From Eledone cirrhosa (taxonomy: Eukaryota): a DNA stretch of 64,000 nucleotides. The position numbers and the translations under genes are program-made. The stretch lies in contig OZ024740.1 of assembly GCA_964016885.1 (NCBI GenBank), positions 280,860,001 to 280,924,000 on the forward strand, read 5' to 3'. The notes beneath the pieces were generated by a model. That model was not told the origin of the DNA, did not search any database, and worked only from the letters and a program-made list of their open reading frames with translations. This document shows positions 1 to 64,000 of this stretch, one piece after another (positions within the stretch are counted from its first letter, which is position 1; the number at the start of each line of letters is the position of its first letter).

Positions 1-160
1 CCATTGCGTTAAACGACCGAGAGTACAATAGTCGCCCTGGATAGAACACCAGTCCATCGTAGGGTTAAAATCCCAGCTATTGCTGTTACTCATTTTCAGT
101 TGAGTATACCGGAGCAATGTGAAATTAAGTGTTTTGCTCAAGAACACACACATAACCCAA
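1..160 (-). mobile_element. SINE fragment (tRNA-derived, conserved-domain type), truncated by window edge
   Basis: Reverse complement reads tgtgttcttgagcaaaacacttaatttcacattgctcc...actcaactgaaaatgagta, typical of CORE/Meta-like SINE bodies in invertebrates. Confidence 0.55.
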
Positions 161-247
161 ATTTTGAAATCCAAACAGAAATTCGTTACAATGATCATAG
201 CGTTAGAAAATCGGGTAAAATACTTTTAGGGGCAGTCATATATTAAA

Positions 248-1057
248 TCGTGCGAAACCATTCTGCTAATGTGAGAGCTGATGAGGTTGAAGATGAGTGT
301 GTGTAAACATGTCTTATATATACCTTTCTATATTTCCTCTTCTGGTCATTTCTTTCAATCTGTTCTATACTTCATCTGCCTGTCACCCACCTAGTGGATT
401 GTTCCTCTGTTGACAACTGATCGCTGGTCTATGTCCTCTGAGGCATTTTTGCCCATCAGTCTTTGACATCATTTAGCTGCTGTAACAGCTGTTCTATTGA
501 TGAGTTTTCTCATTTTTATATGTATTCAAATACACTCTCGCTTCGTCTTGATCAGAGACAACACTGTCTTTTTATTTAACTTATAGCTATTATTAGCTTT
601 CTATTCAGGACAGACACCACAGCTTGATGACAACTATCCCATTATTTTTCTTTTCTTTGTTTTCTTTCGTTCTTCTATCTGTGCATTTTGTTTCATCACA
701 CACACACCATACCAGCAGAAATACCTATTTTTTTGTTGCACGATCCAATATTTTAAAATGACACTCTCAATTATATCGAGCGAAACCATTTTGGTGGTTT
801 GAGAGCTGATGAGGGTGAAGATTGTATGTGTGTAAACTTGTCTTGTATATCGCCTTTCTTTATTTCGTCTGTGCACCAACATACTTCCCCTTCTCTTCTT
901 TCAATATTTTATATATTTCATCAGCCTGTCACCCACCTTGTGGATTGTCTCTGTTCACCACTGGCCGCTGGTCTCTGTCCTCTGAGACATTTTTCCCATC
1001 ACTCTCTTTGACAGCATTTAGCTGTTCTAGTGATTTTTCTCGTTTTTATATGTATAT
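248..1057. repeat. Diverged direct duplication of a ~280-bp segment (248-530 vs 776-1057)
   Basis: Shared blocks gcgaaaccatt...gagagctgatgagg..gaagat, gcctgtcacccacct.gtggattgt and gtcctctgag.catttt at ~528-bp spacing. Confidence 0.75.
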
Positions 1058-1059
1058 AG

Positions 1060-1103
<44 letters not shown>

Positions 1104-1295
1104 GGTGGTGTCCAGCAGAAGCAAGGGGACAAGCGTCTATGCATTTCAGGCTTGACTGGCCTTCGTCAGGACGGTCCCTCCCACCGCTTGCTACTGCTGC
1201 ATATAGTTTTCTCGTCTGTGTAAATGAGGTGATTAATCTCATTTGCATATGAAGCTGTATAAGTTGGCTCAACTTATAATAGAAATGTATATGCA

Positions 1296-1340
<45 letters not shown>

Positions 1341-1343
<3 letters not shown>

Positions 1344-1540
1344 AGTATGCACACGTACATACATATATGTATACAGACGCACAGTAGTATGTATATATAT
1401 ATACATACATGCACACATATATACATGTACGTATGGATTCACCGAACACTTATTATAATGCTCGATGTGTTTGTAAACAAACATCCCGCATTAAACCGTA
1501 GTGTCCAGCAACCATCGTTGCTCGTTTGTTCAACACTGAC
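1341..1540 (-). mobile_element. Partial copy of the ~424-bp retrozyme-like family (family C); stops before the HHR
   Basis: Near-identical to 6032-6197, 19778-19978 and 32338-32531; flanked by (TA)n. Confidence 0.8.
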
Positions 1541-1588
<48 letters not shown>

Positions 1589-1589
<1 letters not shown>

Positions 1590-2560
1590 AGCTGCAAACT
1601 CTGCCAAGAGTATTGCAATCGCTTGTGAGATTCTGATGTGTGACACTCGGATATGGCTTTTCAAGCCTGCTAGAGACTTGCACTCCTTCGTACGCCGACG
1701 ACAACTATGGCTCTCCCTGTCTTGAGGTCTTGTTATCAAGTTGCCTGTGAACCCTCAGAACACCGTGGAGATCATAGTTCACTGGTTCTCTTTGAACATG
1801 GCTGCGACTGTGGCTCCTGAAACCAGATGTGCTCAAGCAAAGTTTTCCACACTCAGGGCACTCCAATTCAATGGAGACACCGATCCTTTCGAGAGATACA
1901 CCAGGGCATTGCTTACGCACATCCCGTTTGATCTTTTCATGCTCTATTCGTCTATCTTCAAAATTATGGACCCCGTTATTCACCATTCCACGCCAAGTTT
2001 CTCTTTCAAGAGCTTCTATCTCCCAGTCAGCCATCATCAAACCTGTTTTTTTCAATGAGTCCTTTACACAATCCTTGAATCGGAGCCTTGGCTAGTGAGG
2101 TGGTCTCTTACCTTCACAAAGCTCGCCATACAAGAGTTGTTTTGGGATTCGATCATCCTCCATTCTGCAGAGGTGTCCGCTCCATCGCAAACGTCGTTTG
2201 TGGATGATACTCTCAATGCTCCGATATTCTCTTCTCTCAAGGACCTCAACATCACCCACATGCATCTGCCACTTGATACCGAGCATCTTTCTTAAACACT
2301 GGTGGTGAAACGGTTCCAGTCTATGGATATGCCGTTTATATACAACCCTTGTCTAACATGCATACAGAAAAGCTGACAGTACACAACAGCATACACTCTC
2401 ACCTCGGTCCTCATTGTGATTCCTCGCCTGCACCAAAGACGGTCGCTGAGCCTTCCAAATGACTCACATGCCTTACTAACACGTAAACCAACCTCTGCAT
2501 CCAGAGAGCAGGCCACACTCAGAGTACTCTCCAAATACACAAATGTATCAGCAGCCTTCA
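1589..2560 (-). mobile_element. RTE/BovB-like LINE 3' fragment (RT C-terminus + C2H2 zinc fingers), frameshifted
   Basis: YLESTLS..LDAEV..RVSKA..SFGRL; RRLRWSGHLCRMEDDRIPKQLLYGEL; CPECGKLC..GFRSHSRSH. Confidence 0.9.
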
Positions 2561-2591
2561 GTTTTTATCCGGAGCACACATACATATCAAA

Positions 2592-2741
<150 letters not shown>

Positions 2742-3255
2742 ATTTAAGTCTGTGTATGTCTTAGCTATTCGACTAAAAGGGATTGAAGAAATATCTACCA
2801 GACTTGAAATAAATACTACTGGGCTCAATACCATGGATCCAATCCCTATAAGGCGTTGCCCTACATGACCACAGTCAAATGACTGAAAGCAGGAAAAGGT
2901 TAAAGAACATACATGATAATATTCAATCAACCACATCACAGTGGCAACGTTCGTAAGTATCTAGCTTCAATTAGTTTATTTATCAATTTTTTACCGATTC
3001 TCACTGTGTTTAAATATTGTGAAGTCCCAATTTATGTTTCACCAATCATTTTGAGAACACGATTAATACAGAAGACTTTTTTTTATTTTTTAATTATAAA
3101 TCTACTCAATTTAACTTAAAGAGAATTGAACATTTATAATCACCAATAATACTCTAACAAAAATAAAATGCAAAGAATATTAGATTGAAACATCTCAACA
3201 CGCACACACATAAATATCTACATTTACGCGCATACATGCATACATATATACGCAA

Positions 3256-3300
<45 letters not shown>

Positions 3301-3397
3301 CCTAAGATGAAACGATCGTCAGTGATTAAATGTTTGATATATATAAATGTAAATGAAAATGAAAATCAAAGAGTGTTTAATCTTTCAAACATTTAAT

Positions 3398-3445
3398 CAC
3401 TGACGATCGTTTCATCTTAACACAAAGCAGATATCACCAGAGTTG
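3398..3445 (-). ncRNA. Minimal type I hammerhead ribozyme, degenerate core (A6G), in a PLE pLTR relic
   Basis: RC: act CTGGTGA t atct..agat GAAA cgatcg TC agt; inverted partial copy at 3303-3336 next to (TA)n. Confidence 0.65.
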
Positions 3446-3879
3446 ATAACAAATACAAGATCAAAACGTTGTCACAAGAAAATTAGGAGGATACATAATA
3501 TGGGATGTTAGATAAACGTAAACATCAACACTCATATAAGAATTTATGTAAGATATCAGAGGCGGAAAAAAACATATGAAAAATAGGAGCAGATAAATGT
3601 TTAAAAAAAAATGAAAAATATACTGTTACAGATAACTTAAGTACAGTGAAACTTATATATTATAAATAGTTAAGAAAGTTGATAAGAGAAAGTATGCATA
3701 ACAAATATAAATTTTAAATATATATTAAACAAATATATATTTAAAAAATGTATTCTAAGAGGTTAGATACACGTGTAGCATAGCCAGGGACAATAGGCAG
3801 GTGCAAGACTATAAGTTCGACTACGTAAAAAAAAAAAAAAAATAAATAAAAATAAAATTGAAAACAATTCAATATAGAT

Positions 3880-4221
3880 CAGGGGTTCTCAACCTGGTCC
3901 ATGTGGACCACTAGTGGTCCATAGCGAAATTCAGGTGGTCCACAGAAAATGTTCAATAGCAAATTCTTTTTTTGATCCATGCATTTGACTTAAAGCGCTG
4001 TTCTTATTCTTCGCATAAGTACGACTTCAGCTGTTTATTTGTGTAGATTTTTAGGCACTGCGACATGATAATAGCATTTTCTAATTCATTGAAAAAAAAA
4101 CATCTACTGATGCTTATAAGTAGCAGTTCTATTACAAAAGATTTAAAAGTTTAGGTGGTCCACGGGAAAAAAAATTACTTATTTTGGTGGTCCACAGCGA
4201 AAAAAAGTTTGAGAACCGCTA
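3880..4221. mobile_element. hAT (Charlie-like) MITE
   Basis: TIRs caggggttctcaa / ttgagaaccgcta; 8-bp TSD atatagat (3872-3879, 4222-4229); subterminal gtggtccac repeats. Confidence 0.9.
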
Positions 4222-4374
4222 ATATAGATGGAAGTATTAACAGAGAAGCACCCAAGACACATCATTCAAAGCACCAAATAGTTCAATAGAGGACATAAAG
4301 ATTAGAGGAGATAAAGTCACACAACATCAAGTGTACAAATCATCCAACTTAACATGGAATTAAAAAATGTCTTA

Positions 4375-4912
<538 letters not shown>

Positions 4913-4956
4913 AAGTTAAATAAAAGTCAAATGATTAAAATTTAGCTTCGTTTATT

Positions 4957-5011
4957 ACTGCTATATATATTTCAGTGACAGCCATCTTTGGCTGTGACCT
5001 CTTCAGGCAGT
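4957..5011 (-). ncRNA. Minimal type I hammerhead ribozyme
   Basis: RC: actgc CTGAAGA ..acagcc aaagat ggctgt.. GAAA tatata TA gcagt; 5-bp stem I; bracketed by inverted repeat 4905-4941/5127-5163. Confidence 0.85.
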
Positions 5012-5263
5012 TTGAATTAGTATGGTATAGACAAGTACATATGTTGTTTAGGTGTATAATATTGTCAATACTCTGATATGCCCAGTTCCTTGTTGGGCTG
5101 TTAATTCACTGAGGAACTGGAGTCATATTTTAATCATTTGACTTTTATTTAACTTTATTTTACTTTATTTTACACTACTCCGGAGTAACCAAACCAACCT
5201 GCACACTTCGTCGAGTGCTCCAGCCTGCATACTGAGGTGTTGGTATACAACCAACATAAACTC

Positions 5264-5297
<34 letters not shown>

Positions 5298-5916
5298 CGT
5301 ATGTAGTTGACAGCTGAGAGAAAAGAGTACGCTATGCCGAAGTAGAGTTTTAATGTTCATTTTATTAAGGCTAAAGCTAAATAGTGAGTCTTGTTACTCC
5401 GGTGTTTCGCCTGTTTATCACGGATGGAAAGGGCATTGGCAGGGTGGGGTGGTGGTGGTGGTGGGGGTGGGGGTAGGATAGGCTGTGTGAAAAAGATGAT
5501 AATAGGTAGTAGTGGACATAGCCATTAGGTTTTTAACTGGTCAGTGAGAGGCAGGTGATGGATGTGAAGGTGGGTGTATAGAGGGCTAGTGAAAAGGTTG
5601 GTGGGATAGAAAGGATGGTATATACATATTTATAGTACTACAAATGTACAAAATATACATACGTACACACTAAATACATATACGCAAGTACTAACATATA
5701 TGTAAATAAATATATATGTATTCCCACAAAGACATATAAATATAAAATACACACAAGGAAATACGTAAAAATACAAAGAAATATTAAAATATATATACAC
5801 ATACGTACACAAGAAGCATTTCCACGCATATAAACCTCAGTATACATATACATGTACATATGCATGTGTTTATATAAGTATATATATATGTATATGTATA
5901 TAATCACATAAACACA

Positions 5917-5968
<52 letters not shown>

Positions 5969-6031
5969 TATATATATCTCAGCCGTCGGGGTCCTGACTC
6001 TTTTCTTATATATAAATATATATATATATAT

Positions 6032-6640
6032 ATAAGTATGTACACGTACATACATATATGTATACCGACGTACAGTAGTATGTATATATATATATATATA
6101 TACATACATGCACACATATATATATGCACGTATGGATTCACCGAATATTTATTATAATGCTCGGTGTGTTTGTAAACAAACATCCCGTATTAAGCCGTTT
6201 CATTTTTTCCGTTTATCGTTTTCGGTGTACCCGGCCGATTAACCCACTCGATATGCAAATTGGGCTACTCAGCCGTTAATATGCATAAGGTAAGTATATA
6301 CGTTCAACAATCTGGCAGGAAGGTATACGTTGCTGACGATAGCTAACAAGCTTGAAACTAGTACAGCGTTCCTTTGTCAGTGTTGAACAAACGAGCAACG
6401 GTGGTTGCTAGACACTACGGCTTAATACGGGATGTTTGTTTACAAACACACCGAGCATTATAATAAATATTCGGTGAATCCATACGTGCATATATATATG
6501 TGTGCATGTATGTATATATATATATATACATACTACTGTACGTCGGTATACATATAAGTATGTACGTGTACATACTTATATTTAAGTAACAGCCGTACTA
6601 AGAGTGGGAAATGAAATATCGTTTCATTTTTTCCGTTTAT
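6032..6640 (+). mobile_element. Retrozyme-like family C: inverted partial copy (6032-6197) fused to one full 424-bp unit (6196-6640)
   Basis: Terminal direct repeat cgtttcattttttccgtttat at 6196-6216 and 6620-6640; central HHR; (TA)n on both sides. Confidence 0.85.
6328..6368 (+). ncRNA. Minimal type I hammerhead ribozyme (family C)
   Basis: cgttg CTGACGA t agct aaca agct t GAAA ctag TA cagcg. Confidence 0.9.
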
Positions 6641-6662
6641 ATATATATATTTATATATATAT

Positions 6663-6708
<46 letters not shown>

Positions 6709-6934
6709 ACATATATATATACATATACATACACATATACACATGAACGCCCATATACACATACAAATACGCATATATACATACACATAAAAAAACGTCC
6801 ACATATAGAAATATATACATACCTACAACTGACATGCATATATACATATGGATCCGAATATGAATATCCAAGTTCCATTGCATGCATAATGTATATAAGA
6901 TGGGCGGTTGAATGTATGTGGGTACTGTGGTAGG

Positions 6935-8080
6935 AGGATGGTGGTAGGAGGATGCTGCTCTGTCAAAGATAGCCTTATTAGAATCTCAAAAACCTCTCTT
7001 CTAATAAGGCTACTATAAGCTAACAGCGGCTTCTCGCAACCTATCACTTACTCTCCTACTAACAACAACAGCAATAAGAAAAGAAAGTGTAACAATATAC
7101 AAACTATCTGGTTCTCTCCTCCCTTCTCACTCAACGTTAAAACCAATGTAGGCAAAAAATTTCTAGCCCTCTTAGATAGACACTTTCCCATTGGTCATAA
7201 ATACCGCTCCATTTTAACCAACACAAAGTAAAACTAGGATCCTCCTGCACTAAGAACATGAAGGCCCACATCACCAACAGCCCTAACAGCAACTCCCCAC
7301 CAAGGTGCTTTTGCCGTAAGCCCGACGCTTGTCCCCTTCAACAGCAATGCAACACACCCGCTGTAGTTTATGAAGCTGTGGTCACTTGCAACCGACCAAA
7401 TCAACCACAGGAGGTCAAACTCTATGTGGGTATGGCGGAGGGCCGATTTAAGGAACGCTTCCAGACCACCCGGATAGACGTTCATCCACGAAACTCGCGA
7501 GCCATGTATGGTCCCTCAAGGACTCAAGTAAAGACTAGTCCATTCAATGGAAAGCCATCACTAAGTCCAAGCCATACGCAAGAGGCAATCCGTCGTGTGG
7601 ACTATGTTTTGATGAACGAATAAATATTCTAAAGAGATTACGCAACAGTGATTGCCTAAACTCGAGAAATGAATTCTTCACACGTATATATATATATATT
7701 TTTTTTTCTATATATATATTTTTATTTTTATTTACATTTATTTACGTATTAACGTGTATTCATCTATTTGTTCCTCTATCCTTCTTATCTTCTCTCTATC
7801 ATACGTTTATTCTTATTTACATTTGTCTCTCATCTATATATCATCGTATTCTATATATCTTCCTCTCTTTATATTTCTATCTATAATAACTTCTCCTTTT
7901 CTTCTTCTTTCTCTTTTTCTTTTTCTTTTTCCTTCTTCTTCTTTTTCCTTCCTTTCCTTTCTTTCTTTACTGTATCTATCTCCCTTTCTTCCTCCCTTTT
8001 CTCTCTATATCTTTATTATTAATATTATTATTGATGATGTAATTTGAATTTGTAAATTTGTTTCCGATGATCTAGTAGAG
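6935..8080 (+). mobile_element. Degenerate Hydra-like Penelope element 3' part (thumb, linker, GIY-YIG, 3' tail) with a short inverted 5' segment
   Basis: IWFSPPFSLNVKTNVGKKFL..LDRHFP; CFCRKPDACPL..VVYEA..LYVGMAEGRFKERF; 6935-7000 encodes SNKAIFDRAASSY on the minus strand. Confidence 0.85.
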
Positions 8081-10626
8081 TTAATGTCGGTTGACAGTCT
8101 GGCAAACTACATCCAGGCAATGCAACCCCACATCACTAACACAAGAGAAGTAACACCACAAGAGCATGAGGATAGAGAAAAAACCCTCAATCCCCATATG
8201 ATGATGTGGACAAATATAATGCAGCCCAACAAAAGGACTGCCAACAACTTCCAGGCCTGGAACAATGACGTGCCAGTGTTGTATGGGCTTCGAAAAGACC
8301 ATAAAACGAGCAGTGACCCTGTCACAGGACCACCAACACGCCAGTCTGTGGAGCTAACATTGCTAGTAACTACAGACGGTCCTACTTCCTCTCCCTGATC
8401 ATACGCCCCATCATTGAAATGTCCCCAGATGTATGTGACAGCACGGAGGACCTCCTCAGCAGAATCGGCGAGAGTAACCGATCTAGGGACCTAACAAACT
8501 GCATAATAGGTAGTATGGATGTTGTGTCCCTGTATCCATCTATGGGCGTGGATTTTGCTGTGGAGAAATGCGGAGAAATGATCAGTGAGAGCAATGTTGA
8601 ATTCCGTGGGATTGATACCAGTGAGCTGGGACTCCTACTTAAACTTACCTATAGTAATAATTATCAAGACACATATGACCTTAGCAACCTGTGCCCTACA
8701 AGACCAGCAAGAGGCAGACCACCTACCATTACCTCAATGGCCAAGAAAACTCACACAGATAGATGGAACGGGTGGACCAGAGCCATACGGACCCCCGAAA
8801 ACCACGATGAACTAAAGAAAATGATTGCACATGCGGTGGGGCCAGCATAAAATTAACCCTTAAGGAACATATGTTCAAATTTAATGGAAAAACATATGCC
8901 CAAGAGGAGGGAGCAGCCATTGGTGTTAGCATTGCAGGCGACATAGCTAACCTATTCATGGTATGGTGGGACAGTAGACTTAAACTTAAACTTAAAGAAC
9001 AATTTGAAGACCCCTTAACCCTGATAATGTACTCCCGCTACGTTGATGATATAAACATCGTAGTTAAAATACCCCCACTAGAGAACAGTGAGGAATTAGA
9101 GAAAAACACAATGGAAAGCATCCAGCAAATAGCTAACTCCATCCACCAGAGTATTAGAGTTACTATAGACTACCCAAGCAAACAGCCCAACCATCGATTA
9201 CCTGTACTAGACACAGAGCTCTGGTTAGATACCATTAATAACAAAAAACAAATCCTCCATTCCCATTATGCCAAACCCATGACTTCCAAATATCTGATCC
9301 ATCGAAACTCAGCTGTTTCGGACCATACCAAAATCAACATACTGATTGCGGATTTGGTACGGGTGATGAGAAACGTGTCCCGCATGTGCAACCCCGAAGA
9401 ACTAGGGAGACACATACAACACTTCATCCACCGTATGCAGTTCTCTGGTTACAATCAGAGAGATAAAATCAGAGTGTATAGAGGAGCCAGAACCAAATGG
9501 GAAAAATTGGTAAATAATGACATAAATGGGACCTGTCCCTTGTATAGGAGCAAATTTTGGAATAGAATAGAAAGAACTAGGAATAAGGCTAATAGAATAA
9601 ACTCATGGTATGATAGCAATAATACCAGAGTGGAATGTTCATCGATACAACTCCTAGAGGTGAATTAGCTTACAAATTTAGAAGTGCCCTAGATAAACAT
9701 AAACTCAATATTAAGATAGTAGAAAGACCAGGTACCTCCATAAAAAAAACTTATTAGCAAGACATACCCTTTTCAAAGACCTCCCTGGATAGATAAAAAA
9801 TGTATAATCTGTAAATTAAGCCCCCATATTAACTGTAAAACTAAAAATGTAGTATATAGCATAAGATGTACTGAAGGACAATGTAGAGATAAAAATATAG
9901 TGTACATAGGTGAGACAGCTCGTAGTATAGGGGAACGGATAAATGAACACTGGCAAGACCTTCAAGATAGTAAAGAATCATCTGTACTCTACCAACATGC
10001 TAAAATAGAACATAAGGGTAAATTAGAGAACATAGAAATAAAAATTGAATCTACACACAGAAAAGACGCAATGTTTAGACAAATCACAGAGGCAATAAAC
10101 ATAAATGAATTACAACCAAAATTAAATAGAAAATATGAGTGGAACATCAACATCACAACTTACAATTAAGGACAAAATGAAAACACACTCGCACATAGAA
10201 CAAACAACCAACCAGTAACATGTAAATAAACAAATAAATAAACGAATATAAACACACACAGACACCCGGATGTAACACATGCGCAAACTAAGCACACAAC
10301 ACACAAAAACAAGATTTCGTAGGTCAGAACAAAGGAGAGGCACAAAAAAACAAAAAAAAAAACAAAGAAAAGAATCCCCAGTCACTGAAGAGGTCACAGA
10401 ATGTGTGACGAAAGAACTTTGACAATATATAAACAACCATCTGGTTGTGGAACCAACTAACCGGAAATTTATAAATTCCTAAATTTATAAATTTATTATA
10501 ATAAATTGAAGTGAAAGCAATGGTGCGTGTGTTTCTTATTGGCAACATGGCCCTCCCAAAGTATAACAATATCGGTTTCAACACACGTTTTCAGATAAAG
10601 AATCTTTCTAAACAAATTCAGAAACG

Positions 10627-10630
<4 letters not shown>
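8081..10630 (+). mobile_element. Penelope-like element (Neptune/Nematis-like), 5'-truncated and frameshifted; RT + GIY-YIG + pLTR with HHR
   Basis: LYGLRKDHK; SMDVVSLYPS; QEEGAAIG..IANLFM; YSRYVDD; YIGETARSIGERINEH..EAINI..PKLN; ends in (TA)n. Confidence 0.95.
10381..10423 (+). ncRNA. Minimal type I hammerhead ribozyme in pLTR (family A)
   Basis: gtca CTGAAGA g gtcaca gaatg tgtgac GAAA gaac TT tgac. Confidence 0.85.
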
Positions 10631-10708
<78 letters not shown>

Positions 10709-10861
10709 TAAAATAACAGATTAAAGTTTAAGCAAATAATCGCTACTTTCATCCTTAACGGGATCTACGGTTCTTATATATTTGATATATGTTTATCCTT
10801 ATCGAGCCCTCTTTGGATTTTAGTCTTCAAATTTATTATTATTACTATATATATATATATA

Positions 10862-13800
10862 TCCAGGGGTGTAACTTGGAGTTACTGCAGGTTCACCCGG
10901 GGAGCACTTGATGTTTAGGTTCACTTCTGTGATGAGGTGTAGAGCTATACAGAGTGTAATATATATAAAAAAGAATAACAAGGACGATTGGTTACTCCTT
11001 CTTTACATTTATTGGTAGGTGACGCGCGTTTCGCCACTGATCAGCTCAAGGTTCGATAAAACAGGAAAATTATACAATTTGGTGTACAAAACTTACAACA
11101 AATGCATTACAAACGAAATCGCTAAAATATACAAAACATCAACACGGGAAAACCTAGCACACATAAATAAACAGGCGAAAACAATAATGACCGAACTGAG
11201 TATTGACGACAGGACTCATCCATACATCCCTAGGACACCGAGACTATATATTAAAGACCATAAACCGGACTTCCAGTCAAAACTACCGGTCAGGCTCATA
11301 GCTCCGTCTAAATCGGACCTAGGTAGACTTAGCAAATCAATCATTGACCGAATTATACCTGAACTTAGAAATAAAACTAAACTCAGCCTATGGTCTTGTA
11401 CAAATGAAGTACTCGACTGGTTTTGTGGCATTGAAACTAAGTCGAATGTTCGATTAGTCCAATTGGACATTATGAACTACTACGCATCTATATCCCCAAT
11501 CATCCTTAACAAGGCACTGATCTCAGCCATGAACAGATCAAGCCTCACTAGAAAGGAAGTGGACATCATACTAACAGCTAGGAAAACTTTACTAGAATTT
11601 GACGGTAGATTGTGGGAGCGAGAGAATAGACCAGATAGCTTCGACAATACCATGGGATCGACTGACTCCGCACAGGTTACAGATATAGTAGGCATATACC
11701 TCCTAAATATATTAACAGACGAGATCCCCTCCTTGGGCGGTGGCTTATACCGTGACGATGCCCTACTAATGGCCCGTGGACTCAATAATAGCCAAATTGA
11801 TAGAATACACAAACGACTTAGGTACATCTTTAAGACCCAAGGATTAGCGGTAGAAATTGAACCCAATAATAGGAAGTAAACGTTTTAGATGTCACCCTAG
11901 AATTAGACTCAGGCCTCTACCGTCCATACCACGAACATAATGAAAATCTTAAATACGTCAACAGACACTCCAACCGCCCTAGGGCATAATTAACTCAATA
12001 GTTAAAAGCGTATCCAATAGAGTGTCCACCCTATCGGCTAATAGAAATATCTTCAACCAGCACGCGGAATACAACTCTGCACTTGTAAACGCTGGTTACA
12101 TTGAGAATATTTCTTGCATCGACCCAAATAGAACCGTAACGCCGCTAAACATAACCGGACCCTTAGAAAACAACATAGAAGAAGTCACCACACCTAGGAC
12201 AAATAATAACCTAAGATCCTCCGTAGCCGGCAGGGCAGGCAGCGTCACACACAACTGTCGAGGAGATAAAGCCATACTCTCCAACCCCAATAAGGACTCC
12301 GACTATCGCACACGTTTGCGTAGCAATAGAGACAAAAGACATAATGCCAATAGATTACTTGGAACCCCTATGACACAAACGCCTGACCAAAATGCACACG
12401 AACTACCACCCAACCACAAAAACCTCACTAAACACCGCAGACCCCGAAGTAGACCTGTCACATGTACAACTATACATGATATTCTATACACGTCGCCACC
12501 AATATACCGGGAACCTTCTTCAGGGCTCTCGAACAATCTTTTCCACGTACACATAAATACCACAAACTCTTCAATGACACACTGTAAAATTCTTTCTCCA
12601 CAGCACCAAATATAGGCCACACAACAGCACACACTAATAGGACAAAAATACAAAAACACATGGTTGCCCCACAACAAACCACCACCACAACTCAGAACGA
12701 AACCACACACACAACACAACAGAACAACCCACATACCAGACTCACACCGCATGCCACCAACCGCCAACCTGCCAACTGCAACTGCAAAAAACGGGCCGAA
12801 TGCCCACTAAACGGGGAGTGCCTCGTTAAAAACATTGTTTACCGGTGTGATGTCACAGCCGGCAATAAAGAGTACTCATATATAGGTGCGACATCCACTA
12901 CGTTTAAGGAGCGCTGGTATAACCATAGAAGCTCCTTTAAACATAGGCTGAAACGATCCCAAACCAGACTGGCCGATTTGATCTGGGACCTCAAGGACAG
13001 GAACATTGAACCCCAGATCTCGTGGTCTGTCAGTGAAAAGACGCGTGGCACAACTCCCCAGTGACAGAAACCACTGCAGGTTATGCCTGGCTGAGGCGGC
13101 AGAAATAATTAAATTAAAATCTGCCATAAACTATAGGTCGGACATAATTGTCAATTGCAGACACACAAGGCTGAACACATTTTCCGCACAAACATTCGGG
13201 GGAGGGCCGCACACTAAACATGACCCAGCATAATAATAACCACCTCTGCCCCGTCTCACCATCGCCCATCTCAGTGAATTTATTTTATTGTATTGCATGT
13301 AACCATTTGTAAGCCCGTATTTTGTATATCATGCCGCATACATCACCCCCCACCAAAAATCACATCGCCATACACCCCTCATCCTTGCAACATTGTGTTC
13401 TATCTGTCCTCTCTGTCAGGTTTTACCTTGCAAACCATAGTAACATCTGATCCTGTAAATATAATGACGATCATATCACACCATCGCCACCACCACCACA
13501 GCACACATCGTCATATGTCTACCATCCATACCCACAACCTTATTCCCCCATCTTCTCTCTGTCTACCCTAACCTACAATCCCGCGCTAAATTCGACCCTG
13601 TAAATATACTGTCGCACACACCGCCACCACTAGATACATCTACATACTTCAACAATCATTAACATCATCAACACATATGATCCCTCACTCCCAGATCGAC
13701 TGTGTTATATCCGCCCTCCGTCTGCCTTACACTGTAACCCACCGTAACATCTGATCATGTAATCATTTTGTTGAACATATCACCCCAGCACCACCACCAC

Positions 13801-14270
13801 CACCATGACCACAACACACATCGCTATACGACCATAAACTTTTTTTCCCCCGCGTTCCCTATGTCACCTTTTAACCTGTAACCCATCGTATTATTCGATC
13901 CTGCATATTTTTGTCGCTCACACCCCACACACGCCAACCTGTCTACCGACAACCCACTACCCCTACCCCACATCCCATCCCAGTCAGCGACCATCACCAC
14001 CATCTTATTATCGCATCAACCCCCACATACACTACAGGCCAAAGCCAATCCGCCACCATCACACCACAGCCCATCGCAGCCAGCGACTGTCACCTACATC
14101 TTATCACATCCACTCTCACATACACTACAGGCCAGTACATCCCTTTGATCCTTCCCACCAATCAAAACAACTCATATTGTCAAACTCTTGAACTTCTGTC
14201 TTTACCACATAGCATGTATTTCATTTCCTTATAGCATTTTAAAGGGTCCGTCGAGCTGCCGATCATTGAT
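10862..14270 (+). mobile_element. Hydra-like Penelope element, 5'-truncated, with a probable inverted pLTR fragment at the 5' junction
   Basis: IKDHKPDF..PVRLIAPSKSDLG; LDIMNYYASI; TMGSTDSAQVTD; GLYRDD; CNCKKRAECPL..NIVYRC..YIGATSTTFKERW; CRLC..CRH; inverted HHR half (GAAA cgcgcg TC) at ~11016-11030. Confidence 0.92.
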
Positions 14271-14524
14271 TTATATATATATATATATATATAAGCCTGC
14301 CACGTAGTGCTAATATTAAGTGATATTTTTTCATTTTACGGTTCAATTACAGAACGTGTTTTTGTACTGCATGCTGGATTGGCAACGGTATGCTTGGAAT
14401 TGAAGAATAATTCCCGTAATGAAATTGCAGAATTTTCAAATGAAATCATGGCAAGGAGAGAGATCGATATATAAATGAGATTGACTAAAATATATAGGGG
14501 CCTGTCTGAATCTCGTCCATATTC

Positions 14525-14569
<45 letters not shown>

Positions 14570-14571
<2 letters not shown>

Positions 14572-14960
14572 CAGAAATAAAAAAAACCGGTATAATCTAT
14601 GGAAGGAATATATTAGTTTAACGATTGAAATAGCAGGAAGTGGGTCTTAACGTATTGGACGCTAGTTCTTCATCAGAAGAAAGGTTGAGAAATTAGCTTA
14701 GGTGATAATTGTATTGGCTGTGTAATGTTGATGTAGCTGTTGTCATTAATAGTGTATTGTTATCACTGCTGCTACAGTTGTCAATGTAGGTGATGTGGTC
14801 AGCGTTGTTGATGTTGTTGTTGTTGTTGTTGTTTTTGTTGATGTTGATGTTGCTGTTGTCTTAACTATAGCTGTCATCACACTGTTTATACCATCCACCC
14901 TCATATTCCATTTTATTACTCCTACTATCTAATGAAATATAGCATAGACTAATGCCTGGT
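14570..14960 (-). mobile_element. PLE pLTR/3' relic with decayed HHR; related to 22300-22860
   Basis: RC ctt CTGATGA agaactagcgtcc aatacgttaaga (GAAA lost). Confidence 0.5.
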
Positions 14961-15374
14961 ACAGGTCCCACCGCATGGTTGAAAAAGATATCTCTTTGGT
15001 AATTTACGACCACAGTTCAGTGGTAGGTACATGAGACCAGATTCACTAATTGACACATAAATAACACCTCGCTCCACAAATTGCAAACACAATGGTTGAG
15101 AAGAGACTTTAGGAACTTATATGTCAGCCGAGCACACGACTAGGAGTACGTGTTTTTTTTTTTGCCTGCGCTGTGGCATATCACAAAATCAGATTTTCAT
15201 CTGAAGATATCGTTCTGATGACAACAACAAATGCATAAATTACATCTTAGATTGCATAAGAGAACCGTTGAAATGATTATTTTGAATAAATGATTTATGT
15301 AACATCACCATGTTTCTTAATGTTATTCTTATATATTTTTCGATATAACCCATACGTACATATGTATATGTATA

Positions 15375-15459
<85 letters not shown>

Positions 15460-15618
15460 ATACTTTGAGAGGGTCATGTTGCCAATAAGAAACACACGCA
15501 CCAGTTGCTTTCACTTCAATTTATTATATATTTATGAATTTATAAATTTACAAATCTACAAATTTATAAATTTCTGGTTGGTTGGTTGGTTCCACAACCA
15601 GATAGTTGTTTATATATA

Positions 15619-15661
15619 GTCATAGTCCTTTCGTCACACACTCTGTGACCTCTTCAGTGAC
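15619..15661 (-). ncRNA. Minimal type I hammerhead ribozyme (family A)
   Basis: RC gtca CTGAAGA g gtcaca gagtg tgtgac GAAA ggac TA tgac. Confidence 0.88.
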
Positions 15662-15866
15662 TGGGGATTCCTTTCTTTGTTTCTGTGCCTTTCCTTTCTT
15701 CTGTCCTACGCCATTTTGTTTCTGTGTGTGTGTTGTGTGCTCAGTTTGCGCATGCGCCACATCCGGGTGCCTGTGTGTGTTTGTGTTCATTTATCTATTT
15801 GTTTATTTATTTACATGTTATTGGTTGGTTGTTTGTTCTATGTGTGTGTGTGTTTTCATTTTGTCC

Positions 15867-17300
15867 TTAATTGTAAGTTGTGATGTTGCTGTTCCACTCA
15901 TATTTTCTATTTAATTTTGGTTGTAATTCTTTTATGTTTATTGCCTCTGTAATTTGTCTAAACATTGCATCTTTTCTGTGTGTAGATTCTATTTTTATTT
16001 CTATGTTCTCTAATTTACCCTTGTGTTCTATCTTAGCATGTTGGTAGAGTACAGATGATTCTTTATTATCTTGAAGGTCTCGCCAGTGTTCATTTATCCG
16101 TTCCCCTATACTACGAGCTGTCTCACCTATGTACACTATATTTTTGTTTCTACATTGTCCTTCAGTACATCTTATGCTATACACTACATTTCTAGTTTTA
16201 CAGTTATTATGGGGGCTTATTTTACAGGTTATACATTTCTTATCTATACATGAGGGTCTTTGGAACGGGTATGTCTTGCTAATAAGTGTTTTTACGGAGG
16301 TACCTGGTCTTTCTACTATCTTAATATTGAGTTTATGTTTATTTAGGGCCCTTCTAAATTTGTAGGCTAGTTCGCCTCTAGGGGTTGTATCGATGAACAT
16401 TACACTCTGGTATTTATTGCTATCATACCATGAGTTTATTCTATTGGCCTTGTTCCTAGTTCTTTCTATTCTATTCCAAAATTTGCTCCTATACAAGGGG
16501 CAGGTCCCATTTATGTCCTTATTTACCATTTTTTCCCATTTGGTTCTGGCTCCTCTATACACTCTGATTCTATCTCTCTGATTGTAGCCAGAGAACTGCA
16601 TACGGTGGATGAAGTGTTGTATGTGTCTCTCTAGTTCTTCGGGGTTGCACATGTGGGACACATTTCTCATCACCCGTACCAAATCCTCAATCAGTATGTT
16701 GATTTTGGTATGGTCCGAAATGGCCGAGTTTCGGTGGATCAGATGTTTGGAAGTCATGGGTTTGGCATAATGGGAATGGAGGATTTGTTTTTGGTTGTTA
16801 ATGGTATCTAACCAGAGCTCTGTGTCTAGTACAGGTAATCGATGGTTGGCGTGTCTACTTGGGTAGTCTATAGTAACTCTAATGCTCTGGTGGATGGAGT
16901 TTGCTATTTTCTGGATGCTTTCCATTGTGTTTTTCTCTAGTTCCTGACTGTTCTCTAGTGGGGGTGTCTTAACTACGATGTTTATATCATCTACGTAGCG
17001 GGAGTACATTATCATGGTTAAGCTGTCTTCTAATTGTTCTTTAAGTTTAAGTTTAAGTCTACTGTCCCACCATACCATGAATAAGTTAGCTATGTCGCCT
17101 GCAATGCTAACACCAATGGCTGCTCCTTCCTCTTGGGCATATGTTTTTCCATTAAATTTGAACATATGTTCCTTACGGGTTAATTTTATGCTGGCCCCTA
17201 TCGTATGTGCAATCATTTTCTTCAGTTCATCGTGGTTTTCGGGTGTCCGTATGGCTCTGGTCCACCCGTTCCATCTATCTGTTTGGGTTTTCTTGTCCAT
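15867..17300 (-). pseudogene. Uninterrupted 477-aa PLE ORF segment: RT C-terminal half + Cys linker + GIY-YIG endonuclease
   Basis: GAAIG, RYVDD, LPVLD, CIDKKCITC..C, NVVYSIRC..C..YIGET..R..EH, H..R..EA..LN. Confidence 0.92.
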
Positions 17301-17394
17301 TGAGGTAATGGTATGTGGTCTGCCTCTTGCTGGTCTTGTAGGGCACAGGTTGCTAAGGTCATATGTGTCTAGGTAACTATTATATATATATATA

Positions 17395-17705
17395 TTTATT
17401 AAAATAACAGATTAAAGTTTAAGCAAAGAATCGCTGCTTTCACCCTTAACGGGATCTTCTTTGGTTCATAATGTGTGATGATAGTCAAGTTTGCAATTTT
17501 CAACTGTGGTCCACAGTTGAAAATTGCAAACTTGACTGTCACCACATATTATGAACCTGAAGATTGCGAAAGCATGAAGTAATTGTTCAATTAACACTTA
17601 ACATTTAATATTCTACCATACTATTTCATTCTAATACCATTATAAAATTTAAAGGATTGTAAATAAAACGAGTAAATCAGACAAAGTTGGAATTCCTTTT
17701 ATTAA
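17395..17705. repeat. pLTR-like relic containing a ~95-bp palindrome (17463-17557); related sequence at 10705-10775 and 63672-63740
   Basis: ggttcataat..ttgcaattttcaactgtgg t ccacagttgaaaattgcaa..attatgaacc; shared gatcccgttaagg.tgaaagcagcgattctttgcttaaac. Confidence 0.7.
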
Positions 17706-17859
17706 TATATATATATATATATTAGAAAGTGAGGGTTTTTTTTAAAAATGAAAAATAACCGAGGTATCCTACACGAGTGAAAGTATAAAGAAAAAGAGAT
17801 GAAATCGAAAATGCAACTGGAGTCTTATTTTTTTTTTAAATATATATATTTATTTGGTT

Positions 17860-17897
17860 CCTTTACCGGTTTCGCAGTTCATCTGCTTTTCAAAAGG
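17860..17897 (-). ncRNA. Minimal hammerhead ribozyme, U3-A8 variant
   Basis: Exact reverse complement of 17961-17998. Confidence 0.75.
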
Positions 17898-17960
17898 TGA
17901 GTTGAGATGGAGGGTCTGTGGTTTTTCTCAGAGAAAAACCACACCCTCCATCTCAACTCA

Positions 17961-17998
17961 CCTTTTGAAAAGCAGATGAACTGCGAAACCGGTAAAGG
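17961..17998 (+). ncRNA. Minimal hammerhead ribozyme, U3-A8 variant
   Basis: cctt TTGAAAA gcag atgaa ctgc GAAA ccgg TA aagg. Confidence 0.78.
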
Positions 17999-18065
17999 AA
18001 CCAAATAAATATATATATTTAAAAAAAAAATAAGACTCCAGTTGCATTTTCGATTTCATCTCTTT

Positions 18066-18157
<92 letters not shown>

Positions 18158-18269
18158 GTGTGAGTGTGTGTATGTATGCATTCTTACACACACACACACA
18201 CACATATATATGTATAGTGCGTCCATCGCATGCCTCCCAGGACAGGTCATAGTTCGATCGCCAGTTTTT

Positions 18270-18835
18270 GTGGTATAAAATGGAGCTGGGGCAGTAATAT
18301 TCCAGCTTCACCATTCGGTAATCAGAAGAAGGGAGGTGGGTGTAAAATCCAAACTCGTTAACTTCAATTCGGTATTGATGTTAACTCTTACCTATGGTCA
18401 TGAATCTTGGTTAATGACCGAAAGAATACGAAAATGGACTTCCTACGAAAATGGAATACGAAAAGAATACGAAAATGGACTTCGCGGAACGCTACTCAGT
18501 AAAGTGCGTAACTTGAAGATTAGAGATTCACTCCAGGTAGAACCACTACTTCTCCGAATTTAGAGATCACAGCTCCGATACTACGGACATACAGTTAGAA
18601 TGTATTAGGAAATAATCGCTGGATTATGGGCAAAACCAACCGACAGGAAATCCAGGTGTAGACCCCTGGCAAGATGGGGGGGATAACATCCATGAGCTTG
18701 GCTGGTCACTGTTGGGGAACCAGCAGGATCTTTTGGAGAGGGTTGCTTCTGACAGGACCGGCTGGAAGAATTGAATGATTACTCTGAACCCTTGACGCTC
18801 CCAGGAATAAGTGTGCGAAGAACAAGAAGAACAAG
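18270..18835 (+). mobile_element. Degenerate RTE-clade LINE 3' fragment
   Basis: KL..FNSV....LTYGHESW.MTERIR; KVRN..IRDSL.VEPLLLRI..SQLRYYGH; aagaac-type tail. Confidence 0.75.
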
Positions 18836-19034
18836 TCGAAGAGATCTATGAATGTGTGTATGAGCCCATGACTCCTGGTGGAGTCATAAGTGCCCCATTG
18901 TGTCATGCAGCACTTCATCGGCATCCTCATCAGGTTTAAACAGAGGTGATCTTCTATGGAGAAGGGTTTAGAGTGATAGAGGGAAGAAGTGAGTAAATAT
19001 ATAGACGAAGAAACGACCCCAGTATAGGGATCAT

Positions 19035-19165
19035 ACATTTTATCGACCTCGAAAGGACGAAAGGCTAAGTTGATGACGGTGGGATTTGAACTCAAAGTGC
19101 AGAGAGACGGAACACAAATACTGCAAAGAAATGTATACGACGATCTAATGATTCTGCCAAAATGC
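19035..19165 (-). mobile_element. tRNA-derived SINE, partial and diverged
   Basis: RC has gagttcaaatcccacc..caacttagcctttcgtcctttcgaggtcgataaaat. Confidence 0.75.
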
Positions 19166-19216
19166 CTACACATACACTGACACAAGCAGACCCACTTCTA
19201 CCCTCATTTCCATCTC

Positions 19217-19247
<31 letters not shown>

Positions 19248-19330
19248 TACGTTGACAAATATATCAATATGCCCAGACATGCAGATATATTGCCCTTGGT
19301 ATGACAGTGTGGATTTAGCTCAATATATAT

Positions 19331-19376
<46 letters not shown>

Positions 19377-19717
19377 TATAGACATATTTATTTATTTTTA
19401 TATATATATACACACACACCCACATATATATATATATATATATTTGTTTTTTCTCATATATGTTTTCCTCTCATAATTTTTAACCCTCTCTCATTTTTTC
19501 AACTCTCATTTTGTATTTACGTATTTTTTATTTTTTGGTTTTTGATTCGTACGATAGAAGATATTATCTAATTGTTTCCTTAATTATTACGTTCTATACT
19601 TTAAATTTATATTGCCTTTTTCTTCGTTACGATACTATCGTTCAATATTGATCCCTTTTTATAATTTCTACTATAATTTACGTATTTTCCTATTTATTAT
19701 TATATATACATATATAT

Positions 19718-20252
<535 letters not shown>

Positions 20253-20436
20253 AGAACCGTTGAAATGATTATTTAAGATTAAGATCCGGATCTAGCTGTC
20301 GAAACAGCCGTAGCTCAGTCGCCGGGGTCCTGACTCTTTTCCTATTACCCACTCTACTACACTAAGTATTGAGTACGTAGGTGCGTTATGGTTCACCTGG
20401 TATCTTACCACACCCCGTTTGTTATATATATATATG

Positions 20437-20488
<52 letters not shown>

Positions 20489-20725
20489 TTTTATATGAAA
20501 TCGTGTGTCGAAACAAATATTATTATACTTGGAGAGGGTCATATTTGTGTAATATTGCCAGAATTAATAACAAAACACACTCACTATTTGGTTGGTTTTC
20601 GCTTCTCGCTTCTGTGTCTTTTATATCGGTAATCTAACTTACTCGGTCCTCAATGTTTCCATTGACTGACCGGCGGTCAAAAATAATACAGATACAATAT
20701 AGACACAAACACATATATATAGTTT

Positions 20726-20766
20726 ATCATAAATCTTTCGTTGCACATCTGCAACATCGTCAGTGC
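20726..20766 (-). ncRNA. Minimal hammerhead ribozyme (family B, inverted pLTR)
   Basis: RC ca CTGACGA t gttgca gatg tgcaac GAAA gatt TA tg. Confidence 0.72.
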
Positions 20767-21460
20767 TGTTATATTTTCCTCAAAACCTGCCCTTTCAAGA
20801 AAACCCACTGTACCAATAGGAAATGTATCATATGTAAGGTGAACCCCCGGATAAACTGTAAAACTAGAAACGTAGTCTATAGCATAAGATGTTCAGAGGG
20901 TACTTGCAGAAACATGACAACAACATACATAGGTGAGACAGCTCGTAGCATAGGTGAAATGATAGACCAACACTGGGGGGGGGGGGGGGACTAAAAGGAC
21001 GAAAAAACGGCTCAGTACTATAAGAATATGCTAGACAACAACATGACGGTAACATAGACAACATAGAAATTAGAATAATATCTAAACATAGAAATGACCC
21101 AGCAGATAGGCAAATCAGAGAGGCCAGTGAAATAGAAATTAGAAGACCAAGGCTAAACAGAAAGAATGAATGGAATAACAACAATACCCAAACAAACAAC
21201 ACTGACCTAAGAGAAGTATAAATAAGTAAATAAAATAAAATAAATAAATAAATAAATACATACACAAGCACAATAACAACAAGCACATAAACACACACTA
21301 GTCACCCATCACACAGCAAATAAAACACTACACACACACGCAAACTAATGCGCAAAGAAGACAAAATAAAATAAACAAACAAACAAATAAATAAATAAAT
21401 ATATAGACAGACTTAATAAAAATGGCGTAGACATACAATACAACAGGAGGAAAATATAGC

Positions 21461-21502
21461 ACCACTGACGATGTTGCAGATGTGCAACGAAAGATTTATG
21501 AT
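21461..21502 (+). ncRNA. Minimal hammerhead ribozyme (family B)
   Basis: ca CTGACGA t gttgca gatg tgcaac GAAA gatt TA tg; stem I is weak. Confidence 0.72.
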
Positions 21503-21714
21503 AAACTATATATATGTGTTTGTGTCTATATTGTATCTGTATTATTTTTGACCGCCGGTCAGTCAATGGCAACATTGTAAGTTAGATTACCGATATAAAA
21601 GACACAGAAGCGAGAAGCGAAAACCAACCAAACAGTGAGTGTGTTCTGTTATTAATTCTGGCAATATTACACAAATATGACCCTCCCCAAGTATAACAAT
21701 ATATATATATATAT

Positions 21715-22239
21715 TGTTATGCTTTGGGAGGGTCATGTTGCCAGTAAGAAACACACGCACCAGTTGCTTCACTTCAATTTATTATAATAAATTTATAATA
21801 AATTTATAAATTTATAAATTTCTGATTGGTTGGTTCCACAACCAGATAGTTGTTTATATATTGTCATAGTTCTTTCGTCACACACTCTGTGACCTCTTCA
21901 GTCCTACGCCATTTTGTGTCCTACGCCATTTTGTTTCTGAGAAACAAAATGGCGTAGGACAGAACAAAGGAGAGGCACAGAAACAAAGAAAGGAATCCCC
22001 AGTCACTGAAGAGGTCACAGAGTGTGTTACGAAAGAACTATGACAATATATAAACAACTATCTGGTTGCGGAACCAACCAACCAACCAGAAATTTATTAT
22101 AAATTTATTATAATAAATTGAAGTGAAAGCAACTGGTGCGTGTGTTTCTTATTGGCAACATGACCCTCCCAAAGTATAACAATATCGGTTTCAACACACG
22201 ATTTCAGATAAAGAATCCTGCTAAACAAATTCAGAAACG

Positions 22240-22245
<6 letters not shown>
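21715..22245. mobile_element. Head-to-head solo pLTR pair of family A, each with an HHR (21863-21902 minus; 22002-22044 plus)
   Basis: Palindromic junction ccattttgtttc tga gaaacaaaatgg; both arms match 10330-10630. Confidence 0.9.
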
Positions 22246-22301
<56 letters not shown>

Positions 22302-22367
22302 GCACGTAAAAGGTACAGTATATATAAGGGATATATTAGGTTAACGCTTGATATAGCAGGAATAGGG

Positions 22368-22403
22368 TCACAACGTTTCGGACGCTAGTCCTTCATCAGA
22401 AGA
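22368..22403 (-). ncRNA. Hammerhead motif with damaged stem III/I
   Basis: RC tctt CTGATGA a ggac tagc gtcc GAAA cgttg. Confidence 0.55.
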
Positions 22404-22924
22404 AATAATAAGAGATAAGATAGATTGAAGGGACGGGTAGGATGGAATTGGAAAAATGTCTTTATATAAAAATAACAGCTCCATTCATGTTGACATCTCT
22501 TGCAAAAAAGGGTAAAGAGAAGACGAGAGGGACCAGGAGGGAAGGAGAAGGAGTTAAAGAGTCAAAGGGCATGATTAGTATCGTGGATGTGGCAGGGGAG
22601 ATTGCCGACCAACGGGGCGAGGATGGTGTCTACATATTCAGAAATTATCTAGGTGGGGCAGTTGCACGCAGAAACGATAGGGCGTCGGGGATTATTTTGT
22701 TTGTGTATTTTGGGGAGGAAGTAGATGTGGGTGTGTCAGGGGTGCGTACATTAAGATTATGTATATATATAACTTGTATTAGGCTGTTTACTAATGAGTA
22801 GAACCGGTAGTGTCCGGGTTGGTAAACGATGATGCACAAAATTAATTAAAGCATTCAATGTTATGCAAATCATCCATCGTAGATGACGTATTCAGCGCAG
22901 GAACGGAGTAAAGTATTCATTAAT

Positions 22925-23250
22925 ACAACAACAGAAGGTCGGATTTGAAAATTTGCTTTAGAATTTAATTCAACGAAAGCACTATACATATTTCGATAAA
23001 CCAGCTCTATCATCCGATTATCATGCAAAACTAGGTGATTTCATCAAGTGTTATTTCCAGAATTATATTACAGGATGACGATGAAACCAAACATAGAATA
23101 GAAGATAATAGATAGGAAAAGTAGAAGATAGAAAATAGAAAAATCGTCTAGTCTTCCATGATAATCGGATGATAGAGCTATCGAAATATGTATAGTGATT
23201 TCGCGGAATTAAAATTCCAAAGTAAATTTTCTAGCCTCACATCCTGTTGT
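22925..23250. repeat. Diverged inverted repeat (22925-23035 / 23148-23250), pLTR-like relic
   Basis: cactatacatatttcgata..agctctatcatccgattatcatg versus its RC; GAAA tatgta TA motif. Confidence 0.65.
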
Positions 23251-23256
23251 TGTTTA

Positions 23257-23301
<45 letters not shown>

Positions 23302-23339
23302 TGTGTGTGTGTGTGTGTGTGTGCGTGTATGTGTGTGTG

Positions 23340-23427
<88 letters not shown>

Positions 23428-24110
23428 TATACATATATATATATATATAAATTTAGCTAGAATCGCACTTAGAAATTAGCGAAACGCAACTTCCGAATTG
23501 TGTCGGGGAGTGCTCAATGGATATGAAGATACCAGAGCAATAAACATAAGTTAAAAAGGCCATACAAAAACTGAGACGATGGTTAAGAAGCCATTAACAC
23601 CTAAGCCAAAAAAGCGAGTAAGCTAAGCGGGTCAAACAAAATAAGATATGATTGAAATAATTACCCGGATCGTCGGGAATGATGGTAAAATCTGATATAG
23701 GGTTTCTGCGACACCTGAACAAATAATACTATCTGCTCATAAAAAATAATACGGTTTTGGTATAATGATCGAACAAGGATATCACTTTCTCAACAGGCAT
23801 TTTGTTCTGCGTGCACCAAGATCTCACAGTGTTCTAAAGCACATGTGAACTCCAAAGAAAACCACTAGATTTGGCAAATGAATTCAGTATGTGTAGTCAT
23901 TGAAAAAATTTGTTTATTCCCTTTCAGAAAGTAATTAGTTGGAGTGAAATTTTAGTAAGTAAGTTAATTTTTATAATTTTCTTATTTTACGTCTTTCATA
24001 TAATTGTTCTGCATCCTCTTGCATTGAACTACAAAGTTACTAAGACAAAACGTATATATTTGCTAGCATAGGTATGCATCTGTATATATATGTTGGTAGA
24101 TATACTAATT

Positions 24111-24154
<44 letters not shown>

Positions 24155-24368
24155 GACACACACACACACAAACACACACACATATACATATATATGAAAA
24201 GAGAAGTAAGGTTCTACACAAAACAGTGGTTATCGAGAAAAGGTGAGATTGGAAATAGCACTGAAAATATATTTAAGGGTCTGTTTTTCTCAGAATCAAA
24301 GTAAAGGAAAAGAAAAAAACAGACCCTTAAATATATTTTCAGTGCTATTTCCAATCTCACCTACCCCC

Positions 24369-24440
<72 letters not shown>

Positions 24441-24447
<7 letters not shown>

Positions 24448-26412
24448 TAGGAATAACCAAAGAGTGCTTAGAAATACAGTGTTCATCGATACACCATGGC
24501 AGGAATCTTCAGAGCCTATAAACATGAGTATATCAGTAGTTGCATGCTCCATCGAGCTGCGTCACCAGAACAAGGTTAAATGACCAGCAGGGGGGTCTAG
24601 TTAACCTTAACCCTAAAGTGTGTAATAGATCTAACCTAGTATAGAGAACAATGGTAGCAACTCGTGAGGGCTAGGCGCCGCTGAATCGACCTAGCCCAAG
24701 GGGGAAGGGGAGGTTGATCGCCGAGGGATTCGAATCAAACAAAAGACTCGCCCCTAACATCCCGTTGGATATCAAATGAATCCGCCCTTTATGACGCGAA
24801 TTGCCTCCCATACCTTTCATACGTACACTACGACTTCCTGTGTTTATATTCAGAATACCGTTGTGTGTTAATGGCGAGAGACGAATCTTTGAAACTTAGA
24901 ATTAGTTGAATATGATTTGTGTTCCGGCTTTGATGAATTATAGAACCACACTCAAGGCAAAGTGCAGCACTGGATATTGAACTCCAGCCGACCCAGGAGG
25001 GGTCACACCCGACTGTGAATGGATTGCAACCTCCGGAGTCAATAATCTAAACGAAAACCACGTGGCGGATATATAAATAACATAGCTGTCATAGACATGT
25101 TTGGTTGTGAGTTGCCCCTTCTATATATATCTATATATTCTACAGAAATTTGCACTCACTATAATAAACCCGCCTATTATTATAACAATATGTTCATTCT
25201 GCCATATGTGATTCTGGAAGCGGAGTTTCCTGTATACACTTTTTCGCTATATGTAACGGGATTGCCATCACGATTTATATTTACTGTGGTACAGTTGTAT
25301 GCGGTGCGATACATTAGTTGAACGCCAACTTGGACATACAATGAATTTCACCTGGCACGTTGGATTGAGTGACCGAATGTTTTCAATTTCCTCACATCTG
25401 TGTATGCCGGCTGTATATGTGCCATACATTTCTTTAACTCGTCGTACTTTCTTTTGTTTTTTATTGTAGATTTTAGGTGTATATCCCAGACCGCCTATGA
25501 TGATAAATCCCCTGGGTATAGGTTTTGAAAAAATAGTGTTATCTCACTTAACGTTCGGAACTGGAACATATCGATGTGGTTCGTAGGGTGCGGATATGAT
25601 AAGGAGAATCGACCTGTTAAAAGGCGATGTAATTGGAGCACACTATCCCTCATATGGACTATCATACATGTAAGGCTGCATTACTGCTAACCAACTATTC
25701 TTTTCACTGACACATGCTTGCAAACTCTCTTGATCTGCCTGTACACCCTCTTTCTGCACTGCTTGTGCTTTGATGAATCTATGCTTTGCTTTGTCTTATA
25801 TATTGGGGGGGGGGGGGTCCGGGCTTTTTGTTCCTTTATTGCTTTGTATTTTTGTTTTTATCTCTTTTCTTATCCCGGTATTTTTGTACTTTTTTTAGTT
25901 ATTTTTTTCATTATTTTCTTATTGCTTCTGATCATGCTGAGTAATACCCTCTCTCATCCCTTGCTACCCTCTCCCAACCTCTTTATCATCTATTGCACCA
26001 TCTAAGTGATAAACGTTTGGTGTAATTTTTAATTTTTAATTTTTAATTTCTAATTTTTTAATTTTTAAGACATTTTATAACATTATGTGCATCATGTATT
26101 CTGTTTTTTTCCATATAGCGCTGGCCTCGGGACCCCCCTGCTGGTCATTTAACCTTGTTCTGGTGAGGCAGTTCGATGGAGCATGCAACTACTGATATAC
26201 TCATGTTTATAGGCTCTGAAGATTCCTGCCATGGTGTATGGATGAAACACTGTTAGCTAATAAAACTATGTATTTCTAAGCACTCTTTGGTTATTCCTAT
26301 AACTATAACGGCTCTGTAGTATACTAGTTATCCTACATTGAGCTAAAACCATACTGTCATACCAAGGGCAATATATCTACATATCTAGGCATATTGATAT
26401 ATTTGTCAACGA
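24441..26412 (+). mobile_element. PLE-architecture element: inverted pLTR fragment (24441-24597) + decayed body + pLTR (26131-26412)
   Basis: Near-perfect ~155-bp inverted repeat; (TA)n at both ends; the terminal 75 bp recurs inverted at 19249-19323. Confidence 0.8.
26212..26258 (+). ncRNA. Minimal type I hammerhead ribozyme
   Basis: gct CTGAAGA t tcc..gga t GAAA cactg TT agc. Confidence 0.72.
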
Positions 26413-26460
<48 letters not shown>

Positions 26461-26464
<4 letters not shown>

Positions 26465-26800
26465 GATAAGCAGAACAAGCAAAATTCAACCAATTTTTTA
26501 AAATAAATTAGCCCTAGGAAAGGAAAATGCTTCTCTGATGAACTTTGATTTTCCATTGGAAATCCATTGGATTTCTGGTGTTTTACAAAGCGAAACCGAT
26601 CGGTAAGGGCCAAAAGAATAGGTAAATATTTAAATCATATTTTTTAATTTATTTTAAAAAATTGGATGAATTTTGCTTGTTCTGCTTATCTTAATATTAT
26701 AGTTCTGGTATGTCAAATTAATACCATAGAACAACGTTAAATCATAGACAACCTATGTATTTCTAGGGGTACTTAGTACCCATGGGCATATTAACTTCTT
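26461..26800 (+). mobile_element. Inverted fragment + pLTR carrying an extended-stem-II HHR (26529-26610)
   Basis: 26461-26510 is the RC of 26645-26694; CTGATGA a ctttg...gaaatcca t tggatttc...caaag c GAAA ccgatcgg TA aggg. Confidence 0.78.
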
Positions 26801-26801
26801 C

Positions 26802-26873
<72 letters not shown>

Positions 26874-26879
<6 letters not shown>

Positions 26880-27366
26880 GGAAAAAATGAAATTTCATTT
26901 CTCACTCTTAGTACGGCTGATACTTTAATATAAGTATGTATACGTACATACATATATGTATACAGACGTACAGTAGTATGTATATACATACATACATGCA
27001 CACATATATATATGTACGTATGGGTTTACCGAACATTTATTATAATGTTCGGTTTGTTTGTAAAGAAACAGCCCGAATTATTAGCCGTACAGTGTTCGGC
27101 AACCATCGTTGCCATTTTGTTCAACACTGACAAAGGAACGATGAACTAGTTTCTAGCTTATTAGCTGTCATCAGCACCGTATACCTTCCTGTCAGTCAAT
27201 TGAACGTTTGAAAGCTAATAATTCGAGCTGTTTGTTTACAAAGAAACCGAACATTATAATAAATGTTCGGTAAACCCATACGTAGATATATATATATGTG
27301 TGCATGTATGTATGTATATACATACGACTGTACGTCTGTATACATATATGTATGTACGTATACATA

Positions 27367-27370
<4 letters not shown>
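26874..27370. mobile_element. Retrozyme-like family C, diverged subfamily, as an inverted pair
   Basis: 26874-27192 and its partial RC 27216-27370; HHR at 27139-27179. Confidence 0.85.
27139..27179 (-). ncRNA. Minimal hammerhead ribozyme (family C variant) with a compensatory stem I change
   Basis: RC cggtg CTGATGA c agct aata agct a GAAA ctag TT catcg. Confidence 0.88.
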
Positions 27371-27411
<41 letters not shown>

Positions 27412-27470
27412 ACGCGCAAAAAACGAATAGGAACACATTTATTATCCAACCATATGCAATAGTGAAAAGA

Positions 27471-27557
27471 ACCTTCTGACGAGAGTTTATCTTTTCAATG
27501 GAAGCCCGCAAGGACTTTCCATTTATTTTTGAGACTCGAAACCGATTCGGTAAAGGT
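27471..27557 (+). ncRNA. Type I hammerhead ribozyme with extended stem II
   Basis: acctt CTGACGA gagttt...agactc GAAA ccgattcgg TA aaggt. Confidence 0.92.
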
Positions 27558-27956
27558 AACCGTAGTAAGTACAGTGAATTTCTTGAAATTTATTTTGAAA
27601 CTTTTTCTTATTTGCTAAACCTTGATTATATATGTTCTGGCTCGTTAATTTATTAACCTGCCATTGAACGACATTGGCATATTGTTGGATAATACATGTG
27701 TTCCTATTCGTTTTTTTGCGTGTAGGGATATATACCTTATTATTATTAATCTCTCCCTGGTCGAGATGAAATCTGGTCATTTTGACTACTGCTATTATAG
27801 TGGTAGTAGACTGACCTCCCTGCCTCTGCTTCTATCTTTACACACGACACTGGACAGAATTGCTTCCACATCATTCATTCTCATCTCGGGAACAATTTTG
27901 AATAGCGCCAGTTCGTAATTTGAACTCGGGAATTTTATATTCTCCGAGTGAAAAGA

Positions 27957-28043
27957 ACCTTCTGACGAGAGTTTATCCTTTCAATGGAAGCCCGCAAGGA
28001 CTTTCCATTTATTTTTGAGACTCGAAACCGATTCGGTAAAGGT
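27957..28043 (+). ncRNA. Type I hammerhead ribozyme with extended stem II (second copy)
   Basis: Same as 27471-27557 except one substitution in the stem II internal loop. Confidence 0.92.
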
Positions 28044-28536
28044 AACCATAGTAAGTACAGTGAATCTTTTGAAATTTATTTTGAAACCTTTTCTTATTTG
28101 CTAAACCATGATTATATATATATAGAGAGAGAGACTACTGAACAAAGCCTCACGCAGAAAGATATGCCAGGTCAGATTAGTTACATAATCCTACTTGGGT
28201 ACACTCCTAACTTGCAGATGCAATATATTTGTTGCATCAGAAACCGTAGCGGTCCAGGTAAAATATTTCTTTCTTGCTTTTGCTTTGTAGTGACGTTGTC
28301 GTTGTTATCTATTTTATTCCTATTGTAGTACGCATACTAATGGTATTTATAGCGTTTCCCCTCATTAACGTGTGTGCCTACAGTGATGAAATGAATATAT
28401 GGGTGCAACTCTAATATTTCGGATGGTGTTACCGCGATGCAATTATTAATTCGATGCAGTTTTATAATATATATGTGTACACACACACACACACACACAC
28501 ACTCACTCACACACAGAGACACACGCACGCACGCAA

Positions 28537-28568
<32 letters not shown>

Positions 28569-28986
28569 GATCTTGACAAATAACTATTTTCATTCGTAAA
28601 GAGAAATAATATTACATTTGCAAATGCAATCTCATGAATGAAATGAAGCATAATGGTATCATTCAAATATATCGAATAAGGTCAAAAATTCACACTGTTT
28701 CTGTGAACTTTGTTCCATACTCAGAAATATCCATTAAAGTCTAATTAACCTTAGTAGCTTCAGGTGACACGTAGACATCGTAATGTTCATGTTCTTTAAT
28801 AGCCTTAGCAATTTAAGAGAAGTTATGTATATGATATCACACCAGTCTCTCTTAATCTTCCACATCTATACATCTCTCTCTATGAATATCATCATTGCGA
28901 AACTATCCTTCAACGGCTAAGTGACAACTCATTTTGCCTCACGTTCAACTGTTACACATATTAAGACTCACTCTCATTATGAGAAA

Positions 28987-29148
28987 TTATTGGCGGTGGA
29001 TTGGCAGTATCAGCATAGTTACGTCCCTTTACGATCTGAGTTCAAATCCCGCCGAGGTTGACTTTGCCTTTCATCCTTACGGGGTCGATAAAATAAAGTA
29101 CCAGTAATGCACTGGGTAATTGCTGGCTTTGTGCCTAAAGTAGAAACA
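28987..29148 (+). mobile_element. tRNA-derived SINE
   Basis: A box tggcagtatc, B box gagttcaaatcc, conserved body gcctttcatccttacggggtcgataaaataaagtaccag; TSD attatgagaaa (28976-28986/29149-29159). Confidence 0.9.
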
Positions 29149-31144
29149 ATTATGAGAAAGGATAGTTAGCGCTTTAAAATCACAACAATACTAAACATTG
29201 CAAATTTAGACGATTTCTCATACCGAATTTAAGAAGCCATTATTCCGCAGGTTCATCCGAATCCTTTCCCGTAAATTAACGTGCTGAAGAGGACTCAATA
29301 CTGGAGTTTGAGAAATGGCAATTGGTTTCATTGCAAATAATGAATTATGATTTCATCACATACAGATTTATAAGGATTATAGAGTTGTGGCTACCGAGAG
29401 AAATCAGTAGAAAATGTGAGACAGTATTTATTGCAGATTTGATGTCTTTATTTCTATTCTGTTTTTCGAGCTTGAAAAGCAAATGTAATGCAAGATATTT
29501 AATATTGTTTGTGATCGTGAGTTTGTGTTGTTGAGAGAGGCAATAGTGTTACATCTCTATCGGAGAATTCGTTTGAACTCTTTTCATGAGCATGTCAGAT
29601 ATAAATTTCTTAGTCTGTTTGTGTGTCGCGATTATATGTGGAAAATTAAATACATGTAAAAATGGTTGATTTTCTCTCTTTAGGGGAGAGTGCAGCCAAA
29701 AGAAATAAGAAACAATAATGTACAGAACGAAAAGCGTGTGCATCATAAATGAACCTCAGATCTAATAGACGCCTGCTTTGGAGTGACCTAGCAGGCATGT
29801 TTCAATGCAAAAGATCTGAGAAGAATGGTGTATATTAGTAAACAAACGTGTTAAAAAGTTTTTATACCATAAACGGTTAAAGTCATCCCCCAAGATAAAG
29901 AATAACAGCATCGATTTCTATAATTTTTTCAAACACCAAATCAAGTGACGCGAATCTCAAAGACGAAACTGGTGTGTATACCGATAGAAAAGGATTTAAA
30001 ATGGGTGGTGATAATAAACGTTACTTTAAAGAGTCACTATATTGGAGAGATTTATTGCTAGAACCAATGGGCTTGTTGGCTCGGTGAAAATCTTACTCTT
30101 GGCTACTGTGGTAGTGAGCAACATACAATCAAGAAATAGAATTCAGGAAGGACTTTGTTTTGTGTACAACATTGCTTTAGAAAACAGTGGCAGAAAATAT
30201 AAACGATATATTAGAAGTAAAGGCATCTAATTTGAGATTATTTGAGATGTTGGGAAGTAATATTTTTTAAAGATGGCAGACATCATCCTAGATATGTCAG
30301 AGGCTGAAATTTGGAGGTCAATGTGTTTCTAGTACGTTAGGGTAGACTTACGCTGCCTGGTGGTTGTTTCAAGAGTGTTGCGAAATGTATCTATTATTAT
30401 TGACGGTATGTCGCTCTCTTCAGGAGGTTTTGGATGTGTCCTTTCCTTGTATATTACAGTGTAGATGCATATAAAATGCTTGGTTGTTTCGAAGTTGTTT
30501 GAGGAATGCGTACAGATATATATATAAACAGTTTAAAATAACAAACGTTTTAGTTTCGTGGCAAGCAATATCTAAGTGAAGACAAGGGCGTGAAACAATA
30601 TAATTTAGGTGTATTAATATCATTAATACGTATAGTTGTCACTAATGCATATGAACATCTGCAACCAGCTGCTAATAAATGGTGGAAGAAGTTGAGTTCA
30701 TTAAATAAAGCTGCTTAAATGAAAGTAAGCCTCATAGCATTTAATACGACAAATATTTACAACTTCATAATTTTGTGTTTAATGCGAGTGTTTGAGTAAC
30801 TACCGTTTTCACTTCTACGTCAAATACATAATTAGATTATGTTGTTGCTATAGATTCTTAACAAAGATTCTGAACAAATACATAAAGATATTATTAAGTA
30901 CTTCCATCACTCACTGTATTTATCTGTCTCATCCCCATTTTAATATTTATATTCTATCATTAACTGGTAGTCTCTAAGGTTCTTTATCCGATTTTTATAA
31001 AATATTTCATAGCAACTGACTGGAATTGCAGCTATTTTCTGCGCTTGAGTACCTCACGTTTTATGAATTTATCTCTTCGGCGTTTCGTAATATTTCGAAT
31101 ATTCGAGCTTTACACACGACGCTTGTTTACACAAACACACACAC

Positions 31145-31213
<69 letters not shown>

Positions 31214-31405
31214 AATAGGTAAAATCCGGACCAAGGCGCCTAACCCTAACCTATCTCTATACCCACCCCATGTATTGAGTACTCCCATAATTACTGGTCT
31301 CCTCGGTCTCAACGTATTCAATAGGTAATGTTATGTAAAATCCCAGAGTAGACACATAGTTATTCGTTTCAATACATTACACGTATATGGGTGCCTTCAA
31401 TCTAT

Positions 31406-31518
31406 ACCCGTACTCGAGTTTCGGGTACACTTAATGCAGTAATAGAATGCAGAGCATCTACTGTCTGCATTTATTATGCAACAATGCACAATCGGTGCAT
31501 GTGGCTTCATCAGCGGGT
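31406..31518 (-). ncRNA. Type I hammerhead ribozyme with a branched ~84-nt stem II domain
   Basis: RC acccg CTGATGA [84 nt with hairpins atgcac/gtgcat and aatgcaga/tctgcatt] GAAA ctcgag TA cgggt. Confidence 0.78.
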
Positions 31519-31816
31519 TTCGCCTAATCAATAACCAATCGATCGACAGAATTCGATTCCAGTCCGCGTCGGCTATGACAGTGAATGTGACGGCCGACAC
31601 AGTAAAACATTAGTAAATGAAATCCCTACGCGTCATCACAATGCCGTCAACCGATTGACCACTGGTTCAGAAATTTACGTGACAGTGGGAGATGAAATTC
31701 AAATAATTCCGCTCCCGCCATAAGTACTCAGCCAACTTATCTCATACAGAAATTAACAAGCGAGTGAAATATCGGTTATTAGAGAAAATCACTGTCCAAT
31801 ATATATATATATATAT

Positions 31817-32088
31817 TTCGTTTCTGAATTTGAGAAACAAAATGGCGTAGGACAGAAGAAAGGAAAAGCACAGAAACAAAGAAAGGAATCCCCAGTCACT
31901 GAAGAGGTCACAGAGTGTGTGACGAAAGGACTATGACTATATATAAACAACTATCTGGTTGTGGAACCAACCAACCAACCAGAAATTTATAAGTTTGTAA
32001 ATTTATAAATTTATAAATATATAATAAATTGAAGTGAAAGCAACTGGTGCGTGTGTTTCTTATTGGCAACATGACCCTCCCAAAGTAT

Positions 32089-32095
<7 letters not shown>
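31817..32095 (+). mobile_element. Solo family A pLTR with HHR (31895-31937) and a 15-bp inverted terminus
   Basis: gtca CTGAAGA g gtcaca..tgtgac GAAA ggac TA tgac; tttcgtttctgaatttg is the RC of the pLTR end. Confidence 0.88.
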
Positions 32096-32172
<77 letters not shown>

Positions 32173-32337
32173 TTCATACATGCTTATGCGTGTGTCGAGT
32201 ATTTAGTACATGATGATATTTTTCAAGATGGTTTATAACATCAATATTTCAACATCACACCACAGTATTTGTATGTGTGGAACAATATATTTAGTTGTTT
32301 GTCATTACACCTTTGAAAATGAAGAAACATAATAGAT

Positions 32338-32958
32338 ATAAGTATGTACACGTACATACACATCTGTATACAGACGTACAGTAGTATGTATATATATATA
32401 CATACATGCACACATATATATATGTACGTATGGATTCACCGAACATTTATGCTCGGTGTGTTTGTAAACAAACATCCCGTATTAAGCCGTAGTGTCCAGC
32501 AACCATCGTTGCTCGTTTGTTCAACACTGACAAAGAAACGCTGTACTATTTTCAAGCTTATTAGCAACGTATACCTTCCTGCCAGATTGTTGAACGTATA
32601 TACATATTAACTTATGCATATTAACGGCTGAGTAGCCCAATTTGCATATCGAGTGGGTTAATCGGCCGGGTGCACCGAAACGATAAACGGAAAAAATGAA
32701 ACGAAATTTCATTTCCCACTCTTAGTACAGCTGTTACTTAAATATAAGTATGTACACGTACATACATATATGTATACAGACGTACAGTAGTATGTATATA
32801 TATATATACATACATGCACACATATATATATATGTTCGTATGGATTCACCGAACATTTATTATAATGCTCGGTGTGTTTGCAAACAAACATCCCGTATTA
32901 AGCCGTAGTGTCCAGCAACCATCGTTGCTCGTTTGTTCAACACTGACAAAGGAACGCT
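32338..32958 (-). mobile_element. Retrozyme-like family C, 1.5 head-to-tail units (period 406 bp); HHR core deleted
   Basis: ataagtatg at 32338 and 32744; ...ttagcaacg lacks the tcgtcag core. Confidence 0.88.
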
Positions 32959-33653
32959 CCTTTACGTAATTCTACTGAGGCATACACCCAGCATCTCAAA
33001 TATAATCAATAAGACTTTGCTAATGATGTGTCATCCTTTGAAAACATTACTACCAAATAAAATGAATAATAAAGTTATAATCCAAATTGAATAATTCTTT
33101 GCAACTTCTAGAAGAGTGAAATATTTCCTTTCTTAGTAATAGTGAATGACATTAAATGAATAGTCATGGTTCCTTTTGTCATTCACACCATATTAAATTT
33201 AATTATAAAAGAAATAAAATATTTCTGCGCTACAATTAATAACTCAATCCTATTTGGTTAACTATTAATTTCATTTATTATAATGATAATTTTGGAACTA
33301 TCTTTAAAAAAAACCCGCATTAGATTTCACAGAAGCAACGGCATCTTGTTAGAGAAATGGTATCGATTGATGACAAGTTGTGTGTAAAACAGCTTAAGTT
33401 TCGAGCAAAAATATTTTCATCTTTTGAAATATCTTTCAAAGAAAATCCATTCAAAACCAATATACTTTTCTATATTCAATAATTACATCTGATATGGTAC
33501 GTGGAAATATAAATGGATTTTTTTTATCCGACCTACTCATATACTCCAATGTACCCTGTTAACGCTATAAACTTCTTTTTTATTTGTCATTGGAAAACTA
33601 CTTTAATAGGCTGATGTTGAATCAGTCAGCTATACCCAACTCCAAAATATAAT

Positions 33654-33829
33654 TGTTTCTACTTTTGGCCCAAGGCCAGCAATTATCCAGGGTATTACTG
33701 GTACTTTATTTTATCGACCCCATAAGGATGAAAGGCAAAGTTAACCTCGGCGGGATTTGAACTCAGATCATAAAGGGCCGTAACTCTTTGCTGCAAAGCA
33801 TGGCGTCCGACTCTCTACCGATACTGCCA
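33654..33829 (-). mobile_element. tRNA-derived SINE
   Basis: RC of the 40919 family; TSD tccaaaatataat (33641-33653/33830-33842). Confidence 0.9.
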
Positions 33830-34782
33830 TCCAAAATATAATGATGTTGTACTCGGCCAATATTCCATCAAAAGAGAATGTCAATAACACCAATCCAAGG
33901 CCAATCGTTGATCACTGTGTTATCATTTATTACTTTATCTTCAAGTCCTATGAGCCATTCAGTTCAATTACGCTTATGCTTAAGTGGTTTTCTCTTGACA
34001 GTATTTTGAAGGCTTTGTAATTGAGATTCTGAGTAAAAAGAATGTGTTAAATGAACATATCTCCTGTTTAAAATAGGAGACAATATTGCTTGTGTCAACG
34101 TTGTATTCCAAAATTCCAATAATCGATTAATCAATTCGAAAGCTTCCAATTACGAAGTGGAATTGAGGGGATAAACGGAAAGCAAAAGAATGTTTACAGA
34201 TCGTACAGCGAAATTTCAGATTTAAATCAGTTTTATTATCGGAGTTATAAAAGATTGAATATTTAAACATTTTATATTTTGATATTTAATGTATATCTTT
34301 TATTGAATTTCTGTAGCATATTAATTTTAACTAAATGATACGCTAACTCTACGGGAGTCTGATTAAAAATGTATGGTATTTATGATACTATAAATCGGTT
34401 CATATTCAAAGAAAGCCATTACATAACATTTAACCTTATTTGTAAAATACACCACATTTATTTTCATTAGTTTCCTGACGAGTTCTATAAGTATGTTTCA
34501 ATTGTAAATGGATAATGTTTTTTGTTATTCTTGACGTTGAAATTTCAAAGTTTATATTTATTTTCATCAATTTCTTCGATATTTACAATTATGGTAATTT
34601 GTATATAAATGTAATTTAATATACATACAAATAATAAATACACGTAAAATACTCTATGAGGTACATATAAATATTGGGTACTGAAAGTACCCAATAAAAA
34701 TGTCGAAATTAATTGTATTAAATAGATCTATGACCATGGACATGTAAATAACAGAAAAAAAAACTGGCATATCCTATATTAC

Positions 34783-34977
34783 CTTAACTCTAGGATATGT
34801 GTAGAAAGTGCAGGAACACAGATTTCATATGCTAGGAAGTAGATAACTGAATATTGGTGGAACGGTTCTATATAAACACCGGGCTGGTTGCCATAGGTCG
34901 GCACAAAATGAGCGGAGCTGGAGTAGATCAGGGAACGAACGTAATATATGCGTGGATACAACACTCCAAATCCCTGA
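34783..34977 (-). CDS. Candidate internal coding exon of an unidentified host gene (195 nt, phase 2-2)
   Basis: tttttaaacag acceptor; open frame QGFGVLYPRIYYVRSL...HILEL; AG|gtaata donor; GC-richer than flanks; no recognised homology. Confidence 0.4.
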
Positions 34978-35552
34978 CTGTTTAAAAACGACTAAACTAT
35001 TTGTGAATCTATTATCTTCTTATATTGCTCTCGAATTTATATCTTATTCAATTGAGGATTTCAGAAGGTTATAAAAAGGCTTTGGAAGGGAGATATTTAT
35101 TACGTTCATTCCATTTTTAAACGAAGTTAAGAAAGCAGATATTTGTATGTCATGTTTGTTCAATTCCCGGCCATTCCTTCGTTTCTTTTTGTGTATGCTC
35201 ATGGTAGCTCGGTGTTTTGTACAGAACAGTAACACCAATATTGGGTTCAATTGATGAGATTTGGAAAGTAATATATAGATATCTGTTTTCTTCAAAATAT
35301 TTCGGTTTCCTTCATTCAAATACTATGATATAGAAGTCAAATATGCACTTATAACAATAAGAAAAGTTGCCGTAGTACTGGTATGTCATTTTTATTTTCT
35401 AATTCTACAGTGAAAACAACTCACTTATTTACTGCTAAATTATTAACAGTGTAACAAATTGGATTGCTATATGCTTTGTATGCTTAAAACCTGTTTATTT
35501 ATTCTTGAAAGAGAATCCCAAATGAAGTATTATCATTATATATATATATAAT

Positions 35553-35737
35553 GGGCGGTGGATTGGCAGTATCGGTAGAAGGTCGGACGCCATGCTTTGC
35601 GCATAGATTTACGATCCTTGCCATTCTGAGTTCAAATCTCGCCGAGGTTAACTTTGCCTTTCATCCTTACGGGGTCGATAAAATAAAGTACCAGTAATGC
35701 ACTGGGTAATTGCTGGCCTAGTGCCAAAGGTAGAAAC

Positions 35738-35741
<4 letters not shown>
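35553..35741 (+). mobile_element. tRNA-derived SINE
   Basis: Full copy of the same family as 28987 and 40919. Confidence 0.9.
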
Positions 35742-35794
<53 letters not shown>

Positions 35795-35827
35795 TATACA
35801 TATATGTATATATATATGTATATATAT

Positions 35828-36437
35828 GTCAGGTCACCAGTTGGTGCTACTGGTAACATGTATTCCAGTACAACCTGTCCCATGGTCGGGTTGTTGGCGA
35901 CTAAACTGGCAACCCCACCAAGGTTTCTTGGTGAGGAGGGTGACTTTGGACATCCTGCAGGACTAAAAACAAAACCTGTCAAAGGGCAAAGGAGCTCTTA
36001 AGAGTCAATGGCCATCCAAAATCACCGGGAGAGATGACCCCTTAGCCTTTATTAAGGCAGAATTCTAGGAGAAGGAAAACTCTGATATAACACCTGCAAC
36101 CCTGATGGTATCCAATGATGTTGACTTGTTCTTCTTTTTGGTAAATATCATCTTGGTTAAGAGAGTGGGACTGGTTTTGTGCAGTGCCTTTGCTCACTAT
36201 AAAAGCTTCACGGCACAGGCATTGCTTTATATCTGGAGATCTCTCTGCTCTTGTCGTCACATGGTACCAAGGGCCTAGCACTATGTGTAAATAATTGTCA
36301 CAAGTGTAGTGTTTGTACCAGAGTTTTCAAGTCGCTGGCTGGACTAACAAGTCACACTCGTTCAGCGCATCGGTAGGGGTTCTCCTACATGGGTATAAAG
36401 TAGTGGCCGTACTCGAAAACGAGTTGGCAGCCACCAT
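35828..36437 (+). mobile_element. Non-autonomous RTE-derived element (5' UTR-like part + 3' tail)
   Basis: gtcaggtcac..ggtgctactggtaacatg..ggcgactaaac..ggacatcctgc..ggccatccaaa..ctaggagaaggaaaactctg; homologues at 38790-39079 and 42035-42390. Confidence 0.6.
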
Positions 36438-36505
36438 ATATATATATACTATATATATACTATATATACATATATATACATATATATATATATATACATA
36501 TATGT

Positions 36506-36536
<31 letters not shown>

Positions 36537-36545
36537 TGTATATAC

Positions 36546-36580
<35 letters not shown>

Positions 36581-36663
36581 CATATATATACACACATATA
36601 CATATACACATATATATATGTGAGTGAGAAAGAGAGAGAGGAAGGAAAGAGGGCGAGAGTGAG

Positions 36664-36695
<32 letters not shown>

Positions 36696-38540
36696 TGAGA
36701 GAGTGAGAGAGATACAGAGTTAGAGAGAGTAGTGAGAGAGAGAGAGAGAGAGAGAGAAATTAAAGAGAAACTATTTATGCACTCGATAACTTGAACATTT
36801 TTACTCCTGCCTATTAGAAAACATAGAACTGTCAATTATGACTGGTAAATTAACATAACCAAAAGGTATTGTTTGTGCCTGTGTAAAAAAGTTCATACTT
36901 GAACATCAAGCTAGCTATATGAAATATTCAGGTCTTTACGTTTAAAAGAAGGCAATTGCAAATCATAGAATGTTTCTATAGTAAGAGGAAATGAGTTTTT
37001 GCCCTTATTTGAAAATGACAAACCACTTTCTCGTTTTGATCGAAAAAACTATATGAAATATATTGTAAACGTTCTAAATCAAAAGTAAAAGCATCTCAAA
37101 TATATTAGCCGCGCATTTCCGGATTTTGCTGAAGTAGAATTAACAATTTGGATTTTTTATTAATCTCAAATTAAAGAATTGATAACTGAACAATGCTGAG
37201 AAAAGTACACGTGAACTTTTGAACGGAGCTTTGCCGAATGTTTAAGAAGTTAGTTTAGCAATTCAATCCAACTGCGCGGCATATTAAGCAAGTGTCATTT
37301 ACCACAGTCCCGAGTCATGTGTGTGAAATTGGATAGATGGAAAATATTTGTAAGCAAGTTGGATGGACTGTACCTGTAATTCAAAGAGATAGAGCCACCC
37401 TTATCACGCACTATGTCATGCTGAATCTTCCTGCAAATTATGTTAAGGATATACATGTCTGAGGAATGTTTAGGTCCATATGTTAATTTCACGAGCAGAC
37501 TGTTCTGAAAGAGTCCATTCCGCTCCATTTGACATCTGAATTTGGATCAGATGCCTGTCTAGCATTTAAATAAGAAAAAAGTGATCCCAGAAGGAAAAAA
37601 AAATCAGTTGAGTCAATGGCAGATAGATACTGATTGAGCAATGTAAAAACATTTTAGCGAATTATTATTTGGCTTGTAGTTGGAGAAGAAAAAAACTAGT
37701 GAGGATTGAAAAAAAAAAGAAAAAGCTCAGGTAATTTAATGAAATTGAGTATTCATGTCACAGAAAATTTAATTTCTATGCTTAGGGAAAATTGCAGGCA
37801 AAATAATAGTTATAACATTATATGCCACGTCACTCTTAAAATATTCCGTACATACACATCATCCGCATACAAACTAGACACCTCGTTTGAGATTCACACT
37901 ATAAGTATGACATCCAAATAATTTTCCCCAATCGCAATAAATTCTACTTATCATTGAAATAATCTCGCAGCATTGCATCCTTTCTACGCACTAACCACCT
38001 ACGTCCAAATACATTGCAAACACTAAAGATGTTTTAAATTTCATGATTTAGCAAGAGGACAATACATATATGCCTATATATTTAAATGAATCCCAAAGAT
38101 TATACTTTCTCAAACTAACTCTTCCTTAATTAGTTGTTGAACGACTACAAACCACAACTCCAACCCAAATTCTAGGTCAATGCTGTTGCTACTCACGATG
38201 ACATCCTACATTTCCTTGAAAGTGGTGTATTAATTTATTCCATAAGGATTACTGTTCAGCATACTAAATCATTAGACTGTAGATGCTTTATTTTCTGTCT
38301 ATATAATCTCTACCAGCACACTAATAATGTCTGCAAACATTATGTTAGCTTTCCCCTACTTTCCTCGATTTTACAAATATGTAAAAGGCAATAATAATAT
38401 CATCGACTGACTTCGGTACTTACTCCCACATGCTTTTCTCGTGCAAAAAAAAACAAAAAACGTTTCTTCCTTTTTTTGCTGTTGTTTCTCTGCCTTGAGT
38501 TTTCGAACATATATTTATATTCACACATACATACATACAT

Positions 38541-39079
38541 GATGGCTTCAAATTCTGCTAAGAGTATTGCAATCGCTTGTCAGATTACAAAGTTTGGTAC
38601 ACTTTTAGGCTACGGCCAGCCACACGAACCTGAAACATATCCTGAACAAGCAATGCCTGTGCTTTGAAGGCAACGAAACCACTACCACTGCTGTCTGAGC
38701 AACGAAAACACTACCAGAAAAGGAGACCTGGTCAACGAAACCACTACCACTGCTCTCTGAGCAACGAAAACACTACCATCATCGGTTACTTCCGAAGCCG
38801 CAGGTTTTTTTCAGAGATTCCCTTTCCTAGAAAGGTGTTGTGACAACAACTGGAGGCCTTTCTCTCGAAGGAAAAAAAAGAACTATTTGGATGGCCGTTT
38901 ACTCTGCTGAGTTCCTCCGCCTTTTGCCGGGTCTTCTATTACATCCCGCAGGGTGTCCAAATATTATCCTCCTCACCAAGCTAGCTTGGTGGGGTTGCCG
39001 GTTTAGTCGCCGACGACTCGGCCATCAGACAGGTTGTACTAGGTTACATGTTACCAGTAGCACCCGAGAGTGACCTGAC
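38541..39079 (-). mobile_element. Non-autonomous RTE-derived element sharing its 3' tail with the LINE at 1589
   Basis: ctgc.aagagtattgcaatcgcttgt.agatt shared with 1602-1632; head matches 35828. Confidence 0.65.
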
Positions 39080-39202
39080 ATACATATATACGTGCATACA
39101 CACACATACATACAAGAGCCGGATAGTAACACTGAAGTAACATCTTCAACAGAAGAAAAAAGTCAGAACCATCTTGCCCAGGTTTATGAGCATGAAGGAA
39201 AT

Positions 39203-39265
39203 AATTGTTTCTACTTTTGGCACAAGGCCAGAAATTAAGCCAGTGTATTACTGGTACTTTATTTT
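39203..39265 (-). mobile_element. SINE 3' fragment
   Basis: aattgtttctacttttggcacaaggccag..ctggtactttatttt. Confidence 0.75.
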
Positions 39266-39304
39266 AATATATGGGCCTAAACATTCCTCATAGAGGGGAT
39301 AAAT

Positions 39305-39555
39305 CATTCAAAAAGCCTGGCATGGAGTTCTGACAAATTTATGACATCCCACCTCGAAGGATATCTCTATGCAATAGAGGAACAAGTAATCCCTACCATA
39401 TAGGAGGAGGGCCATCAGTCGGCAATAAATATAGGCTATGTAAAACAAAGATCGAAGATGTTAACCAGTGTTGCTAACTGCGAAAGAATGTCGTCTCGCT
39501 GCTACCTCCGTATGGGACATGATGTGATAGATAGAAGCATCTGGAAGGCACTTAG
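39305..39555 (+). pseudogene. Relic of an RLE-type (R4/Dong-like) non-LTR retrotransposon C-terminal region
   Basis: KSLAWSSDKFMTSHLEGYLYAIEEQVIPT ... RLCKTKIEDVN ... NCERMSSRCYL..HDVI.RSIWKAL (CCHC + RHD motif region). Confidence 0.7.
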
Positions 39556-39584
39556 GCAAACAAAATTTAAAAAAAAATTGTAAA

Positions 39585-40282
39585 TAGTCGTTTACAATAC
39601 AAACACGGATATGTTGGTATTTGTGTTTATCAAATATATTAATTTATATTAGCTTGTATTACACGGCTCGGAAAATTTCTTTGAGCTATTTCATTGTAAA
39701 GGACTGCCTGAGGTTTGAACTCATTATTAATAGTATCACTGCTCCTTACGTAGAGCTAAATTTAGCCCCATATAAACGGCTGTTATTTCTAGCAGCACGA
39801 GTATGGGGTGGCTAGACACTGGATAACCGTATGTGAAAAACCATGTGCGTTAAACAGTCTTTTAAAATATTTTGAAGTGGAACATACCAATTTTTCTGGT
39901 GCTTGCTGAGGAGATAGAAATGCGGTATTCTTTCACTTTTTTCATTTTTCTAAACATATTTGGATTTTAAGGTTTAAACCTGTCTACGAAACAGGTTTGA
40001 TTTTGAAATTTAAATTTGTCCAAGCATCACGGCCATTTGCCAATATGCTTTGTTTTTATTGATTTATTATTTTAAATCGAGACAGGCAAACTGTATTATT
40101 ATAATTAGTATTTTTCAATCTAGCTAACTTTAGTCGTTTACAATACAAACACGGATATGTTGGTATTTGTGTTTATCAAATATATTAATTTATATTAGCT
40201 TGTATTACACGACTCGGAAATATTTCTTTGAGCTATTTCATTGTAAAGGACTGCCTGAGGTTTGAATTCATTATTAATAGTA
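39585..40282. repeat. ~150-bp direct repeats at 546-bp spacing, ending in (TA)n
   Basis: 39585-39735 is nearly identical to 40131-40282. Confidence 0.9.
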
Positions 40283-40304
40283 TATATATATATAAATAGG
40301 GAGA

Positions 40305-40335
<31 letters not shown>

Positions 40336-40622
40336 AATAGTGAGAAAAAGATATTTTTCTTCCTAACAATCGTTTTTTCTCCCTATTTACATATATATAT
40401 ATATTCCAACTCGTGTGCTCCTTCTCCACATTTTATAATTATTATATATATAATATATTTGAAAAGGGAAGTAAGGTTCTATACAAAACAATTATTATAG
40501 ATTTCATTTTTCTAGTCTCCTTCTCAACAGGGAAGATGAAAAAACTTGCCTCAACTCTTAAATTTAAATCTTTAATTTTTAATTTTTAATTCTTATTAAT
40601 TCTTTTTAATTGTAATACTGAA

Positions 40623-40666
40623 CATTTGATAAGATGAATTTTACTATTACATCGAAACCGGTTATA
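40623..40666 (+). ncRNA. Hammerhead motif, U3-A8 variant, weak stem I
   Basis: at TTGATAA gatg aattttactatta catc GAAA ccgg TT at. Confidence 0.6.
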
Positions 40667-40788
40667 ATTTATATATTTTATATACATTATAAAAATGTTT
40701 TTAAAATGTCACCTTGACGAATAAAAGAAGGAAAAAAAAAAAGAAAAAAGATCCTTAAGTATATTTTCCGCACTATTTCCAATTACAC

Positions 40789-40856
<68 letters not shown>

Positions 40857-40918
40857 ATATATATATATATATATATATTTCTTTTTGTTTTAATTTTATT
40901 ATTTATTATTTGATTTAA

Positions 40919-41103
40919 GGGTGGTGGATTGGCAGTATCGGTAGAGGGTCGGACGCCATGCTTTCCAGCATAGTTACGTCCCTTTACAATCTGAGTTCAA
41001 ATCCCGCCGAGGTTGACTTTGCCTTTCATCCTTACGGGGTCGATAAAATAAAGTACCAGTAATGCACTGGGTAATTGCTGGCCTTGTACCTAAAGTAGAA
41101 ACA
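40919..41103 (+). mobile_element. tRNA-derived SINE inserted into a pLTR
   Basis: 17-bp TSD attatttattatttgat (40898-40914/41104-41120). Confidence 0.92.
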
Positions 41104-41510
41104 ATTATTTATTATTTGATAAGATGAAATATATCGAAACAGTTAATATTTTGTATATTTTATAAAACCCTTTTTTTTTATAAATAGCATTTTGTCGGAT
41201 TAAAGAAGAAAAAAGAATCCTTTAAACATACTTCCATGCCGTTTCTATTCTTACATTTTTTTCTATAACCTTTATATATATATATATATAATCTTTGATA
41301 TATATATATATATCAAAGATTATATATATATATAAATCAAAGGTTATAGAAAGAAATGTAAGAATAGAAACAGCATGGAAGTATGTTTAAAGAATTCTTT
41401 TTTCTTCTTTAATCCGACAAAATGCTATTTATAAAAAAAAAGGGTTTTATAAAATATACAAAATATTACCTGTTTCGATATATTTCATCTTATCAAATAA
41501 TAAATAATAA
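41104..41510. repeat. Tail-to-tail palindrome of pLTR-like arms with U3-A8 HHR motifs (41111-41150 plus; 41462-41501 minus)
   Basis: Arms centred on (TA)n near 41305; tat TTGATAA gat..atc GAAA cagg TA ata. Confidence 0.8.
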
Positions 41511-41834
41511 AATTAAAACAAAAAAATAAAAAAATAAGTGTTGAAGAATGTATATTCATATTTCGTGTAGAATCTTATCTTAGCAAAATTAATAATCCCA
41601 AATATTTTCAGTCTTAAAAAACCATTATCAACTGAGTATCCCTGTGATGGTGATAAAGGATTGTTCGGAGATGATTTGTTAGGAAGACAGATTTAACAAA
41701 TCATCACCGATCGAGAAAAGCACGGGTGAAAAGGTTACACACATAACTAACACACACGCACACATGCTCACGCGCGCACACACACACACGCACACGCACA
41801 CACACACGCACGCGCGCACATATATATATATATG

Positions 41835-42390
41835 ATGGCTGCCCCCTCGTTATCTAGTATGGCCATTGCACTATATACCATTATTAATAATTACTAATTA
41901 ATTCTATCGGGCAATGCCTGTGCGTGAAGGTATTTTTTAAAGTGAGGAAAGACTGTGCACTGAGCCAATCCCACTCTGTGAGCGACAGTAGCTATAACCC
42001 GAAAAGAAGAAAAGATCAACATCATCGGTAACTACTGATCCGCAGGTTTTATATCGGAGTTATCCCAGTTTACTGAGTTGCCTTCTCCTAGAAGAATGCC
42101 CTGACAAAGGCTAAGGGTCCTTTACTCCCAGTGTTTTAACCGCGCGATCGGGTGTCCAGCCCGACTATTTCTATGTCCCCGCGCATATACATACAAATGC
42201 ACCCATGTATATACACATATACGTATACATATATATGTACATGTGTATATACATATTTACACACTTTTGGATGGCCGTTGACTCTTATGAGTTCTTCCGC
42301 CCTTTGTCAGGTTTTGTTTTTCGTCCTGCAGGATGTCCAAAATCCTCCTTCTTACCAAGTAAACTTGGTAGGGTAGCCGGTTTAGTCGCA
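41835..42390 (-). mobile_element. Non-autonomous RTE-derived element, interrupted
   Basis: Homologous to the RC of 35900-36090; tail gggggcagccat. Confidence 0.55.
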
Positions 42391-44205
42391 TATATAGTAA
42401 TGTGTATGTTTGCATCGGATCAATAAATATGAAAGGATCTGTGCAAATATTTAGGATGTGCACATATGAATATTCACCACCTCCTACACAAAACACACAC
42501 GCACATATATATAGTTACTGAAATTATACGTATATCTAGACTTATTCATTTTATAACTAAGAAAGTTCTAAAACCAATGCATTAGTATATAATTTATATA
42601 TCTTCTGGTGTATGATGCAATGTTTAAAGTGTGTAAAAGCGGTTAGGTACCACACATACAAACTATTACCTTACACCCACACACTCACACACACACTCAC
42701 ATACTCTCTCTCTCCCCCTCTCTCTCTCTCTCATTCCCTGTCTCTCTCACATACTCACATAAATGTATACACAATAACATTCATGCACACATATTCCTAC
42801 ATAAAGAACGCGTAGAGAAGAAAACTTGAAGTATGACTAAACACAACACATGAAAAATGTACTCGAAATTAAGAGAAAGAAAAACATACATACATACACA
42901 GGCACACAAACTCACACACTCACGCACACATATAAACACACATTCAGCCTATGAACTTTTCAGCCGACCCTCATATATAAGATTTCGTGCACTAGTAGAT
43001 TAAGTAACTAATTGATCTGGGTTAATAGATGTATCCCCTGACCAATGAATAGCTAGGGAACTCCTAGCAATTATTGTGGCGAGATTATTTAGTGTTTCCT
43101 TGAATAGTGACATAATTATAGCTTCAACTGGAAACCGATCTCTGACAGCACGTTGGATACTCAATAGGTTACATTGTATATTGCTCAACTCATCATTCAT
43201 TACTTATTTAATAGAACGTTTCTGTGCATAGGGCTATACTCCGGTGGGTTATTTATATAGGACTTGATTCATAATGGCCAACAACATCACTAACATCCGT
43301 TATTCAGTTACTGATTTATCATGAAAGTATAACTATTATTTTGGAAACTACAAACTACTTTTGTTAGCTCCACATAGTTAATTTTGAATGTCTTTCTTTC
43401 TCTTTCTGTTTCCTCTTTTACTCTCTCTCGTTCCTTCTTTCTCTCTCTCTTTCCTTCTTTCTTTTTCTCTCTTTCCTCCTTCTTTCTCTCTCTCTCTCTT
43501 TCTGTCTCTGATGTTTTCTCAAAGGAGAACACAGTAACACAACAATACCTTATGGTCCTGTAAAATGTTTTGATCCTCCATAATATAATTATTTATGAGA
43601 ATTTCTCTAGTTATAGCTCAATCGAAAAGTGTGCCCATCTTGCTGAGGTATGAGAATTGAATTTGATCCTGATGATGAAGTTGATTTACTTAAATTAACT
43701 TCGTTTGTGCGCCAGTAAAATAAAATACTATACATCAAATTATTCTTGCTGAAACATTGTATATTTGAACACGTTTTTTTAACTTTGAATAATGATTTCA
43801 GAATCAATGTTTGCATGTTATTTCTACATTTATCACATAATAAAATGTATCAATTATTGCTGTTGTACAACCCAAGTAAGCCTTAAACAAGCTGAGCTGT
43901 AGAATTTAAATAGTCCAAACGACTACGATGGTCCACAGATCATGTGCTTCTGATATACCTTGCATCCACATAGTTACGTTCCGCACGTCGACATGGATAC
44001 TTCTATTAACACAGACAAAGTAAGGACATGATGAATGTTTTCCATTGAAAGATAAGCATTCCTGTGTTCCTATCTACTCTGCGTTGCTTCATATTTTTCT
44101 TTCTGACTTTGGAAATTTAGTTGATAATGGAGTATTTCTTTGTGTTAAAGTGTCATTACTGCATTACTGCATTGCTGAAGTTGTTAATAAGAGGTAGGTG
44201 ACGAA

Positions 44206-44350
44206 TTGGAAGAGTAGATACAACATCAGATAGAATGCTTTACGGTAATCATTCCGGCTTTCTGCATTCTGCGTTCAAATCCTGCCGTAGTCAACTTTGC
44301 TTTTCAACTTTTCGAGGTTGATAAATAAAGTACCAGTTCAACACTGGTTA
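44206..44350 (+). mobile_element. Diverged tRNA-derived SINE
   Basis: gttcaaatcctgccg..gtcaactttgcttttca....cgaggttgataaataaagtaccag. Confidence 0.75.
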
Positions 44351-44840
44351 ATTTCTCTTCTATATGTATTTTGCCCTTTTCTATTTCGTTATTTCTCCCT
44401 CTCTCTCTATATATATATATATATTTCCTTCTTATTTCTCTGGAATCGACTGTATTCTGACGTGAAGTGAGATGGGCTCCAACAGGTGATTAGAACCCAA
44501 CGATAGAGGGTTTTATTGTGTAAGAACTGATAATTACTTTGCATAGTATTTTACTGTTTCTGCTCCTATATCACATGGTCCAGGCTTTTGAGATTGTTCG
44601 GTGGAAGAGGGGACATAACCTCACACACGATACTTAACTCGAATGCTATTGACATGTTGTCTTCGGCTTGGTGGTAGTGTTAACCGGGGGACAGATTATA
44701 TTCGTATTTTCTGTTTGCTATTTTTCTGCTCCTTTTACCTTTTTTTTTCTATATTATATTTTCTTGATAAGTATTTTCCCCGCTGATTTATTTTTCCGGT
44801 ATGCTACTTGTGATATTTTTTTCCAATTTCAATTATATAG

Positions 44841-45115
44841 CTTCGGTGATGGCTACAAGCCTGGGCGTAGCTGCCTTTAATGCAGAAGAGCGAAATATTA
44901 CCAAATATGTAATCCGTATGAAAATAACCGATTCATTTTCGTGGCATTCACCGTTGAGATTACTCTTGTACTCAGTCTTCGGACTATCGGTTTTTGCTTC
45001 CCCAAATCGGGACGAAGACATCCAAATCTGCAAGGTTCAATGGCTGAAGGAGCATGTGTCGCTGTCTGTTCTCAGAGGCAATATTTCCGCCATCTTGTTC
45101 GTGGATCACAATCAA
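44841..45115 (+). CDS. Candidate coding exon of an unidentified gene
   Basis: Pyrimidine tract + tag acceptor; 91 open codons (SVMATSLGVAAF...LFVDHNQ); gtttgt or gtaaat donor; non-repetitive and GC-richer than flanks. Confidence 0.33.
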
Positions 45116-45353
45116 GTTTGTAAATTTTGCTCATCTATTTCTCTCCTCCTTTCTCACTTTCTTTTTTTCAGTACATCATTAAAAACGTTTCCCTTGTTTA
45201 ATTAATTGATGTTGTGTGAAGTTGTCGTTTTGTGTTTGAGGTTGTCCCTTGGTTGTCTTTTTCAGTTGCTCAGTTAGGGTTATGTTATCGTATCTAACTT
45301 TGGGAAATGTTTATTTTAAAAGCTTCTACAATTATTTGCTTGAAAATATGAAC

Positions 45354-46285
45354 GCGGAGGCCTCCTACCTCTTCGGTCTCATAATTAGCCTTGGCAAGAC
45401 TGATGTCCTGTTCCAGCCTGCACCTGCCTCCGTCGCCCACCTCCTTCCATCTCCATTGGAGGCACCCAGCTAAAGACGGTGGACGACTTCAAGTACCTCG
45501 GCAGTATCATCAGCAGCGATGGAAGCCTCGACGAGGAGATAAACGCCAGGATCTGCAAGGCTAGTCAAGCCCTTGGCCGCCTGAGGACACGCGTCCTGAA
45601 CCAGCACAATATCAGGCAGTCCACCAAGCTCAAGGTGTACAGGGTTGTTATTCTCAGCAGACTCTTCTACGCATGTGAGACATGGACCCTGTACAGAAGG
45701 CACCTGAAGCAGCTGCAAGTGTTCTACATGCGCAGCCTGCGGTCAATCATGAACATCAAATGGCAGGACAAGGTCTCCAACCTCGAAGTTCTTGACATGG
45801 CTGAGACAACCAGTGTCGAAGCTATGATACTGAAGAGCCGACTTCGATGGGTGGGACATGTCATCCGGATGGACGATCACAGGCTTCCGAAGAAACTGAT
45901 GTATGGGGAACTCTGTTCGGGGAAACGAAAGCAGGGCAGCCCTCTCAAGAGGTTCAAGGACTGTGTGAAGCCCAGCATCAACAACACTGGAATCGCCCCA
46001 AAACAACTCGAGTCCCATGCTCAGGACAGGACTGAGTGGCGAGCCCTTACCAAACACGCCAAAGACTCTTTTGAAGAGAAGAGACGGACAGAGGTCACTA
46101 AGGCCCGTAAAAGGAGGAGAAAGTCATCAGCAGCTGCCCAAGTGACTCCGGTCTCTTCCCCTGCCCCCACTGTCCCCGTACCTGCAAGTCAAGGATCGGC
46201 CTCCACAGCCACCTTCATGCCACGGCAGACAGGAACAACAATAAAGAAGTTGTCATCATCGTTTACGATGGGCAACCAAGAAGAG
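45354..46285 (+). mobile_element. RTE/BovB-like LINE, 5'-truncated, with a 26-bp TSD
   Basis: FKYLGS..EINARICKASQALGRL..RLRWVGHVIRMDDHRLPKKLMYGEL; TSD acaattatttgcttgaaaatatgaac (45328-45353/46286-46311). Confidence 0.95.
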
Positions 46286-47479
46286 ACAATTATTTGCTTG
46301 AAAATATGAACAGTTGTTGGTTATTTGTATTTTGTTGAATTCATTGAACATTCTTATCCTGCTAATTGTGAATTCAATAAGAATTTGTAATGTTTGTGAA
46401 AGTGGTTTTTGATTGAAGAGCACCCTTGGAGGTGCTCTTCACTTGCTAATATTTGCAACTATATCTCCATTGAACTATGCCTGAAAAATATAATTTTAAA
46501 ACAATCTGCCACAACATGCTTTGAATTCACGTATGTAACGCCGGTCGAACGTGGAAACGATGCGTGTGAAAGACATATCACAACGCATATGAACACCATA
46601 TATATAGTTACAGACTCAGCATACATTGAGTATCATAGAACAAACGCAAATACAGTTTGGCTGAAAATATAGACCCCCAAACTCATATAAACACACCCGA
46701 AATTACAACAAAACGTAATACAAACAACCTTCTTCACCTTATTAAATTCTCCAACTTCAACAACGATATTATATCATTTAGAAACCGTAATTACACGTGA
46801 CGTTTTGAATTTAGTTGGACAGTGTTTTATTAGTTACTCAGAGGTGGGGGAAAGTAACGGCTACCGGTTCATTTCGAACATCTGTTGATTAACATCTGCT
46901 TTAAAAAAACAAACGAACAAACAAAAAAACGTTTTCATAGACTACAGTTCGGGCGAAAAATGATTAACAGTAGCCTGTAGTGCAAAATATTGGAGGTGAA
47001 ACATAGTAAAGGTGGCAATGTTAGATTGAATCTAGAAAAGCAAACTAATATCTTACAAAATCACAATGATTTCAGTATTCGAATTCAAAACGGAAAAGAT
47101 AAATAGTTTAAAGTACAGCTGAAATTTAATCTGTTCAAATGAGTTGATTGTAATTTATATTGAAAAATGAGATTAATTTGCGGGACAGTGAAAATATCGT
47201 TAAATCGATAACTACAGATGTTGTCCACAAGCCGTTTGTTATGATTAGGATATACTTTATTTGGTAAAACACTAAAACCTATTTGGGATAATACAATATT
47301 GGTGGTGAGTGAAGGTGGAAAAAGAGAGTGAGCTAGACTGGAGTGGAAGGGACACGAAAACAGCCAGCACTGAAAGGAGGCTACTGCAGTAGTGGTAGAA
47401 AAGGAAGAGGAAAAAGACAGCACATCTATGGAGTAGATGCTGGAATGTCCCAGTAACAGACACATTGTCAGTTAATTGA

Positions 47480-47965
47480 TTGGTCATGTTAGGAAACGTC
47501 CCAATATGGGGACCCTTGTATAGGGTTAGGTAATATTTGGAGCTGAATTATCATGTTTCTAAAGAGAAAGATCCGTCTTTAGGATACAGTTTATGACATG
47601 TTGTGGATGTGGGATCACCGGAATAGAACATTAGTGATGGTGAGAAAAGAACTAACATATGTTGTAACTGTGATTGGCTAATGATTTAGGGTGACATGGT
47701 GCAAACGTGTATCTTTGATATATAGGGTTCTTGCTATTTTTTGAGATGTTGAATAAAAACAAATTAATATGAACCCTATATAGGATATGTCCGAGGTCGC
47801 TGTTAATGGAGGCAGTGCAGGTTAAGCTACATGTCTAGATTGCAAGTGAATGACACTTGAGTATAAGGAGGAGTGAATGATGGTACTCATCTTAATATGG
47901 ACAGAGGAATAATAGGGAATGCATAGCTGAACCTTGGGGCACACCAGACTTGATAAAGTGTGCGT
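47480..47965 (-). pseudogene. Highly decayed CR1/L2/Jockey-like LINE RT relic
   Basis: SGVPQGS...LLFL motif on the minus strand at ~47900-47950; extent uncertain. Confidence 0.45.
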
Positions 47966-48000
47966 CAGAGAGAGAGAGAGTGAGAGATAGATAGATAGAT

Positions 48001-48093
<93 letters not shown>

Positions 48094-50194
48094 TTCATCA
48101 GTGACATCTATGATGGTGTTATCTGACAGGAAGTTTCTTATCTAAGAGACCGAGGATGGAGGTAGATTACATGCAGGCAGTTTATATGTTAACCGACACA
48201 AGCTTGCTGATATCAAGTGCAGTTACATTGATTTTGCCAAATTTCTCAGCGATGATATTTCGTGGGTATCAGAGGATAGCAAGTTTCGAATAAATTTTGT
48301 TTTATAACATTAAGTTATAGTTGGAAGAACTATTTTTAGACAAACGCGCATGCTTGAAGGGTCCAGGAAAATACAACATGTTAGCATACTAGGTTGTGTT
48401 TATTGTCAAACGAATATATAATTAGTTTTGTTTATTCCTAAATGAATATCTAATTAGTAGTTGGTTTTATTCCAAAACAAATATATAACTACAAATAAAT
48501 ATATAATTAGCAGTTTTTATAAATTGTGTTTGCTTGTGGTTTTAGCATAAATGTTTGAAGTTTTTTTCAATGAATGATAAAACTGTTTATTCAAAAACAC
48601 TTGTATATCCATCATATCAACTTTGTGTAGCAATACTGGCAAAGGCAGTACTTGCCTGAAGAATTCTAATATTGCCGAAACATGCCTTGTGTTTTCACCG
48701 TACCTCCAAAATTAGATAATCTCCACTGTATTTCTCGCAATCTATTTTTAATTGTTTCATACATTAGAATTTTCAGCGTTGTCTACTTTGCCTGACTTGA
48801 CCAGAATTTATCATTGAAACTTTGACAGGGTGCTATTTTATAGTTAAAGTTTATTCGATCTCTACAGAAAATATCTCTACAGTTAATATATTAACCAACG
48901 AAAACAACATGCAGTTACTATAGCCATACGATAATAATATACAAGGGATAATATAATGGCCCACGTCTATGAGTTTCTGATAATATAGTAAAACCCACAT
49001 TGCAGCGAACGAGCTCCCTGGCATTCAGAGAGATCCATGTTTTGGGTCTTTCATCATTCCATGTAGCAACAGTGAGCATTGTAACATTTTTGTGCTTTGC
49101 TTTATTTCGACTGCTGGCACGAAATCTCTAGCCAGTGGCAATTAACTAACCTGAGAGGGATGAAATAGGCAATATTTGAGACACTTTATTAGTCTCTTCC
49201 TGTCAAGAATTATGATCAATATCAGTAATGGAAGCAAATATTATCAGTAATGGAAGGACCAATAGAAATATAGCTTCCTCTATCCCGTTAGGTTACAGAG
49301 AAACAGTTGATCTTTGTATACGGCCAGTATTGCTACTGCATAGAGAGTAATGAGTCATTCGGCGCCGACGAAGTTGTTAACAACAAATGACTTGAGAATC
49401 CTCCTAGACACTCACTCCGTCAGTTGCAGACTGCGCACCAGCATGAAACATTCATCTACACAAAGTTCGATCACACACAACAGAGGAATCACAAACCCAC
49501 ACTTTCGCACACACACGAGAGAGAGAGAAAGGAAAAACAGTAAAGAACACATAAAGAGAAAAGATATGTGAACTAGACAATATATTTCCAAAATAATAAA
49601 ATAATAATAATAAAAATTGGTCAGAGAACGAAATCAACATTGTAATATATACATGGTTTTGTATTTCTCAAACGTTTCTCGTCTGAACCACATTGACAAA
49701 AAAAATAAACAAACAAAAAAATACATAAACGTAAAAAAAAAGCAAAAAACAAAACACAATCAAAGAAACAGATTTTGAGCAAACTGAACCACATTGAAGT
49801 GTCTTTTAAACACAATTTTGTGTTTCTTATTCACATACTATTCAGCCAGAAGCAGGACTGACTAAAATAATAACCATAGAAAGAAGAACTACAACAACAG
49901 CAAGTAAGTCAGCAGTCCCTGTCACAGAGTAACCAGGTCAATGAGAGCAAACATCCTTCAGATCCCAGCTTTTCAGTATTTGCTAACTTTTTCTAACTAC
50001 GTCAAGAGACAAAACATCATGACTCAACTTCTACAACTGCAAACCATTTCGTTTATATTTACAGAGAATGTGGTATGGTAAATAAATACATACATATGTA
50101 CCAGGTTCGAACACAATGAAACCAAACTTCCACTGTCAATGCCTCCGTCTCCCTCGCTCTACCCATCTCTCCCTATTATAAGCAAATGGGAGCC

Positions 50195-50620
50195 AACGCG
50201 CTGGCCACCCCGCGACCCCGCCGAACAGAATAGAGAAGGCGTTTCCCCGAAGGATGGTGAGGGAGAAGCGCTGGAAGAGCAATTCCAGCTTGCGTGGCTC
50301 ACACCTGCGGGTAGCTAACTTTGTGTCGATGGTCGGGAGTAGGGGAAGGGGAGGGCGATGGAATCTGGGCCTAGGGCACAGTAGTGTTGGGGCTGCGCCC
50401 GGTGAACAGGACAGCAAAAGCATTTCCGTGGACAATGGCCAGTGACACCCGCTACAACAGCTTCCCCACCTCGTAGGGTCACTTCCTCAGACGGGCTGCT
50501 GACGTTCCGATCTTGCGGATGAGCTCGGCAGTACGGGGTCTAAGTACGCCTGCGGGCCCGACAGCGACCGGTGTGTAGAGGAAGCGTCCGGATAATCCCC
50601 GGCACTTGTTTGTCTTCATA
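50195..50620 (-). pseudogene. Relic of a CRE-like RLE non-LTR retrotransposon C-terminus
   Basis: KTNKCRGLSGRFLYTPVAVGPAGVL...LIRKIG ... LFQRFSLTILRGNAFSIL. Confidence 0.7.
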
Positions 50621-51030
50621 TACTTGTTCTTTTCTTCCTAACTCTCCTCTCTATTTGCTACTGTCTCTCTCTCATCACGGATTCATACGACCAATTTAGC
50701 AATCCCACTCCCGTCTTCCACCTGCTCTTACCGCAAAGTTGTTTATTTGACTACTTGTCCTGACGGACAAACTTCTCCTATTCTACAGGATGTAGCCATT
50801 TAAACACCATCTGCTATCTGTCACAGTATTGTGACTAAACTTTTTCTTATTTTTTATTTATTTCTACTTTGATAAAGTGTTTAACGCGAAACATCAGATC
50901 CTCTCTTCTCTTTCTATGCGGCGTAAATATTTTCATATATATAAAGACACGGGAACACAAAAATACGAATAATGTTTGTCTACTGGAAACGTGAATAAAT
51001 ATAATGATAATACTTTGACACTTCAGTCCT

Positions 51031-51063
<33 letters not shown>

Positions 51064-51825
51064 AGGACACTAGATTGGCAGGGTCATTAGAGCGCCGGAT
51101 AACATGCTTTGCAGCAAGTGTATCGAACTAGACAAATTGAGTTTGTGCTAGTAAATTGAACTTTCCCACTCGCTCAATGAATTCACGGGACTTGCACTTC
51201 CGAAGCGCCAGTCCGGGATTCAGAGCGTACTCATTTAGTTATTAGTGGTAAGTTCAGGATTATGTGTGGGTGTAAACAATTTAGCCCGGACCAAACGAAA
51301 TCGTTGGTTTCTCCTCCGTGTCCTGTGCACTGCGGTGCAATAATTGCACCCAGTACACAGAAGCCACGCATTAAACCCAGAGTTGCTGGAAGGAATGGAC
51401 GCGGCCAGGATCAACACAGAATTTCGTCAACGGGAGCGATCCTTCTCGTTCTATCGCAAGGGTCTACCAGTGACGCAGTAGCACTTCTAACCTGCCACTG
51501 TCATCACGTGGTTTCCAAAGGCGTAGGAATACCTAGTAGGCCCAAGGTATACAACCAATCACATAATTTGGCGGTTAAATTCTAAACAGTTTGAAAATAG
51601 CGCCAGAGAAGATCTCCACTTCGAATATCGAGAAAATAACTATCAGAAATGCGTAATATGTTGAATTAATATTAAAAATACATTAAATATACATGAATAT
51701 ATAGAATATATAGAATATATAGAATATATAAGAAATACTGAAACATTCAGCTTACGATCAGAAGTATATCTGTTATGAAGGAGAATTAATATAAGTGCGT
51801 CGAACTTGTGCTAGTCTAGTTTGTA

Positions 51826-51900
<75 letters not shown>

Positions 51901-52358
51901 AATGACTTCTACCAAACTAGAACTGTTTCATTGTTTCATTCGTATGAGAAAAAATTGTTCGGCATCGTTATTTACCCAACTTATTTACCCAAACAATATT
52001 GTTTCACTTTTCAGATGATATCATACGAATGAAACAGTTTTAATCCCGTAGAAGTCATTTCTATGAATAATAAAGATGACTATACTCTACTAAAGTATTG
52101 AATCACGTTTTTAACTCCGGCCAGCTCCCGATACCCATCAAGAGTCCTCCCTTTATATACCTATCTATATACAACTAAAACTTTGTGTTTGTGTGCTTGT
52201 CTGTAATTTAAATACAGTCAAAACGTCGCATAATGGAGAAATCTTTTGAAAAGAAGTTGCTCCTGAAATGTGAATGCAACAAAATGGAATAAAACAAGTT
52301 TCGCGTAAATCGGAGCACAGGTTCCCGAGATACGGGGTTTTTCTTAGTACCTTCATAA

Positions 52359-52421
<63 letters not shown>

Positions 52422-52534
52422 AAGATAGAGAGAAAGAGATAGTGGTTGTGAGAGAGTACATTGGAAGAGAGAGATAGAGGGAAGGAGGGAAAGAGAGACG
52501 GAATGAGAGAGAGAGAAGGAAAATGGATATGTGT

Positions 52535-52619
<85 letters not shown>

Positions 52620-52621
<2 letters not shown>

Positions 52622-53012
52622 AGTAAGAATATTTTCGAAACAGCGAGTGGGTTTGAAATTATTAGAAATATAAGCTATCGCCGTATTTGACGTACATTGA
52701 CGTACATTTAGTCAAAATACGGTGATAGCTTACATTTCTAATAATTTCAAAGCCACTCGCTGTTTTGAAAATATTCTTACTTGACATTACAGTCGCTAAG
52801 TTTATAGCTTCTAATTTGAATGGAAAAAGACGGGTGATGTGTTGGTGTAAATGGTAGCACAGTGGTCCGGATAACCAAAGATGTGGGTTCGACTCCCATG
52901 TACGTTAATGTACGTTTTCCATTTCTCCGAGGGTTCTTAACCCCACTATCAGGCTAAATAATTTCTTTAATTTCTTTAGTCAAAATACGGCGATAGCTTA
53001 CATTTCTAATAA
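52620..53012 (+). mobile_element. Inverted + partial-tandem (268-bp period) non-coding element containing a tRNA-like cloverleaf
   Basis: 52620-52691 is the RC of 52711-52783; 52689-52707 is the RC of 52898-52916; direct repeat 52707-52745/52975-53013; (TA)n flanks. Confidence 0.8.
52836..52907 (+). tRNA. tRNA-like cloverleaf (pseudo-tRNA, 72 nt; nominal anticodon GGA, non-canonical loop)
   Basis: Acceptor gatgtgt/gtacgtt (GU-rich), D gtgt/gcac, anticodon tggt/acca, T gtggg-ttcgact-cccat; A and B boxes; TTTT at 52915-52918. Confidence 0.65.
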
Positions 53013-53020
53013 TAATAATA

Positions 53021-53054
<34 letters not shown>

Positions 53055-53398
53055 TTGTTGAATGAAATTATAACAAGTGACTACAAAGAATCGAATACAG
53101 CATTACTGTATCTAACTCTAATTTGGTGACTGAATATTAAGTCATATGTATCATATAACATTTGTTAGTTTGGGAAAGGATTTCTGAGTGTTTGTGTATA
53201 TATATATATAGTTGTTATATAGTAAGGTGTATTATTGGTTGTGTCATACGGTCCAATACATTTTTGTTAGCAATATTAAGTTCTCCACTCTTTTGTATAT
53301 CTCCAATTTCGTTTATGGGAACAGCTAGATTATATAAAATGGAGTATTTGTATCAAAATAAAGATCCGAAAGCATGGTATAAATTTCAAATCATTTTA

Positions 53399-53474
53399 TT
53401 CACGACACATGTTTCAATAAGAGATAGATCAATTGTGTAGCCATGATCGATTATCACTGATCTCGTCAGGTGAA
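53399..53474 (-). ncRNA. Hammerhead ribozyme in pLTR, stem II base damaged
   Basis: RC ttcac CTGACGA gatca...tgatc tatctcttatt GAAA catgtg TC gtgaa. Confidence 0.65.
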
Positions 53475-53649
53475 AATGAATTGTCTTCAAATCCTTGATA
53501 TGAGGGAGAAAATTATCGATGTTCACTCACAGAGTTTAGTCCCTCATATGAAGATCAAGCAGTCAAAACACGGCGACTGCTATGGTCCTCAGTTAGGGTC
53601 ATAAAGCTATTGTCTATGTCCCAATAGCTGTAAAAGACGCTGGACATCA

Positions 53650-53868
53650 ACCAAATCTGTAGAATTACAGTCGGTCACAGTTAATGTGAGTGGGTACACA
53701 CACACTCACACACACAGACGTGAGATTAAAGAAAAAATATATACATATACCAACATAGCATCAAATCTGTAGAACTATAGACGGTCACAGTTAGTGTGAG
53801 TGAGTACACACACACTCACACACACCGACGTGAGGTCAAAGAAAAAATATAAATATACCAACATAGTA
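53650..53868. repeat. Tandem duplication (~110-bp unit) in the PLE 3' tail
   Basis: caaatctgtagaa..cggtcacagtta.tgtgagtg.gtacacacacactcacacaca..gacgtgag..aaagaaaaaatat twice. Confidence 0.9.
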
Positions 53869-56771
53869 TTCACTGAAAGTTAGTTTACAAAACAACAAAT
53901 GTTATATTGGTCAAATCTCAATTTGACGATGTAAATTGGAAAAATTGGGTCAACCGCAACCCTATACACACGCAAGTAAGTTCAGTTCAATGTTCTGCTA
54001 TACGTGTATAGATTGAATTGTAACATCCGTATCTCCAAATAGTGTATGTTATGGTATATACACATCCGTATCATCCAAAAAAGTGTATGTTTTGGCACAT
54101 ACACATCCATGTGAAGAGCAAGTAGTCAGCTCATATCGAACTCAGTATGTGCCGTTGTCCCATTGAGAATCTGAATCCCCAAATCTGTGTGTGCAAGCAA
54201 CCGCTATGTAGGCCACCAAGGGGCTCTGTATATGGTTGAGTATTTGGGTTATGGTGTCAGTATGTGCGATTTCAGTCATATGGGCCCTTGGGCTTTTAAG
54301 ATAGGTGTTTGAGTGGTGGAGGTGTGTTATCCAACACAAAAATAAAAATAAAATAAAATAAAATAAAATAACAAAGAATAGCAAAACCCAGAGGATGTGT
54401 GCAGGCGCATTAATGGTGTGTAAGTATTATTGTCCAATCTGTAACCGTGAGCACTCCATGGTTAGATGATCACGGATCAAAACCCAGTGTAGTGTTCAAT
54501 TGATAGGAACGTGACCAGTCATAACTGTGGGAACTCAGTGTCTAAAGAAACCGGGTACTGTGTGTAGAGTTATGTATAGAGAGCGTAATCGGTCTTAATT
54601 GAGTGCGTAATACGTCTATCTATATCTTAACCGAGAGAACTCAATGGTTAGGGTATCCTAAAGTAATGGTGAATGCGCGTAATCTATCTTACCTGAGTGT
54701 GTAATCATTCTAACTATTTACTAACTAGGTATTCTAAAGTGCACTCAGCTGTGAGAACTCTGTGGAAACAGGCCGAGTACCGTTTGTAAGTGCGCAAACG
54801 ATCTTAGCTGTCTAACTACCTGAGTGTGTGATTGTCTGTTTTTTGCTAATTGAGAGAACTCTATGGCTAAATTAGATAGGGAGGAGTTAGTGGTAGGTTA
54901 CTTTCCAAAAATCCTGCGGAAGGTTTTCGAGGTTCTATGTTGGCAGTTGCTGAAAAAATCCGCTCTCCTATTGATTAATAGGGGGCCGCCTCTAATAATA
55001 TTAAAGGTTTCAGCTATACATAAATTACAGACGCCCGTGCTGCCGTTATATGGCATTATTCTCCTATCTAGGAAAACCTTAATTGAGTTCAAAGGTGACT
55101 TGTGGACCAGGAAAGATTGGTGGGACAATTTCGATATCACCATGGGATCCACGGACTCGGCCCAGGTGACGGATCTGGTTGGTCTTTACTTCCTCGACTG
55201 TCTCGGAGTGGAAATGCCCCACTTGGGAGGTGGAGCTTACCGTGACGACGTTTTGTTTACTGTGTCGTTCCATAATAATAGTATAGTAGAGAGGGTGAGG
55301 AAAAAACTTAGTAAATTCTTCAACAATATACACCTAAGTATAATGTTTGAAGAAAACCTGAAGATAGTTAATTTTCTAGATGTTACACTTAACCTCAATT
55401 CAGGACTCTTCCAACCCTACCAGAAACCCAACGAGAATTTAAATTATGTCAACGCAAAATCGAACGACCCTAGAATAGTCACTAACGGTGTTACCAAAAG
55501 CGTCTCTAGTAGAATTTCAGGACTATCTTCCAATGAAGATACATTCGATAGGATCTCAAATTACTACAATAGCGCCCTGGAACGCGCGGGGCATAGCGAG
55601 GGAATCTCATTCAAACGTCCATTAAATAGTAGTACCAACATTGCCTGCGATAGCTTAGGCCAAAATAGTGACACTTTAGTTAACAGCAGGCGGGTTGCGA
55701 GGGAGGATCAATATAGACTTCATGTTGATTTGCCCCCTAGTCCCAATGTTGATGGTACCAATGGAAACAATCACCCAGGTATAAACACGGGGTCTGAGCA
55801 CCGTAATGCCAGCGGAAACTCTAATCGTAACCTCAATTGTAGAACTGATAAAAAATCGTTGAACGTAAAATGGACCGGGGGTCGGGTAGAGGGAATAGGG
55901 CATAGTGGATATAACCCCGGCTATCGTGGGTAATCCCAATAGCTGCATGGGGGTACACCGCCCCGGAGACGACTTGGAACGATTCAAAACACAATCGGGA
56001 CACCCCAGGAGACCATCGACCCAGGGGCAGTTTTCAGTAATAATAGACCAGTAGCAACTAAGGAGACAGGTAACTCTAGTATAGATAGTAAGAACAAGAG
56101 GCACCGGACCAGAAAAATCCTGTGGTATAAACCCCCGTACTCCACCGGCCTAAATCACTAGTATAGCTAAGCTTTTATTTAGGGCCTTAGACAAATGCTT
56201 CCCTAGATCACACAGATACTATAAAATATTCAATAGAAATACCATCAAGCTGTCCTACTCCACAACCAGTAACATAGCTCAGAATATAGCTAAGATGAAT
56301 TATAGTAGACTTAGGACAGCCTAAGGGGGGATGAGACATGGCAGAACTAATGGAAGCTCTATGGATGAACGGACTCATACACGTAAGGCGAGTCGGGTTA
56401 CCCCAACCCCTTGGAACTTACCCATAGAGTAGTCAAAGAACTGAGACCCGACCCCAGAGGTACCGTGGTTTCTATGGAACTACCCTGGTCAATAACAGAA
56501 AATGTAATTGCAGGAACACCGCCACTTGCCCCATGGCTGGGAAATGCCTCACCAAAAACATAGTCTACGACTGTAAGGTCTCCACTTTAGATAGAGCCTT
56601 CAGGTATGTTGGGGCAACTGCCACTGAATTTAAGGATAGATGGTATAATCACTGCCATACCTTTAATAGATTGGATAAAAAAAAAATAGCACGGCGCTTT
56701 CTGAATTAGTCTGGAAGCTTAAACAACAATATATATATATATATATTTGTGTGCGTATATATATATATATT

Positions 56772-56879
<108 letters not shown>

Positions 56880-57769
56880 CATACATATATATATGTGTGT
56901 ATGTGTGTCTGTGACCAGTGTGTATAGGTCATAGACACCCACATATATGTATACACACACGCACACACACACACATATACACACCCACCCACATATGTAT
57001 AGGCCTTCCATCTTAATTGTACATTATATACATGTCTGTGAATATTTTAATTATTTAAAATCATTTTTAAATTAACGTGACCCAACGTGTCACAGGTGGT
57101 CTAGCACATATATTTAATTAGTGCGGCTGTAACTTCGATTATACCCATTATTTCTTTTCCCTAGTTCTTATAACTAATTATCTAGTTGATTGTTTGCAAA
57201 GCTAGTTGAGAGCTTATTTCGAGGCTTTCAATAAATCCTTTGTTCACACTTTGAATTTACTTGCCAAAAGTTCGGTTTACTGACCTTCCTCTTCTTGAAA
57301 AAGATCTCTTGATCACGCTGCCAAATTTACTGCTATAGCAGACTGTCATCGTTTCTTCTAGCAATCGAACGAGTCGGATACACCGGAACAAAAAACCTGC
57401 CGACGCAGGGATATTCCTATTCCATCAAAATATGCATCAATGACGTGCATATACATTATGCAACTTTGGATGTATCTCCCCGATTTCCCAGAAACCTATC
57501 AAAGACATTTTTTGATTTTTATCGCTTCATGCCCTTTCGAGATGGTCCAGGTTAGCGTTTGACCAGTTTGTATATATCGTTGTTGTTGCATTAACTTGGC
57601 AACATGCTGTTGGCCGTCTTATCCTTGATGTCACACTTCCTTAACCTTCTGCAGTCACTCTGGATGAAAATGTATAAATTTCTCACCTAATGGAGTGCTC
57701 TCGTGACTAACTATAGCAATTCAATGAGCATCTGCTAGAGTGCGGCTGCAACTTCGATTAGACCCATTA

Positions 57770-59640
57770 TGCATACCAGATAGAGACAGAAGCAACGACA
57801 GCTACACTACCCACACCTATAGAAATAAAAGAAATATAGGACTAAACATAGAATTAGACAACGAGCAAAACAAATAACTGAACCGAACACTAATATAAGG
57901 ATCCCTAGGAACTATAGAAGATCCAGAGATAGGAAATAATTATGGTTCAATCGAATATTCAACTCCTCTATAAAAACCAAACTACATTCTACATTCTTTA
58001 AGCTAATCGACAAACACTTAACTAAAATACACAAATACCATAGAATCTTTAATAGAAAAGCTATCAAACTATCTTACTCTACGACAGCCAACATAGAATC
58101 AAACATACATAAAATCAACCACAAAAATATCTCTAAAGAAAATAACCTACCAACATACACCAAAGCACCAAATACAAAACCCAAACGCATTAAAACATCG
58201 CAACCAGACATACATCAGGGCGCATCACAACAAAACATTAATTGGCCTAAATCTCAACCCACCCATAACAACATACAAAACCGCAATGGAGAACCTGCAC
58301 ACAGAAAAGCCTCCAACTGTAACTGCCACCTACTGGATAAGTACCCACTACAAAATAGATATCTGGGTTCAAGTATGGTGTACCTGTGTACTATAAGTTC
58401 AGGCAAATTTACTTGGCACTACATAGGTTCCACGACTGGGGGGGGGGTAAAAAAAAGATGGTACGTTCACAGACACTCTATGAAGAACGATAGACTGGAG
58501 AACTCTACAACGCTCGCCAATAAAATCTGGCACCTTAAAAACACAAACCAGGAATATAGGATTAGCTGCTCAAAATTATCGTGAGCAAGGGCCTACAACA
58601 ATGGAATGTCGCACTGTAGACTTTGCAATATGGAGCTATTCCATATTTTAAGGTACGATAAGATGCTGCTTAACAGCAAAATGTAGGCACAAAATAGCTA
58701 CCAAGTTCACAAATTTCAACCACCGTGATTCGACCCAGAAATCCCAAAATTAGAACTGAACCACCTGGATTTTAACGTACGGAATACATACCATCACACC
58801 ACTATTAGCTGTCAAGCTGCCGACTGGACACTAGATCATAAATCTCTTAACATCTCTTTCACCCTCTCTCCCTGAAACCACATCAACCCCATTAAGACAA
58901 GACGATCAGAAAACATTTACCACACACACTTGTCAAAAACACCCCTTCACCAGCTACCCTTAGCCCTTGGGTCTCATACTAGTATCTCCCACTTAATTTC
59001 TAATTTATTGCTTTTTCTTTTATCTGTCATTTGTTACTACATCAGATTCTCTACACGTATCTATGTATCTTTCGAATATAGCTTTTCATGTTAGCACTAC
59101 ATCCACCACAGCATCCTTACACAGACACTTACGCACCACAACCACTATCATATTCTGTACTTACATGCTCTCACTTATCTTTATTTCTTTATATTTTTTT
59201 TATTTTTCCATTCTCTTACTTTTTTATTGTATCTTTTTTCTTACTTTCTACTTTTTACATCTGTAACTTCTTAACCTATTTATCATATATTTTATTATTG
59301 CTGTTATTGTTTTGATTCTACGCTATTTCTATATATATATATCATGCCATGTATGAATTATTTGTATTCTGAGGATTTTATCAGAGGTAAATAATGTAAT
59401 GGTGATCGAGTGACGCAACTTCGAGCGATTAGCGACTCACCTGATCAAGGAAACAATTGTTAATACCTGAAATAAAGCCCCTTGTTGTACAGCCAACCAT
59501 GTTACTCTTCAATCTTTCATTATTATTACTCCAAGTATAACCTGCATAGGAACTCTCGCGAACTCGCTGCCTAACTATGGAAACATCTTGTTGAATCAAA
59601 CAAAGCCGTACGTTTAAACTATCCACGACACAAAATACTC
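57770..59640 (+). mobile_element. Decayed Hydra-like PLE 3' part
   Basis: IWFNRIFNSSIKT..FFKLIDKH..HKYHRIFNRKAIKLSYST; NCNC; VYLCTI..YIGSTT..KKRWYVH; CRLC. Confidence 0.82.
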
Positions 59641-59789
59641 ACAACCTCTAACTGGATTACCTATAACGATAACTTGTTATCCTATATATATATATATATA
59701 TATATAAGCAAAATGTATATTTAACAACAAAAACTTGAACCGTCAAGATCTCGTTCCTGGATATGTCAATATTTATAAAACAAACTTTG

Positions 59790-59850
59790 TATTTTATCTG
59801 ATGAGAACGTACCAAAGTTTTGGTACCCTTGAAATATATATAATAGAATA
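59790..59850 (+). ncRNA. Minimal type I hammerhead ribozyme
   Basis: tattttat CTGATGA ..gtacc aaagtttt ggtac.. GAAA tatata TA atagaata (8-bp stem I). Confidence 0.82.
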
Positions 59851-59934
59851 AATATGGTTTTATAAATATATTTTCTATTTATTAATATCATTGGTTTATA
59901 ATATATATATATAAATATATATATTTATATATAC

Positions 59935-62712
59935 GATATTAAATAAATGGAAACTATATTTATAAAACCATATTTATTTCATTATACATATTTCAGGGAT
60001 ACCAAATTAAAATATGGTATGCCTTCATCAGAAAAAATACAATATATAAACAGTTTTATAAATAATTTTGACATACTCTATTAGATGCGACCATTATTTT
60101 TGGAAGCTGTCTGGATAGTGAGATGTTTATAATTATAGTGTTAAGCACAGTTAGAAAAAAGACGGAGAGAAAGAAAAAAACGGAGAGAGAGAAGGAGGGA
60201 GAGAAAAGGAAGATATATATAAAAATAGATAGGAGGAAATGAAAAAGAAAGAAAAAAGAAAGAAATAAGAAAGGCAAAAGAAAGCAACAGAGAGATAATA
60301 ATTCATCATACAGATAGAGAAACTCAAGAGAGAAGAAGTACTATATAGAGAGAGGAGGATATTGTGACAACTTTACGTCATGTCATATTAAGTTGAATTA
60401 ACCATTCATATGAAATGAATAATAAAAATGTAAATATCAATATTCATGAATGAGACATAGATATATAATATGAGAAAATAACATTGTTCAATAATGACCA
60501 TATGTTTAGTTTACAACCTTGAGGTCAATATACCAAAATCTGAGTTAAAACCTTCAAAAATTACCCTATTTATAAAAATACGGATACATATATGTATTTA
60601 TATATACACGCATATGTACGTTCTGAAAAAAGAGAAAATTATGTCTACTCCAGTCAATAATATAGACATACAAATGATTTCACTTGATCCCTTCTATACA
60701 TTTCTTGTGTTATAAAAAATTCTCAGTATATATACATAAAAGTACGATTAATATTCATGTCCTCACATACATGATTACCGTTCATGTATTTAATATTATG
60801 CATATCTGCACCACACATCAACATATACACACACAGCCATACATACACATATATATGTATAAATAAATATCTGCGTGAGTTTTCCAGCATCGTTATGCAC
60901 ATATACAGACATATATACGAACACATAAATAAACTCTATAAACCTTCTATATGCATGTTAATACACACAAATGGCCTTTGTATAGAGATAATCAAATATC
61001 AATATATTAACACAGAAATATCAAAGCATTAAATATCTTTAAAACACTATAGAGTATCTCAAGTTAAAACAATATGTTTTATATATTTATTATAGAAATC
61101 TATTCTACTTATATCTCAAACAAGATATTGCAAGGGTAGACATATGAAAGTTATTAGAAGCTATCAGAGTAAAAAAAAAACAAATAAAAAAAAATAATAA
61201 TTTAAAAGATTTAGAAGACCCAGTGATTCTACTGGTGTCCTTATATTTAGTATAGAAATTTATCTTACGTAAATTTTATTTAATACATTGGGAGCATATA
61301 CATTTTAGAGTAGTTTATTATATCCTTGTTTATATTTAGGAAGAAAATTTAAAAAGAAAAAAGAAAAAGGTGAAGGAATCCAATGATTTATCGTCAGGTT
61401 TCATATATTAACTAAATTTCTTAAATTAATTATACTACATTTTAAATTTATATTTATATTTAAACGTTGAGTTCAATCTATGTCTGCAGCAACTGAATAA
61501 ATTGCTCCTTAAATTAAGGGAATTTTTGGACTTTAATATAAAGAATATTTCCTCTACACAAAGATCGCAATTCTCTGATGAGGAATTAAAAGGAATACCT
61601 TTTGAGACAATATTCCAAATCATCGAATATTTAACATTATCTCGTTTAAGGTGCCAGAGTAGGCTAGATAGCGAAGTTGAGGATTTTTTGTTTGGATCTG
61701 TGAAAGAATTCTTATGATTATTGAAGCGAAGTTTAAATTCTGTCTAGGTGGAACCAACATAGTTAAAAGAATTTAAATTACTTTTAACATTACAATTATA
61801 CACTACATTTTTAGCTAAGCAGTTGTTATTTAACGGACAGTTAGATTTATTTCTACAGTTACAGTTATTTAATTGAATATTGTTTGGGTTATTATTGGTA
61901 TTTTGGTTAGGTTTTAAATTCCTATTATTAATTCTGTTAATATTTTGTGCTAAATTTTTGGTGGACGAGTAAGTTAATTTTATAGTGTGTCTATTAAAAA
62001 TTGAGTGATATTTATGTGTTCTAGGGAAGCGTTTGTCAAGAGCATTAAAGAATAGTTTAGCAATATGGGTTTTAATATTTAGTGAGAAAGGGGGCGGCAA
62101 ACCATAATATATTTCTAGTTCTATTTCTTTTTCGGCTTTTGGAATTATTGTAATGTTTTCTATTATAGTTGTTAAGGTTGTTACCGTAATTAAAATTGTT
62201 ATTATTTTAGTTAGTTTGCTTATTATTATCGATGTACTTAATTTTATCTCTATATCCTGCTCTAGCTAACGCTTCATTGTAATACTGCGCTTTTTCATCT
62301 AAAATATTTTTATTAGATGAAATTCTTGAAATTCGTTCTTGAACAGAGTTCACTATAGTATTTTTAACAGATCTGGGGTGATTAGAGTTAAAATTGACAT
62401 AATTCAAGTTCTCATTTAGTTTGTGAAATGGATAGTGAAGACATGTGTTGAGATTTAGTGTTAGATCCAGAAAATTGACTATTCTATGGTTATTCTCTAT
62501 TTCTATTTTTAGAGTAAGGTAATTAAAAAATTGTATAATTTGTTTTCTTTTTCTATTTAGTTCACAGCTATTATTTTCAATAAGTAAAAGCATGTCATCA
62601 CGATATAATCCTCCGGTTACACCTGGTATTTTTCTATGTAGCGAATTAATTATAAATAGGCCCACAAGGTCCGTTACCTGAGCTGAGTCAGATGATCCCA
62701 TAGTTATGTCTG
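59935..62712 (-). mobile_element. Hydra-like Penelope element, 5'-truncated
   Basis: DITMGSSDSAQVTD; GLYRDD; PPFSLNIKT; CNCRNKSNCPL..NVVY..YVGST; CDLC.EE..LN.RS..CRH. Confidence 0.92.
59975..60039 (-). ncRNA. Minimal type I hammerhead ribozyme in the pLTR of the 59935-62712 PLE
   Basis: RC CTGATGA agg c atacca..tggtat c cct GAAA tatgta TA. Confidence 0.78.
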
Positions 62713-62883
62713 TAGTGACTCTTGCATCGCAAATAATGTTTCCGTACATCTTCTCATTCCCCACATCACCCCCCACCTCAATATTTAAAGCAATCAAACG
62801 TAACGATACTTCATTTATCAGTAAGAACCTCAACTGTGAAGTTGACTATGACCACTACCAACGACAAACACGACTACCACCAT

Positions 62884-62885
<2 letters not shown>

Positions 62886-62965
<80 letters not shown>
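62886..62965. repeat. (CTA)n microsatellite
   Basis: Pure trinucleotide tract. Confidence 0.98.
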
Positions 62966-62966
<1 letters not shown>

Positions 62967-63199
62967 TATATTTTTTTCCCTCTCCATCATAATCTAACAA
63001 TATCTGTGGAATGGAGAAGCCAAGAAAAATGTTTTTCACCACAGGAGCATATATTGATACATACAGCTCACCAACATTTTAACGAATACTTCTTCATCAC
63101 TAAATCCATGACGTAATCTATGCTAACATTTTATACATATTTATACATGAACTGATTTTACGATGAAGCCTTTAATATGAATTCTCGCGAGATTAATTA

Positions 63200-63518
63200 T
63201 CTATATATATAAAACAAAGAATGGCTGTGTATCTGTTTCCCTAACACTCGAGAACTCCCTAACCGTTTTTTTCAAACTTTATACATGTAATACTTATGGT
63301 CCAATTGAGTGTTCTGAGCAAATAACATTTCAAATATTCAATGGCCTAGGGACCTCATTAGGCGATTTAGCGATCTCTTTCTCTTTCTCTTAGTCTTTCT
63401 CTTTTTAGAGAGATACATAGGTATACGTCGCGCCTTCATAATATCTGTCTGCATGCCTGGCTGTCTGCATTACGGCATTATGACGCGATCAGTGTGTGTG
63501 TGTATATGTATATATATA

Positions 63519-63562
<44 letters not shown>

Positions 63563-63887
63563 TTATGCCAGGGAACGTCTTTACGAACCAAAGTATCGTC
63601 TTCCCGTTTTATTTCGGTTGCAACGTTTTTCGAAATATTTACATCTGCGTTCACAGATTGATTTTTTTTACTTTCAGAAGATCCCGTTAAGGTTGAAAGC
63701 AGCGATTCTTTGCTTAAACATTAATATGTTATTTTAATATAGATATTCGTGTACAGATATTTTTGCATACACAATAACAAAATATAAACAAAGGTATTTA
63801 TTTCACGAGGCTCGATAAGGATAAACATATATCAAATATATAAGAACCCTAGAGCAAAAACCGAGCAACGTCGGGCCATTCTGCTAG
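63200..63887 (+). mobile_element. Non-autonomous Helitron with nested (TA)n and pLTR relic
   Basis: 5' A|TCtatatatataaaa; 3' hairpin ccgagcaacgtcgg followed by CTAG|T. Confidence 0.75.
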
Positions 63888-64000
63888 TTATTTATAAAGT
63901 GGGTGGCTTTTGAGAAATGTTTCATTTTTTTTTTACTTTTGTTTAATCATATATATACTACAAGGCTTAAAATATAAACAGCGATGTCTTAATTTGTTTT

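Follow-up and report, generated by a model that had tools for sequence, protein, structure and literature searches.

The locus analyzed here raises the question of what kind of element a repeated 424-nt unit represents and by what route its copies were inserted. The unit lies in a window (the whole stretch of DNA analyzed, 64,000 nt) of the genome of Eledone cirrhosa, and a sequence-only reading had placed it at five loci of this window, all five of which were found by BLAST. We took window 6217-6640 (424 nt) as the reference unit and numbered it so that position 1 is 6364, the base after the predicted ribozyme cleavage point. S1 and S2 are two sites at which copies end on their 3' side. The features of the window that bear on the question are the following.

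6007-6031, (TA)n beyond the S1 end of the inverted arm
6032-6198 (alignment from 6027), minus strand, inverted arm, unit 54 to about 217, ending at S1, 96.5% identity to the unit
6196-6198, head-to-head junction of both arms, 3-nt microhomology
6196-6640, plus strand, main arm of 445 nt, starting (5') at unit 257 and finishing (3') at S2 (unit 277), with one 424-nt unit and a further 21 nt
6327-6369, plus strand, type I hammerhead of canonical type, core starting at 6333, predicted GUA cleavage at 6363/6364
6581-6640, plus strand, "tail" of 60 nt between S1 (about 6580) and S2 (6640), with a predicted hairpin inside
6641-6739, target tract rich in (TA)n, adjoining S2
1336-1540, minus strand, single 5'-truncated arm ending at S1, 91% identity to the 6217-6640 unit, no ribozyme
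19718-20128, minus strand, single arm ending at S2, 95% identity, intact ribozyme, (TA)n on both sides
26874-27376, older two-arm insertion, with a minus arm (26874-27207, 86% identity to the 6217-6640 unit) ending at S2 and a plus arm (27219-27376) ending at S1
32333-32958, minus strand, about 1.5 head-to-tail units ending at S1, 92% identity, ribozyme core deleted, 5' end at unit 2
15357-17411, minus strand, truncated copy of family A of the Penelope-like elements (PLEs), with RT and GIY-YIG; a second copy lies near 8050-10628

The 21-bp terminal redundancy with a period of 424 that had been noticed at this locus is exact (6196-6216 equals 6620-6640), and the copy described as 1.5 head-to-tail units is present at 32333-32958 on the minus strand. 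The stretch 6032-6198 had been misread as part of a direct unit; it corresponds to unit 54-217 in inverted orientation and meets the main arm head to head. This two-arm inverted structure, missed in the sequence-only reading, is the most informative feature of the locus.

The unit occurs in head-to-tail tandem arrays of 2-10 units and contains no ORF, as had been stated, the longest stop-free frame of the concatenated unit being 51 aa on the plus and 60 aa on the minus strand. A short (~150-450 bp) non-coding tandem unit is what characterizes non-LTR retrozymes, and the RT plus GIY-YIG ORF between pLTRs that marks an autonomous PLE is absent from the 424-nt unit. In the 3.0-Gb genome, the search of which had been recommended together with the original proposal, the exact ribozyme-core pattern gave 7,528 matches and an exact 3'-proximal 30-mer gave 19,193 (reversed controls 0), both being counts of units and not of insertions; a degenerate ribozyme pattern gave 36,573 matches, a number that takes in ORF-less sister families. 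The 40 best-scored matches to a 285-nt piece of the unit showed 99-100% identity and were spread over 11 contigs, in agreement with the proposal that the family was recently active. The assignment to the retrozymes was also largely right, the unit being ORF-less, hammerhead-bearing, and arranged in tandem arrays. These sequence characters suggested that the repeat is likely a non-LTR retrozyme, that is, a non-autonomous PLE, and the family is a young, very abundant new member of an already known element class. With the metazoan non-LTR retrozymes described by Cervera and de la Pena 2020 (PMC7229834) and in bioRxiv 10.64898/2026.07.22.740005, it shares a short non-coding tandem unit of low GC, thousands of copies, a canonical type I hammerhead in each unit, a range from monomers to multimers, and the presence of PLEs in the genome; circular RNA and cleavage have been seen for those elements, whereas the present unit is known from its sequence alone.

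The predicted fold of the unit was more stable than that of shuffled sequences, both as a linear RNA (z = -6.1) and as a circle (-132 versus -97 +/- 5 kcal/mol for 40 shuffles), an effect due in part to TA/TG palindromes. A donor-like AG/GTAAGT motif in the unit was rejected as an intron signal, as it is not retained in older subfamilies. Rfam miRNA matches in the window were low-complexity noise, and no hammerhead occurred among the 150 of 193 Rfam matches listed for the window.

The hammerhead consists of a 6-bp helix I, a helix II of 3 bp with a U.U at its base (3-4 bp), and a 2-bp helix III with a palindromic loop, and the predicted GUA site falls at 6363/6364, where the cleavage point had been placed. 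It had been called a minimal type I hammerhead. In PMC4209133, the minimal form is defined by a long helix II (7-8 bp) with an unpaired 5' base and a short helix I (4-5 bp), a combination found in family A and not in the unit. By these definitions, the predicted ribozyme is of type I and of the canonical metazoan shape, and would be expected to work as a dimer; its U.U at the base of helix II is as in axolotl HHR_Amex2 (PMC7229834). The description of the unit as hammerhead-bearing applied to two of the five window loci, in which the ribozyme is intact (6333 and 20021), while the other three carry a GUU triplet (27174), a core deletion (the copy at 32.3-33.0 kb), or no ribozyme (the copy at 1336). 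Consecutive units in arrays match the ribozyme-core pattern. In a set of 12 hand-picked sequences from the unit and its sister families, representing about three independent lineages, 9 of 12 pairs changed on both sides, 93% of the cells paired, and 0 of 500 shuffles reached the score. This covariation of the helices across families argues for selection for the fold. A lone ribozyme-like match (L171), whose helix I fails to pair, was dropped and left out of this set. A search of Rfam with 101 bases gave HH9 at 19.2 bits (E = 0.0083), below the gathering score of 52.

The ends of copies were mapped at 112 loci. The first 100 ribozyme matches on one chromosome (C1) fall in 62 loci, of which 60 were used; a further 30 were taken from the matches to the 3' pattern, and 22 were best-scoring matches free of redundancy. 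The position-ordered samples were all from C1. The 112 loci were parsed into 121 events: 56 single arms, 57 head-to-head pairs, 7 others, and 1 dropped at a locus edge. The 3' ends of the single arms fell at S2 (unit 274-278) in 26 cases, at S1 (unit 212-223) in 18, and elsewhere in 12; that is, 44 of the 56 ended within 17 of the 424 positions. Both sites, which are 60 nt apart, end in TTAT and run into (TA)n, as had been described for the 3' ends, and exact junctions numbered 1,471 for S1-(TA) and 3,730 for S2-(TA) genome-wide, the two patterns differing in subfamily coverage. The 5' ends were scattered over the whole unit, so the statement that copies start and stop at varying points holds for their 5' ends and not for their two fixed 3' ends. 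Because of this difference, what had been taken for circular permutation is 5' truncation from S1 or S2 and is no evidence of a circle. Since S1 and S2 both end single arms, both behave as true start sites. Fixed 3' ends, an optional tail, and 5' truncation make up the footprint of EN+ PLEs, and all three were found in the unit. Retrozyme TSDs, where they occur, exceed 4 bp; for the unit, whose flanks are (TA)n, no clean empty site from which to read TSDs or TA growth was found among 188 events. A cluster of 5' ends at the ribozyme start may stem from the selection of loci by that motif. Copies nested in the unit's own internal (TA)n tract (unit 127-169) were seen at L072, L081, L093, L094, and L203.

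Inverted events accounted for 57 of the 121. In this first sample, all 37 inverted insertions with both ends classed (36 independent) combined one S1 end with one S2 end (S1+S2), and 20 of the 57 had an end elsewhere. A fresh sample of 60 new loci was drawn by one end only, with 38 selected by S1, 20 by S2, and 2 picked as possible exceptions. The S1-selected loci gave 25 inverted pairs (17 S1+S2, 2 S1+S1, and 6 unclassed), and the S2-selected loci gave 12 S1+S2 pairs (11 independent), no S2+S2, and 1 unclassed pair (pairing versus selected end, Fisher p = 1.4e-6). Overall, 64 of 66 independent classed pairs were S1+S2, i.e., carried one tail (p ~3e-17 at even odds). As for the two exception picks, L230 was S1+S1 and L229 had short S1+S2 arms. 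Three S1+S1 insertions were seen (L194, L211, and L230), and those at L194 and L211, whose arms differ at at least three diagnostic alleles, may be composite events. The S1+S2 combination was also found in the autonomous PLE family A, in 7/7 and then 12/12 insertions (19/19, the latter set classed by motif and strand, with one locus unclassed), in PLE family P2 (6/6 classed, of 10 rows), and in a 310-bp sister retrozyme (5/5 classed). For PLEs, a tail often present at one end only is described in PMC8557442 and PMC3846280, with other explanations; what is new here is the counted, near-strict rule of one end of each kind, a tail on one side having been known before in qualitative terms. The titles and abstract openings searched, in which subscription papers are incompletely covered, held no proposal of two-ended priming for PLEs.

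When arms were chosen regardless of the ribozyme (n = 124), 86 reached the cleavage site and 82 of these crossed it; the stop rate was 0.0020/nt at the site, 0.0018 before it, and 0.0025 after it. A pile-up of 5' ends at the cleavage site, hinted at by the ends at 32958 and in L006, was looked for and showed no excess. The crossing of the site without a raised stop rate argues that a cut linear monomer is not the usual template. Judged by these patterns, the template would span the cleavage site and be either circular or a multimer left uncut. A circular or multimeric template had already been proposed, and it is the spanning of the site that speaks for it, not the permutation from which it had been argued. 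Among the 101 events with repeated positions, 62 showed no allele conflict and 12 showed three or more, mixing subfamily alleles, a pattern that a single monomer circle cannot give. Most of these events fit a monomer circle, and for some one has to invoke nesting, template switching, or a multimer of mixed units.

The two arms of a pair resemble each other in their alleles. Where the arms overlap (45 pairs), they disagreed at 21 of 161 diagnostic alleles, versus 85% with shuffled partners (a control that is not age-matched), and 21 rare variants were common to both arms versus 0.9 expected, 10 of the 21 coming from one old locus. Such sharing indicates a common origin of both arms, either one RNA or one source locus. 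Neither arm was contained in the other in 16 of 35 pairs (15 of 34 once a duplicate is removed), and in 8 pairs the S1 arm exceeded the S2 arm by at least a whole unit. Shared template alleles together with independent arm lengths suggest that each end of the break served as a primer. A separate primer for each start site would be the simplest reading of the arms, and we consider it probable that reverse transcription was primed from both ends of one DNA break.

Shared alleles are also expected if the inverted arm arose by fold-back or self-priming, with back-copying of the first cDNA or of an antisense RNA, and with the tail asymmetry produced by endonuclease resolution of the intermediate; ideas of this kind are put forward for PLEs in PMC3846280 and PMC8557442. 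Among 97 arm junctions (55 with overlap, 10 blunt, and 32 with filler), nine are symmetric about an internal palindrome as fold-back would have it, and junction-proximal copies share rare variants at L204, L120, and L025. The other 88 junctions are asymmetric, however, and the simple version, which needs one arm inside the other, fails in the 16 pairs mentioned above and is at odds with the 8 in which the S1 arm is longer by a unit or more, as well as with single arms that end at S1 in addition to S2. An asymmetric deletion at the palindrome centre could rescue this explanation, which we regard as unlikely compared with priming from both ends. The form of the template is more evenly balanced. 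A circle as the main template is, from the sequence patterns, an even call. An uncut linear multimer transcribed from genomic tandem arrays, with no circle and with the ribozyme acting at another step or rarely, is a reasonable reading that we hold tentatively: the 12 insertions that mix subfamily alleles within one event (e.g., L101, L211, and L106) favor it, uncleaved RNA is the dominant substrate for the anole PLE (PMC11167929), and 8 of 9 Xenopus retrozyme dimers remained uncleaved in vitro (bioRxiv 10.64898/2026.07.22.740005). Against it stand the 62 multi-copy insertions free of allele conflict, rare alleles that run through every unit of both arms (7/7 in L210), the selection on the fold suggested by helix covariation, and the abundant circles given by the canonical type I retrozymes of coral, mussel, and axolotl, elements similar to the present one (PMC7229834).

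The shared insertion footprint agrees with the earlier proposal of copying by a co-resident (TA)n-targeting PLE, and from this footprint we consider the unit very likely to be a PLE-mobilized non-autonomous element. The search for a partner found no homologous terminal repeat: in 0.89 Mb of loci, an HMM built from four natural pieces revealed no autonomous element with such a repeat, and among the matches listed there were only known sisters and microsatellites. Family A has an open frame of ~1,240 aa, an RT match below the Pfam cut-off, two ends 59 nt apart, and 47,659 first-look candidates; it is young, carries a minimal-type ribozyme motif, shows a tandem period of ~4.05 kb (L274; family loci L261-L276), and has left short two-armed stumps at window 21711-22242 and 31800-32170. 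It has in common with the unit only the two-site spacing and a short motif out of register, and the inspected ends of families A and P2 showed no homology to the ends of the unit. Family A is a candidate for the enzyme source only by its youth, target, and site spacing. As fixed 3' ends, a tail, inverted arms, and 5' truncation are all typical of PLE stumps, the copies might instead be ordinary pLTR stumps, i.e., 5'-truncated ends of an unsampled autonomous PLE, the partner search having covered 9 window-derived protein pieces and ~1 Mb of loci. Upstream of the ribozyme, however, the sequence continues into the preceding unit, with as many as 10 units per array, and the ribozyme of family A is of the minimal type whereas that of the unit is canonical. 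The sequence-only reading had named constant attachment to a PLE ORF as the case against a retrozyme; 96 free 5' flanks, searched with 9 window-derived query proteins, included no shared ORF-linked flank, and the 6 with a same-strand PLE match within 1.5 kb had it beyond the (TA) tract (4), beyond the inverted arm (1), or as an unshared match of 38% (1). The pLTR-stump explanation is thus contradicted for the sampled copies and is very improbable as a whole. Still less probable is a DNA-level satellite or slippage product spread with no RNA step. Some arrays do show signs of amplification in place, with alternating variants in L120 and L080 and duplicated units in L021, and such an origin is plausible for array growth. 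For the dispersed copies it is contradicted by their 99-100% identity on at least 11 contigs, by strand-polar 5' truncation, by two fixed 3' sites of a kind also found in RT-encoding PLEs, and by the covarying ribozyme.

In L120:2715-7027 and L080:3837-5773, variant sets alternate strictly and a ribozyme helix is damaged in every other unit, a pattern that fits either a dimer template or local amplification. At L083:1-6567, two distinct two-arm insertions have each been duplicated on the spot together with their flanks, and similar local duplications were seen at L231 and L276.

Several related or neighboring repeats were encountered. The 310-bp ORF-less retrozyme family (L084:591-3040, L178, L179, and L180; C1 ~1.24, 5.76, 15.42, and 20.78 Mb) forms long head-to-head arrays, with 14 ribozyme matches at one locus; its ribozyme is related and shows compensatory changes, its tail is ~26 nt long, and it obeys the one-of-each rule. 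A ~75%-identical sister family (L172, L174-L177, and L181-L184), likewise ORF-less, has the same tail architecture and a period of ~470-540 bp because of a longer internal (TA)n, and a distant sister (L169:2690-3235 and L002:2660-3285) is two-armed, with a GUU triplet and a helix I of 7 bp. PLE family P2 (window 10701-10837; L083:6579-9901, L172:218-2358, L174:1-2379, and L266) has a 3' UTR of ~1 kb and a hammerhead-like stretch with CAGAAGA as its first box instead of CUGANGA. It is often inserted in the same (TA)n tracts as retrozymes, and its adjacency to sister units, which lies across (TA)n, was read as a shared target. Another short repeat forms inverted two-arm insertions around (TA)n at window 4372-4843 and 20335-20478. 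Hammerhead-like motifs were seen in the window at 1169 (-), 5006 (-), 17557, 20763 (-), 21465, 22399 (-), 59798, and 60031 (-); such further families number at least 6 in the window, with many more at other loci, and most of these motifs are probably PLE ends. An Rfam tRNA match at 52836-52907 (40 bits, above the gathering score) adjoins simple repeats and is possibly a SINE head. Window 45404-46309 and 1705-2091 resemble what we take to be the C-terminal part of an RTE-type LINE ORF, and 45404-46309 gave no Pfam match.

Taken together, these data led us to put at roughly three in four the probability that the unit is a non-autonomous retrozyme copied by PLE enzymes at fixed sites next to (TA)n, likely with two-ended priming. 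Tandem copies would be transcribed, and a PLE RT-endonuclease acting in trans would cut both strands within (TA)n. Each free 3' end would then start a cDNA at one of the two internal sites, in the fashion of an asymmetric dimer, and both cDNAs would run 5'-ward, with variable stops, on RNA of common source that is either circular or multimeric and uncut. The two cDNAs would be joined to each other through microhomology or short fillers, or, in single-arm copies, one cDNA would be joined straight to the target, and some long arrays may have been amplified further in place. If this is true, an asymmetric dimer with one DNA end per start site would account in a single step for the inverted arm and for the tail on only one side. 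Somewhat favored is the wider reading that PLEs insert by two-ended target-primed reverse transcription and that the retrozyme superfamily (36,573 ribozyme matches), which carries the footprint, is moved by PLE enzymes from cut-spanning templates.

The nearest biochemical parallel is Poseidon PAc of Anolis (Frangieh et al. 2024, PMC11167929), which is reported to cut both strands and to extend them, with a dimer as the proposed model and two internal start sites flanking the tail; the ribozyme was dispensable for insertion in vitro. As in the present unit, the two RT start sites of PAc lie downstream of the ribozyme, its target is AT-rich, and its template crosses the cleavage site. PAc is an autonomous element whose sites are described as lacking homology to the target, whereas the TTAT at the end of both S1 and S2 could pair with (TA)n; the coupling of both sites within one event, counted here, is not addressed in the text consulted. 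EN+ PLEs (Arkhipova et al. 2013, PMC3846280; Craig et al. 2021, PMC8557442) have 5' truncation, partial tandems, an inverted 5' arm, a tail that is often confined to one end, and (TA)n targeting in common with the unit, but their tails are 30-40 nt long, whereas that of the unit is 60 nt and the unit has no ORF. The explanation offered in those papers is resolution by the endonuclease or self-priming with an antisense template, whereas the 64 of 66 pairs counted here would be read as two-ended priming. Non-autonomous Chlamys PLEs, e.g., MRC1 (PMC8557442), are likewise ORF-less and form multicopy head-to-tail insertions. Metazoan retrozymes have been linked to PLEs by co-occurrence and pLTR homology, as in Li et al. 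2026 (bioRxiv 10.64898/2026.07.22.740005), where one of nine dimers was cleaved; the present unit, for which no homologous pLTR was found, is linked by its insertion footprint.

The origin of inverted and tailed PLE insertions is called undefined in the literature consulted, in which the link between PLEs and retrozymes rests on co-occurrence and homology. The counts presented here turn a tail often found at one end into a near-strict rule common to an autonomous PLE and ORF-less retrozymes, and predict that the two start sites will be anti-correlated within single insertions in an in vitro PLE system. The 424-nt family, which is young, has supplied this genome with a large number of insertions, and, if the proposed mechanism is true, it would provide direct genomic evidence that PLE enzymes move animal retrozymes.

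What the first reader, a model, noticed from the sequence alone, without database searches (positions are those of the whole stretch)
27402..28119. Double-hammerhead cassette predicted to excise a 486-nt RNA
Two almost identical, intact HHRs (5-bp stem I, 6-bp stem II base plus nested aatggaag/ctttccatt hairpin, stem III ccgattcgg, GUA site) lie in direct orientation. Predicted cleavage after 27552 and 28038 releases a 486-nt non-coding monomer that could be circularised. A 56-bp inverted internal piece at the 5' junction and (TA)n flanks are PLE-type insertion hallmarks. It is unrelated in sequence to family C, so it is a second retrozyme-like family.
Basis: partly seen in the sequence, partly recalled or inferred. 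Interest (0 to 1): 0.85.

Follow-up and report, generated by a model that had tools for sequence, protein, structure and literature searches.

The report
Penelope-carried hammerhead retrozyme, 486-base family
This is one of about a thousand or more scattered copies of a small non-coding jumping element that carries a predicted self-cutting RNA and bears the insertion marks of Penelope-type retrotransposons, which likely copy it from a small RNA circle; it is a new family of a known kind.

Summary
Observation confirmed: two intact type I hammerheads 486 nt apart, a 56-nt inverted piece, (TA)n flanks. It is one middle-aged copy (its two repeats differ at 6 of 173 bases) of a dispersed non-coding family: 929 exact end junctions in the genome. 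None of 219 sampled arms joins an ORF, so it is not a fragment of a coding element. Copies end at two fixed internal sites about 110 nt apart (42 of 50 two-armed insertions use one each), the Penelope 'tail' signature. Helices I and II show compensatory changes between subfamilies. Every long arm reads through a cut site and no array over 3.1 units was found, which favours a circular template; direct tests of this were weak or blank. No parent element, no RNA data; cleavage untested. The scan has reported other such families (310, 422, 467-469 nt) in this genome, but not this sequence. New member of the non-LTR retrozymes.

The parts
27370..27407 (.). (TA)n target tract, left flank (its last bases overlap the end of the inverted arm)
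   Evidence: 197 of 219 arm 3' ends abut (TA)n
27401..27457 (-). Inverted second arm, unit positions 217-274, ending at the second fixed end (E2)
   Evidence: E1+E2 pairing in 42 of 50 two-armed insertions
27461..27946 (+). One full 486-nt non-coding unit (unit position 1 = 27461)
27463..27557 (+). Hammerhead 1 (type I; core 27476-27482, GAAA 27538-27541, predicted cut after 27552)
27463..27497 (+). Likely pseudoknot: 27463-27470 (5' of helix I) pairs with 27490-27497 (3' of the first strand of helix II); 8 of 8 pairs possible in this copy
   Evidence: inferred as a tertiary contact
27553..28038 (+). Predicted 486-nt monomer between the two cut sites (37% G+C; circular fold -114.5 kcal/mol, z about -3.0)
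   Evidence: prediction only
27565..27725 (+). Intron-like stretch: donor-like GTRAGT at 27565-27570, pyrimidine tract and AG at 27724-27725, spanning E1
   Evidence: allele counts; Penelope and Chlamys-3 layout; splicing not shown, no spliced copy
27627..27633 (+). Internal copy of end site E1 (short TA run, 74-81 nt after the cut)
27728..27748 (+). Internal copy of end site E2 (unit 270-288)
27925..27948 (+). Conserved hairpin just upstream of hammerhead 2; missing before hammerhead 1 because of the 5' truncation
27947..28119 (+). Terminal repeat (pseudo-LTR equivalent) ending at E1 in a short (TA)n then (GA)n tract
27949..28043 (+). Hammerhead 2 (core 27962-27968, predicted cut after 28038); a private T>C at 27978 breaks a central pair of the likely pseudoknot
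26460..26805 (+). Separate insertion of a sister family (485-487-nt unit): inverted arm about 26460-26510 ending at its E1, forward arm with hammerhead core at 26535, predicted cut after 26605, ending at its E2

Best explanation
The locus is one 5'-truncated, two-armed insertion of a dispersed non-coding 486-nt hammerhead repeat with Penelope-type ends, likely mobilised in trans by a Penelope-like reverse transcriptase/endonuclease that likely copies a ribozyme-released RNA circle. Steps. Shown by sequence: about a thousand or more dispersed copies, no ORF, insertion into (TA)n, two fixed 3' ends (E1, E2) about 110 nt apart, variable 5' truncation, head-to-head arms, read-through of the cut site, hammerhead fold kept by compensatory change. 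Inferred from Penelope biochemistry (PMC11167929): the enzyme nicks both strands of AT-rich DNA and starts cDNA at two internal sites of the RNA, which gives the E1 arm and the E2 arm; the unfinished cDNAs join with 0-8 nt microhomology. Inferred, least sure: a transcript with two hammerheads is cut to a 486-nt monomer, ligated to a circle by a host ligase as shown in vitro for mussel and axolotl retrozymes (PMC7229834), and the enzyme runs round it, which rebuilds the more-than-unit copy in each generation. Odds: non-autonomous Penelope-type retrozyme family 0.92; ribozyme able to cleave in at least some copies 0.8; circle as the main template 0.55.
For: Copy number and dispersal: 650 and 929 exact pattern matches, controls 0; 2436 first-look candidates. 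Ends: of 219 arms in 169 unique insertions, 147 end at E1, 56 at E2, 16 elsewhere; 42 of 50 two-armed insertions are E1+E2; all 50 are head-to-head, 27 with 1-12 nt overlap. ORF-bearing PLEs in the same genome show the same two-end layout behind their own hammerheads (about 75/140 and 155/215 nt after the cut). No ORF link. Ribozyme under selection in a non-coding lineage: 12 core positions have no subfamily-level variant against 102 of 474 positions overall (Fisher p 0.08, so suggestive alone); helix I U-A 170 / C-G 38 copies; 26 cells with change on both sides against 8.2+-2.0 in shuffles, 93% paired against 24-57% for slid controls; the fold survives near-complete sequence turnover in sister families. 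For the circle: any arm from E1 longer than about 80 nt crosses a cut site, so a linear cut monomer cannot be the template; about 68 upstream passes gave 6 stops near the site; junctions are precise, 3 indel events in about 262 passes, no more than background; a linear template with internal starts loses sequence in each generation, yet the longest arm among the 40 best of 2763 candidates is 3.14 units in a lineage old enough to have 80% and 57% identical branches; no recurrent polarised difference between last and next-to-last repeat in 65 pairs.
Against: No RNA evidence was obtained and cleavage was not tested. In the one biochemically studied PLE, hammerhead cleavage was not needed for insertion in vitro, uncut RNA was the main substrate and no reads ended at the cut site (PMC11167929). 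Variants shared by repeats of one insertion looked enriched against a chance model (72 vs at most 14.5) but hardly against the fair control of the nearest other insertion (8.8% vs 6.5%, p 0.07). No A>G editing bias (7 of 72 shared vs 75 of 1035 private, p 0.48). Arms are short (median 408 nt), so few show several turns. Nested-fold prediction gives hammerhead 1 a helix I probability of 0.01 and both ribozymes about 0 in the whole transcript; the program cannot model the pseudoknot, and its rival fold uses the same strands. No parent PLE was found. The longest-array search scores only 40 candidates, so a long master array may have been missed.
Confidence: 0.58

Rival explanations
1. Same family and same Penelope-type enzyme, but the template is linear uncut RNA; the tandem is rebuilt by strand transfer between the repeated ends or by jumping to a second RNA, and the hammerhead acts at another step (5' end trimming, protein-assisted switch, RNA turnover).
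For: PMC11167929: cleavage dispensable in vitro, protein-assisted, no reads at the cut. Slight excess of arms that stop at the cut site, 6 against 2.1 expected, nominal p 0.02, as if some templates had a cut 5' end and an uncut 3' ribozyme. Weak sharing of private variants. Mostly short arms.
Against: Other bins show equal excesses of stops (8 vs 2.7; 10 vs 3.7), so the stop signal is weak. Precise junctions speak against end-to-end jumps at the cut, though not against homology-guided transfer. Circles are the main RNA form in coral, mussel and axolotl retrozymes (PMC7229834).
Confidence: 0.32
2. Ordinary partial tandem: the stretch is the pseudo-LTR and UTRs of an ORF-bearing Penelope-like element, or a recent internal deletion of one.
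For: Layout equals that of ORF-bearing PLEs of this genome: hammerhead, E1, tail, E2. The intron-like stretch spans the repeat boundary as in Penelope. Xenopus retrozymes are related to PLE pLTRs.
Against: 0 of 219 arms joined to a PLE ORF; the 12 with a PLE fragment within 1.5 kb upstream are separated by a (TA)n tract (11) or by the opposite arm (1). A profile of the family found no ORF-linked homologue in 70 PLE loci plus the window; post-cut sequence is not alike to four ORF-bearing PLE ends (z at most 1.8). The non-coding unit has kept about 486 nt across branches 80% and 57% identical. An ancient origin from a PLE pLTR stays likely.
Confidence: 0.05
3. The repeat is a DNA-level satellite or local duplication; the second hammerhead arose by tandem duplication after insertion of a solo copy.
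For: Proposed for vertebrate retrozyme arrays (10.64898/2026.07.22.740005). One locus (L111) shows a local duplication that includes flank.
Against: Tandems are partial, in perfect 486-nt register, with fixed 3' ends and random 5' ends at dispersed sites on many contigs; flanks are not duplicated; no long arrays.
Confidence: 0.05

Closest known systems
Metazoan non-LTR retrozymes (Cervera and de la Pena 2020, PMC7229834: passages and Discussion read; Li, Clavereau and Pollet 2026, 10.64898/2026.07.22.740005: parts 1-3 of 5 read, supplements closed)
   Same: [quoted passage not shown]
   Different: Unit 486 nt (150-450 in the 2020 paper, 51-972 in the 2026 preprint); arrays short (at most 3.1 units seen); helix II extended by an internal loop and hairpin; likely pseudoknot contact; explicit Penelope end signature; RNA and circles not shown here.
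Endonuclease-bearing Penelope-like elements and their pLTR/tail structure (Frangieh et al. 2024, PMC11167929: parts 1-2 of 4 read; Craig et al. 2021, PMC8557442: passages; Arkhipova et al. 2013, PMC3846280: passages; Cervera and de la Pena 2014, PMC4209133: parts 1-2 of 4)
   Same: 5' truncation, partial tandem, adjacent inverted arm, two alternative 3' ends, (TA)n targets, hammerhead with short palindromic helix III upstream of the ends, intron-like stretch across the repeat boundary.
   Different: No ORF; tail about 110 nt against 30-40 nt in the papers and about 60-65 nt in two ORF-bearing families here; no sequence link to any ORF-bearing family examined.
Non-autonomous Chlamys elements such as MRC1 (PMC8557442, passage)
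   Same: Non-coding, pLTR-forming, multicopy head-to-tail insertions driven by a PLE.
   Different: Those lack canonical hammerheads and generally share 3' sequence with an autonomous partner; here a hammerhead is present and no partner was found.
Pseudoknot-stabilised hammerheads (Perreault et al. 2011, PMC3088659: passages read)
   Same: Base-paired contact between the far ends of stems I and II in place of loop-loop contacts; about 40% of their set, all three types.
   Different: Here predicted in an animal mobile repeat, between the strand 5' of helix I and an internal loop of a long helix II; untested. One search (retrozyme + pseudoknot + type I + hammerhead) gave 9 papers, seen as a listing only, so I cannot say it is unreported.

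Membership tests
Type I hammerhead ribozyme | Core CUGANGA / GAAA / NUH with helices I, II, III | tested here: met
   (core 96-99% invariant in about 220-260 copies); 134 of 221 whole copies pass a strict core+helix test
Type I hammerhead ribozyme | Compensatory base changes in the helices | tested here: met
   few independent events within A/B, more across sister families
Type I hammerhead ribozyme | Match to an Rfam hammerhead model | tested here: not met
   likely due to the long helix II insert
Type I hammerhead ribozyme | Self-cleavage at the NUH site | not testable with these tools
   needs in vitro transcription
Non-LTR retrozyme | Tandem non-coding units of a few hundred bases, each with a type I hammerhead (two or more in a row) | tested here: met
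Non-LTR retrozyme | Dispersed multicopy family, low G+C, no ORF | tested here: met
Non-LTR retrozyme | Expressed as monomeric linear and circular RNA | not testable with these tools
   no RNA holder listed; only contigs of unknown kind could be laid
Penelope-like element (insertion signature) | 5'-truncated partial tandems with an adjacent inverted arm | tested here: met
Penelope-like element (insertion signature) | Two alternative 3' ends (tail) | tested here: met
   tail about 110 nt, longer than the 30-40 nt in print
Penelope-like element (insertion signature) | AT-rich / (TA)n target | tested here: met
   197 of 219 arm ends; 30 of the 180 loci were selected on a TA-containing pattern
Penelope-like element (insertion signature) | Retained intron across the pLTR boundary | tested here: inconclusive
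   donor- and acceptor-like motifs kept across subfamilies; splicing not shown
Autonomous Penelope-like element | RT plus GIY-YIG ORF between the repeats | tested here: not met
Non-autonomous PLE with known partner | Terminal sequence shared with an ORF-bearing family | tested here: inconclusive
   none in 70 PLE loci plus the window, a small sample of 10,595 GIY-YIG candidates

The most novel reading that the evidence does not exclude
An old clade of ORF-less Penelope parasites (486, 485-487 and 459-nt units, 54-80% identical) lives as small RNA circles: a pseudoknot-boosted hammerhead makes the monomer, a kept splice-donor signal 12-16 nt after the cut governs processing or export, and one Penelope enzyme dimer starts cDNA at two internal sites of the circle at once, writing both arms. 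That would be a natural, minimal substrate to test whether Penelope enzymes use circular templates, the open question behind pLTR formation.
Probability: 0.3. Interest if true: 0.7.

Novelty: new member of a known kind. Interest (0 to 1): 0.4.

Why it matters
How Penelope-like elements rebuild their more-than-unit copies, and whether their hammerheads matter for it, is unsettled: a circle was proposed (PMC4209133, PMC7229834) while the only in vitro system found cleavage dispensable (PMC11167929). A non-coding lineage that has kept the ribozyme fold through 45% sequence divergence says that the fold is needed for spreading, and a 486-nt unit with mapped start sites is a small test substrate. 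It also adds genomic support, outside vertebrates, that animal retrozymes are moved by Penelope enzymes. The locus itself is an ordinary, ageing copy, and younger families with longer arrays in this genome make the same case more strongly.

Tried and rejected
Parent search: GIY-YIG family search (150 of 10,595 candidates scored, 30 loci plus 20 fetched), two protein searches (20 loci fetched), blastn, nhmmer and hammerhead scans: no ORF-bearing relative. An 18-nt match next to two PLE loci belongs to another repeat. An 11-nt motif shared in reverse with one Neptune-like pLTR is within chance (my estimate about 0.35 expected). A long-helix hammerhead upstream of the ORF in L071 is a separate two-armed insertion behind a (TA)n tract. 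No RNA holder listed; laying three contig sets of unknown kind showed subfamily variation and no GT..AG joint, which is no evidence on splicing or expression. RNA-editing scars: not found. Shared private variants: first test looked strong, fair control weak; the nearest-neighbour distance is biased and was dropped. Strong stop at the cut site: weak. Three 15-16-nt deletions across the cut site among 10 large deletions sit between short repeated words and were read as DNA slippage (not tested further). Spliced genomic copies: none among held segments; no genome-wide search. Rfam: only low-complexity hits. Literature searches for 'octopus + hammerhead ribozyme', 'retrozyme + cephalopod' and 'cephalopod + Penelope + retrotransposon + genome expansion' (listings only) showed no description of such a family; the host group was my guess from composition and from other notes, not a result.

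Full report
1. Observation. A motif scan of both strands finds hammerhead cores at 27476 and 27962 with predicted cuts after 27552 and 28038. They lie in a 173-nt direct repeat, 486 nt apart, with 6 differences. The 5' piece 27401-27457 is an inverted copy of 27677-27734 (93%). The unit has no long ORF and no Rfam hammerhead match. Unit position 1 below is window 27461; the cut follows position 92.

2. A dispersed family. The genome (G000, 3.0 Gb; host not identified by my calls) has 650 exact copies of a 24-nt hammerhead piece and 929 exact junctions of the 3' end with (TA)n; reversed controls gave 0. These are lower bounds. I mapped 180 loci (L001-L030, L081-L230) to the unit: 193 insertions, 169 unique after removing duplicates and those cut by a locus edge, 219 arms. 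L001-L030 and L222-L230 came from best-hit lists and are biased to long copies; they were left out of the truncation statistics. Subfamily B is 80% identical and also a 486-nt non-coding unit (the output was cut and I saw L131-L139 and L153-L160). Repeats inside one insertion differ by 4.1% (tandem) and 4.9% (opposite arms), pooled; this locus, at 3.5%, is typical, so the family is past its peak.

3. Penelope signature. 147 arms end at E1 (unit 165-176), 56 at E2 (270-290), 16 elsewhere. 42 of 50 two-armed insertions have one of each; all 50 are head-to-head with 3' ends outward, most with a few bases of overlap. 197 of 219 ends abut (TA)n. 5' ends are spread over the unit. The window copy is the standard case: an E1 arm of 1.36 units and a 56-nt E2 arm. 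Two ORF-bearing PLE families in the genome (RT and GIY-YIG by Pfam or by the family search) have the same layout behind their own hammerheads, with ends about 75/140 and 155/215 nt after the cut. Frangieh et al. (PMC11167929) showed that a PLE protein nicks and extends both strands of AT-rich DNA and starts cDNA at two internal RNA sites whose spacing is the genomic tail. I read E1 and E2 as those two sites (inference).

4. Not a fragment of a coding element. With 12 PLE proteins as queries, none of 219 arms is joined to an ORF; 217 had at least 500 bases of upstream sequence in hand. A family profile found no ORF-linked homologue in 70 PLE loci and the window. The mobilising family is therefore unknown; the sample is small against 10,595 GIY-YIG candidates.

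5. The ribozyme is conserved as a fold. Core positions are 96-99% invariant, none carries a subfamily variant against 102 of 474 positions overall (p 0.08; some loci were selected on part of the core). Helix I has U-A in 170 and C-G in 38 copies. On 29 aligned copies, picked for diversity after dropping those with large deletions, 93% of cells pair and 26 change on both sides, against 8.2 in shuffles and at most 5 in slid controls; these are few independent events. Sister families turn over almost all helix letters and keep the pairing. Helix III is short and near-palindromic, so a dimer fold is open (duplex -16.3 against hairpin -3.0 kcal/mol), as in PLE and amphibian hammerheads.

6. Extra features. 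(a) The 7-8 bases just 5' of helix I can pair with the bases just 3' of the first strand of helix II. One pair changes on both sides between A and B (A-U 143, G-C 30 of 178), the outer pairs are broken in 40 and 29 copies, and four central pairs hold in 93-99%. The pairing is kept with other letters in families D, E and two further ones (best run of 6 or more pairs in 136 of 174 distinct copies against 24 of 174 after shuffling). Its place fits the stem I-stem II pseudoknot of Perreault et al.. It could also be a conserved inactive fold: nested folding of hammerhead 1 prefers it to the active form. Hammerhead 2 of this locus has a private change in it (duplex -2.4 against -6.6). (b) A donor-like GTAAGT 12 nt after the cut varies almost only to GTGAGT or GTAGGT (113, 106, 11 copies in the three top classes), and a pyrimidine tract with YAG lies 161 nt on, beyond E1. 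Penelope and Chlamys-3 have an intron across the same boundary and keep it when they move. The sister families have GT motifs 14-16 nt after the cut. No held copy lacks the stretch. (c) A sister insertion lies at 26460-26805: 485-487-nt unit, 57% identical, 3172 first-look candidates, ends about 105 nt apart. A 459-nt family is 55-64% identical to both.

7. Mechanism. Since E1 lies about 75 nt after the cut, every arm longer than that crosses a cut site. A linear cut monomer is therefore not the template; it must be a circle or uncut RNA. Cutting rarely ends cDNA: 6 stops near the site against 2.1 expected, in about 68 passes, with similar excesses in other bins. Junctions are exact. With internal starts, a linear template yields a product shorter than its source, so the tandem must be rebuilt each time; no long master array was seen (longest 3.14 units). 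A circle does this simply and explains why an ORF-less lineage keeps its ribozyme. Strand transfer between repeated ends of an uncut RNA does it too, and fits the in vitro finding that cleavage is dispensable. My sequence tests did not separate the two: shared variants p 0.07 against the fair control, no editing scars and no polarised differences. I put the circle at 0.55.

8. This locus. Both cores are intact, but only 13 of 171 pattern-sampled arms hold two whole ribozymes, and the first unit here is cut off 10 bases before helix I, without the upstream hairpin. Release of 27553-28038 needs a start upstream of 27471; the start site is unknown. In the 2026 preprint 1 of 9 predicted dimers cleaved.

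9. Verdict. A real, well-supported new family of animal non-LTR retrozymes with a clear Penelope footprint. The kind is known, and earlier notes of this scan describe other families in this genome with the same reading (unchecked AI notes); this sequence had no look-alike there. The likely pseudoknot, the intron-like signal and the clade of sister families are the additions. Interest 0.4.

Noticed in passing
window 26460-26805: Two-armed insertion of a sister hammerhead family (485-487-nt unit, copies 96-98% alike); many copies, the window's included, have A-C instead of G-C at the first pair of helix II.
   Followed up: partly
window 8317-10690 (+), 15360-17411 (-), 31835-32170 (+), 21700-22300: Copies and ends of a very abundant PLE family (47,656 first-look candidates, open frames over 1200 aa elsewhere) with a compact hammerhead about 210 nt after the stop codon.
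   Followed up: partly
window 11019-13200, 54854-55933, 57940-58584, 61744-62845: Fragments of a second PLE-like clade; no hammerhead found next to its ORFs by my scan in 17 fetched loci.
   Followed up: partly
L061:950 and 5930 (-); also L062, L066, L068, L072, L244: ORF-bearing PLE with the rare U3-A8 hammerhead core, GUA site, helix I strands like those of the 486-nt family, and a YAG-type acceptor-like motif in its tail.
   Followed up: partly
L071:174-1506; L080:26-130; window 53404-53470 (-); L105 near 741 (-): Further hammerheads with long helix II inserts; L071 is a 98.5% identical two-armed insertion with a longer unit; L071 and L080 show the same pseudoknot-type pairing.
   Followed up: partly
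window 26870-27376: Element with long inverted ends (about 160 nt, 96%) between the two hammerhead insertions, repeated at 1305-1540, 5873-6740, 19690-20250 and 32330-32960; MITE-like.
   Followed up: no
   Followed up: no
L074:5130-5330; L066:100-310; flanks of L025, L082, L112, L114, L115: Another (TA)n-inserting repeat, often beside this family, that shares an 18-nt word with the stretch after the cut site, apparently on its opposite strand.
   Followed up: partly
L111:3549-5566: A 1.5-kb local duplication containing a whole insertion with its flank.
   Followed up: no
L119, L199, L143: 3 of 10 deletions of 15 nt or more remove the cut site in one repeat of an insertion while the other repeat is whole.
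   Followed up: partly
window 45404-46309 (-), 1705-2091 (-): Fragments of a LINE-type reverse transcriptase (RTE-like by recall, not tested).
   Followed up: no

Follow-up and report, generated by a model that had tools for sequence, protein, structure and literature searches.

The window, a 64-kb stretch (64,000 nucleotides) of Eledone cirrhosa DNA, is rich in (TA)n and holds PLE-type RT and GIY-YIG open reading frames (ORFs), one of which has an Octopus vulgaris protein as its best match (64% identity; one of 102 matches). Family A is represented by a broken PLE copy with an RT plus a GIY-YIG domain at the C terminus (8317–10628, + strand), a second copy with a 5′-truncated ORF (15452–17386, − strand) and short 3′-end derivatives that carry a minimal hammerhead-type core (21711–22241 and 31835–32096). 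The members of family B are non-coding, retrozyme-like and bear hammerhead cores (1336–1540, 6027–6637, 19721–20128, 26877–27376 and 32333–32958), and they include tandem and head-to-head copies. A SINE-like family with one fixed 3′ end is found at 35553–35742, 40919–41107, 33650–33833, 29013–29152 and 39202–39266. Two ORF pieces (45404–46309 and 1705–2091) presumably resemble the 3′ end of an RTE-type LINE; the first has no Pfam match. Degenerate RT/GIY-YIG-like pieces of other PLE-like families lie at 11019–13064, 54854–55933, 57940–58584, 61435–62845 and 7201–7886, and any of those families could be kin of the PLE partner of the element described below.

That element occupies 52620–53012 and is built on a 268-bp unit, with a 72-nt cloverleaf, a 39-bp direct repeat, an inverted arm of ~70 bp and (TA)n flanks. 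To its left is an (AT)41 microsatellite identified by TRF (52538–52619). The inverted arm (52620–52688, − strand) is the 5′-truncated reverse complement of unit positions 52715–52783; its sense 3′ end adjoins the (TA)n and contains a 39-nt tail, and this is termed the long end. Including the adjacent positions, the inverted pair spans 73 nt (52616–52688 and 52715–52787). A junction piece (52690–52707, − strand) follows, joined to the arm by short microhomology; in it, the final 10 nt of the tRNA-like domain recur inverted and doubled, and it matches 52898–52915 at 17 of 18 positions. The remaining 306 bp form a direct piece that begins and ends with a copy of the 39-bp direct repeat, the two copies being spaced 268 apart (52707 and 52975). 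It opens on the + strand with the 5′-truncated end of a previous unit, carrying the first copy of the direct repeat (52707–52744), and continues through the 39-nt tail between the two 3′ termini, a hairpin with a C-rich loop (52745–52783), and a linker (52784–52818). Next come the 5′ arm of a stem that closes the cloverleaf (52819–52835), where a Pol III start would be expected, the non-decoding cloverleaf itself (52836–52907), a private duplication of the tRNA 3′ end in place of the family trailer (52908–52914) and a T run (52915–52924) that is a candidate Pol III terminator as well as the 3′ arm of the closing stem. A small GGGTT/AACCC hairpin with a 3-nt loop (52927–52952) has no hammerhead on either strand, and the unit finishes with the second copy of the direct repeat and the short 3′ end (52975–53012), followed by the right flank, (TAA)n(TA)n(GA)n (53013–53053). 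This layout confirms the partial tandem of 268-bp period, the inverted pieces and the (TA)n flanks reported in the initial annotation. Both element junctions sit in microsatellite, so any TSD, noted as absent in the initial annotation, is unreadable here, and two 3′ ends are seen. Apart from microsatellite read-ins, the unit contains no ORF of at least 100 aa, and blastn and nhmmer found no second full copy in the 64-kb window. Of the 69 positions that the inverted arm and the direct copy have in common, 4 differ, and at three of those four the arm has the family majority base, a pattern that fits a single insertion event with decay afterwards. The window copy would then be one moderately aged head-to-head insertion of a high-copy unit.

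Copies were sought with positions 52690–53012 as the query in four of eleven public sequence runs (X1, X4, X6 and X9); X2, X3, X5, X7, X8, X10 and X11 were left out. X1 yielded 2,049 matching contigs, 515 with at least 99% identity, 655 with 95–99%, 521 with 90–95% and 358 with less than 90%, so that 879 of the 2,049 are less than 95% alike. The eight longest X1 pieces listed have depths of 5–13, and the summed depth is 20,538 at 52906 and reaches 300,878 at 52943–52953, a sum that is no copy number since overlapping contigs overcount. We infer that the 268-bp unit is present in thousands of copies. X1 pieces join the tRNA-like domain both to upstream sequence (52742–52898) and to downstream sequence (52837–52996), and in X4 the contigs of the tRNA 3′ half and those of the 3′ part of the unit have equal depth (22.5 and 22). 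The whole tRNA is missing from one contig (a skip from 52762 to 52952, depth 24), and parts of it are missing from three others. Joints of units arranged head to tail were found at 52975>52707, 53006>52742 and 52958>52714, each in one contig with a depth of 6–13, and 14 contigs run on past 53010 with tail-like sequence resembling 52746 onward. No piece among those listed spans the whole of 52690–53012. A diverged form of the linker is kept in other copies (X1 and X6 pieces spanning 52793–52909), in which the loose ends before 52793 look like tail. Because contigs tie the tRNA-like part to flanking unit sequence in a multi-copy family, the unit is not single-copy and the tRNA-like part is integral to it rather than an independent insertion, the two points on which the initial annotation had staked its proposal. 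X4 and X6 gave few contigs, one per run being identical to the 3′ part of the window copy; these may be trace DNA of the same species and were for that reason not counted as cross-species conservation. A family-specific 20-mer had no matches in metagenome contigs. At 52743, just ahead of the tail, the letters of 121 X9 reads are AT-rich and heterogeneous (agreement 0.36), and some insertions may begin with the tail. X9 reads also break at 52898–52915, where the inverted arm of the window copy begins as well, and this could be a recurrent 5′ junction.

The initial annotation had described an internal 72-nt sequence with tRNA arm spacing and A and B boxes, and the analysis bears this out. Rfam matched RF00005 at 52836–52907 (+ strand) with 40.0 bits against a gathering score of 29, the sole gathering-level match in the window. 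ARAGORN called one gene in the whole window (52835–52908, 'Ser-GGA'), and the A box (52843–52854) and B box (52886–52896) are the only A and B pair with tRNA spacing on either strand of the window. The cloverleaf has 21 pairs, of which 14 are Watson-Crick, six G.U and one G.A (G27.A43); MFE folding of the region did not recover it (z 0.37). A serine anticodon is combined with a variable loop of 4 nt and a pyrimidine at position 37; together with G27.A43, these features presumably place the body at odds with any one isotype. A motif of the D arm is found in tRNA-Gln in 94 of 109 tRNA calls (119 loci, mostly prokaryotic), and whole-length identity in that same mostly prokaryotic set reaches 51 of 72 positions for Gln versus 52 for Trp. 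Positions 33 and 34 of the anticodon loop differ among copies. Because the anticodon loop varies freely, the domain is, judged from these alleles, not a decoding tRNA. Two defects of the window copy are repaired by majority alleles, U33 by T at 52868 (83,282 of 114,294 X1 depth) and G1-C72 by C at 52906 (20,289 of 20,538). Among the variants listed (40 of 69 rows), substitutions in the tRNA fall in the anticodon loop and the acceptor stem, plus a rare change at the already mismatched position 27; none of those 40, whose alleles are unphased, lies in the D stem or T arm, and both listed tRNA indels are in the D loop. Among the loose ends listed (231 further rows lie outside the listing), those from X4, X6 and X9 at 52819–52850 suggest a second subfamily with another leader and another 5′ strand of the acceptor stem.

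Downstream of the cloverleaf, the window copy departs from its family. Summed X1 depth is 20,538 at 52908 but about 400 over 52909–52914, and the loose end after 52909 starts with ACTCATCTTTTT in all four runs examined (X1, X4, X6 and X9), reading ACTCATCTTTTTCCATT in X4. In the family trailer, a T5 run begins ~10 nt past the cloverleaf and belongs to one arm of a 17-bp stem. The trailer of the window copy is a private rearrangement in which the tRNA's final 10 nt are doubled; the doubled 10-mer, present in both trailer and junction piece, suggests slippage of the RT at the stem base. The TTTT that had been placed 8 nt downstream is real at 52915–52918, beginning 8 nt past tRNA position 73, but the spacing and length belong to this copy, the family having T5. 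In the family, 52819–52835 (AATGGAAAAAGACGGGT) can be paired by hand with the trailer at 17 of 17 positions, one of them G.U, forming a stem below a 3-nt bulge (positions 73–75) that reaches 5 bp past the T5 run. On the 5′ arm of this stem, T at 52831 accounts for 81% of X1 depth, and the outer 10 pairs (52818–52827 with 52915–52924) remain in the window copy. Common A>G alleles at 52826 (32%) and 52827 (84% of X1 depth) face U and are paired on the + strand only. The cloverleaf contains six G.U and no A.C pairs; the downstream hairpin contains one A.C mismatch, and the listed variants at 52936 and 52938 are in its loop. The excess of G.U over A.C in the cloverleaf and the A>G alleles facing U point to selection on the + strand RNA, as far as base pairing can tell. 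A reading of the element as a tiny DNA transposon with the 17-bp stem as its TIRs was set aside; the departures from pairing are of G.U type, and no TSD is visible by eye.

The ends of the element resemble those left by PLEs. The 3′ termini of the direct piece and of the arm fall at unit positions 52744 and 52783, respectively, and are thus offset by 39 nt. A (TA)n target is seen at both ends of the window copy and in one X4 contig, the only instances. This contig ends at 52784 and passes into (TA)n; it has three family alleles only and lacks the private base of the arm, so it is not the window arm, and the recurrent long end rests on one genomic arm and one contig. According to the accessible text of Craig et al. 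(PMC8557442), partial tandems, an inverted 5′-truncated copy, a 30–40-bp tail at one end and (TA)n targets are all found in PLEs; the 39-nt offset here falls inside that tail range. In the part of Frangieh et al. available (PMC11167929), a PLE protein, acting at AT-rich DNA, cuts both strands and extends them, the RT starts at two internal sites that delimit the tail, and hammerhead cleavage is dispensable for insertion in vitro. The window supplies its own comparisons. Family A, taken as the 3′ region that follows its RT and GIY-YIG ORF, has two end positions only, 56 nt apart (5 of 5 copies), and family B likewise has two, 53 nt apart (8 of 8 copies), versus the 39-nt offset here. All three head-to-head pairs of these families combine one short and one long end, as does the tRNA-bearing element, and a conventional SINE used as a control has a single end in 5 of the 5 copies reaching it (seven matches). 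Collectively, the multiple copies, the joints, the inverted arm and the two 3′ ends lend good support to the earlier proposal of a PLE-mobilised, non-autonomous element, and we regard it as highly probable that a PLE mobilises this abundant 268-bp non-coding unit. The termini, tail, hairpin and linker of the unit had no match above shuffled sequences among the other PLE ends of the 64-kb window; a match at ~53561 to the 3′ terminus of the unit (15 of 16) was rejected, its score being below those of shuffles. The non-autonomous elements of Chlamys generally have 3′ ends in common with their partners, as stated in the text available from PMC8557442.

An explanation that dispenses with a PLE is that the family is an ordinary tRNA-SINE or tRNA-derived satellite, spread by a LINE or by amplification at the DNA level, with the inverted arm a one-off rearrangement in microsatellite. 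Summed X1 depth is 120–300k from the tRNA to the 3′ end versus 12–29k upstream, as expected of copies headed by a tRNA; however, 5′ truncation predicts the same gradient, and summed contig depth overcounts. Octopus genomes are also rich in SINEs, with hundreds of unclassified families (PMC13282606, in its available part). Against this, the tRNA is preceded here by 129 bp of the unit, and other copies still carry sequence homologous to that upstream part. The terminator comes directly after the would-be head, 8–10 nt past the cloverleaf (T4 here, T5 in the family); to our knowledge, tRNA-derived SINEs have no Pol III terminator before their 3′ end. Tandem joints, two 3′ ends and other opposite-strand joints are also foreign to this explanation, and the true SINE of the window behaves otherwise, with one end in all five copies. 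We therefore consider a SINE or satellite origin improbable. The earlier statement that the tRNA is not a SINE head holds for the window copy and for copies that keep the upstream linker, but other copies may begin at the tRNA.

Mobilisation by a PLE being the favoured reading, a hammerhead would be the customary way of producing monomers, and the initial annotation had noted that no hammerhead core is visible. This observation stands: the CTGANGA...GAAA core is absent from 52620–53012 and occurs at 24 sites elsewhere in the window. When one edit was allowed, the element gave two matches, both on the minus strand and both lacking a proper core. Rfam detected no ribozyme there, and its E-value scans gave only low-complexity or hairpin miRNA noise; this blank result is weak evidence concerning hammerheads because Rfam also missed the minimal hammerhead-type cores of the window in a control stretch. 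The weakness leaves some room for a decayed retrozyme, in which the hairpin at 52927–52952 is a hammerhead relic and the family a Sm-alpha-like element with both a tRNA and a hammerhead. One of the one-edit matches, a core start on the minus strand at 52952, is indeed followed by a hairpin and an A-rich word. It nonetheless runs antisense to the tRNA, without the G8-A9 pair of positions and without a GAAA in the right place, and the listed alleles build no core on either strand, which makes this origin very improbable. Folding of the whole element gives z = -13, a value due to the inverted arm, and the monomer alone gives z -0.1 to -0.6. A rod-like or viroid-like monomer was rejected; the monomer alone is not unusually stable.

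If a PLE moves the unit and no ribozyme defines its RNA, the tRNA-like module needs a role. The initial annotation had offered two, a Pol III promoter or an RNase P/Z processing signal, and the former is better supported: the module is a putative internal Pol III promoter with its own terminator, in keeping with its conserved A and B boxes and with published precedents. In Sm-alpha the Pol III promoter of the upstream unit transcribes the next unit (PMC6765202, available text), and Cassandra transcripts run from one 5S module into the next, where they end (PMC10886601, likewise). The mechanism we propose has three steps. First, transcription by Pol III would begin from an internal promoter supplied by the tRNA module, and most transcripts would stop at the module's own T5 terminator. 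Some transcripts would cross the first T5, enter the next unit and stop at its T5, giving a longer-than-unit RNA with a cloverleaf at each end and both RT start sites internal; no ribozyme would be needed to define the RNA ends because the read-through RNA ends at cloverleaves. Second, the PLE protein would cut both strands of AT-rich DNA and its RT would begin at two internal sites, one for each arm and one on either side of the tail hairpin, so producing the inverted structure. Third, the 17-bp stem would seal the 5′ leader to the trailer and probably shield the mimic from tRNA-processing nucleases. In full, with a PLE RT/GIY-YIG protein copying the unit into (TA)n in trans and the tRNA module serving as Pol III promoter and terminator, this model is somewhat better than an even bet. 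Its weak point is termination. By the vertebrate rule, a T5 flanked by C right after the tRNA should stop most Pol III transcripts, and the window copy requires a template that passed through two or more terminator positions, so the template may have come from Pol II read-through or have been circular.

The first of these leads to an alternative that keeps the PLE and changes the polymerase. The template would come from Pol II or host read-through of arrays, and the tRNA fold would serve RNA stability, localisation or protein binding, or would be a passenger with a short, dead-end Pol III RNA. The strong-looking T5 directly after the tRNA agrees with this, as does the closing stem, which extends 5 bp beyond the T run so that the selected RNA includes sequence past the terminator; a read-through Pol III RNA would hold the full stem too, however. 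Newt satellite transcripts are apparently Pol II products, as reported in the available text of PMC6765202. A perfect B box and a conserved A box would still need a reason, and we hold a Pol II template to be doubtful.

Monomer cutting is less favoured than the Pol III promoter role. Here a PLE again mobilises the unit, and each cloverleaf would be cut by host RNase P, perhaps together with RNase Z, freeing monomers in the ribozyme's stead. In its favour, the entire cloverleaf keeps its pairing (20 of 21 pairs) and not the boxes alone, whereas Helenus keeps promoter motifs and not a tRNA-compatible fold (PMC10886601, available text). The junction slips of the window copy also end exactly at the discriminator base, and X9 contains 515 reads with non-tRNA letters before the last 10 nt of the tRNA (52898–52915) and 35 reads with inverted joints at 52915, although these RAD reads may derive from very few loci. 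Paired leaders are poor RNase P substrates, and in this family, by hand pairing, the trailer can base-pair with the entire leader and with the −1 base. The insertion ends of the window copy lie off the tRNA boundaries, the monomer has no special linear or circular stability, and PLE RT takes unprocessed RNA in vitro, as the available part of PMC11167929 states. Release of monomers by RNase P is thus unlikely.

The element has partial counterparts among known systems, the nearest being Sm-alpha of schistosomes and the retrozymes, both of them with hammerheads. Sm-alpha and Sj-alpha of Schistosoma, as described in the text available from PMC6765202 and PMC2770079, also consist of a short tandem unit with a tRNA-derived Pol III promoter inside a multimeric RNA. 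Sm-alpha derives from tRNA-Gln in that account, and the D-arm motif here is mostly found in tRNA-Gln, a likeness by description and not by sequence; unlike Sm-alpha, in which an active hammerhead frees monomers, no hammerhead core was found in this unit, and a T5 run and a 17-bp closing stem come right after its tRNA. Animal non-LTR retrozymes are likewise non-coding tandem units of a few hundred base pairs, with low GC and a proposed dependence on PLEs (PMC7229834 and bioRxiv 10.64898/2026.07.22.740005, in their available parts). According to the same sources, each retrozyme unit has a type I hammerhead and a circular RNA and is often homologous to PLE pLTRs; in contrast, the unit here has no core, no pLTR match in the window and a monomer that is not specially stable. 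Similar in architecture are MRC1 of Chlamys and the hammerhead-less Naiads, with partial tandems, head-to-tail insertions, an inverted 5′-truncated copy, a 30–40-bp tail, microsatellite targets and no canonical hammerhead; the available text of PMC8557442 describes no tRNA module in them, its single mention of tRNA being about selenocysteine, and their 3′ sequence is generally common with an autonomous partner. The TRIMp3 elements Helenus, Ajax and Cassandra are non-autonomous retroelements with a small-RNA gene as internal Pol III promoter (PMC10886601, available text). They are LTR elements, with a PBS, a PPT, a short TSD (4–5 bp) and a dependence on integrase, whereas the sole direct repeat here is 39 bp and excludes the tRNA, and the ends are of PLE type. 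By the features tested, the unit is neither a retrozyme, a standard SINE nor a TRIMp3 element, and may work like a retrozyme or a Sm-alpha element.

No tRNA-bearing, hammerhead-free PLE passenger was found in the available text of the literature on Penelope and tRNA, SINEs, retrozymes and PLEs, including PMC7229834, PMC2770079, PMC4758252, PMC10294476, PMC13282606 and bioRxiv 10.64898/2026.07.22.740005. The family may already be catalogued under another label, for example in Repbase, Dfam or the O. vulgaris library, since these lie outside the literature search. Three octopus tRNA retroposons were reportedly described by Ohshima and Okada in 1994.

LINEs have parasites with tRNA promoters, the SINEs, and LTR elements have TRIMp3; the short PLE parasites described so far, in the sources as available, are hammerhead retrozymes or 3′-end derivatives. 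A tRNA-driven, hammerhead-free family would, if real, fill this gap as a PLE counterpart of SINEs and TRIMp3 elements, and self-cleavage would not be required for retrozyme-like spread. More tentatively, the family could stand for a class of ribozyme-free PLE parasites in which a Pol III promoter and terminator pair yields a terminally redundant RNA, and the PLE RT jumps between cloverleaves to give tandem, permuted copies without self-cleavage or a circle. Such a jump would resemble the use of the R region by LTR elements, and parasites of this kind may have arisen in several animal lineages. For the question of how PLE tails and inverted tandems arise, the unit would also offer a minimal substrate of 268 nt in which two start sites are mapped. 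Families of this type inflate the counts of tRNAs and probably go under the label of unclassified SINEs or satellites.

Other repeats of the window also invite comparison. Near-perfect fold-backs of up to ~400 bp (41104–41508, 17784–18074, 24241–24362, 4372–4567 and 17463–17557) adjoin or surround (TA)n and are possibly further head-to-head insertions. Just downstream of the element are two two-copy tandems, of 110 bp (53652–53866) and 41 bp (54023–54108).
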